DNA of 64,000 nt, taken from contig CDRNST010000011.1 in NCBI GenBank assembly GCA_977016875.1, positions 1,798,001-1,862,000 of the forward strand, written 5' to 3'. Shown one piece after another: positions 1-64,000 of the stretch; positions within the stretch are counted from its first letter, which is position 1, and every line of letters starts with the position of its first letter. Below the pieces are notes generated by a model that was given only the letters and a program-made list of their open reading frames with translations, was not told the DNA's origin and searched no databases. Made by a program: the position numbers and the translations under genes. The DNA comes from Pavona decussata (lineage: Eukaryota).

Positions 1-563
1 CAAACTCCAATCAGAACTACACTGTAGTTAGTGAAGAAAGATGCAAAAATAGTCTTATTTGAGTCTTTCATGCATGCGCAAACGAATTGATCTAAAATGC
101 ATGTTCCGGTATTACTGTATCACGTGTTAGCGGCATGTGTTTGCATATTTCAATTTAGTTCTGCTAAATGTACCGCGGAAGTATCACTTACAATCCATGG
201 TTCCCAACGATACTGCTGGTATCAAGAGGTTGATTTACCTTTGGCCTGTATTATAACCAAGATTTCCAAGCTGGCGCGTGTGTGGCCAGTTCAGAAGGGT
301 TTTGTGTGGCGCCCATAGATAATTTACTGACGGAACTTATTATGTATCAAATTGAAAGTTTGGTTCAAAAAGAATGAAAACTGTCTCAGCTAAACGATGA
401 AAGCCGGCGAACAGAGAGAGTACAACGCAAGTTAAAACACTGACCGAGCTATCATCCGCACTGATTGCAGTTTCCACAAAAAAGCCAAACACCTTCTAGG
501 TCCCTCAATCGAGTGCAATTCAAATTGCAATTTAACCGCTAAAATCGCTTTCTGTAACGGAAA

Positions 564-2177
564 ATGAGTAGCAGCACCCTAATAGAATTGTTTGGGCACA
601 TCGTGTTCAGTTTTACAAGAGGCGTCACAGAATACTACAACCCAGAAGAACCTGAATTCACAGCAGAGTCTTTTGGATACAATCCTCTGGATAGCACAGG
701 CCGAGAATGGTATTATCAACCTATTGAAGAGTTTATTCACCAAGAATACGGCAGAGAGGCTACAGCATTAGATTATTCAGCCTCTAGCGGAGTTAAAGTT
801 ATGGTTATCGATGCATGCTCACCAGAGGAGAACGACGAAACGCAGGAAAATGAACAAGATGAAGACGGTGCCATGGCTTGGAAGCGACTGAGACCATCAG
901 CTCTGCGTACAGTTTGTAAATCAATGTATATTGGAGCTATGATTTCACTTCTTGCTGCTTTCTTTGTTGGTACACTATGCATCCTGATCTCCTACATATG
1001 CTATAAAACTATGAACGACTGCCAATTTTACAGACAGAAATCAATTCCAATAAAAGTGCAATGGACGAGGACAATTTCTGAAATTATTTCTTGTGCTTTT
1101 TTGTACATTTGGTTCTTCGTAATCATGCGATTTCTTTTCCGACCTTTTCAGCTGAAGGGAGTGAAAAGACATATGATCCTATTGAGTTTCCTTACATACG
1201 GTTTGGATGCGGTATATCGAGTTGCTCTACAAGCACTGGGCATATCTCATTCCGACATTTCCAATCTACAAAAGATTCCGCTCAACGTTATCTTTCTTTC
1301 TAATATTGGTTTGCAGATATATATTTTAACAATTCACTTCTGTAGAGGATCCACACGACAGAAGCTTACTTTCTTCTTTCAAATGGCTACACCCAATTGT
1401 TTATGTCTTATCGTTGTCATAATTATAACATATTGTATTTATCCCGCGTACAACAAACAAAATAATGAAGGCAAACTGTTAATTGCACTATTCGCTCCTC
1501 TCATTGGAGTAGTTGCCAAGGTCATCTCGCGAATTTCTGCTCAGCGATTATGGAACACTACCTATCCGGGATATTCGTATGTCTTAATTGCACCGTTCTA
1601 TCTTGGAACAGCGGTTATGTTTCGAGTTCTACAAGCGGAACTTGACAGTTTACAATCCATCGCTATTCTTGGGATAATTCACGGCGCTGCCGAAGTTATA
1701 GAGCGAAGTACCATGGTTGTGATTGATCACATTTGTCACACGCTATGGAAAAGACAACAAGCTCCTTGGGGAAGTTTTCGCACACCTCGCCGTGAGAGAC
1801 TTATGGCTGATCTCGCCATTACAAGCATGTTGTCTGAATCGACTGCCATATTGTCTGTTAACGGCTACTTGTTCTTGTATCAATTTGTTTTCTTAAAAAA
1901 CAAGACCATTATAAAATTGCTGGAATCTTTTGTCATCACTACCTCGGTTCAGCTGGTGATTGAGTGGTTCTTCACCAGCGTGTCTCTAGCGATCGAGACT
2001 CGTTATCAAAACATGGCTGTCATGGCCGTTTGGCTAAAACGATGGAAAAAACACATTTGTGTGGCCATTTCGAATGGTATTCCATTTACTATGTGGGCTA
2101 GCACTAGTCTCTTAGTCATTGTACACGAGCGCTTTCAAGAGGCTTTAAACGAGCGTTGTAAAATGCCATTTAGTTGA
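564..2177 (+). CDS. Uncharacterised multi-pass membrane protein, copy 1 (subtype A), intact, intronless
   Basis: 537-aa ORF with an acidic N-terminal region followed by about 10 or more hydrophobic segments; highly similar paralogs at 8221, 16432 and 22511. Confidence 0.85.
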   Translation: MSSSTLIELFGHIVFSFTRGVTEYYNPEEPEFTAESFGYNPLDSTGREWYYQPIEEFIHQEYGREATALDYSASSGVKVMVIDACSPEENDETQENEQDEDGAMAWKRLRPSALRTVCKSMYIGAMISLLAAFFVGTLCILISYICYKTMNDCQFYRQKSIPIKVQWTRTISEIISCAFLYIWFFVIMRFLFRPFQLKGVKRHMILLSFLTYGLDAVYRVALQALGISHSDISNLQKIPLNVIFLSNIGLQIYILTIHFCRGSTRQKLTFFFQMATPNCLCLIVVIIITYCIYPAYNKQNNEGKLLIALFAPLIGVVAKVISRISAQRLWNTTYPGYSYVLIAPFYLGTAVMFRVLQAELDSLQSIAILGIIHGAAEVIERSTMVVIDHICHTLWKRQQAPWGSFRTPRRERLMADLAITSMLSESTAILSVNGYLFLYQFVFLKNKTIIKLLESFVITTSVQLVIEWFFTSVSLAIETRYQNMAVMAVWLKRWKKHICVAISNGIPFTMWASTSLLVIVHERFQEALNERCKMPFS

Positions 2178-2392
2178 GAGAAGCGAGGTTTCAATAATGA
2201 CACCAGTAAGTGCAACCTCCTTAGAATTTTACCTCATCGGCTGCAACTAGTAGGAAGGACGGGAGGGGGGGGGGGGGGAACTTTCTACTGTCACGCTATG
2301 GAACTGTCTAGGGCATTGTAGTAGACGATGTAATTCTTGATGTAATGCCTGATACAAATAGATGTGTTGTAAGCTCCCACAACGTTCTAGAA

Positions 2393-2644
2393 CAAGAGAC
2401 TATGAGGTAAGAGAGCGAATCCCCCATACATACATCTTCCTATAAAAAAAATTTTTTCAATCTATTTTTGTTTGCGTTGCTATTTTAATGTCGACATCTT
2501 ATTGGTCAGTTAGAGTGACGTCATTTAATTTTAAACTCAATGGCGGATTATAATTTCCCAAAATAGCATGGCGCAAACTAAAAAAAGATTGAAAATAATT
2601 ATCATGGGGCACAGGGATTCGCTCTCTTACCTCATAGTCTCTTG
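2393..2644. mobile_element. MITE with ~30-bp TIRs and 7-bp TSD (P-element-like CAAG ends)
   Basis: caagagactatgaggtaagagagcgaatccc ... gggattcgctctcttacctcatagtctcttg, flanked on both sides by tctagaa. Confidence 0.8.
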
Positions 2645-2654
2645 TCTAGAATTA

Positions 2655-2817
2655 TAAAGTCGACTCCCGATAAGACGAACCTTCAAAGGAAATTGAAAAA
2701 GGTTCGAGATACCGGGAGTTCGAGTTATCGAGAGTAAAATTATATAGAAAATGACCTGAAGGGAAAGGAAAATTGGTTCGAGTTAGCGAGGGTTCGAGTT
2801 ATCGAGACTCGACTGTA
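2655..2817. mobile_element. Tc1/mariner-type MITE remnant
   Basis: agtcgactcccgataagacgaac ... gttcgagttatcgagactcgactgta inverted ends with TA flanks; internal gttcgagtta repeats. Confidence 0.55.
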
Positions 2818-3659
2818 GTTGAATAATTGTATATAAGGACTCGGGTAGCTGGTAGTGTGATTGTTGTTGTCGGCGGAGACTGACTGTTTAGCTACTCAAA
2901 AGGATTGTAGAGGGCTATTGTGGAGGTTCATTTAAAGGCAAGTACTTTGAGAGGAGATTTCATTGGAGACATCGACGTTTACTGAGGGTTGCGTTAGCGA
3001 TGATTAAAGTGTTAAACTTTTAGTCAGTAGTAGACTAAAATTAGATTGATAGTAGATTGTATTGACGAAAAGTCGCTGCTCTGTAACTATAACTTTGCTA
3101 CGTATCGCTGAATAAATAAGTTGGGTTTATAGGCGTGTTTTGAAGTGCATCTTTTTCTGCCGGTTAAATCATAAAGTAGGAGAGGCTCTTTGGTAATTCA
3201 ATTGATGAATGAATAACAATGCGAAAATGCTTTATTCCTGCGTTCAGTCTGATAGGAAAAGGAGGAAACTATTTGCTCTAATGTAATCTAAGATGTGTAT
3301 GACTCTGACTTGAAAAAAACGTTATAAACAAAACTTTTGTCAAAAAACTTAGTAAGACGTTTCGAGTGAGCTATAAATTTTCCGGAATGTTAATATCTAT
3401 ATGTTCAGTTGCCCGCTGATTTCGGTCTCGCTTAGAATGCAAGGCCTCAGGGAAAAGTCTCTCGTGGTAATCAAGCGCCTTGTCGACAATGGTGGCTTGG
3501 TCAAAATCTATATTATGGCTAAACTGTTGAGTCACGTCCTTGATAAAAAACAGGATAAAAAACGGCATTTTCAGTTTTTTGTTGGGACTAGCGTGCCCAA
3601 AAATGTGTCCCATATAATGATAATGACGCTATTGAATTTCAGTCGAAGCAAAGGCTACG

Positions 3660-6600
3660 TATCATAGCCTTAAACCTCAACGTTCTCTGAAGTAATACCG
3701 ACAATAAGCAAACATCTCGAATCATAGCGTTCAACCTCAACCGGCAATAAGCAAACGATTCAAACGTTTCGAAACATAGCGTTCAACCTCAACCGGTAAT
3801 AAGCAAACGTTTCAAACGTTTCGAATCATAGCCCTTAACCTCAACCGGTAATAAGCAAACGTTTCAAACGTTTCGAATCATAGCGTTCAGCCTCAACCGA
3901 CAATAAGCAAACGTTTCAAACGTTTCGAAATGTAGCGTTCAACCTCAACCGGTAATAAGGAAACGTTTCAAACGTTTCGAATCATAGCGTTCAACCTAAA
4001 ACTTCAATAAGAAAACGTTTCAAACGTTGCGAATCATAGAGTTTAACCTCAACCGGTAATATATAAGCAAACGTCTCAAACGTTTAGAATTGTAGCGTTC
4101 AACCTCAACCGGTAATAAAGAAACGTTTCAAATTGTAGCGTTCAACCTCAACCGTCACAAAGCAAACGTTTCAAACCTTTCGAATCATAGCGTTCAATCT
4201 CAACCGGTAATAAGAAAACGTTTCAAACGTTTCGAATCATAGCGTTTAATCTCAACCGGTAATAAGCAAACGTTTCAAACGTTTCGAATCATAGCGTTTA
4301 ATCTCAACCGGTAATAAGCAAACGCTTCAAACGTTTCGAATCATAGCGTTCAATCTCAACCGGTAATAAGCAAACGCTTCAAACGTTTCGAATCATAGCG
4401 TTCAATATCAACCGGTAATAAGTAAACGTTTTAAACGTTTCGAATCATAGCTATTAAATTCAACCGGTAATAAGCAAACGTTTCAAACGTTTCGAATCAT
4501 AGCGTTCAATCTCAACCGGTAATAAGCAAACGCTTCAAACGTTTCGAATCATAGCGTTCAATATCAACCGGTGATAAGCAAACGTTTCAAACGTTTCGAA
4601 TCATAGCGTTCAATCTCAACCGGTAATAAGTAAACGTTTTAAACGTTTCGAATCATAGCGTTCAATATCAACCGGTAATAAGCAAACGTTTCAAACGTTT
4701 CGAATCATAGAGTTCAATCTCAACCGGTAATAAGCAAACGCTTCAAACGTTTCGAATCATAGCGTTCAATATCAACCGGTAATAAGAAAACGTTTCAAAT
4801 GTTTCGAATTATAGCGTTCAACCTCAACCGGTAATAAGCAAACGCTTCAAACGTTTCGAATCATAGCGTTTAACCTCAACCGGTAATAAGCAAACGCTTC
4901 AAACGTTTCGAATTATGGCGTTCAACCTAAGCCGGCAATAAGCAAATGTTTCAAACGTTTCGAATTATAGCGTTCAATCTCAACCGGTAATAAGCAAATG
5001 TTTCAAACGTTTCGAATTATAGCGTTCAATCTCAACCGGTAATAAGCAAATGTTTCAAACGTTACGAATTATAGCGTTCAACCTCAACCGGCAATAAGTA
5101 AACGTTTCAAACGTTTCGAATCATAGCGTTTAACCTCAACCGGTAATAAGCAAACGTTTCAAACGTTTCGAATTATAGCGTTCAACCTCAACCGGCAATA
5201 AGTAAACGCTTCTAACGTTTCGAATCATAGCGTTTAACCTTAACCAGCAATAAGCAAACGCTTTAAAGGTTTCGAATCATAGCGTTCAACCTTAACCGGT
5301 AATAAGCAAACGCTTCAAACATTTCGAATGATAGCGTTTAACCTCAACCAGCAATAAGCAAACGCTTTAAAGGTTTCGAATCATAGCGTTCAACCTTAAC
5401 CGGTAATAAGCAAACGTTTCAAACGTTTCGAATGATAGCGTTTAACCTCAACTAGCAATAAGCAAACGCTTCAAAGGTTTCGAATCATAGCGTTCAACCT
5501 TAACCGGCAATAAGCAAACGTTTCAAACGTTTCGAATGATAGCGTTTAACCTCAACTAGCAATAAGCAAACGCTTCAAACGTTTCGAATCATAGCGTTCA
5601 ACCTTAACCGGTAATAAGCAAACGTTTCAAACGTTTCGAATGATAGCGTTTAACCTCAACTAGCAATAAGCAAACGCTTTAAACGTTTCGAATCATAGCG
5701 TTCAACCTTAACCGGTAATAAGCAAACGTTTCAAACGTTTCGAATGATAGCGTTTAACCTCAACTAGCAATAAGCAAACGCTTCAAACGTTTCGAATCAT
5801 AGCGTTCAACCTCAACCGGTAATAAGCAAACGTTTCAAACGTTTCGAATCATACCATTTAACCTCAACCGGTAATAAGCAAACGCTTCAAACGTTTCGAA
5901 TCATAGCGTTTAACCTCAACCGGTAATAAGGAAACGTTTCAAACGTTTTGAATCATAGCGTTAAACCTCAACCGGCAAAAAGCAAACGTTGCAAACGCTT
6001 CGAATTATAGCGTTAAACCTCAACTGGCAAAAAGCAAACGTTTCAAACGTTTCGAATCATACTGTTCAACCTCAACCGGCAATAAGAAAATGTTTTAAAC
6101 GTTTGCAATCATAGCGTTTAACCTTAACCGGTAATAAGCAAACGTTTTAAACGTTTCGAATCATAGCGTTCAATCTTAACCAGTGATAAGCAAACGTTTC
6201 AAACGCTTCGAATTATAGCGTTAAACCTCAACCGGCAAAAAGCACACGTTTCAAACGTTTCGAATCATACCGTTCAACATCAACCGGCAATAAGAAAACG
6301 TTTCAAACGTTTCGAATCATAGCGTTTAACATCAACCGGTAATAAGCAAACGTTTTAAACGTTTCGAACCATACCGTTTAACCTCAACCGGCAATAAGGA
6401 AATGTTTCAAACGTTTTGAATCATAGCGTTCAACCTCAACCTCAACCGGTAATAAGCAAACGTTTCAAACGTTTCGAAATGTAGCGTTCAACCTCAACCG
6501 GTAATAAGCAAACGTTTCAAACGTTTCGAATCATAGCGTTTAGCCTCAACCGGTAATAAGCAAACGTTTCAAACGTTTCGAAACATAGCGTACAGCCTCA

Positions 6601-7107
6601 ACCGGTAATAAGCAAACGTTTCAAACGTTTCGAATCATAGCGTTCAGCCTCAACCGGTAATAAGGAAACGTTTCAAACGTTTGGAATCATAGCGTTTAGC
6701 CTCAACCGGTAATAAGCAAACGTTTCAAACGTTTTGGATCATAGCGTTCAGCCTCAACCGGTAATAAGCAATTGTTTCAAAAGTTTCGAGTCATAGCGTT
6801 CAGCTTTAACCGGTAATAAGGAAACGTTTCAAACGTTTCGAATCATAGCGTTCAGCCTCAACCGGTAATAAGCAAACGTTTCAAACGTTTCGAATCATAT
6901 CGTTCAACCTCAACCGGCAATAAGCAAACGTTTTTAAACGTTTCCGATCTTATCGTTCAACCTCAACCGGCAATAAGGAAACGTTTCAAACATTTCGAAT
7001 TATAGCGTTCAACCTTAACCGACAATAAGCAAACGTTTCAAACGTTTCGAATCATAGCATTCAACGTCAATGTCTTCTGAAGTAATACCGGCAATAAGCA
7101 AACGTTC
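3660..7107. repeat. 52-bp minisatellite, roughly 65 copies
   Basis: Unit aacctcaaccggtaataagcaaacgtttcaaacgtttcgaatcatagcgttc repeated head-to-tail with substitutions and no spacers. Confidence 0.97.
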
Positions 7108-7716
7108 ATTTTGCGAATTAATCAGTTGGTAGAACTCCATTTTTAACTCGCTGGTTGTTATCTTTTACCTTAAAATATGCTGTAGTAAAACGACATCCGT
7201 TTACACTTTCCCAGTTAGGTAATTTCTCCGCCGGCGACGACCAAACTATATATTGCACTTTAGGGGAGTTTCGAATTTTGAAGTTGGTTCGTATACATTA
7301 TTATTTTAACGTGTGAAAGCGAAAAACTAATGTCGTAGTTCGAGCAACTCTTTAAAAATTTTGGGTCCACTATTCATAGCTGTGCATGTAACAAAACAGA
7401 TTCAATAAACGTGAGCGAAGGATTCAGAAACCCAACGAGAGGGCTGTGAGTGTTTAATAAAGAAATAAAGCTAAAGACATGATGAAGCATAAGTGCAATA
7501 ATTGGAAAGGATGACTATTTAGTTCGAACCTATAGACAATGCTCTAAGTGTGACACACCGAGCAATGGTTTCGATGCACACTCTCTGTTTTGTGACAAAT
7601 TTTTGACAAAAACCTTTAAGCTGGGATTGACCAAACGTTTAACGCCTTTCATATTGCCGTTCAGCCTTTCTCTTTGTAATGTTCTCAAATGAGAGCCACC
7701 CAAGAATGAGATCCTT

Positions 7717-7753
7717 TAGCCTGCGGAAACGGAAACGACTGCTACGCAGGCTA
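7717..7753. mobile_element. 37-bp minimal MITE (tagcctgcg...cgcaggcta) with degenerate 9-bp TSD
   Basis: gagatcctt / gagattatt flanks; absent from the paralogous site near 22020. Confidence 0.6.
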
Positions 7754-8220
7754 GAGATTATTTCGCTTTGTAGAGCTGTGCCCAAAGAGATAAATTAAAT
7801 GTTAAACTTAACGATTCCTCTGGCCTGTGGCGACTTTTGAACGACATAACAAGCAAAACGTGGCAAAAATAAAAACCTAATCAAACTGTATTTACTGAGG
7901 AGCGAACCGGAAACTGTATATGCCGCGCAACGGTTTTTGCATTAATTTCCTAAACGAAATAAATAGAGCAACGAAAGAGGCAAAAGTCACATTGAGCGGT
8001 TCTATCTGTGGTGTATCAGTTAATGATTTGAAACTTGCGTTTTTTAAACAAATGGAACGAGAAAAAGGAAACCGATAAAGATTGTTGGACCAGTTTGCGT
8101 TCATCGATCAGCAATTGACGTTTTTGGCTTATTACGCCGATTAATTGATATGTAAACATTTCAGCAGTCTTTGCTCGTCATTCTAAAATTTCCTTTAAAA
8201 CATCGACGAAGCTAATCAAA

Positions 8221-9835
8221 ATGAGTAGCAGTACCCTGATCGACGTCGTTGGTCACATCATGTTCAGTTTTACAAGAGGCGTAACAGAGCACTACAACCC
8301 AGAAGAACCTGAATTCACTGCAGAGTGTTTTGGTTACAGTCCTCTAGAAACCACAGGTCGAGAATGGTATTGTCATCCTGTCGATGAGCTTATTTACCAA
8401 GAATACAGCGACAGAGAAGCCACAAGCGGAGACTACCTAGCAACAAGGCGTTTTAATGTAAGTGTTATCAATGCATGCTCACCAGAGGAAAATGAAGAAA
8501 CACAGGAAAATGAACAGGATGAAGACACTGCCATGGCGTGGAAGCAACGGAGACCATCAGCCCTGCGTACAGTTTGTAAATCAATGTATATTGGAGCTTT
8601 GATTTCGCTTCTTGCTGCTCCCATTGTAGGCATCATGTTCATGTTGGTCTCTTACATAGGCTACAAAACGTACAATGACTGCCAATTTCATTCAAAGAAA
8701 TCGATTCCAGTCAAAGTGAAATGGATTAGATCAATTTCTAATATTGTTTCTTCTGCTTTTCTGTACGTGTGGTTCTTTGAACTGATGCTATTTCTTTTTC
8801 GCCCATTTCAGTTAAAGGGGGTGAAAAGAAAGCTGTTTCTGGTGAGTTTCCTTATGTTTTGCTTGGATTCACTTTATACGGTTGCTCTTCAAGCGCTAGG
8901 AATATCACATTCCTACCCGTCCAACATACAAAAGATTCCGCTAAACGTTCTCTTTGGTTTCACTGTAGCTCTGCAGATCTATATCTTAACGATTCACTTC
9001 TGCACAGGTTCAACAAAGCGGAAACTGGCTTTCTTCTCCCAGATGTTTACACCAATTTGTTTGTGTTACTTCCTAGCCATCATCATAGCGTATTGTATTT
9101 ATCCAGCGTACAACAAACAAAACAGAGACGGCAAACTGCTAATCGCAGTCTTTGCTCCTCTCACTGGAGTCATTCTGAAAGTGATATCGCGAACTTGTGT
9201 TCAGCAGTTGAGGAGAACCACATCTGGGATATTCGCATGTCTTACTTTCGACGTCCAATTTTACAACAGCGGTTATGTTTCGAGTTTTACAAGCGGATCT
9301 TGACAGTTTGCAATCCATCACTATCCTTGGAATAACTCACGGCGCTGCAGAGGTCATAGAAAGAAGCACCATGGTTGTGATTGATCACATTTGTCACACG
9401 CTATGGAAAAGAAAATCAGCTCCTTGGGGAAGTTTTCGCACTCCTCGCCGTGAGAGACTAATGGCTGATATTGCTATCACGAGCATGCTGTATGAATCAA
9501 CTGCTATAGTTCCTGTTAACGGCTTCTTATACTTGTATCAATTTATATTCTTAGGAAACAATTTTATTTTAAAATTGCTGCAATCTTTTGCCATTCATAC
9601 TTCAGTGCCGCTGGTGATTGAATGGTTTTTCAACAGGGTGTCTCTGGCTATCCAAACTCGTTATCAGAATATAGCTGTCATGGCTGTTTGGCGAAGACAA
9701 TGGAAAAGACATAGCTTTTTGGCCATTGTAAATGTGATTCCATTAGCTATTTGGACTTGCACTAACCTCTTAGTTATTGTACATGGGCGCTTTCCGGAGG
9801 CCACAGACCGACCTTGCAAAATGCCTTTTACTTGA
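8221..9835 (+). pseudogene. Membrane protein family copy 2 (subtype B), frameshifted
   Basis: ORFs 8221-9303 and 9275-9835 together cover the full protein; 2-bp CA loss near 9220 (accacatctggga versus accacacatccggga in copy 4). Confidence 0.8.
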
Positions 9836-12800
9836 GAGCGGCAAGGCTTCAATAACGGGATTCTTGCATGCAATCTCTTGGCTTCACTGCCTGTCTTCGA
9901 CCTCAACAAGTGAAACGCAGTAAAGTCAAAGCATGTAAACGGAAGAAATTGTTCATCGGTAACGTGGTAATTAACTGCAGTTAAGTTCGTTCAGCACGTG
10001 GTCAGTTTTCAAAGAACTGAATATCTCACAGCAGTTTGGTCCCCTCATAAGTACGTCAAGCAGACAACCTCGGACTTCAGTTTCGATCAAGACGGTATCA
10101 AATGTGCTGCTGAACTTTGTTTTCTCCGAGAAGGCTGGCCCAGAGCTTGTTATCAAACAACTGTTTGATAACGGAGTTTGATCAGCACACTACATCTGCT
10201 CTTAAGAGAAGACGACCTTGGTTCGAGACTTTCAGACACTAAGTGGGCATGCATGGCTATTAGACGGTAACTGTTCATAAGATTTTTTACAAGTATGTTA
10301 ATAGTACAAATACTTTGAATTGCACACATTTATATTAAGGTGAATGTAATGGACATACATCAGATACATTTGCATGTGCTTCCATTGAATGATTTTTAAC
10401 AGATAATATTGTTATTATTACTCCATCATAATTTTGAGTATGAGCATGTGTACTGGATTTACTGCTCACTTGAACAACGACTTGGCATTTTAATTTATGT
10501 CTTTTGCAGTGCTAAATTGACAGTTATCGACAACAAAACATCAAAATTCGAATGCGAATCAATCAATGCGGGAACCCTGAGAAGAAAACGCTTTCAGTCT
10601 TGCGTGAAAAAGGAAAATAACGTCAGGGGATTATTGATTTTAGATTTGCCTCTATGAGCCCGCAAAATAAATAACTATGTCAACAACAACAACAACAACA
10701 ACAACAAAACTACTGTATACGGCGGCTATTTTACACTCACGCCTCATTTTGTTTCCCAATTTAGACTTACTGACTGATGCTTACCTTCAATGACACTTTA
10801 AATAGTTTCAATTATGTATGATCGCGCATTACAAGCAGCAGAACACGTTCTGAACAATACCTGAGTTGATTTGACAGTTTAACGAACTTTGTAGACGTCG
10901 CATAAGCCGGAGAAAGGAAAGGCGCTCCCTGCCAGTTTTTCAGTACTGCGAGGTTGTTCCGAATGAAATGTACCAATAACCAGTGAGTTGTAATATAATT
11001 ATACTATTTAGCACAAAAGCAAACTTTTTTGTCAACTCAATTTAGGCATAAACAACAAGTTAAGTGTATAGTCAGCGCTGATTTTATCGTGAGTTTTGCC
11101 ATTGTGTTGTAGTAAACCTCATCAGAGTTTATCGCTACGATTGATCTCCTTCAGCCGTCGGCTTTCTTTGATTCCTAACTCGGACACTACTGTTCTACTG
11201 CAGTTTGCACCTTTTGTTTGCTTTGGCTGCGTCACTTGTGAGTGTTTAAGCCGACGATGCGCCCAACAGGTCATAAAACGCGCGGTTTATTTGGTTACTG
11301 TCAATGCCTTAGCGAACATTTTAGCGCCAAAATTGTAAGTGACAGCCCCACGAACAAAAATTCCATGAAGCTTTTCCCTCTGTTAAACAGGACACCCAAC
11401 AGATTAGGAAGTGCAACAAGAACACCACTCGAATACCAAGAAGAGAGTCAGTGGTAATGGTAGAATAAAGAGCCCTACTGTGAACTGGTGCGGGTGAAGG
11501 AAGTAAATTTCACCAAAATGGGAAAGGCCTGCTCAAAAATAATTATTTCAAAAACTCTAGAGAGTGCTGAAAAACAAAATTGGACTATAGTAACTTGCAT
11601 CGATCGGATCCCAGTGGTTAAAACATGGGAAGACTTTGGCTAATTTGCAAGCAGACGGAAGTGCATTTGAACGACGGATCAATGAGATGCCTGTTAAGCT
11701 CTTTTAGATAAAGAGGGTAGCCAAGTTTCAAATTGTTGTTGTTGTTTTTTCTTTGGACGATAATAATTGTCTGTGTTATTTTTACCTTATTTAACAAGAA
11801 GCTGTAGCATCCTGGAATATTCACCTGAGAGCTAAAATATTTTACCAAAGAAATGCCAAGGACCAATGTTACCTCCATCGACTGAAATTTCAGAGGCTGG
11901 ATTTCGGGCCGATCGCTGCAAAATGGCTCTTTAATGACTTGTTACTTCCCCTAAATTGGTCACAGTCACACCAGAGTCAGTCTTCATTGGATCTTGGTGT
12001 TCGGTTTTATTAACAGAGTCGATAAGGTGATTTGGCCATCGTAAAGAGATTTGAGCGCTGACGTTTCGAGTGTTAGCCCTTTGTGAGAGCGAACTCCGGC
12101 AACCGAACTATAACTGATTTCGTCCTGCAAATTTCGAATATGATTTAGTTACTTAAATCAAGAGAGGATGAAGGTAGAACTTCGCGGGACCTGAATAACC
12201 AGTAAATATTGCAAAAGTTAAATCCTGGAAAAAGCCACAACAAGTTGCAGAACTTTGCAAGGTTTCAAGATCGTATAAACCCAACTACCTGATTTGGTCT
12301 GGAGATGCACAACTATAGGGCACATGACATGAATACTGTGAAAAATTGGTAAAGCCTCTACAAACTATGACCGCTTACTAAACTGAAAGCAATACAACAC
12401 AATGCATTGTAAATACAAGGTAATGCAAACAAGCTATTCTTCAGTTATTGTAAATTTTTTACTTGAACAGTAATTACAACCAACATTTACTGAAGTCACT
12501 TGCCAAGGGACTGACTTTTCTTGTAGACCTTGTAGTTGCTGAAATCAGTGTTTTGGTGAGAGTTTCCTTTAATCTTTTGTTCTATGTCACCTGGGATATC
12601 GCAACCACACAGAAAACATCAAAAATTCAAAATTACTGGTTAGTACCCATGCAGGCTTAGTTTTCATTATTGGATTTCATTTCTAGGTTAGCGTTAGAAC
12701 TAAAGAATTGTACTTTGTAATATTTACGCCCCTCATAGAAAACAGGATTTTAACTAGCATAACAAAAAAATGTGGGCCCGCATTATGACCCTATTGAGTT

Positions 12801-13072
12801 TTGGAAGAGACAATAACCATGAAACGTTCAAAGACTACAAGCGTATGGCATTATACTGCAATCCTTCACTTAAGGAATGTTACTAATTAGCAAACTTTTT
12901 ATAAGCCTCTGTAAATGAGTATCGGTAATGCTTGAAACTCTCTGTTTGTCTGTTTATACTTTTAAAACAAAAAAAGCTGCAATAAAACAGCACTCGTTTG
13001 TACTTTCTTAGTTAATTGTTTCCTGCGAAGGCAAAACTAGTACTCTTCTTCGAGAGTTTCGAATTTCCTTAA

Positions 13073-13681
13073 AGTGCCCCTAACCCTTCAATTTGTTTTC
13101 TTTTAGTAGATTTCCATATCTTTCAAGAACTCATTTTCGAAAAAAATTTTGAGAAATATTGAATCCTTTTCTTTTTACGAGCGCTAGAAGTGAAGGCGGT
13201 CTTGTCGATAATTTCACCTATCGTTCGCATTAGTCCCCCACTCGGCCAAATATGGAGCGTGACGTAAGAAAAGGACATCGTGCAAAAATATCCGAAGATT
13301 CGCAGCAATGCTTCAATTGTAAACAGAGAAAATGGTTAAAAAATGTGTGGTTTTTGGATGCAGCAACTCTCGAAATGTAGAGAAAGGAATCAGCATGCAT
13401 AAGATTCCTTCTGAATCCTTCTGGTGTCCTTCTCTTACGTCACAGCTAAGAAAGTGTCAAATATCAGACGGTTCTCATTGGCTCGTTCCTAATGAGCCCA
13501 CGAGACAAAAGTTTGTCCAGCGGGGCTTAAAGCGCGCAAAAATTTAAAAATTTTAGTAACTTTTAGCGTTCGTAAAAAAAAAAAAAGGATTCAATATTTC
13601 TAAAAAAAAAATTCGAAAATGAGTTCTACACAGATATGGAAATCTACCAAAAAGAAAACAAATTGAAGGGTTAGGGGCACT
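13073..13681. mobile_element. Non-autonomous Kolobok-like DNA transposon with a THAP-domain fragment
   Basis: TIRs over 100 bp with AG...CT ends, TTAA on both sides (13069-13072 and 13682-13685); ORF 13332-13547 MVKKCVVFGCSN...SMHKIP is the start of a THAP domain; empty site in the paralog near 7270. Confidence 0.8.
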
Positions 13682-14211
13682 TTAAAGTTGGCTCGAATAC
13701 ATAATCATTTTCAACTTGCGAAAGGGAAGTGAACTTTTTGTATTGCGACCAGGGGTCTTGAAATCTTGGGTCCACTGTACAGCTGCTAGCTGTAGATGAA
13801 CTAAGGCAGATTCTACAAACGTGAACGAAGGAATCAGAAACCCAACGAGAGGGCTGTGAATGTGTAATGAAGATTTAAGGTGATTTCAAGAACATGGTCA
13901 AGCATAAGTTTCATATTTCAACGAAAGGAGTAATGATTCGGTTACTGAAAGTCTGACTTTAGAATCTATTGCCGGTAAATGATAATGATGGCCAAAATTT
14001 GAAGAGCACTTCAAGAACATTCACTCATTGCAATTTTATAATGTTCTCAAATGTGAGCTACCGATCGAAACAACCTTTTCACTGTAAGCAGCTAACTTAT
14101 GTGTGCTGATATTCAATTGCATACATTAAATGTTAAACTGAGGAAATGCATTACTATTTACGGAAATGATTTCCTGTTACGACTCTCGAACCAGACGAGG
14201 TAAAAGTTCAC

Positions 14212-14212
<1 letters not shown>

Positions 14213-14269
<57 letters not shown>

Positions 14270-14280
14270 TTAATAATAAA
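14213..14280. repeat. (AAT)n microsatellite
   Basis: Direct reading of the sequence. Confidence 0.95.
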
Positions 14281-14696
14281 ACAATAAACTAATCATAATG
14301 TATACTGAAGAGCGAAGCAGAAACTGCAGTACAAAGATTTCTGTATTTCTAAAAGCAATTGTGGTTGAACAACATCAAAGCCAAAAGCCATACTACGCAG
14401 TTGTATTTGGAAATATTAAAAGATTTAGATCTTGCTTTTAAACTAAAATGCACATCCTTTTCATTTTTACACGAGTTTCAACACAACAATATAAGCAAGA
14501 AGAACTTATTTGAATAACAAAAGCATCTCTGTAACCTTAGTTGAGTCTAAAAGGGATCAAACAGCAATTGAAGTTTTAAGCTTATTACATCGATCATTGT
14601 GAACATTTCAGTTTTCTTGCTTCATTTGACCGTCATTCAAAAGTTTCCTTTAAAACATCGACTGAGCTTGTGGTGTCAACACTGATTCACTAATTA

Positions 14697-15108
14697 AAAG
14701 GAGTAGCAGAACCCTGAGGGAGGTCTTTGGTCACATCGTGTTCAGTTTTACAAGAGGCGTGACAGAGCACTTCAACCCGGATACAAAGCACAGGCCGAGA
14801 GTGGTATTGTTACCCTGTTGATGAGGTTATTTACCAAGAAGACATCGACAGAGAAGCCACAAGCGGGAACTTCCTAGCAACAAGGCGTTTTAATGTAAGG
14901 GTTATCGATGCATGCTCACCAGAGGAAAATAAAGAAACACACGAAAATGAACAAGATGAAGGCAGAGCCATCACCTCTGCGTACAGTTTGTAAATCAATG
15001 TATATTGGAGCTTTGATTTCGATTCTTTCCGCCTCCATTGTAGGCATCATGTTCATACTGGTCTCTTACATAGGCTACTAAACTTACCATGACTGCCAAT
15101 TTCATTCT
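14697..15108 (+). pseudogene. 5' fragment of the membrane protein family (subtype B-like)
   Basis: ATG mutated (aaaaggagtagcag); matches the first ~160 codons with internal deletions; truncated at caatttcattc. Confidence 0.85.
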
Positions 15109-16431
15109 AGGTTAGCATTAGATTTTTCGAATTATACTTTATAATCTTCACGCCCGTAATGAAAAACAGCATTTTCATTTCAGGTAGGGCTAATGTGCCA
15201 AAAAACTGTGGTTCAGCATAATGACTTTTTGGAGTTTCCGAAGCTTACAAAATCACAGCGTTCAACCGCAAATGAGCATTGGGAGACTCTATCGATAACT
15301 CTCTGGTTGTTGGCTTTTACGTATACGTTAAAAATGCTGTAATAAAACGACATCCGTTTGCACTTTCTTAGATGTTCCAGCGACGGTCAAACTATCGCAC
15401 TCTATGAGAGTTTCGAAGTTTTGAGTTGGTTTGCGTACATCATCATTTTCAACCTGCGAAAGCGAAATATAAGTTTCGTATGTATCACCCATAAATGTAA
15501 TAAAAACCATAAATGCAATAAAAATTAACATAAATATAGTAAACCCACTCACCAAAAATTTAATAAAATTTAACCATAAATCGGATAAACTAGCGCAACT
15601 CTTTGCCAATTTTGAGGGTCCATTAATGATTAAAGCTGAGCATGTACTAAAACAAATTCCAGAAACGTGAGTGAAGAAATCCGAAACCCAACAAGAGTGC
15701 TGTAAGTGTTCAATAAAGATATAAGCATAAGTGTAATATTTCGAAAGGGCGATGATTCAGTTCGAATCTATTGACAATAAATTGACAATCAATTGAGCAA
15801 TCGTTTCTTATTCACACTTTCTCTTTTGTTAGAACCTTCTAATAAGAACTTTCAGGCTGGGATTGGCCAAAAGTTTATTAAGAACATTCAAATGTGACCC
15901 ACCAAATATTCCTTTCGCAGCGCACAGCTGCCGGTAGAGAGATATAGCATAAATGTTAAACTCAATAGTTTCCGTTGACTACTCTCGAACCATGCAAAAC
16001 TAAACTAGGCAAACGATGCAATTAAACCGAGTTCACTGAGGAGCGAAGCGGAAACTGTACATGCATCGCAAAGATTGTTGAATTAATTTTCTAAATGAAA
16101 TAAATAAAACAACGAGTCATATCATCGCTGATTGAGCGGATGATCTGTGGTAAAGTGATGATTTGGATCTCGCGCTTCAAGTGGAATGTGTAGCAGAAGA
16201 CCGATAGAGATTCTTTGACTACAACAGTGTGTTCATTTTGACACGAGCTGGAACACAACAAAACAATACAGAAGAACTTCAATGCGCCAAAGAATGTCAC
16301 TGAGAAACCTTGGCGAAGTCTAAGAGCGATCGATCACTAGCAACTGAAGTTTCTGGCTTATAATACTGATTAATGTGAACATTACCTTATTTGATCGTCA
16401 TTGCTAGCGCCATACCGATTCACTGATCAAA

Positions 16432-18079
16432 ATGAGCGGCAGTACCCTGATAGATGTCGTTGGTCACATCGTGTTCAGTTTTACAAGAGGTGTCACAGAG
16501 CACTACAACCCAGAAGAACCTGAATTCACTGCAGAGTCTTTTGGCTACAATCCTCTAGAAAGCACAGGACGAGAATGGTATTATAATCCTGTTGACGAGC
16601 TTATTTACCAAGAATACAGCGACAGAGAAGCCACAAGCGGAGACTACCTAGCAAGAAGGCGTTTTAATGTAAGGGTTATGAATGCATGCTCACCAGAAGA
16701 AAATGAAGAAACACAGGAAAATGAACAAGATGACGTCAGAGCCATGGCGTGGAAGCGACTGAGACCATCAGCTCTGCGAACAGTTTGTAAATCAATGTAT
16801 ACTGGAGCTTTGATTTCACTTCTTGCTGCTTTCTTTGTTGGTACACTATGCATCCTGGTCTCCTACATATGCTACAAAACTGTGCTCGACTGTGAATTTC
16901 ATGGACAGAAAGTAATTTCAAAAAACGTCCAATGGACGAGGACAATTTCTCAAATTATCTGTTGTGCTTTTTTGTACATTTGGTTCTTTGTAAGCATGCA
17001 ATTTCTTTTCCGACCTTTTCAGTTGAAGGGAGTGAAAAGGCAAATGTTCCTAGTGAGTTTCCTTACATACGGTTTGGATGCGGTTTATCGAGTTGGTCTA
17101 CAAGCACTAGAGATATCTCATTCCGACGTTTCCAACTTACAAAAGATCCCGCTCAACGTTATCTTTCTATCAAACGTTGGCTTGCAAATATATATTTTAA
17201 CAATTCACTTCTGCAGGGGCTCAAGACGACAGAAGCTAGCCTTCTTCTTCCAAATGTCTTCACCCAATTGTTTATGCGTTATCGTTGCTATGACTATTGT
17301 GTATTGCATTTATCCAGCGTACCGAAAACAAAATAGTAAAGGAAAACTCTTTATTGCACTTTTCGCTCCTCTCATTGGAGTAGTTGCTAAGGTCATCTCG
17401 CGAATTTCTGTTCAGTGGTTACGAAACTCTGTCCATCCGGGATATTCGTATGTCTTACTTGCGCCGTTCTATTTTGGAACAGCAGTTATGTTTCGAGTTT
17501 TACAAGCGGATCTTGACAGTTTACAATCCATCGCTATTCTTGGTATAGTTCACGGTGCTGCAGAAGTCATAGAACGAAGCACCATGATTGTGATTGATCA
17601 CATTTGCCACACACTATGGAAAAGACAATCAGCTCCTTGGGGAAGTTTTCGCACACCTCGCCGTGAGAGACTAACGGCTGATCTCGCCATTACAAGCATG
17701 TTGTATGAATCAACTGCAATTGTGTCAGTTAATGGCTTCTTGTACTTGTATCAATTGATATTCTTAAAAAGCAATACCATTATAAAAGTGCTGCAATATT
17801 TTGCCATCACTACCTCAGTTCAGCTGGTGATTGAGTGGTTTTTACCAGCGTGTCTTTAGCGATCGAGACTCGTTACCAAAACATTACGGTAATGGCCGTT
17901 TGGCGAAAACGATGGAAAAGACACATTTTTATGACATTGTGAACGCTATTCCATCAGCTATATGGGCTAGCACTAACCTTTTAGTTATTGTACATGGGCG
18001 CTTTCCAGAAGCTTTAAACGAACATTGTAAAATGCCATTTAGTTGGGAGAAACGAGGCTTCAATAATAGCACCAGTTAG
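16432..18079 (+). pseudogene. Membrane protein family copy 3 (subtype A body), frameshifted near the C-terminus
   Basis: ORFs 16432-17859 and 17831-18079; one T missing in the T-run at ~17840; ancestral stop TGA changed to TGG. Confidence 0.75.
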
Positions 18080-18187
18080 TGCAACCTCTTAGGTTTAACC
18101 TCATCGGCTGCAACTAGTTAGGGGGAATGGGAAAGGAACTAACATTGCTACCACTAAGAGAGCTCTTCTCCCATAGCAGACGCTTTA

Positions 18188-18438
18188 NNNNNNNNNNNNN
18201 NNNNNNNNNNNNNNNNNNNNNNNNNNNNNNNNNNNNNNNNNNNNNNNNNNNNNNNNNNNNNNNNNNNNNNNNNNNNNNNNNNNNNNNNNNNNNNNNNNNN
18301 NNNNNNNNNNNNNNNNNNNNNNNNNNNNNNNNNNNNNNNNNNNNNNNNNNNNNNNNNNNNNNNNNNNNNNNNNNNNNNNNNNNNNNNNNNNNNNNNNNNN
18401 NNNNNNNNNNNNNNNNNNNNNNNNNNNNNNNNNNNNNN
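18188..18438. other. Assembly gap (N run)
   Basis: Run of n characters. Confidence 1.
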
Positions 18439-20288
18439 TTGAATGAATGGAATGAAAGGACGAACAAGCGTAGACATATCAAGAGTAAATAACTCAATGG
18501 GAAACCATGCAATTTTAAAAGTACTTATTGGGCCACTGAGCCTTAATTATAAAGATAAACTATGCAATTATGTGACAAAAGATAGATGCCTAATTTTTTA
18601 GCAAATGCGCCTTGTGCTGGTGGAAAAAAAAGAGGGAACAACATTTGTCGTAGTGTTTGTAGTTGTTTTTGGTTTAAGTAAATAAAAAATTCAAGCATAG
18701 TAATGAAGTTTTTTAAAGGCTTAGAGCTGAGAAATTCCAGCAAATGGCAATTATATTAATCATAACTGAATTTAAGGGGTTAATTTCGAGTCGTGGCAAA
18801 CAAGTTTATTTCAGTTGTTCCTTCTCCCTGAACTGTTTCTTGGCCACATTAAGTCATTTTAAAAATAAAGGATTGTGAAGAGGCCAAACCAGGAAGAACT
18901 ACCACATTCACTGCGTGGGAGAACACATAAGAAGCCAGAGGCGTCTTTTCCATTCTTCCCTAGCCTGGTCGTTTCACCAACTGACTTCTTTTTGCGACCG
19001 ACTCTTGTCCTATGTTAACACCAGGCCTACCATCCTCAGTTGACGCCATTTGGAATTTGGCGAATGAAAGCTGGAAAACGTTAGTCTAACATTTTGGTGT
19101 TCAGATATAAAGCTCGCGTGCACCGGTCATAACAATTTCCCTTCAAACCAGCTAACATTGGTGACATTTGCTTAAAAAACAACTCGCTGACATTTTAGAA
19201 GTTAGGTGGGCCCTCTAGCTTCCGTTCCATATGGCCAATCACAATGCAGGAACTGTACACTGGCGGTGTTGTCAAGCTCCGCGTTTGACCTTTTTTGCGT
19301 TTGTCATTCAACCCCTCTTGTTTTCTGGATTCTGATTGGACCGTTTCTTAGCAAGTTGCCCATCAAAAAGTTGATCAGTTTAGTCTAAAAACCTTACTGG
19401 AACAATTTAAGACGGTAGAGAACCCAAATGAATAAGGGCACGAACGGCACACGCATCGAAGTCCCATACGAGGCGCCCAACCGAAAAATTAAATCAAAAT
19501 AACATGATACTAGGAATGCCAGTTCCTTTCATTTTCCTAAGTGCAGAACTAACATAAGACGTTTTTCGTTCAATACCAAGGTCCCTTGTTTTTTAATTCG
19601 CTTAGTCCAGACGTTGTAAGTTCAGTTAGTGTTTCTACTTTTCAAAAAAATCTGAAGAAACGTCTTCTTACTTAACTTACTCCTTTCCCTCCACCCCTTC
19701 CTCTTCTTCTTTTTCTTTGTCAGCTTTGTCTTCCCTTTTTGATACCTTTTTCTTTCGTATTACTGTTACTCTGCCGTTGCCGTTCAGTTAAATTAATATT
19801 AAGTTTATTCTTTGTAATGAAGCATGGAAAGCCCACGTTGTATAAGCCTCGTGGTTTCTTTGGGCTTTCCTGCCATACTTAAACAAATTTCTGTAAATTA
19901 ATATTGTATCATAACAAGGTGGTGGCGAATAAAAACAAAAAACAAAAAAGAAGTAAGGTATAACTTTATTTAACGTCCAAACGTAGGGAGTGGTCGCCCA
20001 GTCTCTCGAGCCAGGGGATCATGTAAAAAACGCTCGACTTAAGAAAATACAAATGTAATACATATATAAAGAGAGATCAAGGTAAGATAGTGAAAATACA
20101 AATATGTACAAATACAAATATAAAACTACAAAGGACCTGTAGCCTGGAAACAGTCACAAGCAATGAACAAAGCCGGAAGATCATGCCGGCACCCGGAGAC
20201 GGAATTTACAAGGGATATGTACGATCCGGCGAGCAGAAATGTCAAGGACGGATTGTGATTGAATTTTTATAGAAAAGGAAGTGACTTA

Positions 20289-20768
20289 AGCCGGTGACAC
20301 ACTCTAAGAATTTATATGCCGATCGCCGCGATCGCCGGCGAAAATCGCCAAGTATGTCCGGTGCAGCGATTAGGATTTTTCGTCGATCGCCGGGATCGGC
20401 GTTTAAAATCGCCGTATCTGGCATGTCAGATATCGGCGATTAAATTCGTCGGCATTCGCATCAATCGATGGCGATTAAACCCCATTTACACGAGCAAAAA
20501 GATCGGCACGGCACCCCAAAATTTCGAAATTTTAGTGGTGCCGAGACCACCTCGCGAGGTGGTCTCGGCACTCCTAAAATTTCGGGCACCAGTGCCGTAT
20601 AATTTTTGGGCACACTATGTTTACACGCTTAAAATCGGGAGTGCCGTGCCAAAAAGTTGGCGACACCGTACCGAAATTGTGGGGTGCCGTGCCGATCTTT
20701 TTGCTCGTATAAATGGGGTTCAAATTCGCCGCGATCGGCGAATATAATTACCTAGTATGTCTCCGGCT
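20289..20768. mobile_element. PIF/Harbinger-type MITE with TTA TSD, containing a nested MITE
   Basis: agccggtgacacact ... agtatgtctccggct with tta on both sides. Confidence 0.75.
20478..20720. mobile_element. Nested Harbinger-type MITE
   Basis: aaccccatttacacgagcaaaaagatcggcacggcacccc ... ggggtgccgtgccgatctttttgctcgtataaatggggtt, about 40-bp near-perfect TIR. Confidence 0.8.
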
Positions 20769-22510
20769 TTAGGAAAGAAATAAAAGTGGAATAGAAATTT
20801 TGTATACAACGCCGGACAGTCGCTTTGTGAGGCATGTGAGCTTCCGGGTTGCCTGCAGACTTTTTTTGGTATCCACGTAGATCTATTAATTATCACCGTC
20901 AAACTTTCAGTTTTTTTCAACTTAAATCACGTTTCCTCAAAAACCCATCAATTCCGTCATTTCCTTTCTTTAAAAACCCCATGAAAAACGTGAAGGAATG
21001 ATAGAGCTCCCTGCCAAAAAAGCAAAACTAACTTGCTCTTTTTAAAGGGCAGAACTCTTTAATTTGATATTTTTATTTAATAGTTTTCTTGATACCGAGT
21101 TTCGCAGAGTTTCACTTTCTGTCCGTATAGTAGTTTTTTTATTGCTCCTTTTTACTTCATTTTAGTTGGTCTTGTAGAATTTCATTTAAAGGTTGGCGTT
21201 AGAGTCAGAAAATAGTACTTGACAATCTTCATTTCCCTGATAAGAAACAGCATAATCAGTTTGTTGGTGGGACTAGCGAGCAAAAAATTGTGTCCCACAA
21301 AATGACGCTATTAAGTTTCAGTCGAAGCTAAAACGAATCATAGCGTTCAACTGACCTCAATGTTCCCCAAAGTAATACCGGCAATAAACAAACGTTTTAT
21401 ATCTCTCTGAAAATGAATATTGGTAGTACTCTATTGGTAACTCTCTGGTTGTTAGCTTTTACCTTAAAAAAAAATGCTGTAGTAAAACGACATCCGTTTT
21501 CACTTTCTCAGTTAATTGCTCCGCCGGCGACGACCAAACTATATTAATATTGCAGTTTTTGGGAGTTGGAAGTTTCGAATTTTGCAGTTTGTTCGTATAC
21601 ATTATCATTTTTAACCTGCGAAATCGAAAAACAAGTGGCGTTGTTCGAACAACTCTTTGAAAATCTTGGGTCCACTATATATAGCTGTGCATGTACCAAG
21701 ACAGATTCAAGAAACGTGAGCGAAGGATTCAGAAACCCAACGAGAGGGCTGTGAGTGTTTAATAAAGATATAAAGCTAAGAACATGATGAAGCATAACTG
21801 AGTGCAATAATTTGAAAGGATGACTTTTTAGTTCGAACCTATAGACAATGCTCTAAAGTGTTACACACCGAGCAATCGTTCCAATACACACTTTCTGTTT
21901 TGTAACAACATTTTTAACAAAAACGTTCAGGCTGGGATTGACCAAACGTTTAATGGCATTCTTATCGCCGTTCAGCCTTTCTCTTTGTACTGTTCTCAAA
22001 TGTTACCCACCAAAAAATCAGATCCTTTCGCTGTACAGAGCTGTGTGCAAAGACATAGATTAAATGTTAAACTTGACGGTTTCTCTGGCCTGTGGCGACT
22101 CTCGAACCACATAAAGCAAAACTTGTTAAAAATAAAAACATAATCAAACTGTATTTGCTGAGGAACGAACCGGAAACTGTATATGCAGCGCAACGATTTT
22201 TGCATTAATTTTCTAAACGAAATAAATAAAAGAATGACAAAGGCAAAAGTCATATTGAGCGGTTCTATCTGTGGTGTATTAATGATTTGTAACTCGCGTT
22301 TCTTGAACAAGTGGAACGAGTAGCAGCAAACCGATAAAGATTGTTGGACCAGTTTGCGTTCATCGATCAGCAATTGAAATTTTTGGCATATTATGCCGAT
22401 CAATCAAAGTGTGAACATTTCAGTTTCCTTGCCTCATTTGATCGTCATTCCAAAAATTTCCTTAAAACATCGACTGAGCGTGTGGTGTTAATACCGATTT
22501 ACTGATCAAA

Positions 22511-24127
22511 ATGAGTAGCAGTACACTGATAGAGGTCTTTGGTCACATCGTGTTCAGTTTTACAAGAGGCGTGACAGAGCACTACAACCCAGAAGAACCT
22601 GAATTCACCGCGGAGTCTTTTGGTTACAATTCTCTAGAAAGCACAGGTCGAGAATGGTATTGTCGTCCCGCTAATGAGCTTATTTACCAAGAATACAGCG
22701 ACAGAGAAGCCACAAGCGGAGACTTCCTGGCAAGAAGGCGTTTTAATGCAAGGGTTATCAATGCATGCTCACTAGAGCAAAATGAAGAAACACAGGAAAA
22801 CGAACAAGATGACGAGAGAGCCATGGCGTGGAAACAACTGAGACCATCAGCTCTGCGTACAGTTTGTAAATCAATGTTTATTGGAGCTTTAATTTCACTT
22901 CTTGCTGCTTCTATTATAGGCACCGTGTTCATGCTTGTCTCTTACACAGCCTACAAAGCGTACCTTAACTGCCAATTTTATTCAAAGAAATCGATTCCAG
23001 TCAAAGTAGAATGGATGATAACAATTTCTGAAATTGTTTCTGCTGCTTTTCTGCATGTGTGGTTCTTTGAACTGATGCTATTTCTTTTTCGCCCATTTCA
23101 GTTAAAGGGGGTGAAAAGAAAGCTGTTTCTGGCGAGCTTCCTTGTATTTTGCTTGGACACACTTTATACGGTTGCTCTTCAAGCGCTAGGAATATCACAA
23201 TCCTTGCTGCCCAACATAGAAAATATCCCACTCAACGTTCTCTTTCTTTTCAGTATAGCTTTGCAGATCTACATCTTAACGATTCACTTTTGCACAGGTT
23301 CAAGAAACCGGAAACTGGCTTTCTTTTCCCAGATGTTTACACCACTTTGTTTGTGTTACTTCCTAGCCATCATCATAGCGTATTGTATTTATCCAGCGTA
23401 CAACAAACAAAACAGAGACGGCAAACTGCTAATCGCACTCTTCGCTCCTCTCACTGGAGTCGTTCTGAAAGTGATATCACGAACTTGTGTTCAGATGTTG
23501 AGGAGAACCACACATCCGGGATATTCGTATGTCTTACTTTCACCGTTCCATTTTGGAACAGCAGTTATGTTTCGAGTTTTACAAGCGGATCTTGACAGTT
23601 TAGAATCCATCGCTATCCTTGGAATAATTCACGGTGCGGCGGAAGTCATAGAACGAAGCACCATGGTTGTGATTGATCACATTTGTCACACACTATGGAA
23701 AAGACAATCAGCTCCTTGGGGAAGTTTTCGCACTCCTCGCCGTGAGAGACTAATGGCTGATATTGTTATCACGAGCATGTTGTCTGAATCAACTGCTATA
23801 GTGACTGTTAACGGCTTCTTGTACTTCTATCAATTTATATTCTTAAAAGACCATTCTTTTTTAAAATTGCTGCAATATTTTGTCATTTATACTTCAGTTC
23901 AGCTGTTGATTGAGTGGTTTTTTAACAGCGTGTCTCTAGCGATCCAAACTCGTTTTCAGAATATAGCCGTCATGGCTGTTTGGCGAAGACAATGGAAGAG
24001 GCACATTTTTGTGGCCATAGTAATTGTAATTCCATTAGCTATATGGGTTAGCACTTATCTCTTAGTAATAGTGCACCGGCGCTTTCCGGAGGCCCCAAAT
24101 CAATCTTGCAAAATGCCTTTCACTTAA
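22511..24127 (+). CDS. Uncharacterised multi-pass membrane protein, copy 4 (subtype B), intact
   Basis: 538-aa ORF, paralog of 564-2177. Confidence 0.85.
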   Translation: MSSSTLIEVFGHIVFSFTRGVTEHYNPEEPEFTAESFGYNSLESTGREWYCRPANELIYQEYSDREATSGDFLARRRFNARVINACSLEQNEETQENEQDDERAMAWKQLRPSALRTVCKSMFIGALISLLAASIIGTVFMLVSYTAYKAYLNCQFYSKKSIPVKVEWMITISEIVSAAFLHVWFFELMLFLFRPFQLKGVKRKLFLASFLVFCLDTLYTVALQALGISQSLLPNIENIPLNVLFLFSIALQIYILTIHFCTGSRNRKLAFFSQMFTPLCLCYFLAIIIAYCIYPAYNKQNRDGKLLIALFAPLTGVVLKVISRTCVQMLRRTTHPGYSYVLLSPFHFGTAVMFRVLQADLDSLESIAILGIIHGAAEVIERSTMVVIDHICHTLWKRQSAPWGSFRTPRRERLMADIVITSMLSESTAIVTVNGFLYFYQFIFLKDHSFLKLLQYFVIYTSVQLLIEWFFNSVSLAIQTRFQNIAVMAVWRRQWKRHIFVAIVIVIPLAIWVSTYLLVIVHRRFPEAPNQSCKMPFT

Positions 24128-24557
24128 GAATGGTAAGGGTTCAATAACAGGACTCTTTCAAGCTCTTGGCTTCACTGTCCTCGACTGTAACAAGTGAAAC
24201 GCAATTTGGGCAAAGCAGGTAGACAGAAGAAGCTGTTCATTTGGTGACGTGGGAATTAATTGCTGATCTTCGTCCAGCAAGTGGTCAGTCTTTCAAAAGC
24301 TGAATGCGTCACAGCAGTTTGGCACCTTCACAAGTACGCCAAGCAGACGAGGACTTGAGCTTGGTCAGGTCAAGACGGTATCAGATGTGATGCTGAACTT
24401 TGTTTGTCCGAGAAGGTTGGCCCAAAGTTTGTCATCAAAAGTAGCACACTTAATCTGCTTTTAAGAGGAAAGTAGACCTTGCCTCGAGACTGGCTATTGA
24501 ACAGTAACTGTTCATAAGTTTTTACAAGTATGTAAATAGTGCAAATGGTTATAAGTT

Positions 24558-24714
24558 AATGTTTGTGTGTCCTATGGGTATAATACACAAAGTAAAACAA
24601 AACGAACCAATAGAATAGGAAACGAAAGTCTTAAGTCTCAAGACATTCGTTTCTTATTCTATTGGTTCGTTTTGTTTTACTTTGGGTATTATGCCCATAG
24701 GACACACAAATATT
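24558..24714. mobile_element. Foldback/palindromic insertion
   Basis: ~75-bp arms tttgtgtgtcctatggg...aaacgaa and ttcgtttc...cccataggacacacaaa; absent from the paralogous 3' flank near 10300. Confidence 0.75.
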
Positions 24715-26417
24715 TCATTGTTTTACGTCTTTACATATTCTAGTTATAATTTAATTTTAACTATTGTATAATTATAATTTACTTAATTTTGCACATACAT
24801 GTACATATTTTCATTTAATGATTTTTAACAGATAATATAGGTATTATTACTATATTATACTTCTGAGTATGTGCACGTACACAGCTTTATACTGCATTTA
24901 CTACACTGTTTTTTGTAAGAACGTCTAATTTTGGGGGTGAGGCTGAACATTCTTCTTTTATTTTTTTTCTTTTTAGCAATTTGAGCTTGAAAAAAGTTCT
25001 CAAGATGTTCTTAAGTTATCTGTTTAAATACAGCCTAAGTCCGACACAAAATGAGATGTTCAACTATGTACGTATCAAACATACAATAACATTTATTATT
25101 TGGGTTAATTGGACTAAATACAATGAAGTTTAACATGCGTTTGCTGACGTTTCAAGTGTCAGTTAGCCTTTCGTCTAAGCGAACTCCGGCAACTGAACTA
25201 TGACTGATTTGGACGTTCGAATTGCAATGATGATTTCGGCACTTGAATGCATATATTTTCCGATTCTCAGAAATTTGCGGGACCTGAACAACCAGTAAAT
25301 ATTCCAAAACTACAGATACAATAACATTTATTATTTGGGTTAATTGGACTAAAAACAATGAGGTTTTACATGTATTTCATCCGTATTTATACTGTTCATT
25401 TTAAAAACATTTGGTCAAAATAAAAATGTACTTAACTTTGAACTTTGCTTTCTTTTTTTTCTTTTACATCACTTGTGAGTGTTTACACCGAGGATGCGCC
25501 CAGCAGGTCATAAAACGCGCGCCATGTGTGGTTACTGTCAATGCCTCCGCAACCCACAATTAATTTGAAATGGCGCCAAAATGGTAAATGACAGCCCAAC
25601 GAACAAAACGTCTTTTGAGCTTTTCCATGGGTTAAACAGGACACCCATGACACCAGAGTCAGTCGTCATTTGATCTTAGATTTTGCTTTTATCAACAGAG
25701 TTGATAAGGTAATTTAGCCACCGTAAAGAGATTCGAGTGCTGGCGTTTCGAGTGTTAGTTAGCGGCCTTCGACTGAGCGAGCCCCGGAACTTAAACTATG
25801 ACTGATTTGGTCCTTCGAATTGCGATGATGATTTAAGCAACTTGAATGCATGTATTTTCCGATTATCAGGAATTTCCGGGACCTGAACAACCGGTAAATA
25901 TTCCAAGATAACAGTCCTGGAAAATGCTGCAACAAATTCCAGAACTGTGCAAGATTTCCAAGAACGTATGAACCTAACTACAGAATGGAGTCCGCAGATG
26001 CATAACTATAGCGCATATGACTCCAATGCTGTGGAAAATTGCTAAATACTCTACAAACTATTATTACAAACTAAACTGAGAGCAATGCAAAACAATGCAT
26101 TGTAATGCAATGCAATGTAAAGCAGTACAACGCAATGCAAAGCAATAAAACGCAAGTAAATCATGAATCAAGCAAGCAAAAAAGCTACTCTTTAGTTATG
26201 TAATTAATTTTGTTTTACTTTAGCAATTACCACCAACATTCAAAGAACTGACTTCCCAAGGGACTGGCGTTCTTGAAGTTGCTGAAACTACTACAGTACT
26301 GTGTTTCGCTGAAAGTTTTGTTTAATCCTTTCTTCTATGTCACCTGGGTTCAGTTATTGCAAACCACAGAAAGAACCCAAAACTTTGCTCTTACCGGCAC
26401 TAAACAAGTCCTTAAAA

Positions 26418-29400
26418 TCACTGGCTACTACTCAGGCTTCCTATCACCGTGGCGAGCAACCTGATGTAAAAAGAAGACAAAGAAAATGTTAAAATCCCAG
26501 ATGCTAGAAAGGCAATTATAGTACTTCCAATGTGTGATTTTTTAAAATAAATAATAATTTAGTTTAATTCTGACTAGCTACAAGTGTTTCTCGGTGTACC
26601 ACAGGAAATTTTATCCTAACGTAACCGTACTTAAATGTCCAGAAATATATACAAGCAGCTACGCCTTGAATGAATTCGACTAGATTTCGTGACATTCTTC
26701 AGCCTGTTATGTGCGTCAAGAAAATGAAAATTAGTTCAATACATCCTGCCACGTGGATACCATTTTACACAATTTTGTGAAATCAGTAACTTTCCTCAAT
26801 TATATAGCTTCTATAAAAAGCTGAGGGGCAGCGTGGTCGAGTGATTAGGGCGTGGTGCTTGTAATCCGGAGATTCCTGGTTCAAATCTCGCTCTGTGTCC
26901 GCCTCCTGCCAGCTGGGATTCTTAACCATGTTATGTTGTATTAAGACCCGTTTAAACGGTTTCAACATTTGCTTCAACATGCGTTCAACACTTTGCTGAA
27001 CCAAATGTTGACGGCGTTTTAATAGGTCGTTCAACATTGTTGAAAGTGTAAAATATGTTGAAAGCTTGCTAAAAGTGTGTTGAATCAAATTTAAATTGGT
27101 TTTAAACTTTCATTCAACATCCATACAACATTTCCTTTGTTCTCAAAAATGTTTAGAAGTGTTGAAGCCGTTTGAACAATCCGTTCAACTTTTGTTAAAC
27201 GAATGTTGGTCAGATGTTGAAACCGTTTTCACGGGTGTTTCATTCCCACTCATTTCATCATCGTTGAAAAGGCCCTTTTCGTGGAATCATTTTCAACTCC
27301 AGTTGGTAAAAAATGTAGGTATTAAAAACTAACCTGTTAGCTGGCAAGAAATTACACATAGAAAGCAATTCATCTGTAAGAACAAACAAAAATCCGTGTA
27401 GAGAGTTAAAAAACAACAATCCCATTCTAAACTGTAAGCACCAATCACGTGGTGGCAAACAGTTTTGCTGTCTAACTTGTCAGGGCCCTGTTAAGGCGTT
27501 TTTAGGGCTCCTGCAAACCTGGATTGTGCTGCAAGCTCTCCCTCCCTCCTTCCCCTTCTATAAGCGGTTGCTCTTTATAGTTTATCCTGTGGCATATTTT
27601 TGTGACAACAAGTTCAAGAGGTTGCTTTAAAAACTATCAGCAATCCCCCTAAACCACTCCGGCCTGGATACTCAAAAGAGAACTACCAAAAGGCATTACG
27701 AGGGTAGCAATACTCGTTGCCGCGAGGCAAGCAAATTACGACGATCTTGACTCCGCCTCTGAGAGAAACGAGTTGCTGCTCGTGACCTAGTATGCTAGTA
27801 GCCTGCAACAGGAGACGCCTTTTTCAGCTTATGTTTTCAACCACCGGCAAAGACGTCTGCTCTTGCAGGCAATAACCTACTTGCTGTTCATTTCCTACAA
27901 TTTCCCTACTAACATATTAACAGTGTTCCAACCTTTCATTTAATTTCCGACCAATATTTCTTTTGCAAGTTCGTGTGGGACGTTCATGAATGATTGCCCA
28001 TGGGCTAATCCGCAACCAGGTATTAGTCTTATTGACCATGGCTTTTGGATTGAGATCCGGCGACGTTTGACGCAGAAAAACGTTACTAAACGAAAACTGG
28101 ATAATTTCGGTTCACTTTCAGACTACCAAGCAAAATGTCACTGACTTTCTTGCTACCCTTGCATGATTTAAATGTAAACTCTATAATTACTTTAAGGAGG
28201 CTCGCAGCAGTTTTTCTGGACTTACGTATGAAGGAGATCGAAGTTTATCTTGTATGAGAGATTGTAATTTTAAAACTACCACCCTAAGTCCAGAAAAAAC
28301 TGCTGCGAGCCTCCTTAAAAGAGCTTTTCGTCCAACAAGCAACTAAGAGCAAAATACCCAAATAGTTCATATTTTTTTACACTGCACAGGACTACAAATT
28401 CTTTTAGAAGCCTTGTCTCAGACTAGGACACTACTTTGGTCGACACTTTGGTCGTATATAACCTGTGGCGATATGGGCTCCTGCCTACGATCAGGTTCAG
28501 TGTTAAAGACGGCCTCTCCTAAACTAAGAAAAACAAACTAGCCAATTTTTAATCAATCAACGAATGGATAACCACTGGTACCAATAAACATAGCTCGAAA
28601 TTATGTTGACCACAGTTAGAGGTTGTACGACACAGGCAAATTTGGATTGTCATTGTCCGATGACAACCTGTCAAGTGTATTTGTAGCTGCAGCTGTGCTA
28701 AATAATATACAGTCGGCATGTTGTAGGTTAAAATGAATCCCAATTTAAAATGATTACAAACTAGGTTGACTCCACCTAGTTTGAAATCATTTTAACCTGA
28801 TTTGTATTTTCCTTTGTCCCAGATGTAAATACAAAATCCTTAAACAAAGGAAAATACAAATCAACCTAGTTTGAAATCATTTTGACCTGAATTCATTTTG
28901 ACCTACAATAGGTATGCCATAACTAATTTGTTACCATATTAGGGAGACTTGCCTTTAGTAGCAGAAAGACATCCTGTTGATATGGCAACTTGCAGAGTTT
29001 GTGCAAATCTATCGAGCGACAGTTGAACATGCTGATCAATAACGCTGTGGTTGTATTCAAACGTTTTAAACTTGTCGGTCAGTTTTACAATATCCTGGGT
29101 CAGATCTCTCAGATCTGTTCCTTTGATGAGATGGCGAGAGTCTGACTCATCCATTACTTCCCCTGGCTCCAATTCCATTTCATCTTGTGGATTTTCTTCA
29201 TTCTTACCAGCCAACAAGAATGCTTGAATTATGGCTAAGTGAAGCTGTGAGTATAAAATCCTAGTTTCATGCTGTGTGTGCCTGTCACTTGTGGTACAAT
29301 CACTAGTTAGTGGCATAAGCACTACCCAGCGCAGAAGCCCCAAAATGGGACCAGAGGGGAGCGGAGTGGATTCAGGGGGCGACAATGATCCACGCAGACG

Positions 29401-30338
29401 TCCTGCTGCCAGCAGACTAGAAGGGCAAGTTATTAAACACAAATCGGGGTTTTTGCTGATCCAGGAAGCCACAACTTTCAGAAGGGACAATGGAGGCAGG
29501 TGTGAGTTGGCTGATAATTTGTCGCCTGGAATAGGAAATTTATCAGAGATAACTATTTTAACCTCTAGCTTTGTTATGGTAACCTTCATAAAATATTAGA
29601 GCGGTTTTCAATTGAGTGTCGAAAGTAATTCGCGTTTGCTTTCGTTTTGCTTTACTGTGCTCTGTGATTGGTTGCTAAGCTCGCGCCACTTTTTCAACCA
29701 ATGAGAAGTAAAAGTAACCCAATCGTGCCTCGCTCGTACGCGTTTTCTCGCGCTTGGTGCCGGTTATATGTATTTGCTTCGAATTCTGATTGGTTCATTG
29801 CGTTATTTACGTCTGTTGTGATTGGTCAGAGTAATTACTTTGGTTGTGGTTTTGGTTTTACGACACTCGATTGAAAAGCTCTATACTTGCCAAACAAATT
29901 CGAAGTTTAGACAGAAAGACTGACAATGAGAAAAAGATTTCACAAGCATTCAACACCATTACCGTGTCTTTCTCAAGTGCAGTGACGAGTGGTTGGTGTT
30001 ACGTGAGACTAGATGGTCGATTAACACGTGACAAAATGTCACGCCATAAGACAGGAAGGTCGTAGTCACATTTGACAAGCATTTGGTGCTGGCTAACGAA
30101 AGCCTCATTGATTATTTGTTATTGACGGTTTATAGAGTGTTTTCACATGACTTCACGACGGCCATGTTGGTGTCCCAAAACAAAGAAATGGCGGCCATGT
30201 TGGTGTCCCAAACTAAACCTCTGGGAATTTAATTCTATTTTTATGCAAATACTTTCTTTTGTTTCAGTAAACCAATATGGCCGGTAGTCACGTGAATCAG
30301 AAAACGCTCTATTAACTCCATCGCTATGTTTACTCCTG

Positions 30339-30409
<71 letters not shown>

Positions 30410-30592
30410 AAACTTCATGACATTTGTTTGTTTTTTTTCGTTTTCTTAACAAAAACATTACTGTTTGAAAATATTATCTTTCTTTTTAATCGAAATGAAT
30501 TGTGAATAGGTTTTTTAATAGCTCTTTTTTATATACTTTTAACTTGTAAATAGCAATTTGTGTGGAATATTTTAATAATAATAATAATAATA

Positions 30593-30636
<44 letters not shown>

Positions 30637-32525
30637 TATTATTATTATTGACATAAAGAATTCTTCCGTAGTGTCACTGAAGGCAGAATTCCCTCTTATT
30701 TAACCCACAGTCTTAAGTCAAACAATTGTGGAAACAAGTGCTAATACACACATCACATATGTACATGTCAACCATTGACTTTTTGAATTGTATTGAAGGT
30801 TTTGCTTCATTGCTTTCCTTGTGAAGAAAGCGGTCCTACAAATTTGCCTTCCCTAAGCCTGCTGTCAAGCCTTCCAATTTGCTTTGTCTCCAGTTCATGC
30901 TCAGTTTATGTTGTTTTTTTTCTTGTGTTCCTTTTTGTCTTAAGAGAAGTCAATTCCAAGTTGTATTATTTTTGTTATGTTTGTAAGATCAGCGACGCGT
31001 CGTTAAGCTTCCGCCCGTATTTCCTCTTAGGGTGAGGACTTCTAGAAGGGGGTCCTTAATGGAGGGAGGCGCGTTATTAAAAAAAATTCTACAAAAATTA
31101 ATGCATGTGCTTATTCCCCACATTGTAGCCAAACACAAAGTGCACAATGACAACGAGGAATAAAGCTCCGTATTTAAAGTTTTTTTCATAAAAGTCATGT
31201 TGTGTGCTCTACTTACTCCGCCAGTTAACATTAGTCATTTGGCACTGAGGGAGAACGATAACAGACAGTGGGTGATGCGACAACTCAAAATCAGTTTGGA
31301 GCTGGAGGGAGTGGTGAGGGGCACAGAAAAAAGAGGGAGGGGTCTCATTTACATTTTTACCTCAGAAACGGGGGCTAACAAGAACTTAATGGAGGGAGCC
31401 GGCTGACTTGAGTAAATATGGTACTTGAAAACAGGTAAAATAACAAGAGAAAATCCAGTTCAATTAATAGCAATGCGTTGTTCGTCTACACAACTGTTCA
31501 TGCATGTGAATGCAATAACGTTATTTATTTGATTAAGCGCCCTGGGCGCTTATTTAGTTTTGGGCCCATGAGGGTGGGCGCTTAATGCTTTCTCAACATT
31601 TTCAGCAAGCGAGGACATTTTTTTAGGGAATAACAAAAGAAGGGATAACAAGTTTATTTTGCTTTAGCAAGTCAAATTAAAGTGCAAAAACCAACATGAC
31701 GACTATATAAAAATTTATTGACTACTGTATCTAAAACCAATTTTGGAACACAAAGGATGCTCCTCTTACTTCACGCTGGGCTAGTACAGATATGTTTTTT
31801 GTTGGGAGACGGATGGGGGGGTGGGTGCTTATTAACCTTTTTGGGCTTTCAGGGTGGGCGGTTATTCAAGGGTGGGTGGTTAATCGAATAAAAACGGTCT
31901 TTCATATTTGCAGGGCTCAGAAATTTAATAACCAGCAACACCATACCCTCAGGCCCTTTCTGACTGCCTTGTAATGTTAGTTGGATTCTTAGTGGCATAA
32001 TTTTCATGGGGATTCTACTTGTGTTACAAAAAAAATGTTTGAATTACAGAATATTACGACTAGATTCTCTTGGTCACCAGCAAGAGGCTCCTATAACACC
32101 AAACAGGAAACTTCAAGTGAATTCTTGAGACACAATGAGATTTCTTGACAAAAGGACACATTGAAAATATTCAACAAAGCACATCATAGATACCAGAGGG
32201 TACCATTTTTTTCCCTTTGAAATGTAAAGATCTTTCCAAGACTCATTTGCTGACAACATTTCACTGTAACTGAGCATATACTGACCAAGTTATGAGTTGA
32301 GGACCTACTATGGTGGGTCTCCATAGGGAAAGGACACCCGGATAAGAAAGACACTTCTAAGTGCCCCTTTGGCATCCTTATTAACCACGTCCAATGTAAT
32401 TTGCAAGATTGTAATAAGGAGTTTTCAAAACATCAATAAGTTTGCTTAATTTATAAGTAATAGGTGCAATGAGCATAAAAATTATCTAAATTGTAATTAC
32501 CAGTACATCGTTTGTGTCTGCATAG

Positions 32526-32556
<31 letters not shown>

Positions 32557-35500
32557 ATGATAAATGGGAATTTCAGTGGCACATCCACAGAGTGGCTATT
32601 CGTCCACTGTTTCCAGGTCGAATTGGAATTTGGAAATGTTGGTTTTTGTGGAGGGAGGAAAACCAGGGTACCCGGCCGGAGAAAAACCCTTGGAGCAGGG
32701 ACAAGAACCAACAACAAACTTAACCCAGATATGGTGTCAACTCCGGGAATTGAACCCGGGCCACATTGATGGGAGGCGAGTGCTCTCACCACTGCACCAT
32801 CCCTGCTCCCACTAAACTTGAAACGTCACACTTTGATCTGACCTTTTTGTTTCTTGTCTGCGACAACTGGATACAGACTTATGAGAGCAATCATCAATTG
32901 ACAAGCCATCAGTGGTGAGTGAGAGGCTAGAGTCTGAAGGAATGGCAGTGATGCAGGAACGAGGCAGGTGTAGTCTTCAACTATGGAGGACGTCACTTTT
33001 AATACAATGCCAGGTCTGTGGTGGTGCCTCTGAGATTAACAAAGGATTCAACAAAGTTTTTGATATCTTATGTTAAAAATGATGAAATAAGACCTTCAAT
33101 CAGCTGCCAAATAATTCTAGAATTACGAGAGGAAAGAAATCACCTCAATTATTGACAGGAACAACTCGTAATCTGTTCTGACACATTTTGGGAACTTGAA
33201 AAACATTTTTCAAGTTTCAATCGATACTGGTGGCCTACTCTGTCTCTGGCCAGAGGCTCTAATCAACAGTTTTATTTTGCTCCAGGGTGATAATATATAA
33301 CAAACTTGACAATTATTTTGTTGTTTCTGCTGACAGACAAACATTTTTGGGTTTTGAAATGACATCATATTCGCATGATACTTTCCCTTTACCATAAATC
33401 CTCAGTATAAAAAAGAACTAAAAAGATGGAATTTTGGGCCAGACATGCTTTTTGAGCTACGCTTTTATAAGCAGCTTTCTGAAAGTTGAAGTTATTCTAA
33501 GTTTGTGTCAAGTTCATGTCAAAATAAAAAAAATAATAATAAATAAATTATTTTTTCATTTTCAAATTTTGAATGTTTTCCCAGTTTGAACTTCCTTTTT
33601 TTTTCAGTAAAGATGACAGTGACGAAAAGTTAACAGTCTCATTTAGGTTTCAGTATCATTGATGTAACCTCACTGCCAGCCAGTGTTTACATGCATCCAA
33701 GAGAAGAGCAAAAGGGTACTACAGGTAGGTATGATAAAAAATCAGGTAAAAGGTTTCTAAAGAAAGGACAATGTAATAATTGCAAACGCAAAATTCAACA
33801 AAGTGTTGAAATAATAAAATGTTGTCTTCCTCTTCTGTCTTGAAATGAATGGGCTTATAATAATAATAATTTATTGTTTATTGTTGAATTTTGCCTCTTT
33901 TGCCTCAGCTGTGAATAGTAAGTTGTTTAGTCTGAATGAACCATCATAGAACAAAACAAAGAATAATAGTGAAAAACTGCTCAACATCGCAATCGCACAA
34001 GTTGTGAAACATGTAGGCTTGGATAAATTCTGCTCCTACAAGTAAATTGCCATATTATACCTAAAACAAGAGCAAGGCTGATTTCACGATGTTTTGCACT
34101 CAGATTTTTGATTCACAGTGTCTCAGGCTTGGATTTTAAATGTGGGTCACCGGGTGTCCGCAAGTCTCAGATTTAACCATTCTATACCCCTAACACACAA
34201 TCAAACATAGAGGAGGTGAGAATAATAAAAGGAGATTAATGATCACCAAAGACAAATTCTTTTGATCTTTAAAAGAAATTTCCAAACTACAACTAAATGA
34301 ATGAGCAACAAAGGAAGAATTGAGCTCAAAGAGAATTTGTATTTTGATAAGGGGCTGAAACAAGAGGTTCAAAGGATAACAAACCTGCATCCAGACAGCC
34401 ATGGACTCCAGCAAATGATCACAGTGAAGCGCTACAGCCATAGAGGCCAGCTTGGTGAGAATTTCAACCTTTCCGTCAACCTACCAGTCAATTAAAAGAA
34501 AATATATCAGGTCCAATACTATCTACTGGTAGTGGGCAATAGATTGTCAAGGTAGCTAGCATACAATAAGTTGAAAATTTTTAAAAAATGTGTTATATAT
34601 GAACAGTTTTAAAAAAAGTCCAGTCCTGTCAAATTACACCCTTTCTTTTCTTTAATTTCGAGGCTGAGATTGGATGCCTAGGGTGACAGCTTGGACTGAG
34701 TGAATGCTAATGTGTACCCTTACTGAAGCTTAAGGGGAACAGGGATCAGGTGCAGTAGTGCGAGTAGGTCCTGGCCAACATGACTAAGTCATGACGCATA
34801 AAAAATAAACTTCTGAAATTTATGGGATTTGTTGAGATATTATCTTTGAAAGATCATGATGAAGAATGCCTAGCTGCCAAAAATCAGCATCTTATTGCTG
34901 ATTTGGGGGTGAGATATTAGTATTGTTATGCTCTGACAACCCCATACAAATCCTTGTAATTTTGTCTCTTCTAAACCTTTAGAACAGAGACCAAATTAGG
35001 AGGATTTGTTTTTTTTGGCAAGTAGGCATTTTTCATCACCTCTTTGCAAACATTTTAAAAAATCCTGTTATTTCAAAGAGTCAAATATTTGTGACATGAC
35101 ACTTTAGTACTCTATAGTGAACTCAAGTGATAGTGAACATATCGTCATGTACATTTACAGGCACAGTACTCATAAATTGTGTGACTTCGGTAGACTTCAT
35201 TGTGCAATTAGTGATCTTTAAATGCTCACAAATTACCTTGCCATCTTTGATGTCTTGACTGGAAATTCCAAACAATAAATAAAACACTCCACATCTAACA
35301 GTGTCAGATGGTTGATCCTGAAAACAAGAACAAATTACTTCCAAGAGCTGAAGTTCCTGAATGGCTGACAACGTTTTGGCTCCGGATCCTTTACTGTGAA
35401 ATATGTACAAGTCAATCACATCATCAAGAAATGCTGATAGATAAAGTCCAGGGTTTGGAGGAGTTTCTGGTGCATAGGCATTGAAGTATTTTTCTAACAT

Positions 35501-37135
35501 CAGAATCACATTCCTGCTGCATTCTGGAAACTGGGTAGAACTGAGTGAATGTTTGATGTAAGAAACCTTGCTTGGGATGTCTGCCTTCCACAATGCAATA
35601 TCTATAAAACAAAAACAACAAATTATCCCTATCAATTATATTGTGTAGGAATACAGTGATTTTGCAGCCCAAACGTTTTTTTCAGTCAAATGTGCAGAAA
35701 TATACTTGTTGTTTGGTTGAGAAACTGTTAGCAATCTGAATTTGGATGGATGATAAACTACCAGAATAAATAATATTATTGAGATTAGTGTTTTCAATAA
35801 GCAGTGGTAAGACTTCCACATCTATAATATTTGAGATGTTTCTGAAGAAGATTACACTATGGCTGACTACATGTAGTCCTTCGACTGCTGACCAGTTAGC
35901 TCAGTTGGTAGAATGCCGGACTACCGTGCAGGAGGTCACGGATTCAAACCCTGCCCGGATCACCACTCAGGGTCTTTAAATAACTGAGGAGAAAGTGCTG
36001 CCTTTGCTCTGACATCTGCAAATGGTTGGTCTTTCTAGTCTTCTCGGATAAGGATGATAAACCGTAAGCCTCGTCTCACAAATCTTGTTTGTAAATAACT
36101 CTGTGGGACATTAAAGAACCCACTCACTGTTCGCAAAGAGTAGGGGACGTAGTCCCCGGTGTTGTGGTCTGGTCTTTGTGCGTATATTCTCATGGTTGGG
36201 TGGGAAAATGCTCGGAGATATTAGCTGCATTAGGCTACTCTAAAATCCGAGGGTAAATAAAGTTATGATGATGATGATGATGATTATGATGATGTATTTT
36301 TAGGAGGCAGTCTCTTTAATTTTGAGCCTTTTGGCTAAAATAAAAACATAGAGCAAGAATGTCATATCAGGGGGGAGGGAGTGATATATTACATGTATGT
36401 TTTGTTGGTTGTCAGCAGGGCTCCTGTTGTCAATCATTTAATAGAAAAAGAATGTTTGTAAACAGATAGCTTTCTTATAAATATCACGTAAAAAATTTCA
36501 AACTTTCAGCTTACCACTGAAAAAGCGATCATGAATTATCATGATTAAGCGGCAAAAGAAAAAAAAAAGTTTCATTTAAAATGCAAAAAGATTAAAATAA
36601 ATTCAAAACTTTGCACTGAAAGAGCAATATGCCAATGAATTTGAAACTTCAACATTCCCCACCCCCCCCCCCCCCTCCCAAGAAAAAATGGGCTTGTTCC
36701 AAGTCTCACCTTGCAGGGGCAAAAAGCCATCAATTGCCCTACCCTAGCGCCGATTTGACGATCCAATGCCCCTTCCAAAAATTTCACTTCTAATTTTTGG
36801 TATACAAGTTACACTGTATTTGAAAACTGGGAGAAAGGTCTTTATATTTTACCTAAAACGACTATTAACCTCAATTTCCTTGCTCTTTTTCTGTTTCCCA
36901 TTCAAGCAATAGTTTTAAAATGTAAAAATACCTGTTCCACTGTTTTTGTCTATAACTCAAAACCTAAACAAGTCACCTTATTAGCTTAATTACGAGCAGA
37001 GCCTCTCTAGCTTGAAACTTTAGGCTTTGCTCGCAGAAAAGTACGCTGCAAATTATCGATTACCGCACGAATACCAAATTGTCCATTCTGATTTACTTAA
37101 CACTTACTCCATGCATCTTCTTCATAGTCACTCAT
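26418..37135 (-). CDS. INTS15: Integrator complex subunit 15 (C7orf26) homolog, 7 coding exons: 37135-37108, 35601-35237, ~34480-34385, 33029-32843, 29525-28953, 27373-27334, 26460-26418
   Basis: Spliced peptide motifs IQELQLLEVICSCFQDQ, SMAVALHCDHLLESMAVWMQ, IVEDYTCLVP, LPPLSLLKVVASWI, ILGLLRWVVLMPL, SLDRFAQTLQVAISTG and DELLSMCNFLPANRLL match C7orf26 as I recall it; intron phases are consistent. Confidence 0.9.
26823..26935 (+). mobile_element. tRNA-derived SINE fragment
   Basis: A box (tggtcgagtga) and B box (ggttcaaatc), followed by non-tRNA sequence ctgggattcttaac. Confidence 0.6.
26943..27239. mobile_element. Harbinger-type MITE
   Basis: aagacccgtttaaacggtttcaacat ... atgttgaaaccgttttcacgggtgtt; internal tcaaca/tgttga repeats. 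Confidence 0.7.
28196..28314. mobile_element. 119-bp TTAA-flanked MITE (Kolobok-like GG...CC ends)
   Basis: ttaa|ggaggctcgcagcagtttttctggactta ... taagtccagaaaaaactgctgcgagcctcc|ttaa. Confidence 0.8.
29597..29883. mobile_element. MITE (Harbinger-like)
   Basis: tagagcggttttcaattgagtgtcg ... cgacactcgattgaaaagctcta. Confidence 0.75.
30132..30312. mobile_element. MITE
   Basis: atagagtgttttca ... gaaaacgctctat; internal duplicated ggccatgttggtgtccca. Confidence 0.7.
30340..30650. repeat. (TTA)n and (AAT)n/(TTA)n microsatellites
   Basis: Direct reading of 30340-30408 and 30572-30650. Confidence 0.9.
32527..32810 (-). mobile_element. tRNA-derived SINE with V/Meta-like core and (TTTA)n tail
   Basis: Minus strand: tggtgcagtggt A box, ggttcaattcc B box, gggtttttctccgg...ggttttcctccc core, tttatttattta tail. 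Confidence 0.8.
35886..36294 (+). mobile_element. tRNA-derived SINE with Nin/Deu-like domain and (GAT)n tail
   Basis: tagctcagttggtaga A box, gattcaaacc B box, gggacattaaagaacccac...aaagagtagggg core, gatgatgat tail. Confidence 0.8.
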
Positions 37136-37205
37136 GACGGGAAAAGAGTAATCCTCGACTAAACTGCAAGCACTATACTCGATCCGATCGATCACCGCCA
37201 ATCGC

Positions 37206-37216
37206 CCGCCATCTTG
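37206..37216 (-). promoter_or_regulatory. YY1-like element upstream of the INTS15 start codon
   Basis: caagatggcgg on the minus strand about 70 bp upstream of the ATG. Confidence 0.5.
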
Positions 37217-39114
37217 GCATGAGCAGCCTGGCCAGCTTGGAATTTCATAAGTGCCTGGGAACTAGTCGCAATGGTATGGATTGGGGTGGGGAGGAGCGGG
37301 GAGAAATACTGTCGCGATCGTGAAATTTAGTGTGAAAAAGTTCAAAGATTGTCTGAAAGTAGTCTCACTCGAAGTCGTTTTGGGTGTCTGGGAAGAGTGT
37401 GCGTAACGACACTAAAAACGGCAGCAAGGGAGACTTGTCTGAAGGATACTTTTAAAACTAATTTCCTATTTTTTTCGGCCAGAAGCGGGTGGGAAAGGGG
37501 TTGCAGGGGTGGGGGTAATGTTAGAGGTTGGCAGCCCCGTGTAAGGCCTAGCGCCTGTGACAAGCATGGATCTTTGAGTAGTTAAAAAAGAACCACCTCG
37601 TTTACTTAGATGATTCGACCTCCTTAAACTATCTTTTTGTCCCCAGGGCAGGTCCTCGTCCGTGGAGATGGTTTTCATTAGAAACAAACAAAATTCGTCG
37701 AAAAGCCAGATATTTCACATTTCCCTGGGTTGTATCCTAAGGCTCAGTTAACAATAAGAGGTGCATAAGAAATAAGACTGCTTCATTGCCTTTACACTAC
37801 GGGACCTTACGACCGCCTTAAAGGCAGTTTTGATTCATCTCTTCCTGGTACAATTTTCAATTGATTTTACGCCTGTTTTATTGCTTTCATCTTTGTGAGA
37901 GGTTGTCATTTTCCCATCAGTCATCTGACTAACTCGATATCGTAGTGATTCAAATTCGATTTTCCGCATTGCAAGACGTGCGCTCGGTGTTGGCTACAGA
38001 ATATGATGAGCCACTGTATGACCCGGATCAAGAGAGGCTCTCTTGCCCGGATGCAGACCTTGTGGCCTCACTCGCAGACACTCTTTTGGCTTGTCACGCA
38101 GTCTTTCTTCCCCGTTCGTTGAAGAGGAAAGATTGCGTGACAAGCCAAAAAAGAGTCTGCGATGAAGGCTATGGAGATGTACATAAAGTGGCATTATGTG
38201 AGCAATACGAACAAGCTCGTCCCTAGCATATGATAATAGAATGATAGCCAATGCCAGTAAACATCAGGACCCAGTTGTTCAAAGCCTGATTAAACTAATC
38301 CCGGCCCGTGAACTTTGATTGGAGTTTAATTACAAATCATGAAAGATTCTTTAAAAAGATTTTCAGCCATCAGTTTCGATTCACCTTGGGCTTTTCTTTA
38401 CCATCAACTTCAAATCAGCTTATAAAGACACTCTTACGCGCGAGGTTTTGCGAGATCAAAACCTCGGTTTACGTTTAATCGGGGATTAGCGTTAATAGGC
38501 TTACCTTCATGGAAATGGTTGTATAAAGATGAAATGGATTGTTTGTGCTTATGCAAATTGTGTTAATGAATCTATTTTCTAGAAAAATGATTGTCGAATG
38601 ATGCAATTGGTTGCATATTTGCGTTAATGAATTTTCATGCATTTACTACCCGGATTGAATGTCAAAGAAGCTATCGTTTGTCTGTTGATGCTGTTGAATG
38701 TTAACACATGTGCAAATGTCGTTCTTGAAGATTTCTTTCACGCAAATGAAGTTTATTTTTGTGTTAATGAAAGTATATTCACCTTAAAAACAACTATTGA
38801 AACAAATGAATGAATATCTTGCGAAAATGAAACGCAAAAGGTGTAGTTATCAGGCTTAAAGGGAACGTCGTGGCTCTGACAACAAATTGACGTTCAATTG
38901 TTGGAAATTATGTCTAAATTCAAAGTTGTAGTTTGAGGTTAGGTAAGGTAAGGTAAGGTAAGGTAAAGTAAGGTTTATCAAAATTACATCGCAGCCCGTA
39001 GGCTGAATTACGTAATGATGACATACTAATATTTACAATAAAAATTTTACGATAATGATTGAAATAGTGGAAAAGTGGAAATAACATTCAATTGTGCTAA
39101 AAATTTAGATATGT

Positions 39115-39292
39115 TTCGCCTATTTTCGCTTTTAAATTTCCCCGTGCGTCGCCACTTTTTATTTTATGACGTCATACGGTTGCCGCTATACTCAGAGAAC
39201 TAGCAGAAGTTCGTTTGTGTGAAACAACTGGACAGTATGACGTCATGAAATCCAAGATAGCGCGTAAAAAATTTGAAAGCGAAAATAGGCAA
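39115..39292. mobile_element. MITE-like inverted repeat
   Basis: gcctattttcgcttttaaattt ... aaatttgaaagcgaaaataggc. Confidence 0.6.
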
Positions 39293-39447
39293 TAATCAAA
39301 TTCTGTCAATGCAGGAAAGAATAAGCTGTCACTTTGGTCACACCAGAACGATTAGATGTCCTTTCTCTCTTTTTCAAACACAAACACAGGAATAACAAAA
39401 ATCTATGATTTTTTTTTGTTTTGTGCTTTCGTTGTATGGAAAATTGC

Positions 39448-39448
39448 G

Positions 39449-39483
<35 letters not shown>
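39448..39483. repeat. (GTT)n microsatellite
   Basis: Direct reading of the sequence. Confidence 0.95.
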
Positions 39484-40439
39484 GAACTGAAAAAAAAATT
39501 AACCGCACCATAAAATCCTTTTAAATGCTTCAATTTATCACGGCACCAAACTGGTAGCCATAAGAAGCCAAATGTTTAGCTTGTAGTTTATTATCTGTCC
39601 ATCTATGTTTTGTTGTCTTAAAAAATGACAGACCAATTGGTCTTGTTCTAAAAATGTGCAGAAAACATCAACAGTGGTAGAATCCTTTGCCAAAGACCAT
39701 GGGGGGTGGGGGAGGGACGCTTCCCATAATGGACTACCCGGTAAGCCTCCGTCCCAAAGGGGTACTTTTTCGGACTGGAGGTAGATACAAGGTTAGCGAT
39801 TCCACGAACCGAAGTAGACAAAAATGGTAGAGAAAACTGTCATTTACGTGGTGAAGAGGGCTTTTCAAAATATCTCGCACAGACCCAAGAAAAAAAAATG
39901 CAGCGTTTCACTGTGAAAGGGTTTCAATTTTTTGGAAGGTATTTCAAAGGGCTACCTTTTCTGTCAAAAATGGAACATAAAAGGGTAAGGGTTTGGACCT
40001 CGGGGCGGAGCCTCCCCGTACAAAACTTCGTTGAGCGCCCCACCAGGGGCCAAAGACAAAGCCGTGTCGTATGACTAAGAACGCCCACAGCAACTTTAAT
40101 CTATACGAAGGCCCCGTGTAAAGGTCAACCTTCCATTGCATTCTGTCAGTGTCCTCGCGGTCCTTGACTGTGTGCCAAACCATGACAGATGAAGGCTGTA
40201 GACTAAAAGACCACATTTAACACGAGATCGTTTGTAAATGTACTCTAGAGGATATTTAAGTCTTCGGAAGTCTTGTCTCATAAGTTATCAAGAACCATGG
40301 ATAGGAAAACCTTGCCGTCGCCACAGAGAAATCCCATATATCGTGCGATAGAGAGGTACAAAAGCCCTGGCAAAAGATAAGAATGAACACAGGGGATTGA
40401 AAAGACATAAAAAAGTAAACTGGATGACAAACAAAGTTG

Positions 40440-40892
40440 AAAAGGAAAACGTAAGGCGCAGCAGGAAAATACAGGAAAAGAGAAAAAAAGAAAGGAGAAG
40501 GGAAGAGAAGGGAGGAGATGAGAGAAGAGAAGAAGAGATGAGAGGACAGGGAAAAGAGGGAGAATGGGGAAGGGAGCGGAGGGGAGAGGGAAAAGGCAGG
40601 GTACAGAAAAGTAGGACAGAGAGGATGAGAGCAGAGTAGAATAAAAGAGAAGAGGTGTAGGAGATGAGAGAAAGGGAGAACGGCAGGGTAAAGGACGACA
40701 GAGAGGAGCAGAAGAGAGGAGAGGAGAGGAGAGGCTCTTCATTTTGTGAACTGGCGAGTGCGGAGTCCGCAAAAGATTCTGTGACACCTAAGATGAGGAG
40801 AACAGAGGAGGGGAGAGAAGAGAAAAGGAAAGGTGAGTAGAACAGCCGAGCAGAGAACAGCAGAGGAGAGATGGCGAGAGTAGAGGAGAGAA
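40440..40892. repeat. GA-rich polypurine low-complexity tract
   Basis: Degenerate agagg/agaag pentamers; plus strand almost entirely purine. Confidence 0.85.
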
Positions 40893-43691
40893 ATTTTTGT
40901 ATAAAATTATATTTTCTCACGTGTCTGAAGGGTCCTGCTTCTCCAAGAGTGGCAGTTCCTTTACGTGCAACTGAAAACAGAGCACCTGAGCTTCATAATG
41001 GAGTTGAATGAGCTCGCTAAGTTCCTAGGAGAAACAGCAACAACAAACTCAAACAATTACTATTAATGGTAACTACAGTTAAAACAATGAGTATGAGGGT
41101 CTAAAGAAAACCATAGTTAATAAAAGGCAATGGTTATGAAGTCTGACAAATTTCTTTGTTATATGTTTTTGTTAGCATTTTTGGCCTTGACAGTGCACTG
41201 ACGACAATAGATTTTGAAATGTATTGGAGCAATTGACCAATAGAAAAGTTCGTGTTAAGATATTCAACTGTAGTACGACCATTAAAACAAAGGATTGTGC
41301 ACTGCCGTGGCCCTTCCAACATAAATTGCAGCACCATTGTTTTCATGACAAAGTTTCATAACCAGTCCCTCAATTAACTATGAGAAAACGGAACGCTTGA
41401 CCGATTTTCGGCTACGACTCTAGTTGACTGAAAATTTTTATACTCTTTGTGCTTTTTCCTTGTACTTAACTCTCTTTCTATGATCACCTTCACATACAAA
41501 CACTACAAGTGTAATTTTTGAAAAACCAATGCAAATTCAACGCATTTTGAAATTGTACTGACAACAATTGAAATTGGCCAAGAAAAGACCCCCCCCCCCC
41601 CCCCAGTCCCTGTTTTCACCTATCCCCTTGTTTGGAGGAAGGCCTCTGTAGAGCTCCCACCCACATCGGTCCTCCCGCGTAAGAGAGCCCTTTATTGAAT
41701 TCTGTGTGTTGAACAAGGCATAGCCTCGTTTGTTACACCATCAGAATAACTGAATTTATAGCGAAAAGCAATTAAATCCAATCTCGGGGACTTCCAGAAT
41801 TCTTTTACTCAAGGCGAAGATTGAAGTGCTTTTCAGGCAGGGGCTTAAACACTGGGTTGAAGAAACTTTTTCCTGTGCAAAGTGTGAGCGATGCGACCCG
41901 ATGGAATTATTGGGCCGGGTCTAATTCGCATGCGCATATTTCGTGTATTTCTTTCGTCGCGAGAAATATCGACGACTTCAACAAAAGAGTTAGGCTTACA
42001 CTGCGAACGTCGACAGATTTCCGGCAGTTGTTTCTTTTGTTGTTTTTCACCGCAGAAAAAGTTTTGACCATTTATGATATTTTAAAAAATAGCTTTGTAT
42101 TTCCTCTTTTCTATTGACATTCACAGCGTGATAAAGGCTTTGCGTTTATGAAGAACAAAGCATGATGATGCCAGAAACCAATCACAGCAAATTAAAGGAA
42201 CCGCTATCATTTCCTGGCGTGTTACCTCCAAAAAGTCAAATACGTTTCTTGTACGAGCCTGCCAGGCTGGAAAAACAAACTTGACATTTTTTCCAGCTAG
42301 AACCAGCGTTTTCATAAAAATATCCAGCTAGCCATTGATGTTCATGATCTCTTCTTCAATGAGGTCATCCAGTAAGGGGCCATATCAATCGTTTAAAATT
42401 TTCAAAAGGATTTTTAAGAATGTTTATAAAGAAGTTAAAAGGGAGGGGAAAAATCAATGAAATTGGAGGAAATGAAGAAAAGTTAAGATTTTAAGGTGAT
42501 TGAATTTTTAAAATTGAGGTTAATCATAATAGATGGACACCAAAACAGTCTGCTGACAACTAGAAGTGTTCTCTATTTTATTCAAGCTTTCTAAGTCACA
42601 CGCCAATGAAAACTTGATGACAAAAAACATTTCACCTTGCGTAGGCTAAATAAACTTTTTTTTCGTCCTGGCTCAACGGAGTACACAATCATACCTTTCG
42701 TTTTCTACTAACCTTGAGGGAACAGTAAGTGAAATCCGTTTCACCATACATCCGTCTGATATCCGGGCCTTCAACGATCCAGCTTTTTCGATTTCTTCAG
42801 GAAACCAACTGGATAGAAGCACACAGCCTTCCTTGCAAATGGCATCCTCCTGACCACTCAGGGAATCCCGAGGGTTTTCCTAATCAAACGAACTACCGGT
42901 TCCGCAAGGACAGACTTTCGAAAGTTTTTCCTCCGTTATGGGAAATAAAAACAGGAATGTTATTCAAGGATCAATATTTGCATATAAACACGCATCCCCA
43001 CAATCTTGGCGACTATAGAGGTCGTTTTTAAATCAAAAACTCGCCCCAGAGATACTTTTTGCAATAATTGTGACAATAAGGAAGTGAAGATTTTCAAGCC
43101 TATTATAGTTTAGGTTTGCATAATTTCCTTCCTGTAAACACCGCATCACACTATTTTTAGCGGCTGTGAGACAACTAGCTGATCGAAGTTAGTATTCCTT
43201 AATTACAGTACTGTAAAGCCGTCAAAATTTCTTTATTTTGCGACTGATACAAACTGTAGGTTACTTTGTAAGTTTGTGAGTGCTTCATTTTAAGAGATTT
43301 TATTCTTTCTTCGCAAACAAAGCACATGATAAGTTTGGCCAGCTTCTGCGTGCGAAAAAAAAAACGAGCTGTTTTCGCAGTTGAATTATGATCGCGACGC
43401 AGGAAATCGAAAAGAAAAGCAGTTGTTGCAGACTATTTATATAATACTCATATACCAAAATAAACGAATTTCTCGCTGATCATAAAAATGAATCAATTTT
43501 CCCGACCCTCAAACTTACTATGCCGACGCACAAACCAAACAGTAAAACACTGAAACTGATAAAAAACGACCAAGTTTGGCCAAATTGATAGGAAAAAAAA
43601 TTCAAAATATCATCAGCTCATATAAGGAATTTAAATATATCATTTGATGATATATTTAGATCAAAAATGCGTCTGCTTCCTCGGTAACCGC

Positions 43692-44031
43692 TAAGAGTGG
43701 ACCGATACCAGGTTTTCAAATCGATCCGATTTACTGTTTCTTCGATGTCAATATCGATACGATATCGTGACGTAAACATCCAAGCCTTTTCTGTGATGTC
43801 CAGTGCCCGAACACGTAAGCAAAAGTTACAGCGCTGTGATACTTCTCTAATGCACAGTGAAAAAATATTGGTTTTCTGCGCTAACAGTCTTCAATATTCA
43901 AGTGAGCAGTCACATGAGCAGTATCGAAACGAATCGTAACGGCCGATGTCTCTAGCAGGTATATGATATCGCTAGAGGAACTCCAGTATCGATATTAGCG
44001 AGCGTCTGGTATCAATACCAATCCACACTTA
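43692..44031. mobile_element. hAT-like MITE with 8-bp TSD
   Basis: gtaaccgc|taagagtgga ... tccacactta|gtgaccgc; internal gatacc/tatcgata repeats. Confidence 0.6.
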
Positions 44032-44132
44032 GTGACCGCGCTCATTAGTATGCGTCTGGTGGAATGTTCGAGTTACATCTGCCCGCTGCATAATTACAAC
44101 AACGACGACAGAGGGAAGAATCCGCATTGAAA

Positions 44133-45902
44133 ATGGCAGAAAATCTGTTCACAGAACCAACTACAAGCCCTTATTGCTGGGAAATAATGCAAACCCTCGA
44201 TAAATCCCGAAAAGAAAAAGCATTGTCTGACGTAACATTGGACGTGGAAGGTCGAACGTTCGCGGCTCATCGATGTATCTTGGCGGCGAGCAGCAAGTTT
44301 TTTGATGGCTTGTTTACAAATGACATGGCAGAGAAATCGGCGCCAGTGGTGAAGCTCGAAGGGCTTCCAGCTTCAGTTATGGATAAGCTTTTATCTTACC
44401 TTTATACTGGTGAGATTCAAGTCAGCGAAGCAAACGCTGAAAACCTCATCGCTGCTGCCAATTATTTGCTTCTTCCTCGACTCAAAAACATCGCTTGTAA
44501 GTTTCTTGAACAACACATGTCCCCGTCAAATTGTATTTTCAGCTACCTATTCGCCGAGAGGTACGAATGCAAAGATTTGCAAAGTTACGCTGGGCAATTA
44601 ATCAAGCAGAACTTCGGAACAGTAGGAAAGTCGAAGGAATTTTTGCTTCTCTCGTTCGATCACGTAAAGGATTTAATTTCAAGAGATGATATTGTGATCA
44701 CCGCCGAAGAAGACATCTTTGAAGTAATTCTGAAGTGGATCGACGAAAATCGAGAGGAAAGGGAACATTATTTTGCTGAGCTATTTCGTCACGTTCGACT
44801 GAACACCATCTCCCAACACTATTTGTACACAAAGCTGGCATGTAATGACCTAGTACAGGGGAATGAAGAGTGCAGGCAAATACTGATGGACGAAATGCGT
44901 TGGCGTGCCTTGTTTGCAGGGCAGGAAATCTCACCACAGAGGTCCAGAGCCTGCCTCCAGAAACACGAAGATGCCGTCATTACATGTGGGGGGCTGTCTC
45001 CTGATGGACTCATTCGCAATCTTGCCCTCTGTTATGTACCAGCTCAGAAAACGTGGTACCAGTTGGCACCCATGCTTTCCAGGCGTTGTCGCCATGGTTT
45101 TGCTGCCTGTCAGGGATTTGTTTATGCCATTGGTGGCAAAGGAGAGGATTCCTTTCATTCCAGTGTTGAGCGATATGACCCTTGCACTAACACGTGGAAC
45201 TATGTGGCACCCTTAACAAAGAAAGTCAAACTGATTGGAACAGCCACCTTACAGGGGTTGCTCTACATTGTGGGTGGTATTGAATTTACCACTGAGCAGG
45301 GGCGAAGACGCTGCGACACAGTACAGAGGTATGACCCCGCAACAAATTCTTGGACTCTGGCAGCTTCACTCAGCAGTCGTCGCTCTTCTGTTTGTCTTGT
45401 AGCTGACGCACATTATTTGTACTCCATTGGTGGGCTTGGTGATGATGATTTCTTATCATGTAATGAACGTTATGACCCCAAGTTAAACATCTGGACAAAG
45501 ATGGCTCCAATGACTGAGAAACGTGGATGTGCTTGTGGAGTGTGTCTCAGCAAGAAGATATACATATTTGGAGGTACTGTTGATGCATTTTCCCGGCATG
45601 CCAGTGTCAGTGGTGAGGTTTATGACATTACCTTGAATGAGTGGCATGCAATTGCATCTATGCATGTTCCTAGATTCCATGCAAGTGCAGTCCTTCTGCG
45701 CGATCAGATATTTGTGTTTGGTGGCATTGGCAGTGAGAGTGTTGACAACACCAATTCTCGAGTGGTGGAGTGTTATGACGTGCAAACAAACCAGTGGGTG
45801 GCAGCTCATTCCATGCCTTACGAGGAGACTTACTTTAGAGGGTGTTCAGTAAACATGTTCAAAGGATTACTTCAGTCATTAAACAAAGTTCCATTAAATT
45901 AG
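44133..45902 (+). CDS. Kelch-like protein (BTB-BACK-6x Kelch), probable Cullin-3 adaptor, intronless CDS
   Basis: SDVTLDVEGRTFAAHRCILAASSKFF (BTB), AEEDIFEVILKWI (BACK), repeated GG...VERYDP...W Kelch motifs; first ATG at 44133. Confidence 0.95.
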   Translation: MAENLFTEPTTSPYCWEIMQTLDKSRKEKALSDVTLDVEGRTFAAHRCILAASSKFFDGLFTNDMAEKSAPVVKLEGLPASVMDKLLSYLYTGEIQVSEANAENLIAAANYLLLPRLKNIACKFLEQHMSPSNCIFSYLFAERYECKDLQSYAGQLIKQNFGTVGKSKEFLLLSFDHVKDLISRDDIVITAEEDIFEVILKWIDENREEREHYFAELFRHVRLNTISQHYLYTKLACNDLVQGNEECRQILMDEMRWRALFAGQEISPQRSRACLQKHEDAVITCGGLSPDGLIRNLALCYVPAQKTWYQLAPMLSRRCRHGFAACQGFVYAIGGKGEDSFHSSVERYDPCTNTWNYVAPLTKKVKLIGTATLQGLLYIVGGIEFTTEQGRRRCDTVQRYDPATNSWTLAASLSSRRSSVCLVADAHYLYSIGGLGDDDFLSCNERYDPKLNIWTKMAPMTEKRGCACGVCLSKKIYIFGGTVDAFSRHASVSGEVYDITLNEWHAIASMHVPRFHASAVLLRDQIFVFGGIGSESVDNTNSRVVECYDVQTNQWVAAHSMPYEETYFRGCSVNMFKGLLQSLNKVPLN

Positions 45903-46894
45903 CGATGGAGCAGTTGTAGCATTGTATGCTGCTCAGACAGTCTCCAGGGAGAAGCTTGAAATAACATGCATGTACATGTATTGTAGACTCCACTAAACCA
46001 AGCTGAACATAGCTATGAAAATGTTAATACAGAGACAACCCTTGATTTTGACAAAAAAAAATTGCTTTCATGGTAAGGCCTTTCACTTACAAGTGTTAGA
46101 ATGGATGATTGCTTTTACACATGAGCTCATCAGTATCAAACTCATATCTCAGTGTTGTAAAAAAATTATGTATTTCATTCCTAAGGGGTGACACCTCTCC
46201 AAAGGCCTGTTTACTACTTTTGTATTATTTTTGTCACACCTTTTTAGTGACAATTTTGTGGCACTTTGAAGTCGTCTGTTTAAACGTAGATAAGACTAAA
46301 ACAACCTTGCTCCCAGGATCTTCTTGATGGTGAAGTCCACGAGAGAATGATCAAATTTTTAAATTGTGACTTTGCATGATGGGTTTTTGTAGGGACCAAG
46401 GAACTAACATGGGTTTGGGATTTGGTCTCTCATCTCAGCATTTAGTATTTATTATTTTGTTTCAGCTATGGGGAATAATAATTTATTTATAGTTTTATTT
46501 TTTAAATTTATAAACCTGGGAGGTTTTCTTTCAAGTTCAAATATGATTTATTTCATCCTGGAGGGGTTAAGATTAATTTATCCACTTAATTACTGCTTTT
46601 ATTTTTGTACTATTTTTTTTAATACTCTTTTCCCTGAATCACAAATATAACACGAATAAAGTTGGAAGAGTTAGGAAGTAGTTCTTACAATGCATTTCTA
46701 AATATTAACTGTGTTCCATCTAAATTAAAACTATTGGTAAGGCAGTGTTACATATCAACAAACCAGCTTGGATTACAATTAATTAAGAAGTCTGCCTCTA
46801 ATTTAACCATTGCCACTATAGCAATTTATTACGTTTTTTCTGTTGTTATGAGCTATTGTTTTTGGCGGCATTTTCTAACATACAAAAGCGTGAC

Positions 46895-49800
46895 CTAAGG
46901 TAAAATTAAAATGGGGGGATTTATAGTTCGCGTGACAGAGTCGCCTAAAATAGCGTTACTATAAATTGACAAGCAACTGTTCGCATGATTAATATTCTGA
47001 ATATTCCTCAATGGGCTACATGCTACAAAGCGGTCGTAGTCGACAGCAGAAACTGTGAATTCTTCTGCGGCAAAAGTCTGTAGCTTTAAAACTTCGGGCT
47101 TGAGCGGCCATTCATCCATGCTGTAGGGAAAAAAATTAAAACCCTTAGAAAAACACCCATTTGTTGTCAGGCTGGAGCAAGATCACTGATGCGAGTCTTG
47201 GCAACTTCTCGGACACAAAAGTAAAGCCTTTCAAAACTGATTTGTGCTGAGATTTCGCGGGCGAGGTTTTAGAGTCCACTAAGTAGGTTTTTCTACTCTT
47301 AGTTATTCGCTCCCTAAAAATAAATTCGTCTAACGAAGCCATATTCCAACTGGATAAAAATCTTAAAGTACACACGACTATTTCAGTAAATGAGTACCCT
47401 GGCAATCGGCTTCGCTTCTGGTGGGAAAAAATAATAAAACAAGGGGAGAACCTGAACAGAAGCCAAAATAAAACGGGGATTGAGATGTTACTCGCAGTCA
47501 GAGGAGTATGCTGTGTCAAGATGAGCAGTAAGACTCAAAACCTTTGTAACTTTAACGTAAACACAAACGACTCGAAACAAACAAGTGTACCGCAGTAACA
47601 AAAAGCCGGACTGATTAAGTAATTTCCATCCTTAGCTGAGCAAAATTTAAAGCCGTTAGAAAAGGTCTTGCTGCCGCTGTATGCGGGGTATATAAGAAGC
47701 ACTCACCTTTTCAAGAAGATCGTTCGTCGTGTTCACGGGGAAATTTCCGGAACCCAGTCACTACATAACCCTGTCTTCTTCGTTTTTCTCTTTCTTCAGC
47801 TTCCCACAACTTTAAACTCAACACTGCGATTATTCCACCGAATACAAAAAATACTAAGCTCCCCAAGAGTTCGTCCGATGGAAACATATCTTTTCCGGTG
47901 AAGTAAAGCCAAATGTACTTATTGATAGAGCGCAATGTTGGTGTGATACAAGCGACTTCTCTCAGTTGTTGCGAAGTAGGGTATGAAAGGAGTATTTCGC
48001 GCGCGAGAAATACACTATCAAATCGGGGGGGGGGGGGGGGGGGAGTACTCCTCTTATGTGGGACGTCCGATGTTTTCTGTAGCCGTTTTAATTTTGGAAT
48101 GAAAATGTTTTTTTTTTTTTTTTTTTTCAGTCAACGATTTTGGCCTGTCTGTTAGTTAGAAAATGGGTATAGATTGCCCAGGTCTGAAAGTGAGTATGAA
48201 TTTTTCAAGGCCAGGTCTAAGAAAAGGAATCAGGCACCATATCTCACCAAAAAGTTTGAGTATTTCCCCCTCCCCCCCCTCCACATCTTACATCCACGCA
48301 ATTTCCGGATTACTGTAATAGTGTTTACATGCAGGTACGCTTCCCAAGCTGACATTGGAAACAAAACTGGTTTGACTGGTTTCAGTAGTTCTAATTGTTC
48401 TATAAGAACACAAAAGGGAAGACGTCAATTCAAATAACTGATACTAAGAGCAAGATTGCAACCGAAGAACCATCCATGGCTGTTACGATTCTCTGGTGAT
48501 GATAGCTCTGCTGCTATCACATGCGATTTCAATACTACAGGATGATCTTAATGGAAGTGGTATAAAACTGATGGGTTCAATATCAACGGCTTACTACATG
48601 AATATACAGCGATTTTGCGGAAATCGAACGCAATCGAACTATCTCACAATTTTTTTGGTTCGATTGTGTTCGATTGCCGAACTCAATCGAACCCAATCGT
48701 TCGATTAGGTTCGATTGAGTTCAATTACCGAACAGTTCGAGTAGTTGTATTATTGTATATCATATATTCATCATTGCCTGTGAGACAACGGCAATATCAG
48801 GTAGAGAAGCGACAACGTCTTACCCATCGTCGATACAAACTTTAAACTTTGTCAGAACTAGAAATGGAATCAAAATTTCCTCTGGTTTTCTTCCATCATC
48901 TGTTTCTTGGCGGTTGTGTCTATTGATATGCGTCTGTCCGCGGTGTCGTGAAAAACCTCCGTAGCCTGAAGTACAAGCTAAATACACTCTCATCTCGAAG
49001 TTTAGAAATGTTAAAATTGTCTTTCTCAAATAAACGTTAGTGAGGGATATATTGTTAACACGAATATTTATTAAACACAAAATATCGACGAGTCGTCATT
49101 AAGGATTCGTCCCCAATACACAAGGGAGGTGTTAACATTTTCGGCGTTCGGCGATCTGCCAAACTGGAGTAACAATAATGCTCTAGGTAGAGAAAAATAT
49201 TGACAAAAAAATTTCCATCTTCTTCGGACGCCAGCGTTTTGAAATGCAAATGAGTTGGCTGTCTGCTGGATCAATCAACATGTGCTATCAAAACATCTAT
49301 TGTTTTCAATTCAGTTTTGGTGATGTAAGGGGATTCCCCGGATCAAAGAGTTCATGTCACATATTGATGCAGTGAAGCGTGTGAAATCTACAGTAGCTCC
49401 TGTTGCAGCTTTGTTCGCTGCTCTTGTTTTTCTTCCGCAGATAACTGGATCATACATAGCTTTGCCTGGTGATAAAGAAGCCAAGAACGGCTGTCATACA
49501 GTCGAGGCAGCGCAGCAATCCCGTGAAAAGCCACGTGACATCACATTCGGCGATTGTTGATCAACGCGACTTCAGACTGACAGCATACCAAGACAAAAAA
49601 ACGGCCATAAAATAGCTCGATAGAATAACCTACATAAACAGGAATACAGGCTGAAATATGCTAAGAGGTAATAGGAGTATTGAATGGAATCGTCAAATGG
49701 CAGACATTATAACTGAAAATGTATTCAAAGCTTAAATGGATGTAGAACTTCGCTTTCAACCACTTAAGGAAAAGCACATTATCATCCCACTGTGATGTTT

Positions 49801-51179
49801 TAACACTATAAACGGTAAGCGATCGCTTTACAACTGCTGTTTCCTCACCTGGAAACAAGCTGAAACTCAGTTACCAAGTCTAGAGAGCGAGTCAGTTCAC
49901 TGAAAAACAGTTTGAGCTGAGTCGAGACGGCAGCGAGGAAGTCGGGGTATTGTATCAACTTCTAAACTCACGTTCAGCCCGGTTCTTTCTTGTGGCTCTG
50001 TATTAGTTGACACCATATTGGAACAAACTCTCGCGTCAGCAAGAGTTCGCAGCTCTGGCTGTTTTACCAAAGTAAGTTTTCCTTACTGAAAATTAAAAAC
50101 TCATACCCGTGTCGCGAAAACGCGGTGCGCCTGCTCGTTTCATTTTCCTTCTAGTTAAAAATATTTCTTTCCAGAATAAACCTATCACTGCCATTAACAC
50201 GGTTGATGTAAACACGATATTTTGAATTACTCTCTTATCTTGTATTATACTTGATGAAACGTTCCACCTATATGATCTCAACATATGCTTAGACTTACTA
50301 CAATGGCTACACGTTTACATACATATTTTTAAATATGTAAGCTTGGATTATTAAAATAATCCAAGCTAGCAGCTTACACAGTCCTTAGCTCAATATCTAC
50401 ATTCATTATACTTATATAAAGGGTATAGTCACTCGCATAAGGAGAATAATTATTGATCACAGTCAAAGTGTATTAAAATTAATAATACATTATTTGCGAT
50501 GGATTTGTACCGGTCTAATAACATATATTAGCTTATATTTACACGACTGTTAAAGCAAAGCTATTTGAATATTTGTGACATGACATTAAATGACATTGTC
50601 CTCCGAAAATTATCAAAAATAGTTATCACTTTAGTTAAAGCAGTGCTTTTTTTTTTCACACAGTCGCAGTCTACAATCTATTACTTCCAGCGGCTTTGTA
50701 TACTGAATAATATAGCTACAGCTAGGCCTTAGTTTTTGAACAGTGTTGGAGTTCAGGCGGTCAAAGCAGTTGTGATAGATATAACAAGGTTTTTGTCAGT
50801 TTTACATGTTTTGAGGTCGTTGTTATCTGAAGATATATATAAAGCCTGCAAAGCTACTGATAACAGTGTACACAATGTCTCAATCCAGCGAACACAGGGC
50901 ACTACAAACTAAACCATCCGATAAAAATAAAGACATAAACATCCTCAGCTGAGTAACAAACTGCCCTACGTTCTTGCTTGAGCTGCACATTTCTTGCACC
51001 TGAAACCAACAGAACAAGACTTGGTTTATCTTTCTCCTGCCTTTGAAATAATGCGACTTACGGGTTCACAGCACATGTATACAGTACGATGTCGTGGTTA
51101 TAAAGGCACGCGCGGAATTCCTTACGTGACCAACCGCGCGTAAAAGAAATTTATTGTTACTAAAACTGTAGGAAGCCAT
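46895..51179 (-). other. Possible divergent or decaying multi-exon gene
   Basis: Short ORF segments bounded by pyrimidine-AG acceptors and GT donors (for example MASYSFSNNKFLLRAVGH then gtaag at ~51125; cttcag...gatgg then gtaag at 48965-48824; ccctacag before MDEWPL); no recognisable domain. Confidence 0.3.
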
Positions 51180-51358
51180 CTTAAGAAGCAGGCTTTTAAA
51201 GCATCGTGGTATTGCAAAACAGAAAAGAAGACAAAGTGATCCAAAACTTAAATTCTCTGTACATTTTGCTGGTGATCGGAAGAAGTGTAGAGCCGTACGG
51301 CGCACCGAAATGAACTCCACGGAACTACAAGCGAGGGAACCACAATTGTGCCCCGAGT

Positions 51359-51392
51359 CAACCTCGTTCCCAAGTCCCTGGGAACGAGGTTG
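51359..51392. mobile_element. 34-bp minimal MITE with perfect 9-bp TSD
   Basis: gccccgagt|caacctcgttccca...tgggaacgaggttg|gccccgagt. Confidence 0.8.
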
Positions 51393-51515
51393 GCCCCGAG
51401 TCGCCTCTTGGCTCAATCGCTTTACTATCCCTAAAAAAAAAAGAAGGGACTGCTCGTGATCTAGAACTATACAAGAGCGGTACTTAAGTACGGCGGTATT
51501 GAGAATACTATCACA

Positions 51516-51960
51516 AGTAGTATGGGTCGAATGGATAGATCAATTTTATTCATGTATTCAAATAGATTCAGGGGTCACCTAAACCGGTTTTAAGCGTTGA
51601 ATGAGTTGACATGACATGTGGTAGATATAGGGGAAGGGTTTAATGAGATGCAAGCCATCCAGGTGGAAGAGGGGTTTAATGAGATGCAAGTGTGGATAGA
51701 AAATGGAGATTGTTGTTTATTAGTCAAGTGTACTGTGTTCTGGTAGTACGTTTCCGCCCAACCAGCCGGGTGGTATAGGAAATATATAGGGAAAGAAACA
51801 ATGGATAAGTTGAGAACCAATGAGAAACCACTCACGTCATGGTCAAACAAGTTGAATCTAGAAAAACCAGACTAAACCAGTTTTGAACACAATTAAGTAT
51901 TCAAATGACCTCCTTAATATCTCAGACTAGACAAACCTGTCAAACCGGTTTTTTTTTTCA
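51516..51960. repeat. Probable terminal inverted repeat region of the Polinton
   Basis: Begins AGTAGTA; non-coding; internal direct repeats gggtttaatgagatgcaag x2 and aaacc(a/g)g motifs; partner end lies outside the window, so the length is a guess. Confidence 0.55.
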
Positions 51961-52086
51961 CTGTTCAAAGTAGCAGCACCCAAAAACGGACACGAGACAA
52001 TATTTTGTATGAACACCATTAATTTTATTGAATAAACATGATCAATTATTACAAACACTTTCCAAAGAGAATGATGGTTCTGAATT

Positions 52087-52557
52087 TTACATGAAATCAG
52101 TTACTTTATCGATTCTGGCAAATTGTCTCTGAAACTTGGGTCTTTGCAGCTGTTTCCCATATGTTGTCGTCATGTCCACCTCAGTTTCTCTTGGTTTGTA
52201 CACCGGAGACTCCCTTTGAGAATATGCGTCCACAAGCATTTCATCACCCCATTGAAAGTGTCTACACATTTCCTTTCTTCTACATGTAAAGTAAGGCCTG
52301 AACGGATTCTTTGCTGATCTTGACACCCTTAACGTGGGCGTGTCCATGTGCTTGCATAGTAGCGGCTTACCACCTTCACATACTTTGTACTCAGGGATCA
52401 CACGGTCGCACACGCATTGTTGATAGCCATGGATACTCTCTTCAGGGCAGAAGAACGGACACTCTTTCCAATTTGAACACCGAATGTAGGCTATACCAGA
52501 GGCGGGTTTGATCACTTCGAGGTCTTGGAGGCAGAGTCCACATTTTGAGTAACTCAT
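52087..52557 (-). CDS. Viral zinc-ribbon plus GRF-type zinc-finger protein
   Basis: CKH...VSRSAKNPFRPYFTC....CRHFQWGDE fits zf-GRF; N-terminal CGLC...CSNWKECPFF. Confidence 0.75.
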   Translation of the reverse strand: MSYSKCGLCLQDLEVIKPASGIAYIRCSNWKECPFFCPEESIHGYQQCVCDRVIPEYKVCEGGKPLLCKHMDTPTLRVSRSAKNPFRPYFTCRRKEMCRHFQWGDEMLVDAYSQRESPVYKPRETEVDMTTTYGKQLQRPKFQRQFARIDKVTDFM

Positions 52558-52672
52558 CTTGGAAGTGTTTCTTGGGAGCAGTCAGTTGAAAGTGATGTGT
52601 GATGGTCAAAGTCACGGTCACTTTATACAGTTTTTAAAAACCGGTTCTTTCAAATATCACAAAACCAGTTTA

Positions 52673-53059
52673 CTACCTGTCAGTCTCATCAATGTCGTTA
52701 ACGATCAAGTCTAACCAGTACCAACAGGTTTTGCAAAACTGGTCACGTTGCAGAAGCACTTTCTCAATGTGTTTCCGCTCTTCATGTCGTTGTGTGTTAT
52801 CGATCCAGTCTTGTTCGTACGGCGCCACTGCATCCAACACATCTAATAAATCGTGCCACAACCAATAAACATCGCTGCGATATTTATCCAAAGCTGCTTC
52901 CTTCAAACATGACGTCACGTTTTGATGATCATGCAATGAAAGCGGTTCCTTTTTAAAAATGTCCTCATACACTAAGAACGCAAAACAGATCCAGTACGCT
53001 TCCTTTATTCTCTCCTCGTCACAAGAGTTGCTTTTATTGTCAACGATGTTTGGTGCCAT
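52673..53059 (-). CDS. Viral hypothetical protein (128 aa, acidic, Trp/Cys-rich)
   Basis: ORF with an upstream TATA box, co-oriented with the element genes. Confidence 0.7.
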   Translation of the reverse strand: MAPNIVDNKSNSCDEERIKEAYWICFAFLVYEDIFKKEPLSLHDHQNVTSCLKEAALDKYRSDVYWLWHDLLDVLDAVAPYEQDWIDNTQRHEERKHIEKVLLQRDQFCKTCWYWLDLIVNDIDETDR

Positions 53060-53136
53060 GATCTGGACTCAATAACCATAGTAAGCATGTCCTTCTGTTT
53101 TATATCTTTCCCTTTAGGTAAACAGGTTTTTCCAGT

Positions 53137-53667
53137 TTAGTACGGTTCCCATTGTGCATTGCTTCGTAATCTTGCGACCAAGGGTGTTCTTGCCTTATAA
53201 CGACGTTTTCCTGTTTTACGCCTAGAAGGTGGTGGTGTATCCATCATGAGTGCATGCGCTGATTCTTCAGTTGAAACGGAAGGCGGTGTTTCGGTTCGGA
53301 TGGGAATTTTTGACCCTTTAGTACTGAGAGGAGTACCCCTCAATGGTTTAGAGACTTTGGTAGATTTTGTCTCTGGTTTGGGGGTAGACTCCTTAGCAGG
53401 TAATGGCTCTGACTTTGGCATCACCACTGTTGGTTTCACTGTCGCTTCAGTTTTCATCTGTTTTGTCAACCCTTGATACCTTTGCAAAAGTTGATCCAAC
53501 AATAGCACTTTTTGATCTTCAGGTAAAGACGAGTCCATGATCTGTTTCATGTCTTGATCTAAACGTGTCAAAGTGGGAAGCTGAGCTGGTGCAGTCAACC
53601 GGTGTTCTGTTTCCATACTTTGCAATAAATGTTCAGGTACCATCACCATCTTTTGCGCGTGCTTCAT
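53137..53667 (-). CDS. Polinton hypothetical protein (MKHAQKMVMVP..., Pro/Ser/Thr/Lys-rich tail)
   Basis: 176-aa ORF with an ATGA overlap with the upstream gene. Confidence 0.75.
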   Translation of the reverse strand: MKHAQKMVMVPEHLLQSMETEHRLTAPAQLPTLTRLDQDMKQIMDSSLPEDQKVLLLDQLLQRYQGLTKQMKTEATVKPTVVMPKSEPLPAKESTPKPETKSTKVSKPLRGTPLSTKGSKIPIRTETPPSVSTEESAHALMMDTPPPSRRKTGKRRYKARTPLVARLRSNAQWEPY

Positions 53668-54128
53668 TTGAACACTTTTCCTAACAACTCGGTAGCAAGA
53701 GGAGCAATCAAACTAGCAAGGGCAGACAAGAATCCTCCCTTTTGATTCAACACTGCCTTTTTCCGCTTAAGACTTGGTTTCTTGCGAGTCAAAAAGAGGA
53801 GCTTTGACTTGTGTGGCTTCAACCGTTTAAATGATGAATTCGGTATTACCATGTTGCCTTTAAGGAGATTTAGAGCAATTTCACCAATGGCCTCCATTTG
53901 CCCTTTGTTCGCATGTGCTATCATGTCTTTCCGTTGTTTTCCATTACTCTTGAAACAAGTACAAAGAAAGGGTAAATGTTGTTGGACTCTTGACTGTTTG
54001 GATACTCTCACGCGATTTCTATTAACCCCTTTAGATCGGGTGGTGGTACCAGAGCGTAACGCCATACTGCCACCACGTTGATTTTTTCTTATCCCTTTTG
54101 TTGTGCGACGTGACCTGCAGGACGTCAT
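53664..54128 (-). CDS. Basic virion core protein, adenovirus pX-like
   Basis: Very Arg/Lys-rich; QRGG and QKGG-FLSALASLIAPLA resemble the protease site plus hydrophobic tail of pX. Confidence 0.7.
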   Translation of the reverse strand: MTSCRSRRTTKGIRKNQRGGSMALRSGTTTRSKGVNRNRVRVSKQSRVQQHLPFLCTCFKSNGKQRKDMIAHANKGQMEAIGEIALNLLKGNMVIPNSSFKRLKPHKSKLLFLTRKKPSLKRKKAVLNQKGGFLSALASLIAPLATELLGKVFK

Positions 54129-54132
54129 CACG

Positions 54133-54810
54133 TTAACTGAAATCCACCCGTAGTGGTTCCTCTGTTTTATGACATTTCTTGTCTACGTAAATCACGGGAT
54201 AAGAATGTGACGTTGGCAATATCCTTGTCCGTAACCGTTGAATATTTTGTGTACGAGGATGTAAGTCCAAGACAAGATAACCGAATGGGTGTGACGTCGC
54301 ATCTTGGAAGCTCTCCCATACGTAAGGTACATTTCCTGCGAATGCCTGCTGAGCCAATGTTCGAAAACCCAGCGTATCGCGAGGGTTGTTAAAAGCAATG
54401 ATGTAGTGGGCATTCAGAGAGATACTCCGCGAAAACTTTCCAGGTGGAAAAAGGTTCTGGGTCAAATAAATGCAGGTTACATCACAGTGATGAGACACCT
54501 TAGTAAACAGATCGAGAATACGTTCGTCATCGCTGCAATTTCGCATTAAGTCATCCAGTACGAGTATTCCAGGTCGGCAGTTTGCTGGAAATAAACTAGG
54601 AATATCTTCGGGAATACCCTCAACAAATGTCACTTGAGCTGTCATGTTCCTAAAACATTCTTGCCATTGTCCATAGCAATACACAATTTTACGAATAGGC
54701 CTTTCAAATAAAGAATCCGCTTGTTCAAGTAACTGTTTTGTAAACGTCGTCTTTCCACACTGACTTGGCCCTGCTATCATAATACTGCTTGGACATTTGA
54801 ATTGGGACAT
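54133..54810 (-). CDS. FtsK/A32-family DNA packaging ATPase
   Basis: Walker A GPSQCGKT, Walker B ILVLDD, YLTQNLF and ISLNAHY motifs; likely ATG at 54810 (ORF open from 54903). Confidence 0.95.
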   Translation of the reverse strand: MSQFKCPSSIMIAGPSQCGKTTFTKQLLEQADSLFERPIRKIVYCYGQWQECFRNMTAQVTFVEGIPEDIPSLFPANCRPGILVLDDLMRNCSDDERILDLFTKVSHHCDVTCIYLTQNLFPPGKFSRSISLNAHYIIAFNNPRDTLGFRTLAQQAFAGNVPYVWESFQDATSHPFGYLVLDLHPRTQNIQRLRTRILPTSHSYPVIYVDKKCHKTEEPLRVDFS

Positions 54811-54925
54811 CTTCTCGCAATGAAAAGCAGCAACGTTATGATAACTTGTTGATCGATGTTCCTTTTTAAAGTGATATATCAAAGACACGGACACATCATT
54901 CATTTTAACATCAACAAAACTTTAT

Positions 54926-55456
54926 TTATTGATTACACCAACATTTGAAAGATTTACAAGCTTGCTCCTCAAATTGTGAGACATTTTCATTCCTAACATT
55001 CGTTAACGACTGAATGTAGGTGTGTACAAATTGCGCTACTTGTGAATCGTTCCATTGTGTATCATATCGCAGAAATTTATTTTGAATAGTGTTTAAATCC
55101 ACATTTCGTGCACGATGAAGTAAGTAAAACAGGCAATAGTCTCCACACACATCTGAGGTTAAGCCTTGCATCGGTTTGTCATTGTAATATGTTGTTTCCC
55201 TCAGTACGTATCCATCCATACCATAGCTCTCAGGAGGAAATCCATAGCTGTCAAAGAATTCGCTTTCTTGAGGCGATACAAAGTACATCGCAATCCAATG
55301 CGTTCCAGGTTGATTATGAGGATCTGTATTTGCAATCATTGCTGAAGGATACGTTTCGACGATTGGTAACTTGTCACTTGGAAATACTCCTTTCATGATA
55401 GGTGCTAGGACAGGATCGTGTATTGAGGCTTGCCATAATTCTTGAGTTGTATGCAT
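54926..55456 (-). CDS. Adenain-like (clan CE) maturation cysteine protease
   Basis: NTDP...GTHWIAMY, EFFDSYG and MQ.....CGDYC give the catalytic H/D/Q/C residues. Confidence 0.95.
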   Translation of the reverse strand: MHTTQELWQASIHDPVLAPIMKGVFPSDKLPIVETYPSAMIANTDPHNQPGTHWIAMYFVSPQESEFFDSYGFPPESYGMDGYVLRETTYYNDKPMQGLTSDVCGDYCLFYLLHRARNVDLNTIQNKFLRYDTQWNDSQVAQFVHTYIQSLTNVRNENVSQFEEQACKSFKCWCNQ

Positions 55457-55458
55457 CT

Positions 55459-56787
55459 TCAAGCACCTTGAGACAGATCGTATACCACGCGTCTATTGCG
55501 GTCAACCTCCAAATGATTTTGGAATTCTGCGTATACGATTAAATTTAAAACCTCTGGTGTCGGCACTCCAAATTTCAGATACAAATTGACGTTACCGCTG
55601 CGATGGGGAATCAGGTGGTCCGGGTGGCCACTACCCGCAGGAGTGGTATCCAAGCGGAATAAGCCGTATCCACCTTCCCAATCCTCTCTGTCAATATCAA
55701 TACCATGGCCACAGTTCATATCGCCACTGCCTGAGAAGAGTGTATTGTACCCATCAATTCTCTTTCCACCTGTCAAATCTATCACTGAATAAGGGATTTC
55801 TTCACCATTGACCGTCAGTCGTACTGCATTCACGTCAAACAGCTGAAAATTGAAAGGATTTCTTGCCAAGCTACCATTGTAGGCATCATTTCGTACCATT
55901 CCAAATATGATGCATTGAGGAATAAGTCCGTTGAAAAGATCCGTCTCGGTATGATTCAGCACACCCCTGGGGATAATCCTCGCGTGTGTTGGCGTCCTTG
56001 TCAGCGTGTAGATAGCAGGTAGGGCTTTTTGTCCTGACCGTCCTTGCATGATACTAACATGCTCTAGTTTGGTACTGTCAGCTACGCGTACTGTGCGGAC
56101 TCTGAGAGTGCTTGACATTATGCTTATCTTGCAATCATTGGCCTCTTCTCCACTCATGAGAACAAATTCATCGCTGTTTAGATCAATCTTGATTTTGATT
56201 TCTATGTTGTCCAGCAGCAGCTTATTGGTGTTGAACAGATCACACAGGGGTACTCCAACCAATCCTACCTCAGCACCAGCATTGGTAAATACACCCCTCT
56301 TCTTGAGTCCCCAGTTATTGTCAGAAGTGTTATCTACTACATCCATATGTCCTGCTGTGTCTTTGTAGTACAATGCTTTGGTTAGGTAAGATTTCTTTGC
56401 CTGTTCAGTAAAATTAAGCAAGGTCTTGATGTAGGCATTGTACGCCTGCGTGTCAGACTGTTCTGTGACAAGTGTTTCGTTCAACTTGATGGTAAACTGT
56501 TTGATGAGCGAATGAAGCGCGTTGTTGATCAACGTATATTTCTTTCCACCTCCTGTATCCCCGCCATTTCGTTTGGTAATCTTCACCACCAATCGCAGTT
56601 CTGTTTTGTTGATGTCAATGTAATCAGATAGAGGCTTGATGACAAACTCGATAGGGTTGGTTCCACTTTGAACTGGTTCATAATCCACCCATTTACTTTT
56701 GAGAATGGAGACATCCGTGACCGGTACTTGAAATAACTGTAAGCTCGAATTTTCACCGGGGGCAGAGAGAGGGTGAGCTGAGGCCAT
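55459..56787 (-). CDS. Major capsid protein (double jelly-roll, hexon-like/PY)
   Basis: 442 aa, beta-rich; NNALHSLIKQ, LIPQCIIFGMV...NPFNFQ and IVYAEF motifs typical of Polinton MCPs; located between core and protease genes. Confidence 0.9.
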   Translation of the reverse strand: MASAHPLSAPGENSSLQLFQVPVTDVSILKSKWVDYEPVQSGTNPIEFVIKPLSDYIDINKTELRLVVKITKRNGGDTGGGKKYTLINNALHSLIKQFTIKLNETLVTEQSDTQAYNAYIKTLLNFTEQAKKSYLTKALYYKDTAGHMDVVDNTSDNNWGLKKRGVFTNAGAEVGLVGVPLCDLFNTNKLLLDNIEIKIKIDLNSDEFVLMSGEEANDCKISIMSSTLRVRTVRVADSTKLEHVSIMQGRSGQKALPAIYTLTRTPTHARIIPRGVLNHTETDLFNGLIPQCIIFGMVRNDAYNGSLARNPFNFQLFDVNAVRLTVNGEEIPYSVIDLTGGKRIDGYNTLFSGSGDMNCGHGIDIDREDWEGGYGLFRLDTTPAGSGHPDHLIPHRSGNVNLYLKFGVPTPEVLNLIVYAEFQNHLEVDRNRRVVYDLSQGA

Positions 56788-56789
56788 CT

Positions 56790-57248
56790 TTAGTCGAAAA
56801 TGGTCTTGAACTTTGAAGGTGATGTTCTCCGTTTCTTGGTCTGTCTTGAACTGGCAGGAGTCGCCTTTCGTTTGCGCTTAAGTAGTCTCCCCCCACGACC
56901 TTGTTGCGTAAGGTCCTGGAAAGCACCCGTCAGAAACTGTTTACCGGCAGTCTTTGCCCTCGCTTTCGCTGCTTTCTTTAAAGACTGACCATTGATGACA
57001 TCTTTTGCAATTTGCATTCCTGTATCCACTCCTGTATTGAGTAAACGTTTTCCTACTTTCTTGGCAGCTGTCTTGAGAAAGGGTGTGGCTGTACGGAAGA
57101 GGGAACGAAACATTCCTCCTAATCCATTACCTCCTTGACCATAAGGACGTGTCCCTCCAAAGACACTTATGTCTCCTTTCCCTCGTTGGAAAAAGGGGAT
57201 GACTTGTTGTTGGTAAGGGTAAAATTGATGATTCATAGGTAGAAACAT
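56790..57248 (-). CDS. Basic core or membrane-lytic protein (pVI/pX-like)
   Basis: QGGNG followed by the amphipathic helix LGGMFRSLFRTATPFLK; C-terminal NLS-like KRKRK...KKRR. Confidence 0.7.
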   Translation of the reverse strand: MFLPMNHQFYPYQQQVIPFFQRGKGDISVFGGTRPYGQGGNGLGGMFRSLFRTATPFLKTAAKKVGKRLLNTGVDTGMQIAKDVINGQSLKKAAKARAKTAGKQFLTGAFQDLTQQGRGGRLLKRKRKATPASSRQTKKRRTSPSKFKTIFD

Positions 57249-57249
57249 A

Positions 57250-58131
57250 TTAGAGAATTGCACGACGCCGAAAATGAAGTGTTACTCGTACAGTGCCAAA
57301 CGCAAATGGTACCAGATGGCCAGTGTCACTTCTTATATTGATCTCCACGGAAGAAAATACAGATGTACGGAGTCGATAATAAGTAGGAGTCTTTATTTCC
57401 TCTGCCACCATCTCCCCAGGTTGACCACGAGGTACTATGGTTCGAAGGATATTCGCTTGTACATCCCCCACTACAAGGGACTCTATTAGGTCAGAGTAGA
57501 TGTACATCGTCTGAAATGAATGTCTGCTTAACATACCCCAGACCAATTCATCGTCTCGTCGCACAGTGGTCGTAGTAGCGGTAAGTGTCACACTCTGATT
57601 CTTATTCAGTTGGACAACGGTGGGAAGACTGATCTGATAAAGAGCCGGTACCCGATCATGATGGTTCAAGTATCCTAATGCCCGAGCTAAATTCTTGGGC
57701 AACGTTACTTGAAATGTTGGAGGTAAATTGAATTCGTAGTAATGTTGAGCTTTGGAGTAAATGTAGAAGCAGTCACTTCCACCGATGCGCTTGATCCTTT
57801 TTCCACTTTTCAGATAAATATCTGGAAATGCACTCTGGAGTCCTGTCACCATACCTTTGACCAAGTCATCAACTGTTCGATAAATGCCACTTGGTAGATA
57901 GATGGGTAGGGTCCATGGTGAATCGCTGTTACAGCTTAACTGGTAAGACAGTTGCTGACTTTGCACATTTTTCCAAGTATGTGGGTAAATGATGTGTGTC
58001 ATTGCCACTTCCCAGTCTTCACTTAAGTGCTGCTGATTTAGAAGTTGCATCTTAAACTTGGCAGGTTTGTTTTCAGGGTACTGAGCTGTGCTTGCGTCAC
58101 TGGTTACAACGATGTAAAAACTGTTACTCAT
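57250..58131 (-). CDS. Minor capsid protein (penton-like), copy 2
   Basis: FYIVVTSD..YPEN..F, WEVAM..IIYP, MYIYSDLIE..VGD, VTLHFRRR. Confidence 0.88.
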   Translation of the reverse strand: MSNSFYIVVTSDASTAQYPENKPAKFKMQLLNQQHLSEDWEVAMTHIIYPHTWKNVQSQQLSYQLSCNSDSPWTLPIYLPSGIYRTVDDLVKGMVTGLQSAFPDIYLKSGKRIKRIGGSDCFYIYSKAQHYYEFNLPPTFQVTLPKNLARALGYLNHHDRVPALYQISLPTVVQLNKNQSVTLTATTTTVRRDDELVWGMLSRHSFQTMYIYSDLIESLVVGDVQANILRTIVPRGQPGEMVAEEIKTPTYYRLRTSVFSSVEINIRSDTGHLVPFAFGTVRVTLHFRRRAIL

Positions 58132-58982
58132 CTTGTACGCCGTCTAAAGTGAAGTGTCACGTTTACGATACCACCTTGGAATGAAAGCAGCTTTCCACAA
58201 CCACTTGTTAAGTAGATTTCAACGGTCTGAAATGTTTTGGTTCGTAAAGGAAAATAACTGATGTGCGTCGCTTCTTCCATTAACGTGTCGCGAAATCTAC
58301 CGTGTGGTACCATTTCATATAGCAAATGCAACTGTTTTTCACCCACTTGATGTGGCTCTATGAGATTGGTTTGCACTTGCACTACTCTGTGTGTGCAGTG
58401 ACATAAAGAAACGGTGAATGGTATTAAGAATGTCCCGGGAAATGTGAATGAGTAACGAAGCGGTAACGCGCACCATTCATAACCATAAGTAGGAATCTGT
58501 CCAAGGGTAGAATAGATCTTCAATGCAAACATGGTGCTTTCTCGGACTTTGTTTTCTTGGGTTATCCAACCAAGAGCTTGAGCCACAGGCTTGGCCACGA
58601 ACATCCATTCCTCTTGAGTTGTAAAGGTAATGTTCCATTCATCATCAACGGCAATGTGAAGGCTTTGTCTTTGCACGCATTGCAGTATGCCTTCTATCAC
58701 GTCCAGTGCTGAACGATATCTTCCCACAGGTAGAGTTATCCTCTTTACTTCTTGGGCACCAGATCGTCGGAGCATGAAATGTGGATGATTGCATTCATGG
58801 GGAACTTCAAACCACGAGAATGGGTAGATTACATTATGAAGTCCAACTTCCCAATCCTCTTCATCTTTTAACCGGATTTGTCGAGGTAACGCTACACGAT
58901 AGTATGACGTTGAGTTGGTTGGGAACAAATTCGTATTGGCATTGCTAGGAAGCATCACATAAAAATCATCATCTTGAATCAT
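58128..58982 (-). CDS. Minor capsid protein (penton-like), copy 1
   Basis: FYVMLPSN..FPTN..Y, WEVGL..VIYP, TNLIE..QVGE, VTLHFRRR. Confidence 0.85.
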   Translation of the reverse strand: MIQDDDFYVMLPSNANTNLFPTNSTSYYRVALPRQIRLKDEEDWEVGLHNVIYPFSWFEVPHECNHPHFMLRRSGAQEVKRITLPVGRYRSALDVIEGILQCVQRQSLHIAVDDEWNITFTTQEEWMFVAKPVAQALGWITQENKVRESTMFALKIYSTLGQIPTYGYEWCALPLRYSFTFPGTFLIPFTVSLCHCTHRVVQVQTNLIEPHQVGEKQLHLLYEMVPHGRFRDTLMEEATHISYFPLRTKTFQTVEIYLTSGCGKLLSFQGGIVNVTLHFRRRTR

Positions 58983-60106
58983 TTTTGCTGCAGAGAAACC
59001 AACTGTTTATATGGAATCCAACTGTCGTATTTCTCTGGCCAACCTTTCCAATGTACCAACACTTCTTTGTTGACGCCTTTTCCTCGACGTTTTAAAATTT
59101 TCTCAATGCGAAACAGATGATCTGAACTTTCTGTCACTTTCTGTAACTCAGCCTCGTAAAATGTTCCTCTAATCAGCTCACCGTCTGCCTCCTTCAAACG
59201 ATACACGGGTGGGTTTCGTGGCAGTCTCTGGGCGACCGTAAATGATTCCTCTGTCCAAGAAGGAAGATATCCTTTCTGAAAGACACGTTTGTACTTACCG
59301 ATCTTGACTTGGTCTCCCACCTTGAATTTATATTTTATGATCGAGGCCTGTTTACCATACAAGGTTCTCCATACGTCTTGAGCATTAAAAACTGTCACTT
59401 CTGCAGGTTTCATTTTTATACTACGATGTATGCTCTGATTGTAGTTCTCATTCACCAAATTGTCTAACTTGTCCAGGTAATGATATGAGCTGCTCATAGT
59501 AAATAACCGCCATAGAAGATGTTTCAAGGTCCTGTTGAATCGTTCAACTACTTGCGCCTTCGTCTCGTTGTATGTGACAAAATGACGAACATCATGATTC
59601 TTGAGAAATGTTTGAAAGCTACGGTTCATGAATTCCGTCCCTGCATCTGTCTGCAACCTTTCCGGTTTACGTCCTTTCTTAAATATGCTTGTAAAGGCCG
59701 CTACCAAAGCCGAAGCAGACTTAGATTTCAATGGCACCACCCATGCATACTTGGATAGGACATCAATGCAAGTTAACAAGTATTTGTGACCGCGATTCCA
59801 CCGACTCAAATTCTGAAGATCTGCCAGATCCGCTTGCCACTGTTCATCCAAACCGTTGACAAATACTCTATTGCGACGAAAGCGTTTTCTTGCTGGTTTG
59901 TGGAGAGTGTAGCCAGGTTGTTGCTGTAACCACTGAACAACTTGCAAGCGGGTTAGTCCATACTGACGTGCGGCTCGATACAACTTTTGTACACCACCTA
60001 ATGCGGATGAGCGATCAAATTCATAATACAGTTTCTCTAGTAAACGATTCGTGTGAATGGTGGTATTCTTCTTCTTCGTTCCCCTCTTCGTGTTCTTCTG
60101 TCGCAT
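58979..60106 (-). CDS. Retroviral-type DDE integrase with C-terminal chromodomain
   Basis: WQADLAD, LQTDAGTEF and VERFNRTLK catalytic motifs; IEKILKRR...VLVHWKGWPEKYDSWIP chromodomain. Confidence 0.97.
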   Translation of the reverse strand: MRQKNTKRGTKKKNTTIHTNRLLEKLYYEFDRSSALGGVQKLYRAARQYGLTRLQVVQWLQQQPGYTLHKPARKRFRRNRVFVNGLDEQWQADLADLQNLSRWNRGHKYLLTCIDVLSKYAWVVPLKSKSASALVAAFTSIFKKGRKPERLQTDAGTEFMNRSFQTFLKNHDVRHFVTYNETKAQVVERFNRTLKHLLWRLFTMSSSYHYLDKLDNLVNENYNQSIHRSIKMKPAEVTVFNAQDVWRTLYGKQASIIKYKFKVGDQVKIGKYKRVFQKGYLPSWTEESFTVAQRLPRNPPVYRLKEADGELIRGTFYEAELQKVTESSDHLFRIEKILKRRGKGVNKEVLVHWKGWPEKYDSWIPYKQLVSLQQK

Positions 60107-60175
60107 CTCTTAAATCGATGTGTACTTGACCACCGCAACATGCAACTAAACAGCGCATCCTCTGACATATATCAT

Positions 60176-60577
60176 TTAAAGCCAGGGTAGGAGTTGAACT
60201 TGCACAAAGACGACTTGTAGCACTGCCCATGGTTGTCTTACGAATGACCAATGTAACTTGTTAAGTACGCCTTTTATCCTTTTCCATAACATTAGCCAAG
60301 GAGCCTTTATTATTTGTCGAATCATCCACCAGGGAGTAGGATAATGCGATGAATATGTGTCACATAACATTAGATGAAATGCATATTGTTCTCTCAGAGG
60401 TGCGTTGCTTCGAGCCATATAAGCATAAAAGCCCAGCAGCCTACCCCAGTGCATGGCTCCTATTTCTTTCAAAACATCCAACCAATGGTGAGAGGAAACG
60501 ATTGGCAAAGAGGTACGATGTACAAGTGTTTGAGCGCAGCCACGCACCAGGAAAAAATACAGTCTGTTCATGTTCAC
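60176..60577 (-). CDS. Putative viral Bcl-2-like protein
   Basis: VLKEIGAMHWGRLLGFYAY resembles BH1 (NWGRIVAFF); hydrophobic/amphipathic C-terminus; TATAA ~45 bp upstream. Confidence 0.5.
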   Translation of the reverse strand: MNMNRLYFFLVRGCAQTLVHRTSLPIVSSHHWLDVLKEIGAMHWGRLLGFYAYMARSNAPLREQYAFHLMLCDTYSSHYPTPWWMIRQIIKAPWLMLWKRIKGVLNKLHWSFVRQPWAVLQVVFVQVQLLPWL

Positions 60578-60688
60578 TGTTCAATGTGTAATGAGTTGTA
60601 GATGGCCTCCAAACCTCCCCTTATAGCCATCCCTATCCTCCACAGCGTCACCATTTCAGATTGCAGGCTCCAGTATGGAACGGTAAAG

Positions 60689-63600
60689 TCAGCGGTAACC
60701 ATATGGCAATGTTGTGAAACCGTGAATAACTCGTTTGTCATACACCAGTTTGTACCTCTTCTTTAAGTTAACTGTATGTATTGTTTTCGTTTTTGCATCT
60801 CGTTTGATGAAGTGTGGATTCTCCAGGAAGGTGGGCTGTTCATTAGGGTTGCAGACATGTGCACACATGGTTAAAAAATTCAATTTCTGTGATCCTCTGA
60901 AGTTTAGCGTGAATCCTCTCACTTTGCATGTAGTTTTACCATTCTTGGTTTGGTAGGCATAATTCTTTGGACCACCGGACACAAAGGTTGTGATGTAGTC
61001 ATCATCGTCCAGTTCATTCGTTAGCTCTCCAAGATAATCCCCAAGGGCTGGCATCCAATCATCTGGTTGGCTAGTGAAGATGACAGAATCTGTGTCAAAG
61101 TAAAGGACCCTTGTTTGTAGACGTTCAAGGACAGAATAGAGTTTGAGTCTTGCATGGGCTGTCGTGAAAGCAGCAATGACAACATTCGTCTTGTGTGATC
61201 CTGATACGAACCCTTCCCCATGCGTGTAGTAGACTTCTACGCACTCATCATTCACAAACTGAATGTTTTTCACTTGAGTTGACTGGCATGTGAGGAGTCG
61301 AAAGTAGCGTTCTGGATCCTTGACGAGCTCCACTTGAGGCATGTTGTCACGTTCACCAAATTTCCCCCCTTGAAAGAAGAATAACAACCATAATTAGTTT
61401 ATTGAAGCAAAGAAAAGTAATCAACATTATCATTTTGGAACTGTAAGAGATGATACTTACAAAACGAATTCAACATCAGCTTGGCCAATGAACGTAATCC
61501 AGGGTTCTTCTTAACCTTTCCATAGTCCAACTTGATGCCTTCTTTCCCTTCATAGTCTTCGATGTACTGTTGTTTTTGAGCTTCTGTTTCACACCAAGAA
61601 GGCCACCCACTCGCCTCTTGCTTGATTTTAAGGAAGGTATCGATGTATCCTGTAAAAAGCTCGGACGATTTCTGAGGGAAATGCCACACCTCTATCATTC
61701 TAACCACTCGGTATCCCAGCTCCAACGCTTTATCGATCTCAATGGAACACCAGGTTCCAGACAACATACGTTCTTCAACTGCATGTTCGCAGGCAGTCTG
61801 TTGTAGGCTCTCAGCACATGTTCTGCAGAGAGGGAACATCAGTTTTCCATTGGCACGGTAGGGCAACACAGGGTGGAACAGAAAGGTGGGTGGAAGGATG
61901 TCACACTTGATCAGCCCAAAGAACTCATGGGGTGAACGGTTCATTAAGGCTTCACTTGTTAAAATTTCAGGATGCTGGATCGGAATTTCGCAATACTTAC
62001 TTGTCCAGGGGTACAATGATGTAAAGTCCACGTAATGAATCTTCTCGTTCTCATTTACTTCCTTGTGGAGACAGATAGCATTTGTCCGTCCACCGAAAAA
62101 CGCATGCCGGGGCTCTAAGGGCGTGTCAAACTTGAGACTTTCAACAAATGATTTCATCTCTAGGTTGTTGGCTAGTTCTTGCTTGAATTCACATTCCCAT
62201 TTTACTTCTACTCGGAATCCAAGCTTCTTGAAACGCTCAACTTTTCGAATGGTACCTTCCAGGAGATCTTCCATACTTGTGTCGTTCACTGGGTTCACTG
62301 TGTCGGGTAGGTAACACTTACGACAACCATGCCACAGGCACCCCATGAATTCATAAATGATCTTCTTGGTGGGATCATAACCGTCAACATAGCTGTTATC
62401 GATCCGTTGTTCACCACCGTTCAGAGCATGCAGAATTCGGTCACCTGACTGATGGTGGATCCATGCCAACCACTGGAGGGCCATGACAGAATATTTTCGG
62501 GCGGGTTGGTAGCCCTGTGCAGGAATGAGACCAATGGTCTCTTTTTCTAGAAACTCTTGCCTGAACACACGGTTACAGGCACTTGCAATTGTAACACAGT
62601 ACTTGAATGGATCGAGGTTGCACGCTTCCTCCATTAACTGTTTAAACTGTAAACAACACCGTCTCAGAATGTCCACATCACTACGACAATATTCCTCGAT
62701 TTCTTTTTCAAAATCAAACACATATTCTGTGTTTCTCCGTTCTTCATACCACCTCAGGAATTCTTGACGCTCTTTCGTACTCATGCCATCTGGGTCGTAG
62801 TTTTCAATAGGCGGAAGAGGACCAACATACTGCTGATTTTCTTTGCGATTAAAAAAGTGAGGAAAGTAGCCTTTCTTAAGCTCTGTTAGGCCAAAGGTTT
62901 TTGGTAACGCTTTAAGTGGCATGGGGAGGAAATTGAGAGAGTCCCGGAACTTGATTTCAGCTTCTGTTAGTTCCATAGACATGATTTTTGCACCATTCAG
63001 GATCAGACTTGGAAGCAGGCATTGTTCGTAGAAATATTCACACAATAGATATCCATCGTACCCCCTTAGATTATGTGCAATGACGATAGCACCTTGGTGG
63101 GTTCCATCCAACAACCACGTGCCGAATTGGTCAACGCAATCATCCCCTTTAAAGACCATCTCAAACCCTGTTTCATCTTGCACGATGAGCAGATTGGCAA
63201 TATGTCTCCCCTCGTCTTGGCGTGATTCTATGTCAAAGAATAAATATTCCTGCTCTTCCTCTTCTTCTCTGTCTTCGTCTTCAACTTCATCGCTTATCAT
63301 CTCTTCAGAAATCCGTCTTCTCTTTGTTTGCCCTTTGTTCTTTTTCTTCCGCTTTGGCTGTGCTTCATTTCCTTCACCTGAATCTTCTTCTTCTTCTTGA
63401 TTGGCAATCGGTTTCATATAGCATCGGTGTGTATTTGGGTCTACAAACTCTTCACAATTCCAGCACATCTTTTCTCCACACATGTGATCTTCCGGCTTCC
63501 TTTTTTGATGCGACAAGACTTTGTTACATTTTTTACATTTGTAGAATTTTTGACAGACAGATTGGCCCTCTTTGTTGGGTCGGCAGTGGTTGGTATAACA

Positions 63601-64000
63601 TTCATCTCCAGCGAACATTCTGTGACAGGTTCCACACTCTCGCCAAGGTGCTTTCTGGGTAATCCCTTGACAACCATCTGTGAAGCAACATTTACATACT
63701 TTGTTGCAACGGTGTTTCGTTTTTGTATCGTAACCTTTCTTGCATTCCAAACACCAAAAGCCCCTTCCGAGAAAGCTAGAGACAGAGGTGATGACATCAA
63801 AGTGGTTTTCGTGGTGATATAGGTAAATTTGTTTTTCTCGGCGTGGTCCTTCGTAGACAATGGCGTTGAAATGTATGGCAGACAGAACGATGATTTGGTA
63901 GTCGTCAACCACTGCTTGGAATTTGGCCACTTCTGTTAACCCACAGAGACCCTCTGGGACACCAGCCTTTTGATGCAATCGTTGAGCGAGGAGCAGTTGC
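60689..64000 (-). CDS. Protein-primed family B DNA polymerase (pPolB); exons >64000-61461 and 61368-60689
   Basis: Exonuclease motifs FFDIE, AHNLRGYDG and YCRSDVDIL; polymerase motifs FFGGRT, YVDFTSLYP, KLMLNSF/WGKFG across a GT-AG intron, YFDTDS, PKNYAY and KVRGFTL; N-terminus lies beyond the window. Confidence 0.97.
61369..61460 (-). other. 92-nt GT-AG spliceosomal intron in pPolB
   Basis: Donor T|gtaagt, ctaat branch-like motif, ttcttctttcaag acceptor; removal restores TGG and the NSFWGKFG motif. Confidence 0.9.

Follow-up and report, generated by a model that had tools for sequence, protein, structure and literature searches.

What occupies the last 12.5 kb of this 64-kb window (the whole stretch of DNA analysed), where a dense run of open frames adjoins host genes: a preserved integrated virus, the dead remnant of one, or a joining error of the assembly? 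And if it is a virus, is it of a kind already described? We find that it is a real, well-preserved integrated Polinton/adintovirus copy in a coral-type animal genome, and consider it highly probable that it is one integrated copy of a multi-copy animal adintovirus family with a capsid module and a polymerase intron. It would be an adintovirus (animal Polinton/Maverick, class Polintoviricetes) integrated into a stony-coral-like cnidarian's genome, and the family would replicate by its own protein-primed polymerase and insert by a chromodomain-bearing retroviral-type integrase. Its capsid module would comprise a double-jelly-roll (DJR) major capsid protein (MCP) and a pair of diverged penton paralogues, joined by a P-loop ATPase for packaging, an adenain-like maturation protease and a number of small basic proteins. 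The identities of these genes come from the comparisons given below, and the activities ascribed to them follow what is established for these families. The features of the visible part are these:

51516..64000, minus strand: adintovirus/Polinton copy, visible part, all genes on the minus strand, cut by the window end
51516..52086, no strand: terminal non-coding region, 571 nt, GC 0.37, presumed terminal inverted repeat
52087..52557, minus strand: GRF zinc-ribbon protein, 156 aa, accessory (Pfam PF06839)
52673..53059, minus strand: acidic Trp-rich protein, 128 aa (pI 4.7)
53137..53667, minus strand: 176-aa protein, helical N-terminal part and basic Pro/Ser/Thr/Lys-rich C-terminal part (composition)
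53664..54131, minus strand: very basic protein, 155 aa (pI 12.0, 23% Lys+Arg, hydrophobic C-terminal tail)
54133..54903, minus strand: P-loop ATPase, candidate genome-packaging ATPase, 256 aa (weak Pfam matches and Walker motifs)
54926..55462, minus strand: adenain-like cysteine protease (maturation protease), weakly assigned, 176/178 aa (sub-threshold PF00770 and motifs)
55459..56787, minus strand: DJR MCP, 442 aa (AlphaFold2 model against PDB)
56790..57263, minus strand: basic Gly-rich amphipathic protein, 157 aa (pI 11.7; start codon uncertain)
57250..58131, minus strand: penton protein, 'penton-2' type, 293 aa (AlphaFold2 model against PDB)
58128..58982, minus strand: second penton, 284 aa (BLASTP paralogue of the 293-aa protein)
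58979..60106, minus strand: retrovirus-type integrase with C-terminal chromodomain, 375 aa (Pfam rve and Chromo)
60176..60577, minus strand: basic Trp-rich protein, 131/133 aa, likely the gene called 'Bcl-2-like' in the preliminary description
60689..64000, minus strand: protein-primed family-B DNA polymerase gene (Pfam PF03175, E 5e-43), with one interruption

The 14 minus-strand ORFs (13 genes) are co-oriented and cover 96.4% of the bases between 52090 and 63999, and open stretches of at least 120 codons account for 97% of the minus strand within the element versus 10–18% per strand elsewhere in the window. Neighbouring genes overlap by 4 nt (four junctions) or 14 nt (one), or are separated by gaps of 1–115 nt, which leaves no space for nested insertions and agrees with the preliminary description that nested MITEs are absent. 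Its count of at least 12 co-oriented ORFs without stops or frameshifts holds as well, since a single interruption in the polymerase is the only internal stop or frame change among the visible genes, and the lengths of the MCP and penton match those of their relatives. The copy is unusually well preserved within its visible part, and the earlier reading of an apparently intact, potentially virion-competent insertion goes further than that part. The polymerase ORF remains open to the window edge, and the element is therefore cut by the window rather than seen whole: beyond it lie about 335 N-terminal residues of the polymerase, as gauged on the closest representative, any genes upstream of the polymerase, the second terminus and any target-site duplication.

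At the other end, AGTAGT at 51516–51521 opens the element, with ATCACA as the 6 nt immediately outside. Vertebrate Mavericks are reported to end in this motif (PMC8097293), and the left end is presumed to lie at 51516 on the strength of this motif, a placement provable only with the other end in hand. A search of the window for an inverted partner of 51516–52086 found none, only one element end being contained there; the region is presumed to be a terminal inverted repeat with its partner beyond the window. Within it are two 22-nt direct repeats (51633–51654 and 51669–51690) and an 86-codon ORF with a TTG start (51590–51850), which matches nothing and is probably not a gene. The nearest neighbours, on the same contig, are ordinary host genes: metazoan INTS15 exons and a BTB-BACK-Kelch gene. 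The host region had been called repeat-rich, which is correct for 1–28 kb, where intra-window repeats occur, and incorrect for 32–64 kb, where there are none. A search of the rest of the 64-kb window found no further Polinton pieces or element repeats. Looking up the host gene for an allele without the insertion returned the same locus only, with the element end present. A scan for bacterial promoters and terminators, irrelevant to a eukaryotic element, gave fewer sites than shuffled sequence.

The MCP and one penton of the virion module are identified by fold. The AlphaFold2 model of the MCP (pLDDT 82, pTM 0.84) was compared with the PDB and also with BFVD, and its 50 best PDB matches are DJR capsid proteins without exception (E 3e-16 to 5e-12, TM 0.53–0.63), including those of iridovirus, PBCV-1, mavirus, Sputnik and faustovirus; a sequence profile of the MCP finds no match among PDB sequences, and the fold comparison alone succeeded. 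The protein has 200 homologues of equal length and is 72–81% identical to proteins of Montipora, Acropora and Nematostella. Going by the relatives of the element's proteins, which can move between hosts, the host is probably akin to Montipora. The model of the 293-aa penton is of moderate quality (pLDDT 71.5, pTM 0.55), and its top 40 PDB matches, at a TM of only about 0.35, are all pentons, among them those of mavirus (E 4e-8), Sputnik, adenovirus (penton base) and PBCV-1; at the sequence level it is 70% identical to a Porites protein. The neighbouring 284-aa protein aligns with it over its full length (BLASTP, 27% identity, E 2e-27), consistent with the earlier claim of two pentons, and on this paralogy we infer a penton fold for it too.

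The remaining core genes are assigned from sequence with differing confidence. Both integrase domains exceed their Pfam cut-offs (rve PF00665, E 8e-14; Chromo PF00385, E 8e-8). For the 256-aa ATPase, Pfam returns AAA_16, RNA_helicase and AAA_14, all below their cut-offs (E 5e-4 to 3e-3), and searches of PDB sequences and PHROGs are uninformative; Walker A (GPSQCGKT) and Walker B (ILVLDD) motifs are present. The protease scores 19.7 bits against a cut-off of 21.3 for PF00770 (E 7e-4) and finds nothing meaningful among PDB sequences, and it carries a His...Asp...Gln...Cys order (THW, FFDSYG, QG..S..CGDYC). Both assignments are accordingly weak. Of the genes that the preliminary description took as defining a Polinton or adintovirus, the protein-primed polymerase, DDE integrase, DJR MCP and penton are borne out by Pfam or by fold, and the adenain and ATPase are candidates on sub-threshold Pfam matches plus motifs.

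Around this core lie the small and accessory proteins. A PHROGs scan of ten proteins of the element gives no matches; Pfam at E up to 10 yields only noise for the unassigned ORFs, and the LxCxE 'Oncoid' motif is absent from every visible ORF. The reported GRF protein passes the gathering score of PF06839 by a narrow margin (residues 67–106, E 6.3e-6, 26.6 bits versus 25.9), has an additional Cys-rich N-terminal stretch, and matches no PDB sequence. Composition suggests that the 176-aa protein is a candidate virion core or cement protein, that the 155-aa protein could condense DNA or belong to the core in the manner of adenovirus pVII/pX, a class that has been described (PMC8502044), and that the 157-aa protein may be a membrane-active or core virion protein, also a described class (PMC8502044, PMC11071296). 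The acidic 128-aa protein has no Pfam, PHROGs or PDB match. The 131/133-aa protein had been called Bcl-2-like, and here we find no sequence support: neither the protein nor its nine-member family matches Pfam, including Bcl-2 PF00452, at E up to 10, and a profile of the family retrieves 0 PDB sequences at the same limit. It has only 8 close relatives (66–98% identity), in which about 50 residues form a conserved core, and a short Trp-Gly-Arg stretch alone recalls BH1, with only about 40 residues before it.

The most notable detail of the copy is the conserved polymerase intron. The polymerase has 16,599 relatives, the best representative being 47% identical and aligned over 861 residues, and its frame is interrupted once, a stop following within 20 codons. 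In relatives the two parts lie back to back with one residue between them; here they are separated by about 95 nt of extra DNA with a GC content of 0.28, versus 0.44–0.45 for the coding sequence on either side, and one GT...AG pair within it holds the frames in register. In at least nine sister copies on different contigs, the downstream part is called as a separate ORF with the same start, and of the divergent representatives, 150 in all, 12 stop no more than 30 residues from the same boundary, against just 9 that stop elsewhere. XP_068703990.1, a eukaryotic gene model by NCBI that represents a Montipora copy, crosses the junction identically, and the two parts are 84.5% and 92.9% identical to a Montipora foliosa gene model. 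The interruption is best read as a short spliceosomal-type intron common to close and distant relatives, as the preliminary description had proposed in calling the polymerase spliced, a reading drawn from the DNA, the gene model and the sharing among copies. With an intron in this catalytic gene, polymerase expression would require nuclear splicing. Four relatives seemed to match the read-through tail, a short similarity that was selected post hoc and is set aside.

The same interruption could mark a dead genomic fossil, in which a disabling insertion broke the polymerase and the other frames stay open merely through youth; in its favour, a stop follows soon after the break, most members of the family clusters are truncated fragments, and introns are absent from those vertebrate Mavericks that were judged intact (PMC8097293). 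We regard this as unlikely, because the interruption recurs in many sister copies and divergent relatives, is AT-rich and bounded by GT...AG with exactly contiguous coding flanks, and is spliced in the NCBI gene model of the Montipora copy. Nor does a tandem duplication account for the frame change, as neither DNA nor peptide self-similarity at the junction rises above that of shuffles. Less probable still, to the point of being hardly credible, is that virus and host were juxtaposed by the assembly, a free viral genome or contaminant having been joined to a coral contig. A coverage tag in the contig name does give the look of a metagenome-style assembly, but the same proteins occur on two separate contigs of 396,622 and 931,381 bp, sister copies lie on many large contigs, and the one contig compared, from a second assembly, matches the window through the host–element junction at 99.98% identity, without a mismatch and with 2 small gaps in 13.4 kb.

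Public assemblies contain dozens of the family's copies that are at least 90% identical, many of them fragments. Clustering at this threshold gives 9–72 members per protein, spread over many contigs, with 69 for the ATPase, 36 for the protease, 32 for the 284-aa penton, 22 for the 131/133-aa protein and 9 for the GRF protein (mostly 156 aa). These numbers bear on the suggestion that a spliced polymerase, two pentons and Bcl-2-like and GRF proteins together define an undescribed adintovirus lineage. In favour, the closest protein from a named virus shares only 68% identity, the copies conserve the 131-aa and GRF genes, and the literature searched contains neither a link between GRF zinc ribbons and Polintons nor mention of a polymerase intron in cnidarian elements. 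Yet that 68% match already bears the name penton-2 in a coral adintovirus on public record, duplicate pentons are published for some adintovirus genomes (PMC11071296), as are chromodomain integrases and, in some, Bcl2/IAP homologues (PMC8502044), the Bcl-2 likeness here is without sequence support, polintoviruses of Montipora and other stony corals have been catalogued by the thousands (PMC11131425), and close copies are already present in NCBI as gene models. The claim in this broad form is not supported and we consider it improbable. We hold open, with somewhat less than even confidence, a narrower version: a cnidarian adintovirus lineage with a conserved spliceosomal intron in the catalytic part of the polymerase, plus lineage-specific accessory genes (GRF, Trp-rich 131-aa) not found described in the literature searched. 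If this is true, polymerase expression in the lineage is tied to nuclear splicing, which sets it apart from the intronless vertebrate Mavericks and bears on where and how such elements are expressed.

The kind of element and its gene layout are already public, making this a good example rather than a new sort of element, and it leaves the picture of what Polintons are unchanged. Well-preserved integrated adintoviruses are nonetheless useful reference points for asking whether animal Polintons are still viral in their behaviour, and they are very numerous in corals. This copy is one more clean example, in which two pentons have diverged and the polymerase carries an intron common to copies, the intron being a cheap marker for tracking the lineage and for checking its expression in existing RNA-seq.

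Among known systems, the mavirus and Sputnik virophages match the penton best in structure and rank with the closest for the MCP, at sequence identities of about 9–13% to the proteins of this copy; virophages rely on giant viruses of protists, a lifestyle to which nothing here points. Vertebrate Mavericks (Barreat and Katzourakis 2021, PMC8097293) have the same core genes and the same terminal motif, AGTAGT, but are intronless and built of two opposite-strand modules that converge on the centre, whereas all genes visible here lie on a single strand and an intron-like stretch interrupts the polymerase. In Alpha-PolB adintoviruses (Starrett et al. 2021, PMC8502044; Buck et al. 2024, PMC11071296) the PolB is of the PF03175 type and the integrase has a chromodomain; adenain, an ATPase of the FtsK/HerA type, a hexon and a penton accompany them, with small proteins that are membrane-active or belong to the core. 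These viruses differ in an N-terminal OTU-like PolB domain, which Pfam does not find here (it may be outside the window or Pfam-undetectable), and in an LxCxE 'Oncoid' gene lacking from the visible part; neither paper mentions a GRF protein. The Rhodactis coral adintovirus, a GenBank third-party assembly for which no publication was found in the literature searched, has a 294-aa 'penton-2' that is 68% identical over its full length to the 293-aa penton, a match implying that this cnidarian adintovirus, too, is laid out with two pentons; compared by penton-2 alone, an identity of only 68% means that it is not the same species-level element. Polintoviruses of Scleractinia are present in tens to thousands of copies, including in three Montipora species, with hallmark genes transcribed in Stylophora (Stephens, Faghihi, Moniruzzaman 2024, PMC11131425). 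That survey makes no mention of introns, of pentons by name, or of zinc-finger or apoptosis-related accessory genes; it reports endogenous elements with PolB and rve integrase, MCP, minor capsid protein, ATPase and protease (PMC11131425), of which the Pavona copy shares PolB, the rve integrase, the MCP and the minor capsid protein (penton), together with candidates for the ATPase and protease.

Along the minus strand from ~52.1 kb to the window end runs an uninterrupted series of ORFs, and we find that 14 of them (13 genes) account for 96.4% of positions 52090-63999; elsewhere in the window, either strand is covered to only 10-18% by open stretches of at least 120 codons. Four junctions between adjacent genes are 4-nt overlaps and one is a 14-nt overlap, the remaining gaps span 1-115 nt, and this tight packing leaves no space for nested insertions in the integrated adintovirus/Polinton copy (the element, 51516-64000). 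A row of co-oriented genes free of such insertions, as the preliminary description had it, is thus confirmed, and no further Polinton pieces or repeats of element DNA were found elsewhere in the window. The final ORF, that of the polymerase (60689-64000), is still open at the window edge, and the element is therefore cut there; the partner end, the target duplication, ~335 N-terminal polymerase residues and any upstream genes lie outside the window.

The polymerase is a protein-primed PolB (Pfam PF03175, E 5e-43), and the integrase joins an rve domain to a C-terminal chromodomain. The GRF zinc ribbon protein exceeds its Pfam cut-off by a narrow margin, and the putative adenain-type protease scores slightly below its own, with the His/Asp/Gln/Cys order visible in translation; Pfam P-loop matches to the candidate packaging ATPase are weak, and Walker A and B motifs are visible in its translation. 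Upstream of the PF03175 match, the polymerase gene also encodes five CxxC motifs within ~100 residues (~63450-63750, minus strand), a cluster that suggests a putative zinc-binding module; no Pfam domain covers this stretch here or in the closest full-length relative.

The polymerase frame is broken once. When the two parts are searched separately against relatives, they prove to be adjacent there, with one residue between them, and the window holds ~95 nt of extra DNA at this point, lower in GC content (0.28) than the coding flanks (0.44-0.45). One GT...AG pair holds both frames in register. A tandem duplication as the cause of the interruption was ruled out, as no self-similarity rises above that of shuffles. 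The junction is spanned by 122 of 150 divergent representatives; 12 stop no more than 30 residues from this boundary, and only 9 stop elsewhere. The downstream part belongs to a cluster of 39 members at 90% identity or more, and in at least nine copies on different contigs it forms a separate ORF with an identical start. The NCBI gene model XP_068703990.1 from Montipora foliosa, 84.5% identical to part one and 92.9% to part two, omits the same read-through tail and head at the junction. The back-to-back arrangement in relatives, the GT...AG pair, the common boundary and the XP_068703990.1 junction together support a predicted intron, called by a gene predictor in a close relative and common to relatives. 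The spliced polymerase proposed earlier is supported at the level of sequence comparison and gene prediction. Since vertebrate Mavericks are reported to lack introns (PMC8097293), the predicted polymerase intron is the most unusual feature that the analysis turned up.

An AlphaFold2 model of the 442-aa major capsid protein (MCP; 55459-56787), with 41 of its 200 homologues as input (pLDDT 82, pTM 0.84), retrieves only double-jelly-roll capsid proteins among its best 50 PDB matches (E 3e-16 to 5e-12), and its fold relatives there come from iridovirus, PBCV-1, mavirus, Sputnik and faustovirus. Among the predicted viral structures of BFVD, the best match is an uncharacterized protein entered under Cotesia sesamiae Mombasa bracovirus (E 9e-33 at 31% identity), so a Maverick-type capsid gene lies within a wasp bracovirus record; adomavirus, giant virus and virophage capsid proteins follow. 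The claim of two pentons is upheld, because the 293-aa (57250-58131) and 284-aa (58128-58982) proteins, which share 27% identity (E 2e-27), are paralogues and every one of the best 40 PDB matches of the 293-aa model is a penton protein (of mavirus, at E 4e-8, Sputnik, adenoviruses or PBCV-1), at a TM of only ~0.35 and from a model of moderate quality (pLDDT 71.5, pTM 0.55). Three small basic proteins (pI 10.0-12.0) would fit the core or membrane-active classes of small adintovirus proteins (PMC8502044).

Between polymerase and integrase sits a 131/133-aa ORF (60176-60577) with a short Trp-Gly-Arg stretch, likely the one previously termed Bcl-2-like. It has only eight close relatives, a conserved core of ~50 residues and 22 cluster members, and is probably a real gene. 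The Bcl-2 assignment finds no support, as neither the protein nor its family profile matches Pfam or PDB sequences even at E = 10, and neither cellular Bcl-2 nor Bcl-xL is among its matches in sequence searches.

The named relatives are cnidarian, with MCP identities of 81% in Montipora, 76-77% in Acropora and 72% in Nematostella, and penton identities of 70% in Porites and 68% in the Rhodactis coral adintovirus. Judged by these relatives and by the Montipora polymerase models, the host would probably be an acroporid coral. At 90% identity or more, the element proteins fall into clusters of 9-72 members, many of them fragments; the family is multi-copy, and the copy in the window is among the better preserved. 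Two contigs in ENA, of 396,622 and 931,381 bp, carry the locus, the former aligning over the host-element junction with 0 mismatches and two small gaps, and in a stretch of the locus reached by way of a host gene the last 186 nt are the non-coding end of the element, identical to the window. The left end starts AGTAGT, the same as vertebrate Mavericks (PMC8097293). The terminal non-coding region contains two 22-nt direct repeats (51633-51654 and 51669-51690), 95% identical and 36 nt apart.

The host surroundings contain the following features.

28942-29595 and 35126-35635, minus strand: exons of the gene for Integrator subunit 15 (INTS15; PF14964), both large
44133-45902, plus strand: single-exon BTB-BACK-Kelch gene, 589 aa, a host gene near the element
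558-2174; 8149-9300 plus 9212-9832; 16408-17856; 22478-24124, plus strand: paralogous ORFs of a tandem array

The INTS15 exons and the BTB-BACK-Kelch gene lie nearest to the element and identify the contig as metazoan. The surroundings had been called repeat-rich; this holds for 1-28 kb only and not near the element, where the neighbours are metazoan host genes. The array within 558-24124 comprises four ORFs of ~480-550 aa, spaced 6-8 kb apart and 70-83% identical to one another, one copy being split into two overlapping ORFs (8149-9300, 9212-9832). None matches a Pfam family. Intra-window repeats sum to 17.4 kb, the bulk of it supplied by these units, and an N run (18188-18438) falls within the array. 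At 40-42 kb, where both AT skew (0.19) and GC skew (0.15) are strong, three overlapping minus-strand open frames of 160-234 codons (40259-40992), the largest lacking a Pfam match, look like low-complexity or repeat sequence. Immediately outside the element end (51351-51402), a perfect 12-nt hairpin stem (AACCTCGTTCCC / GGGAACGAGGTT, 8-nt loop), bordered by the direct repeat CCCCGAGTC, is perhaps a small repeat element or what is left of an RNA gene.

In the literature searched, we find no GRF proteins tied to Polintons. Bcl2/IAP homologues, a PF03175-type PolB and a chromodomain integrase are already on record for adintoviruses (PMC8502044), as are duplicate pentons (PMC11071296) and, separately, stony-coral polintoviruses, three Montipora species included, with expressed hallmark genes (PMC11131425); a penton-2, like the 293-aa protein, is already named in the public Rhodactis coral adintovirus record. 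The element is a further example of an already described adintovirus/Polinton kind.
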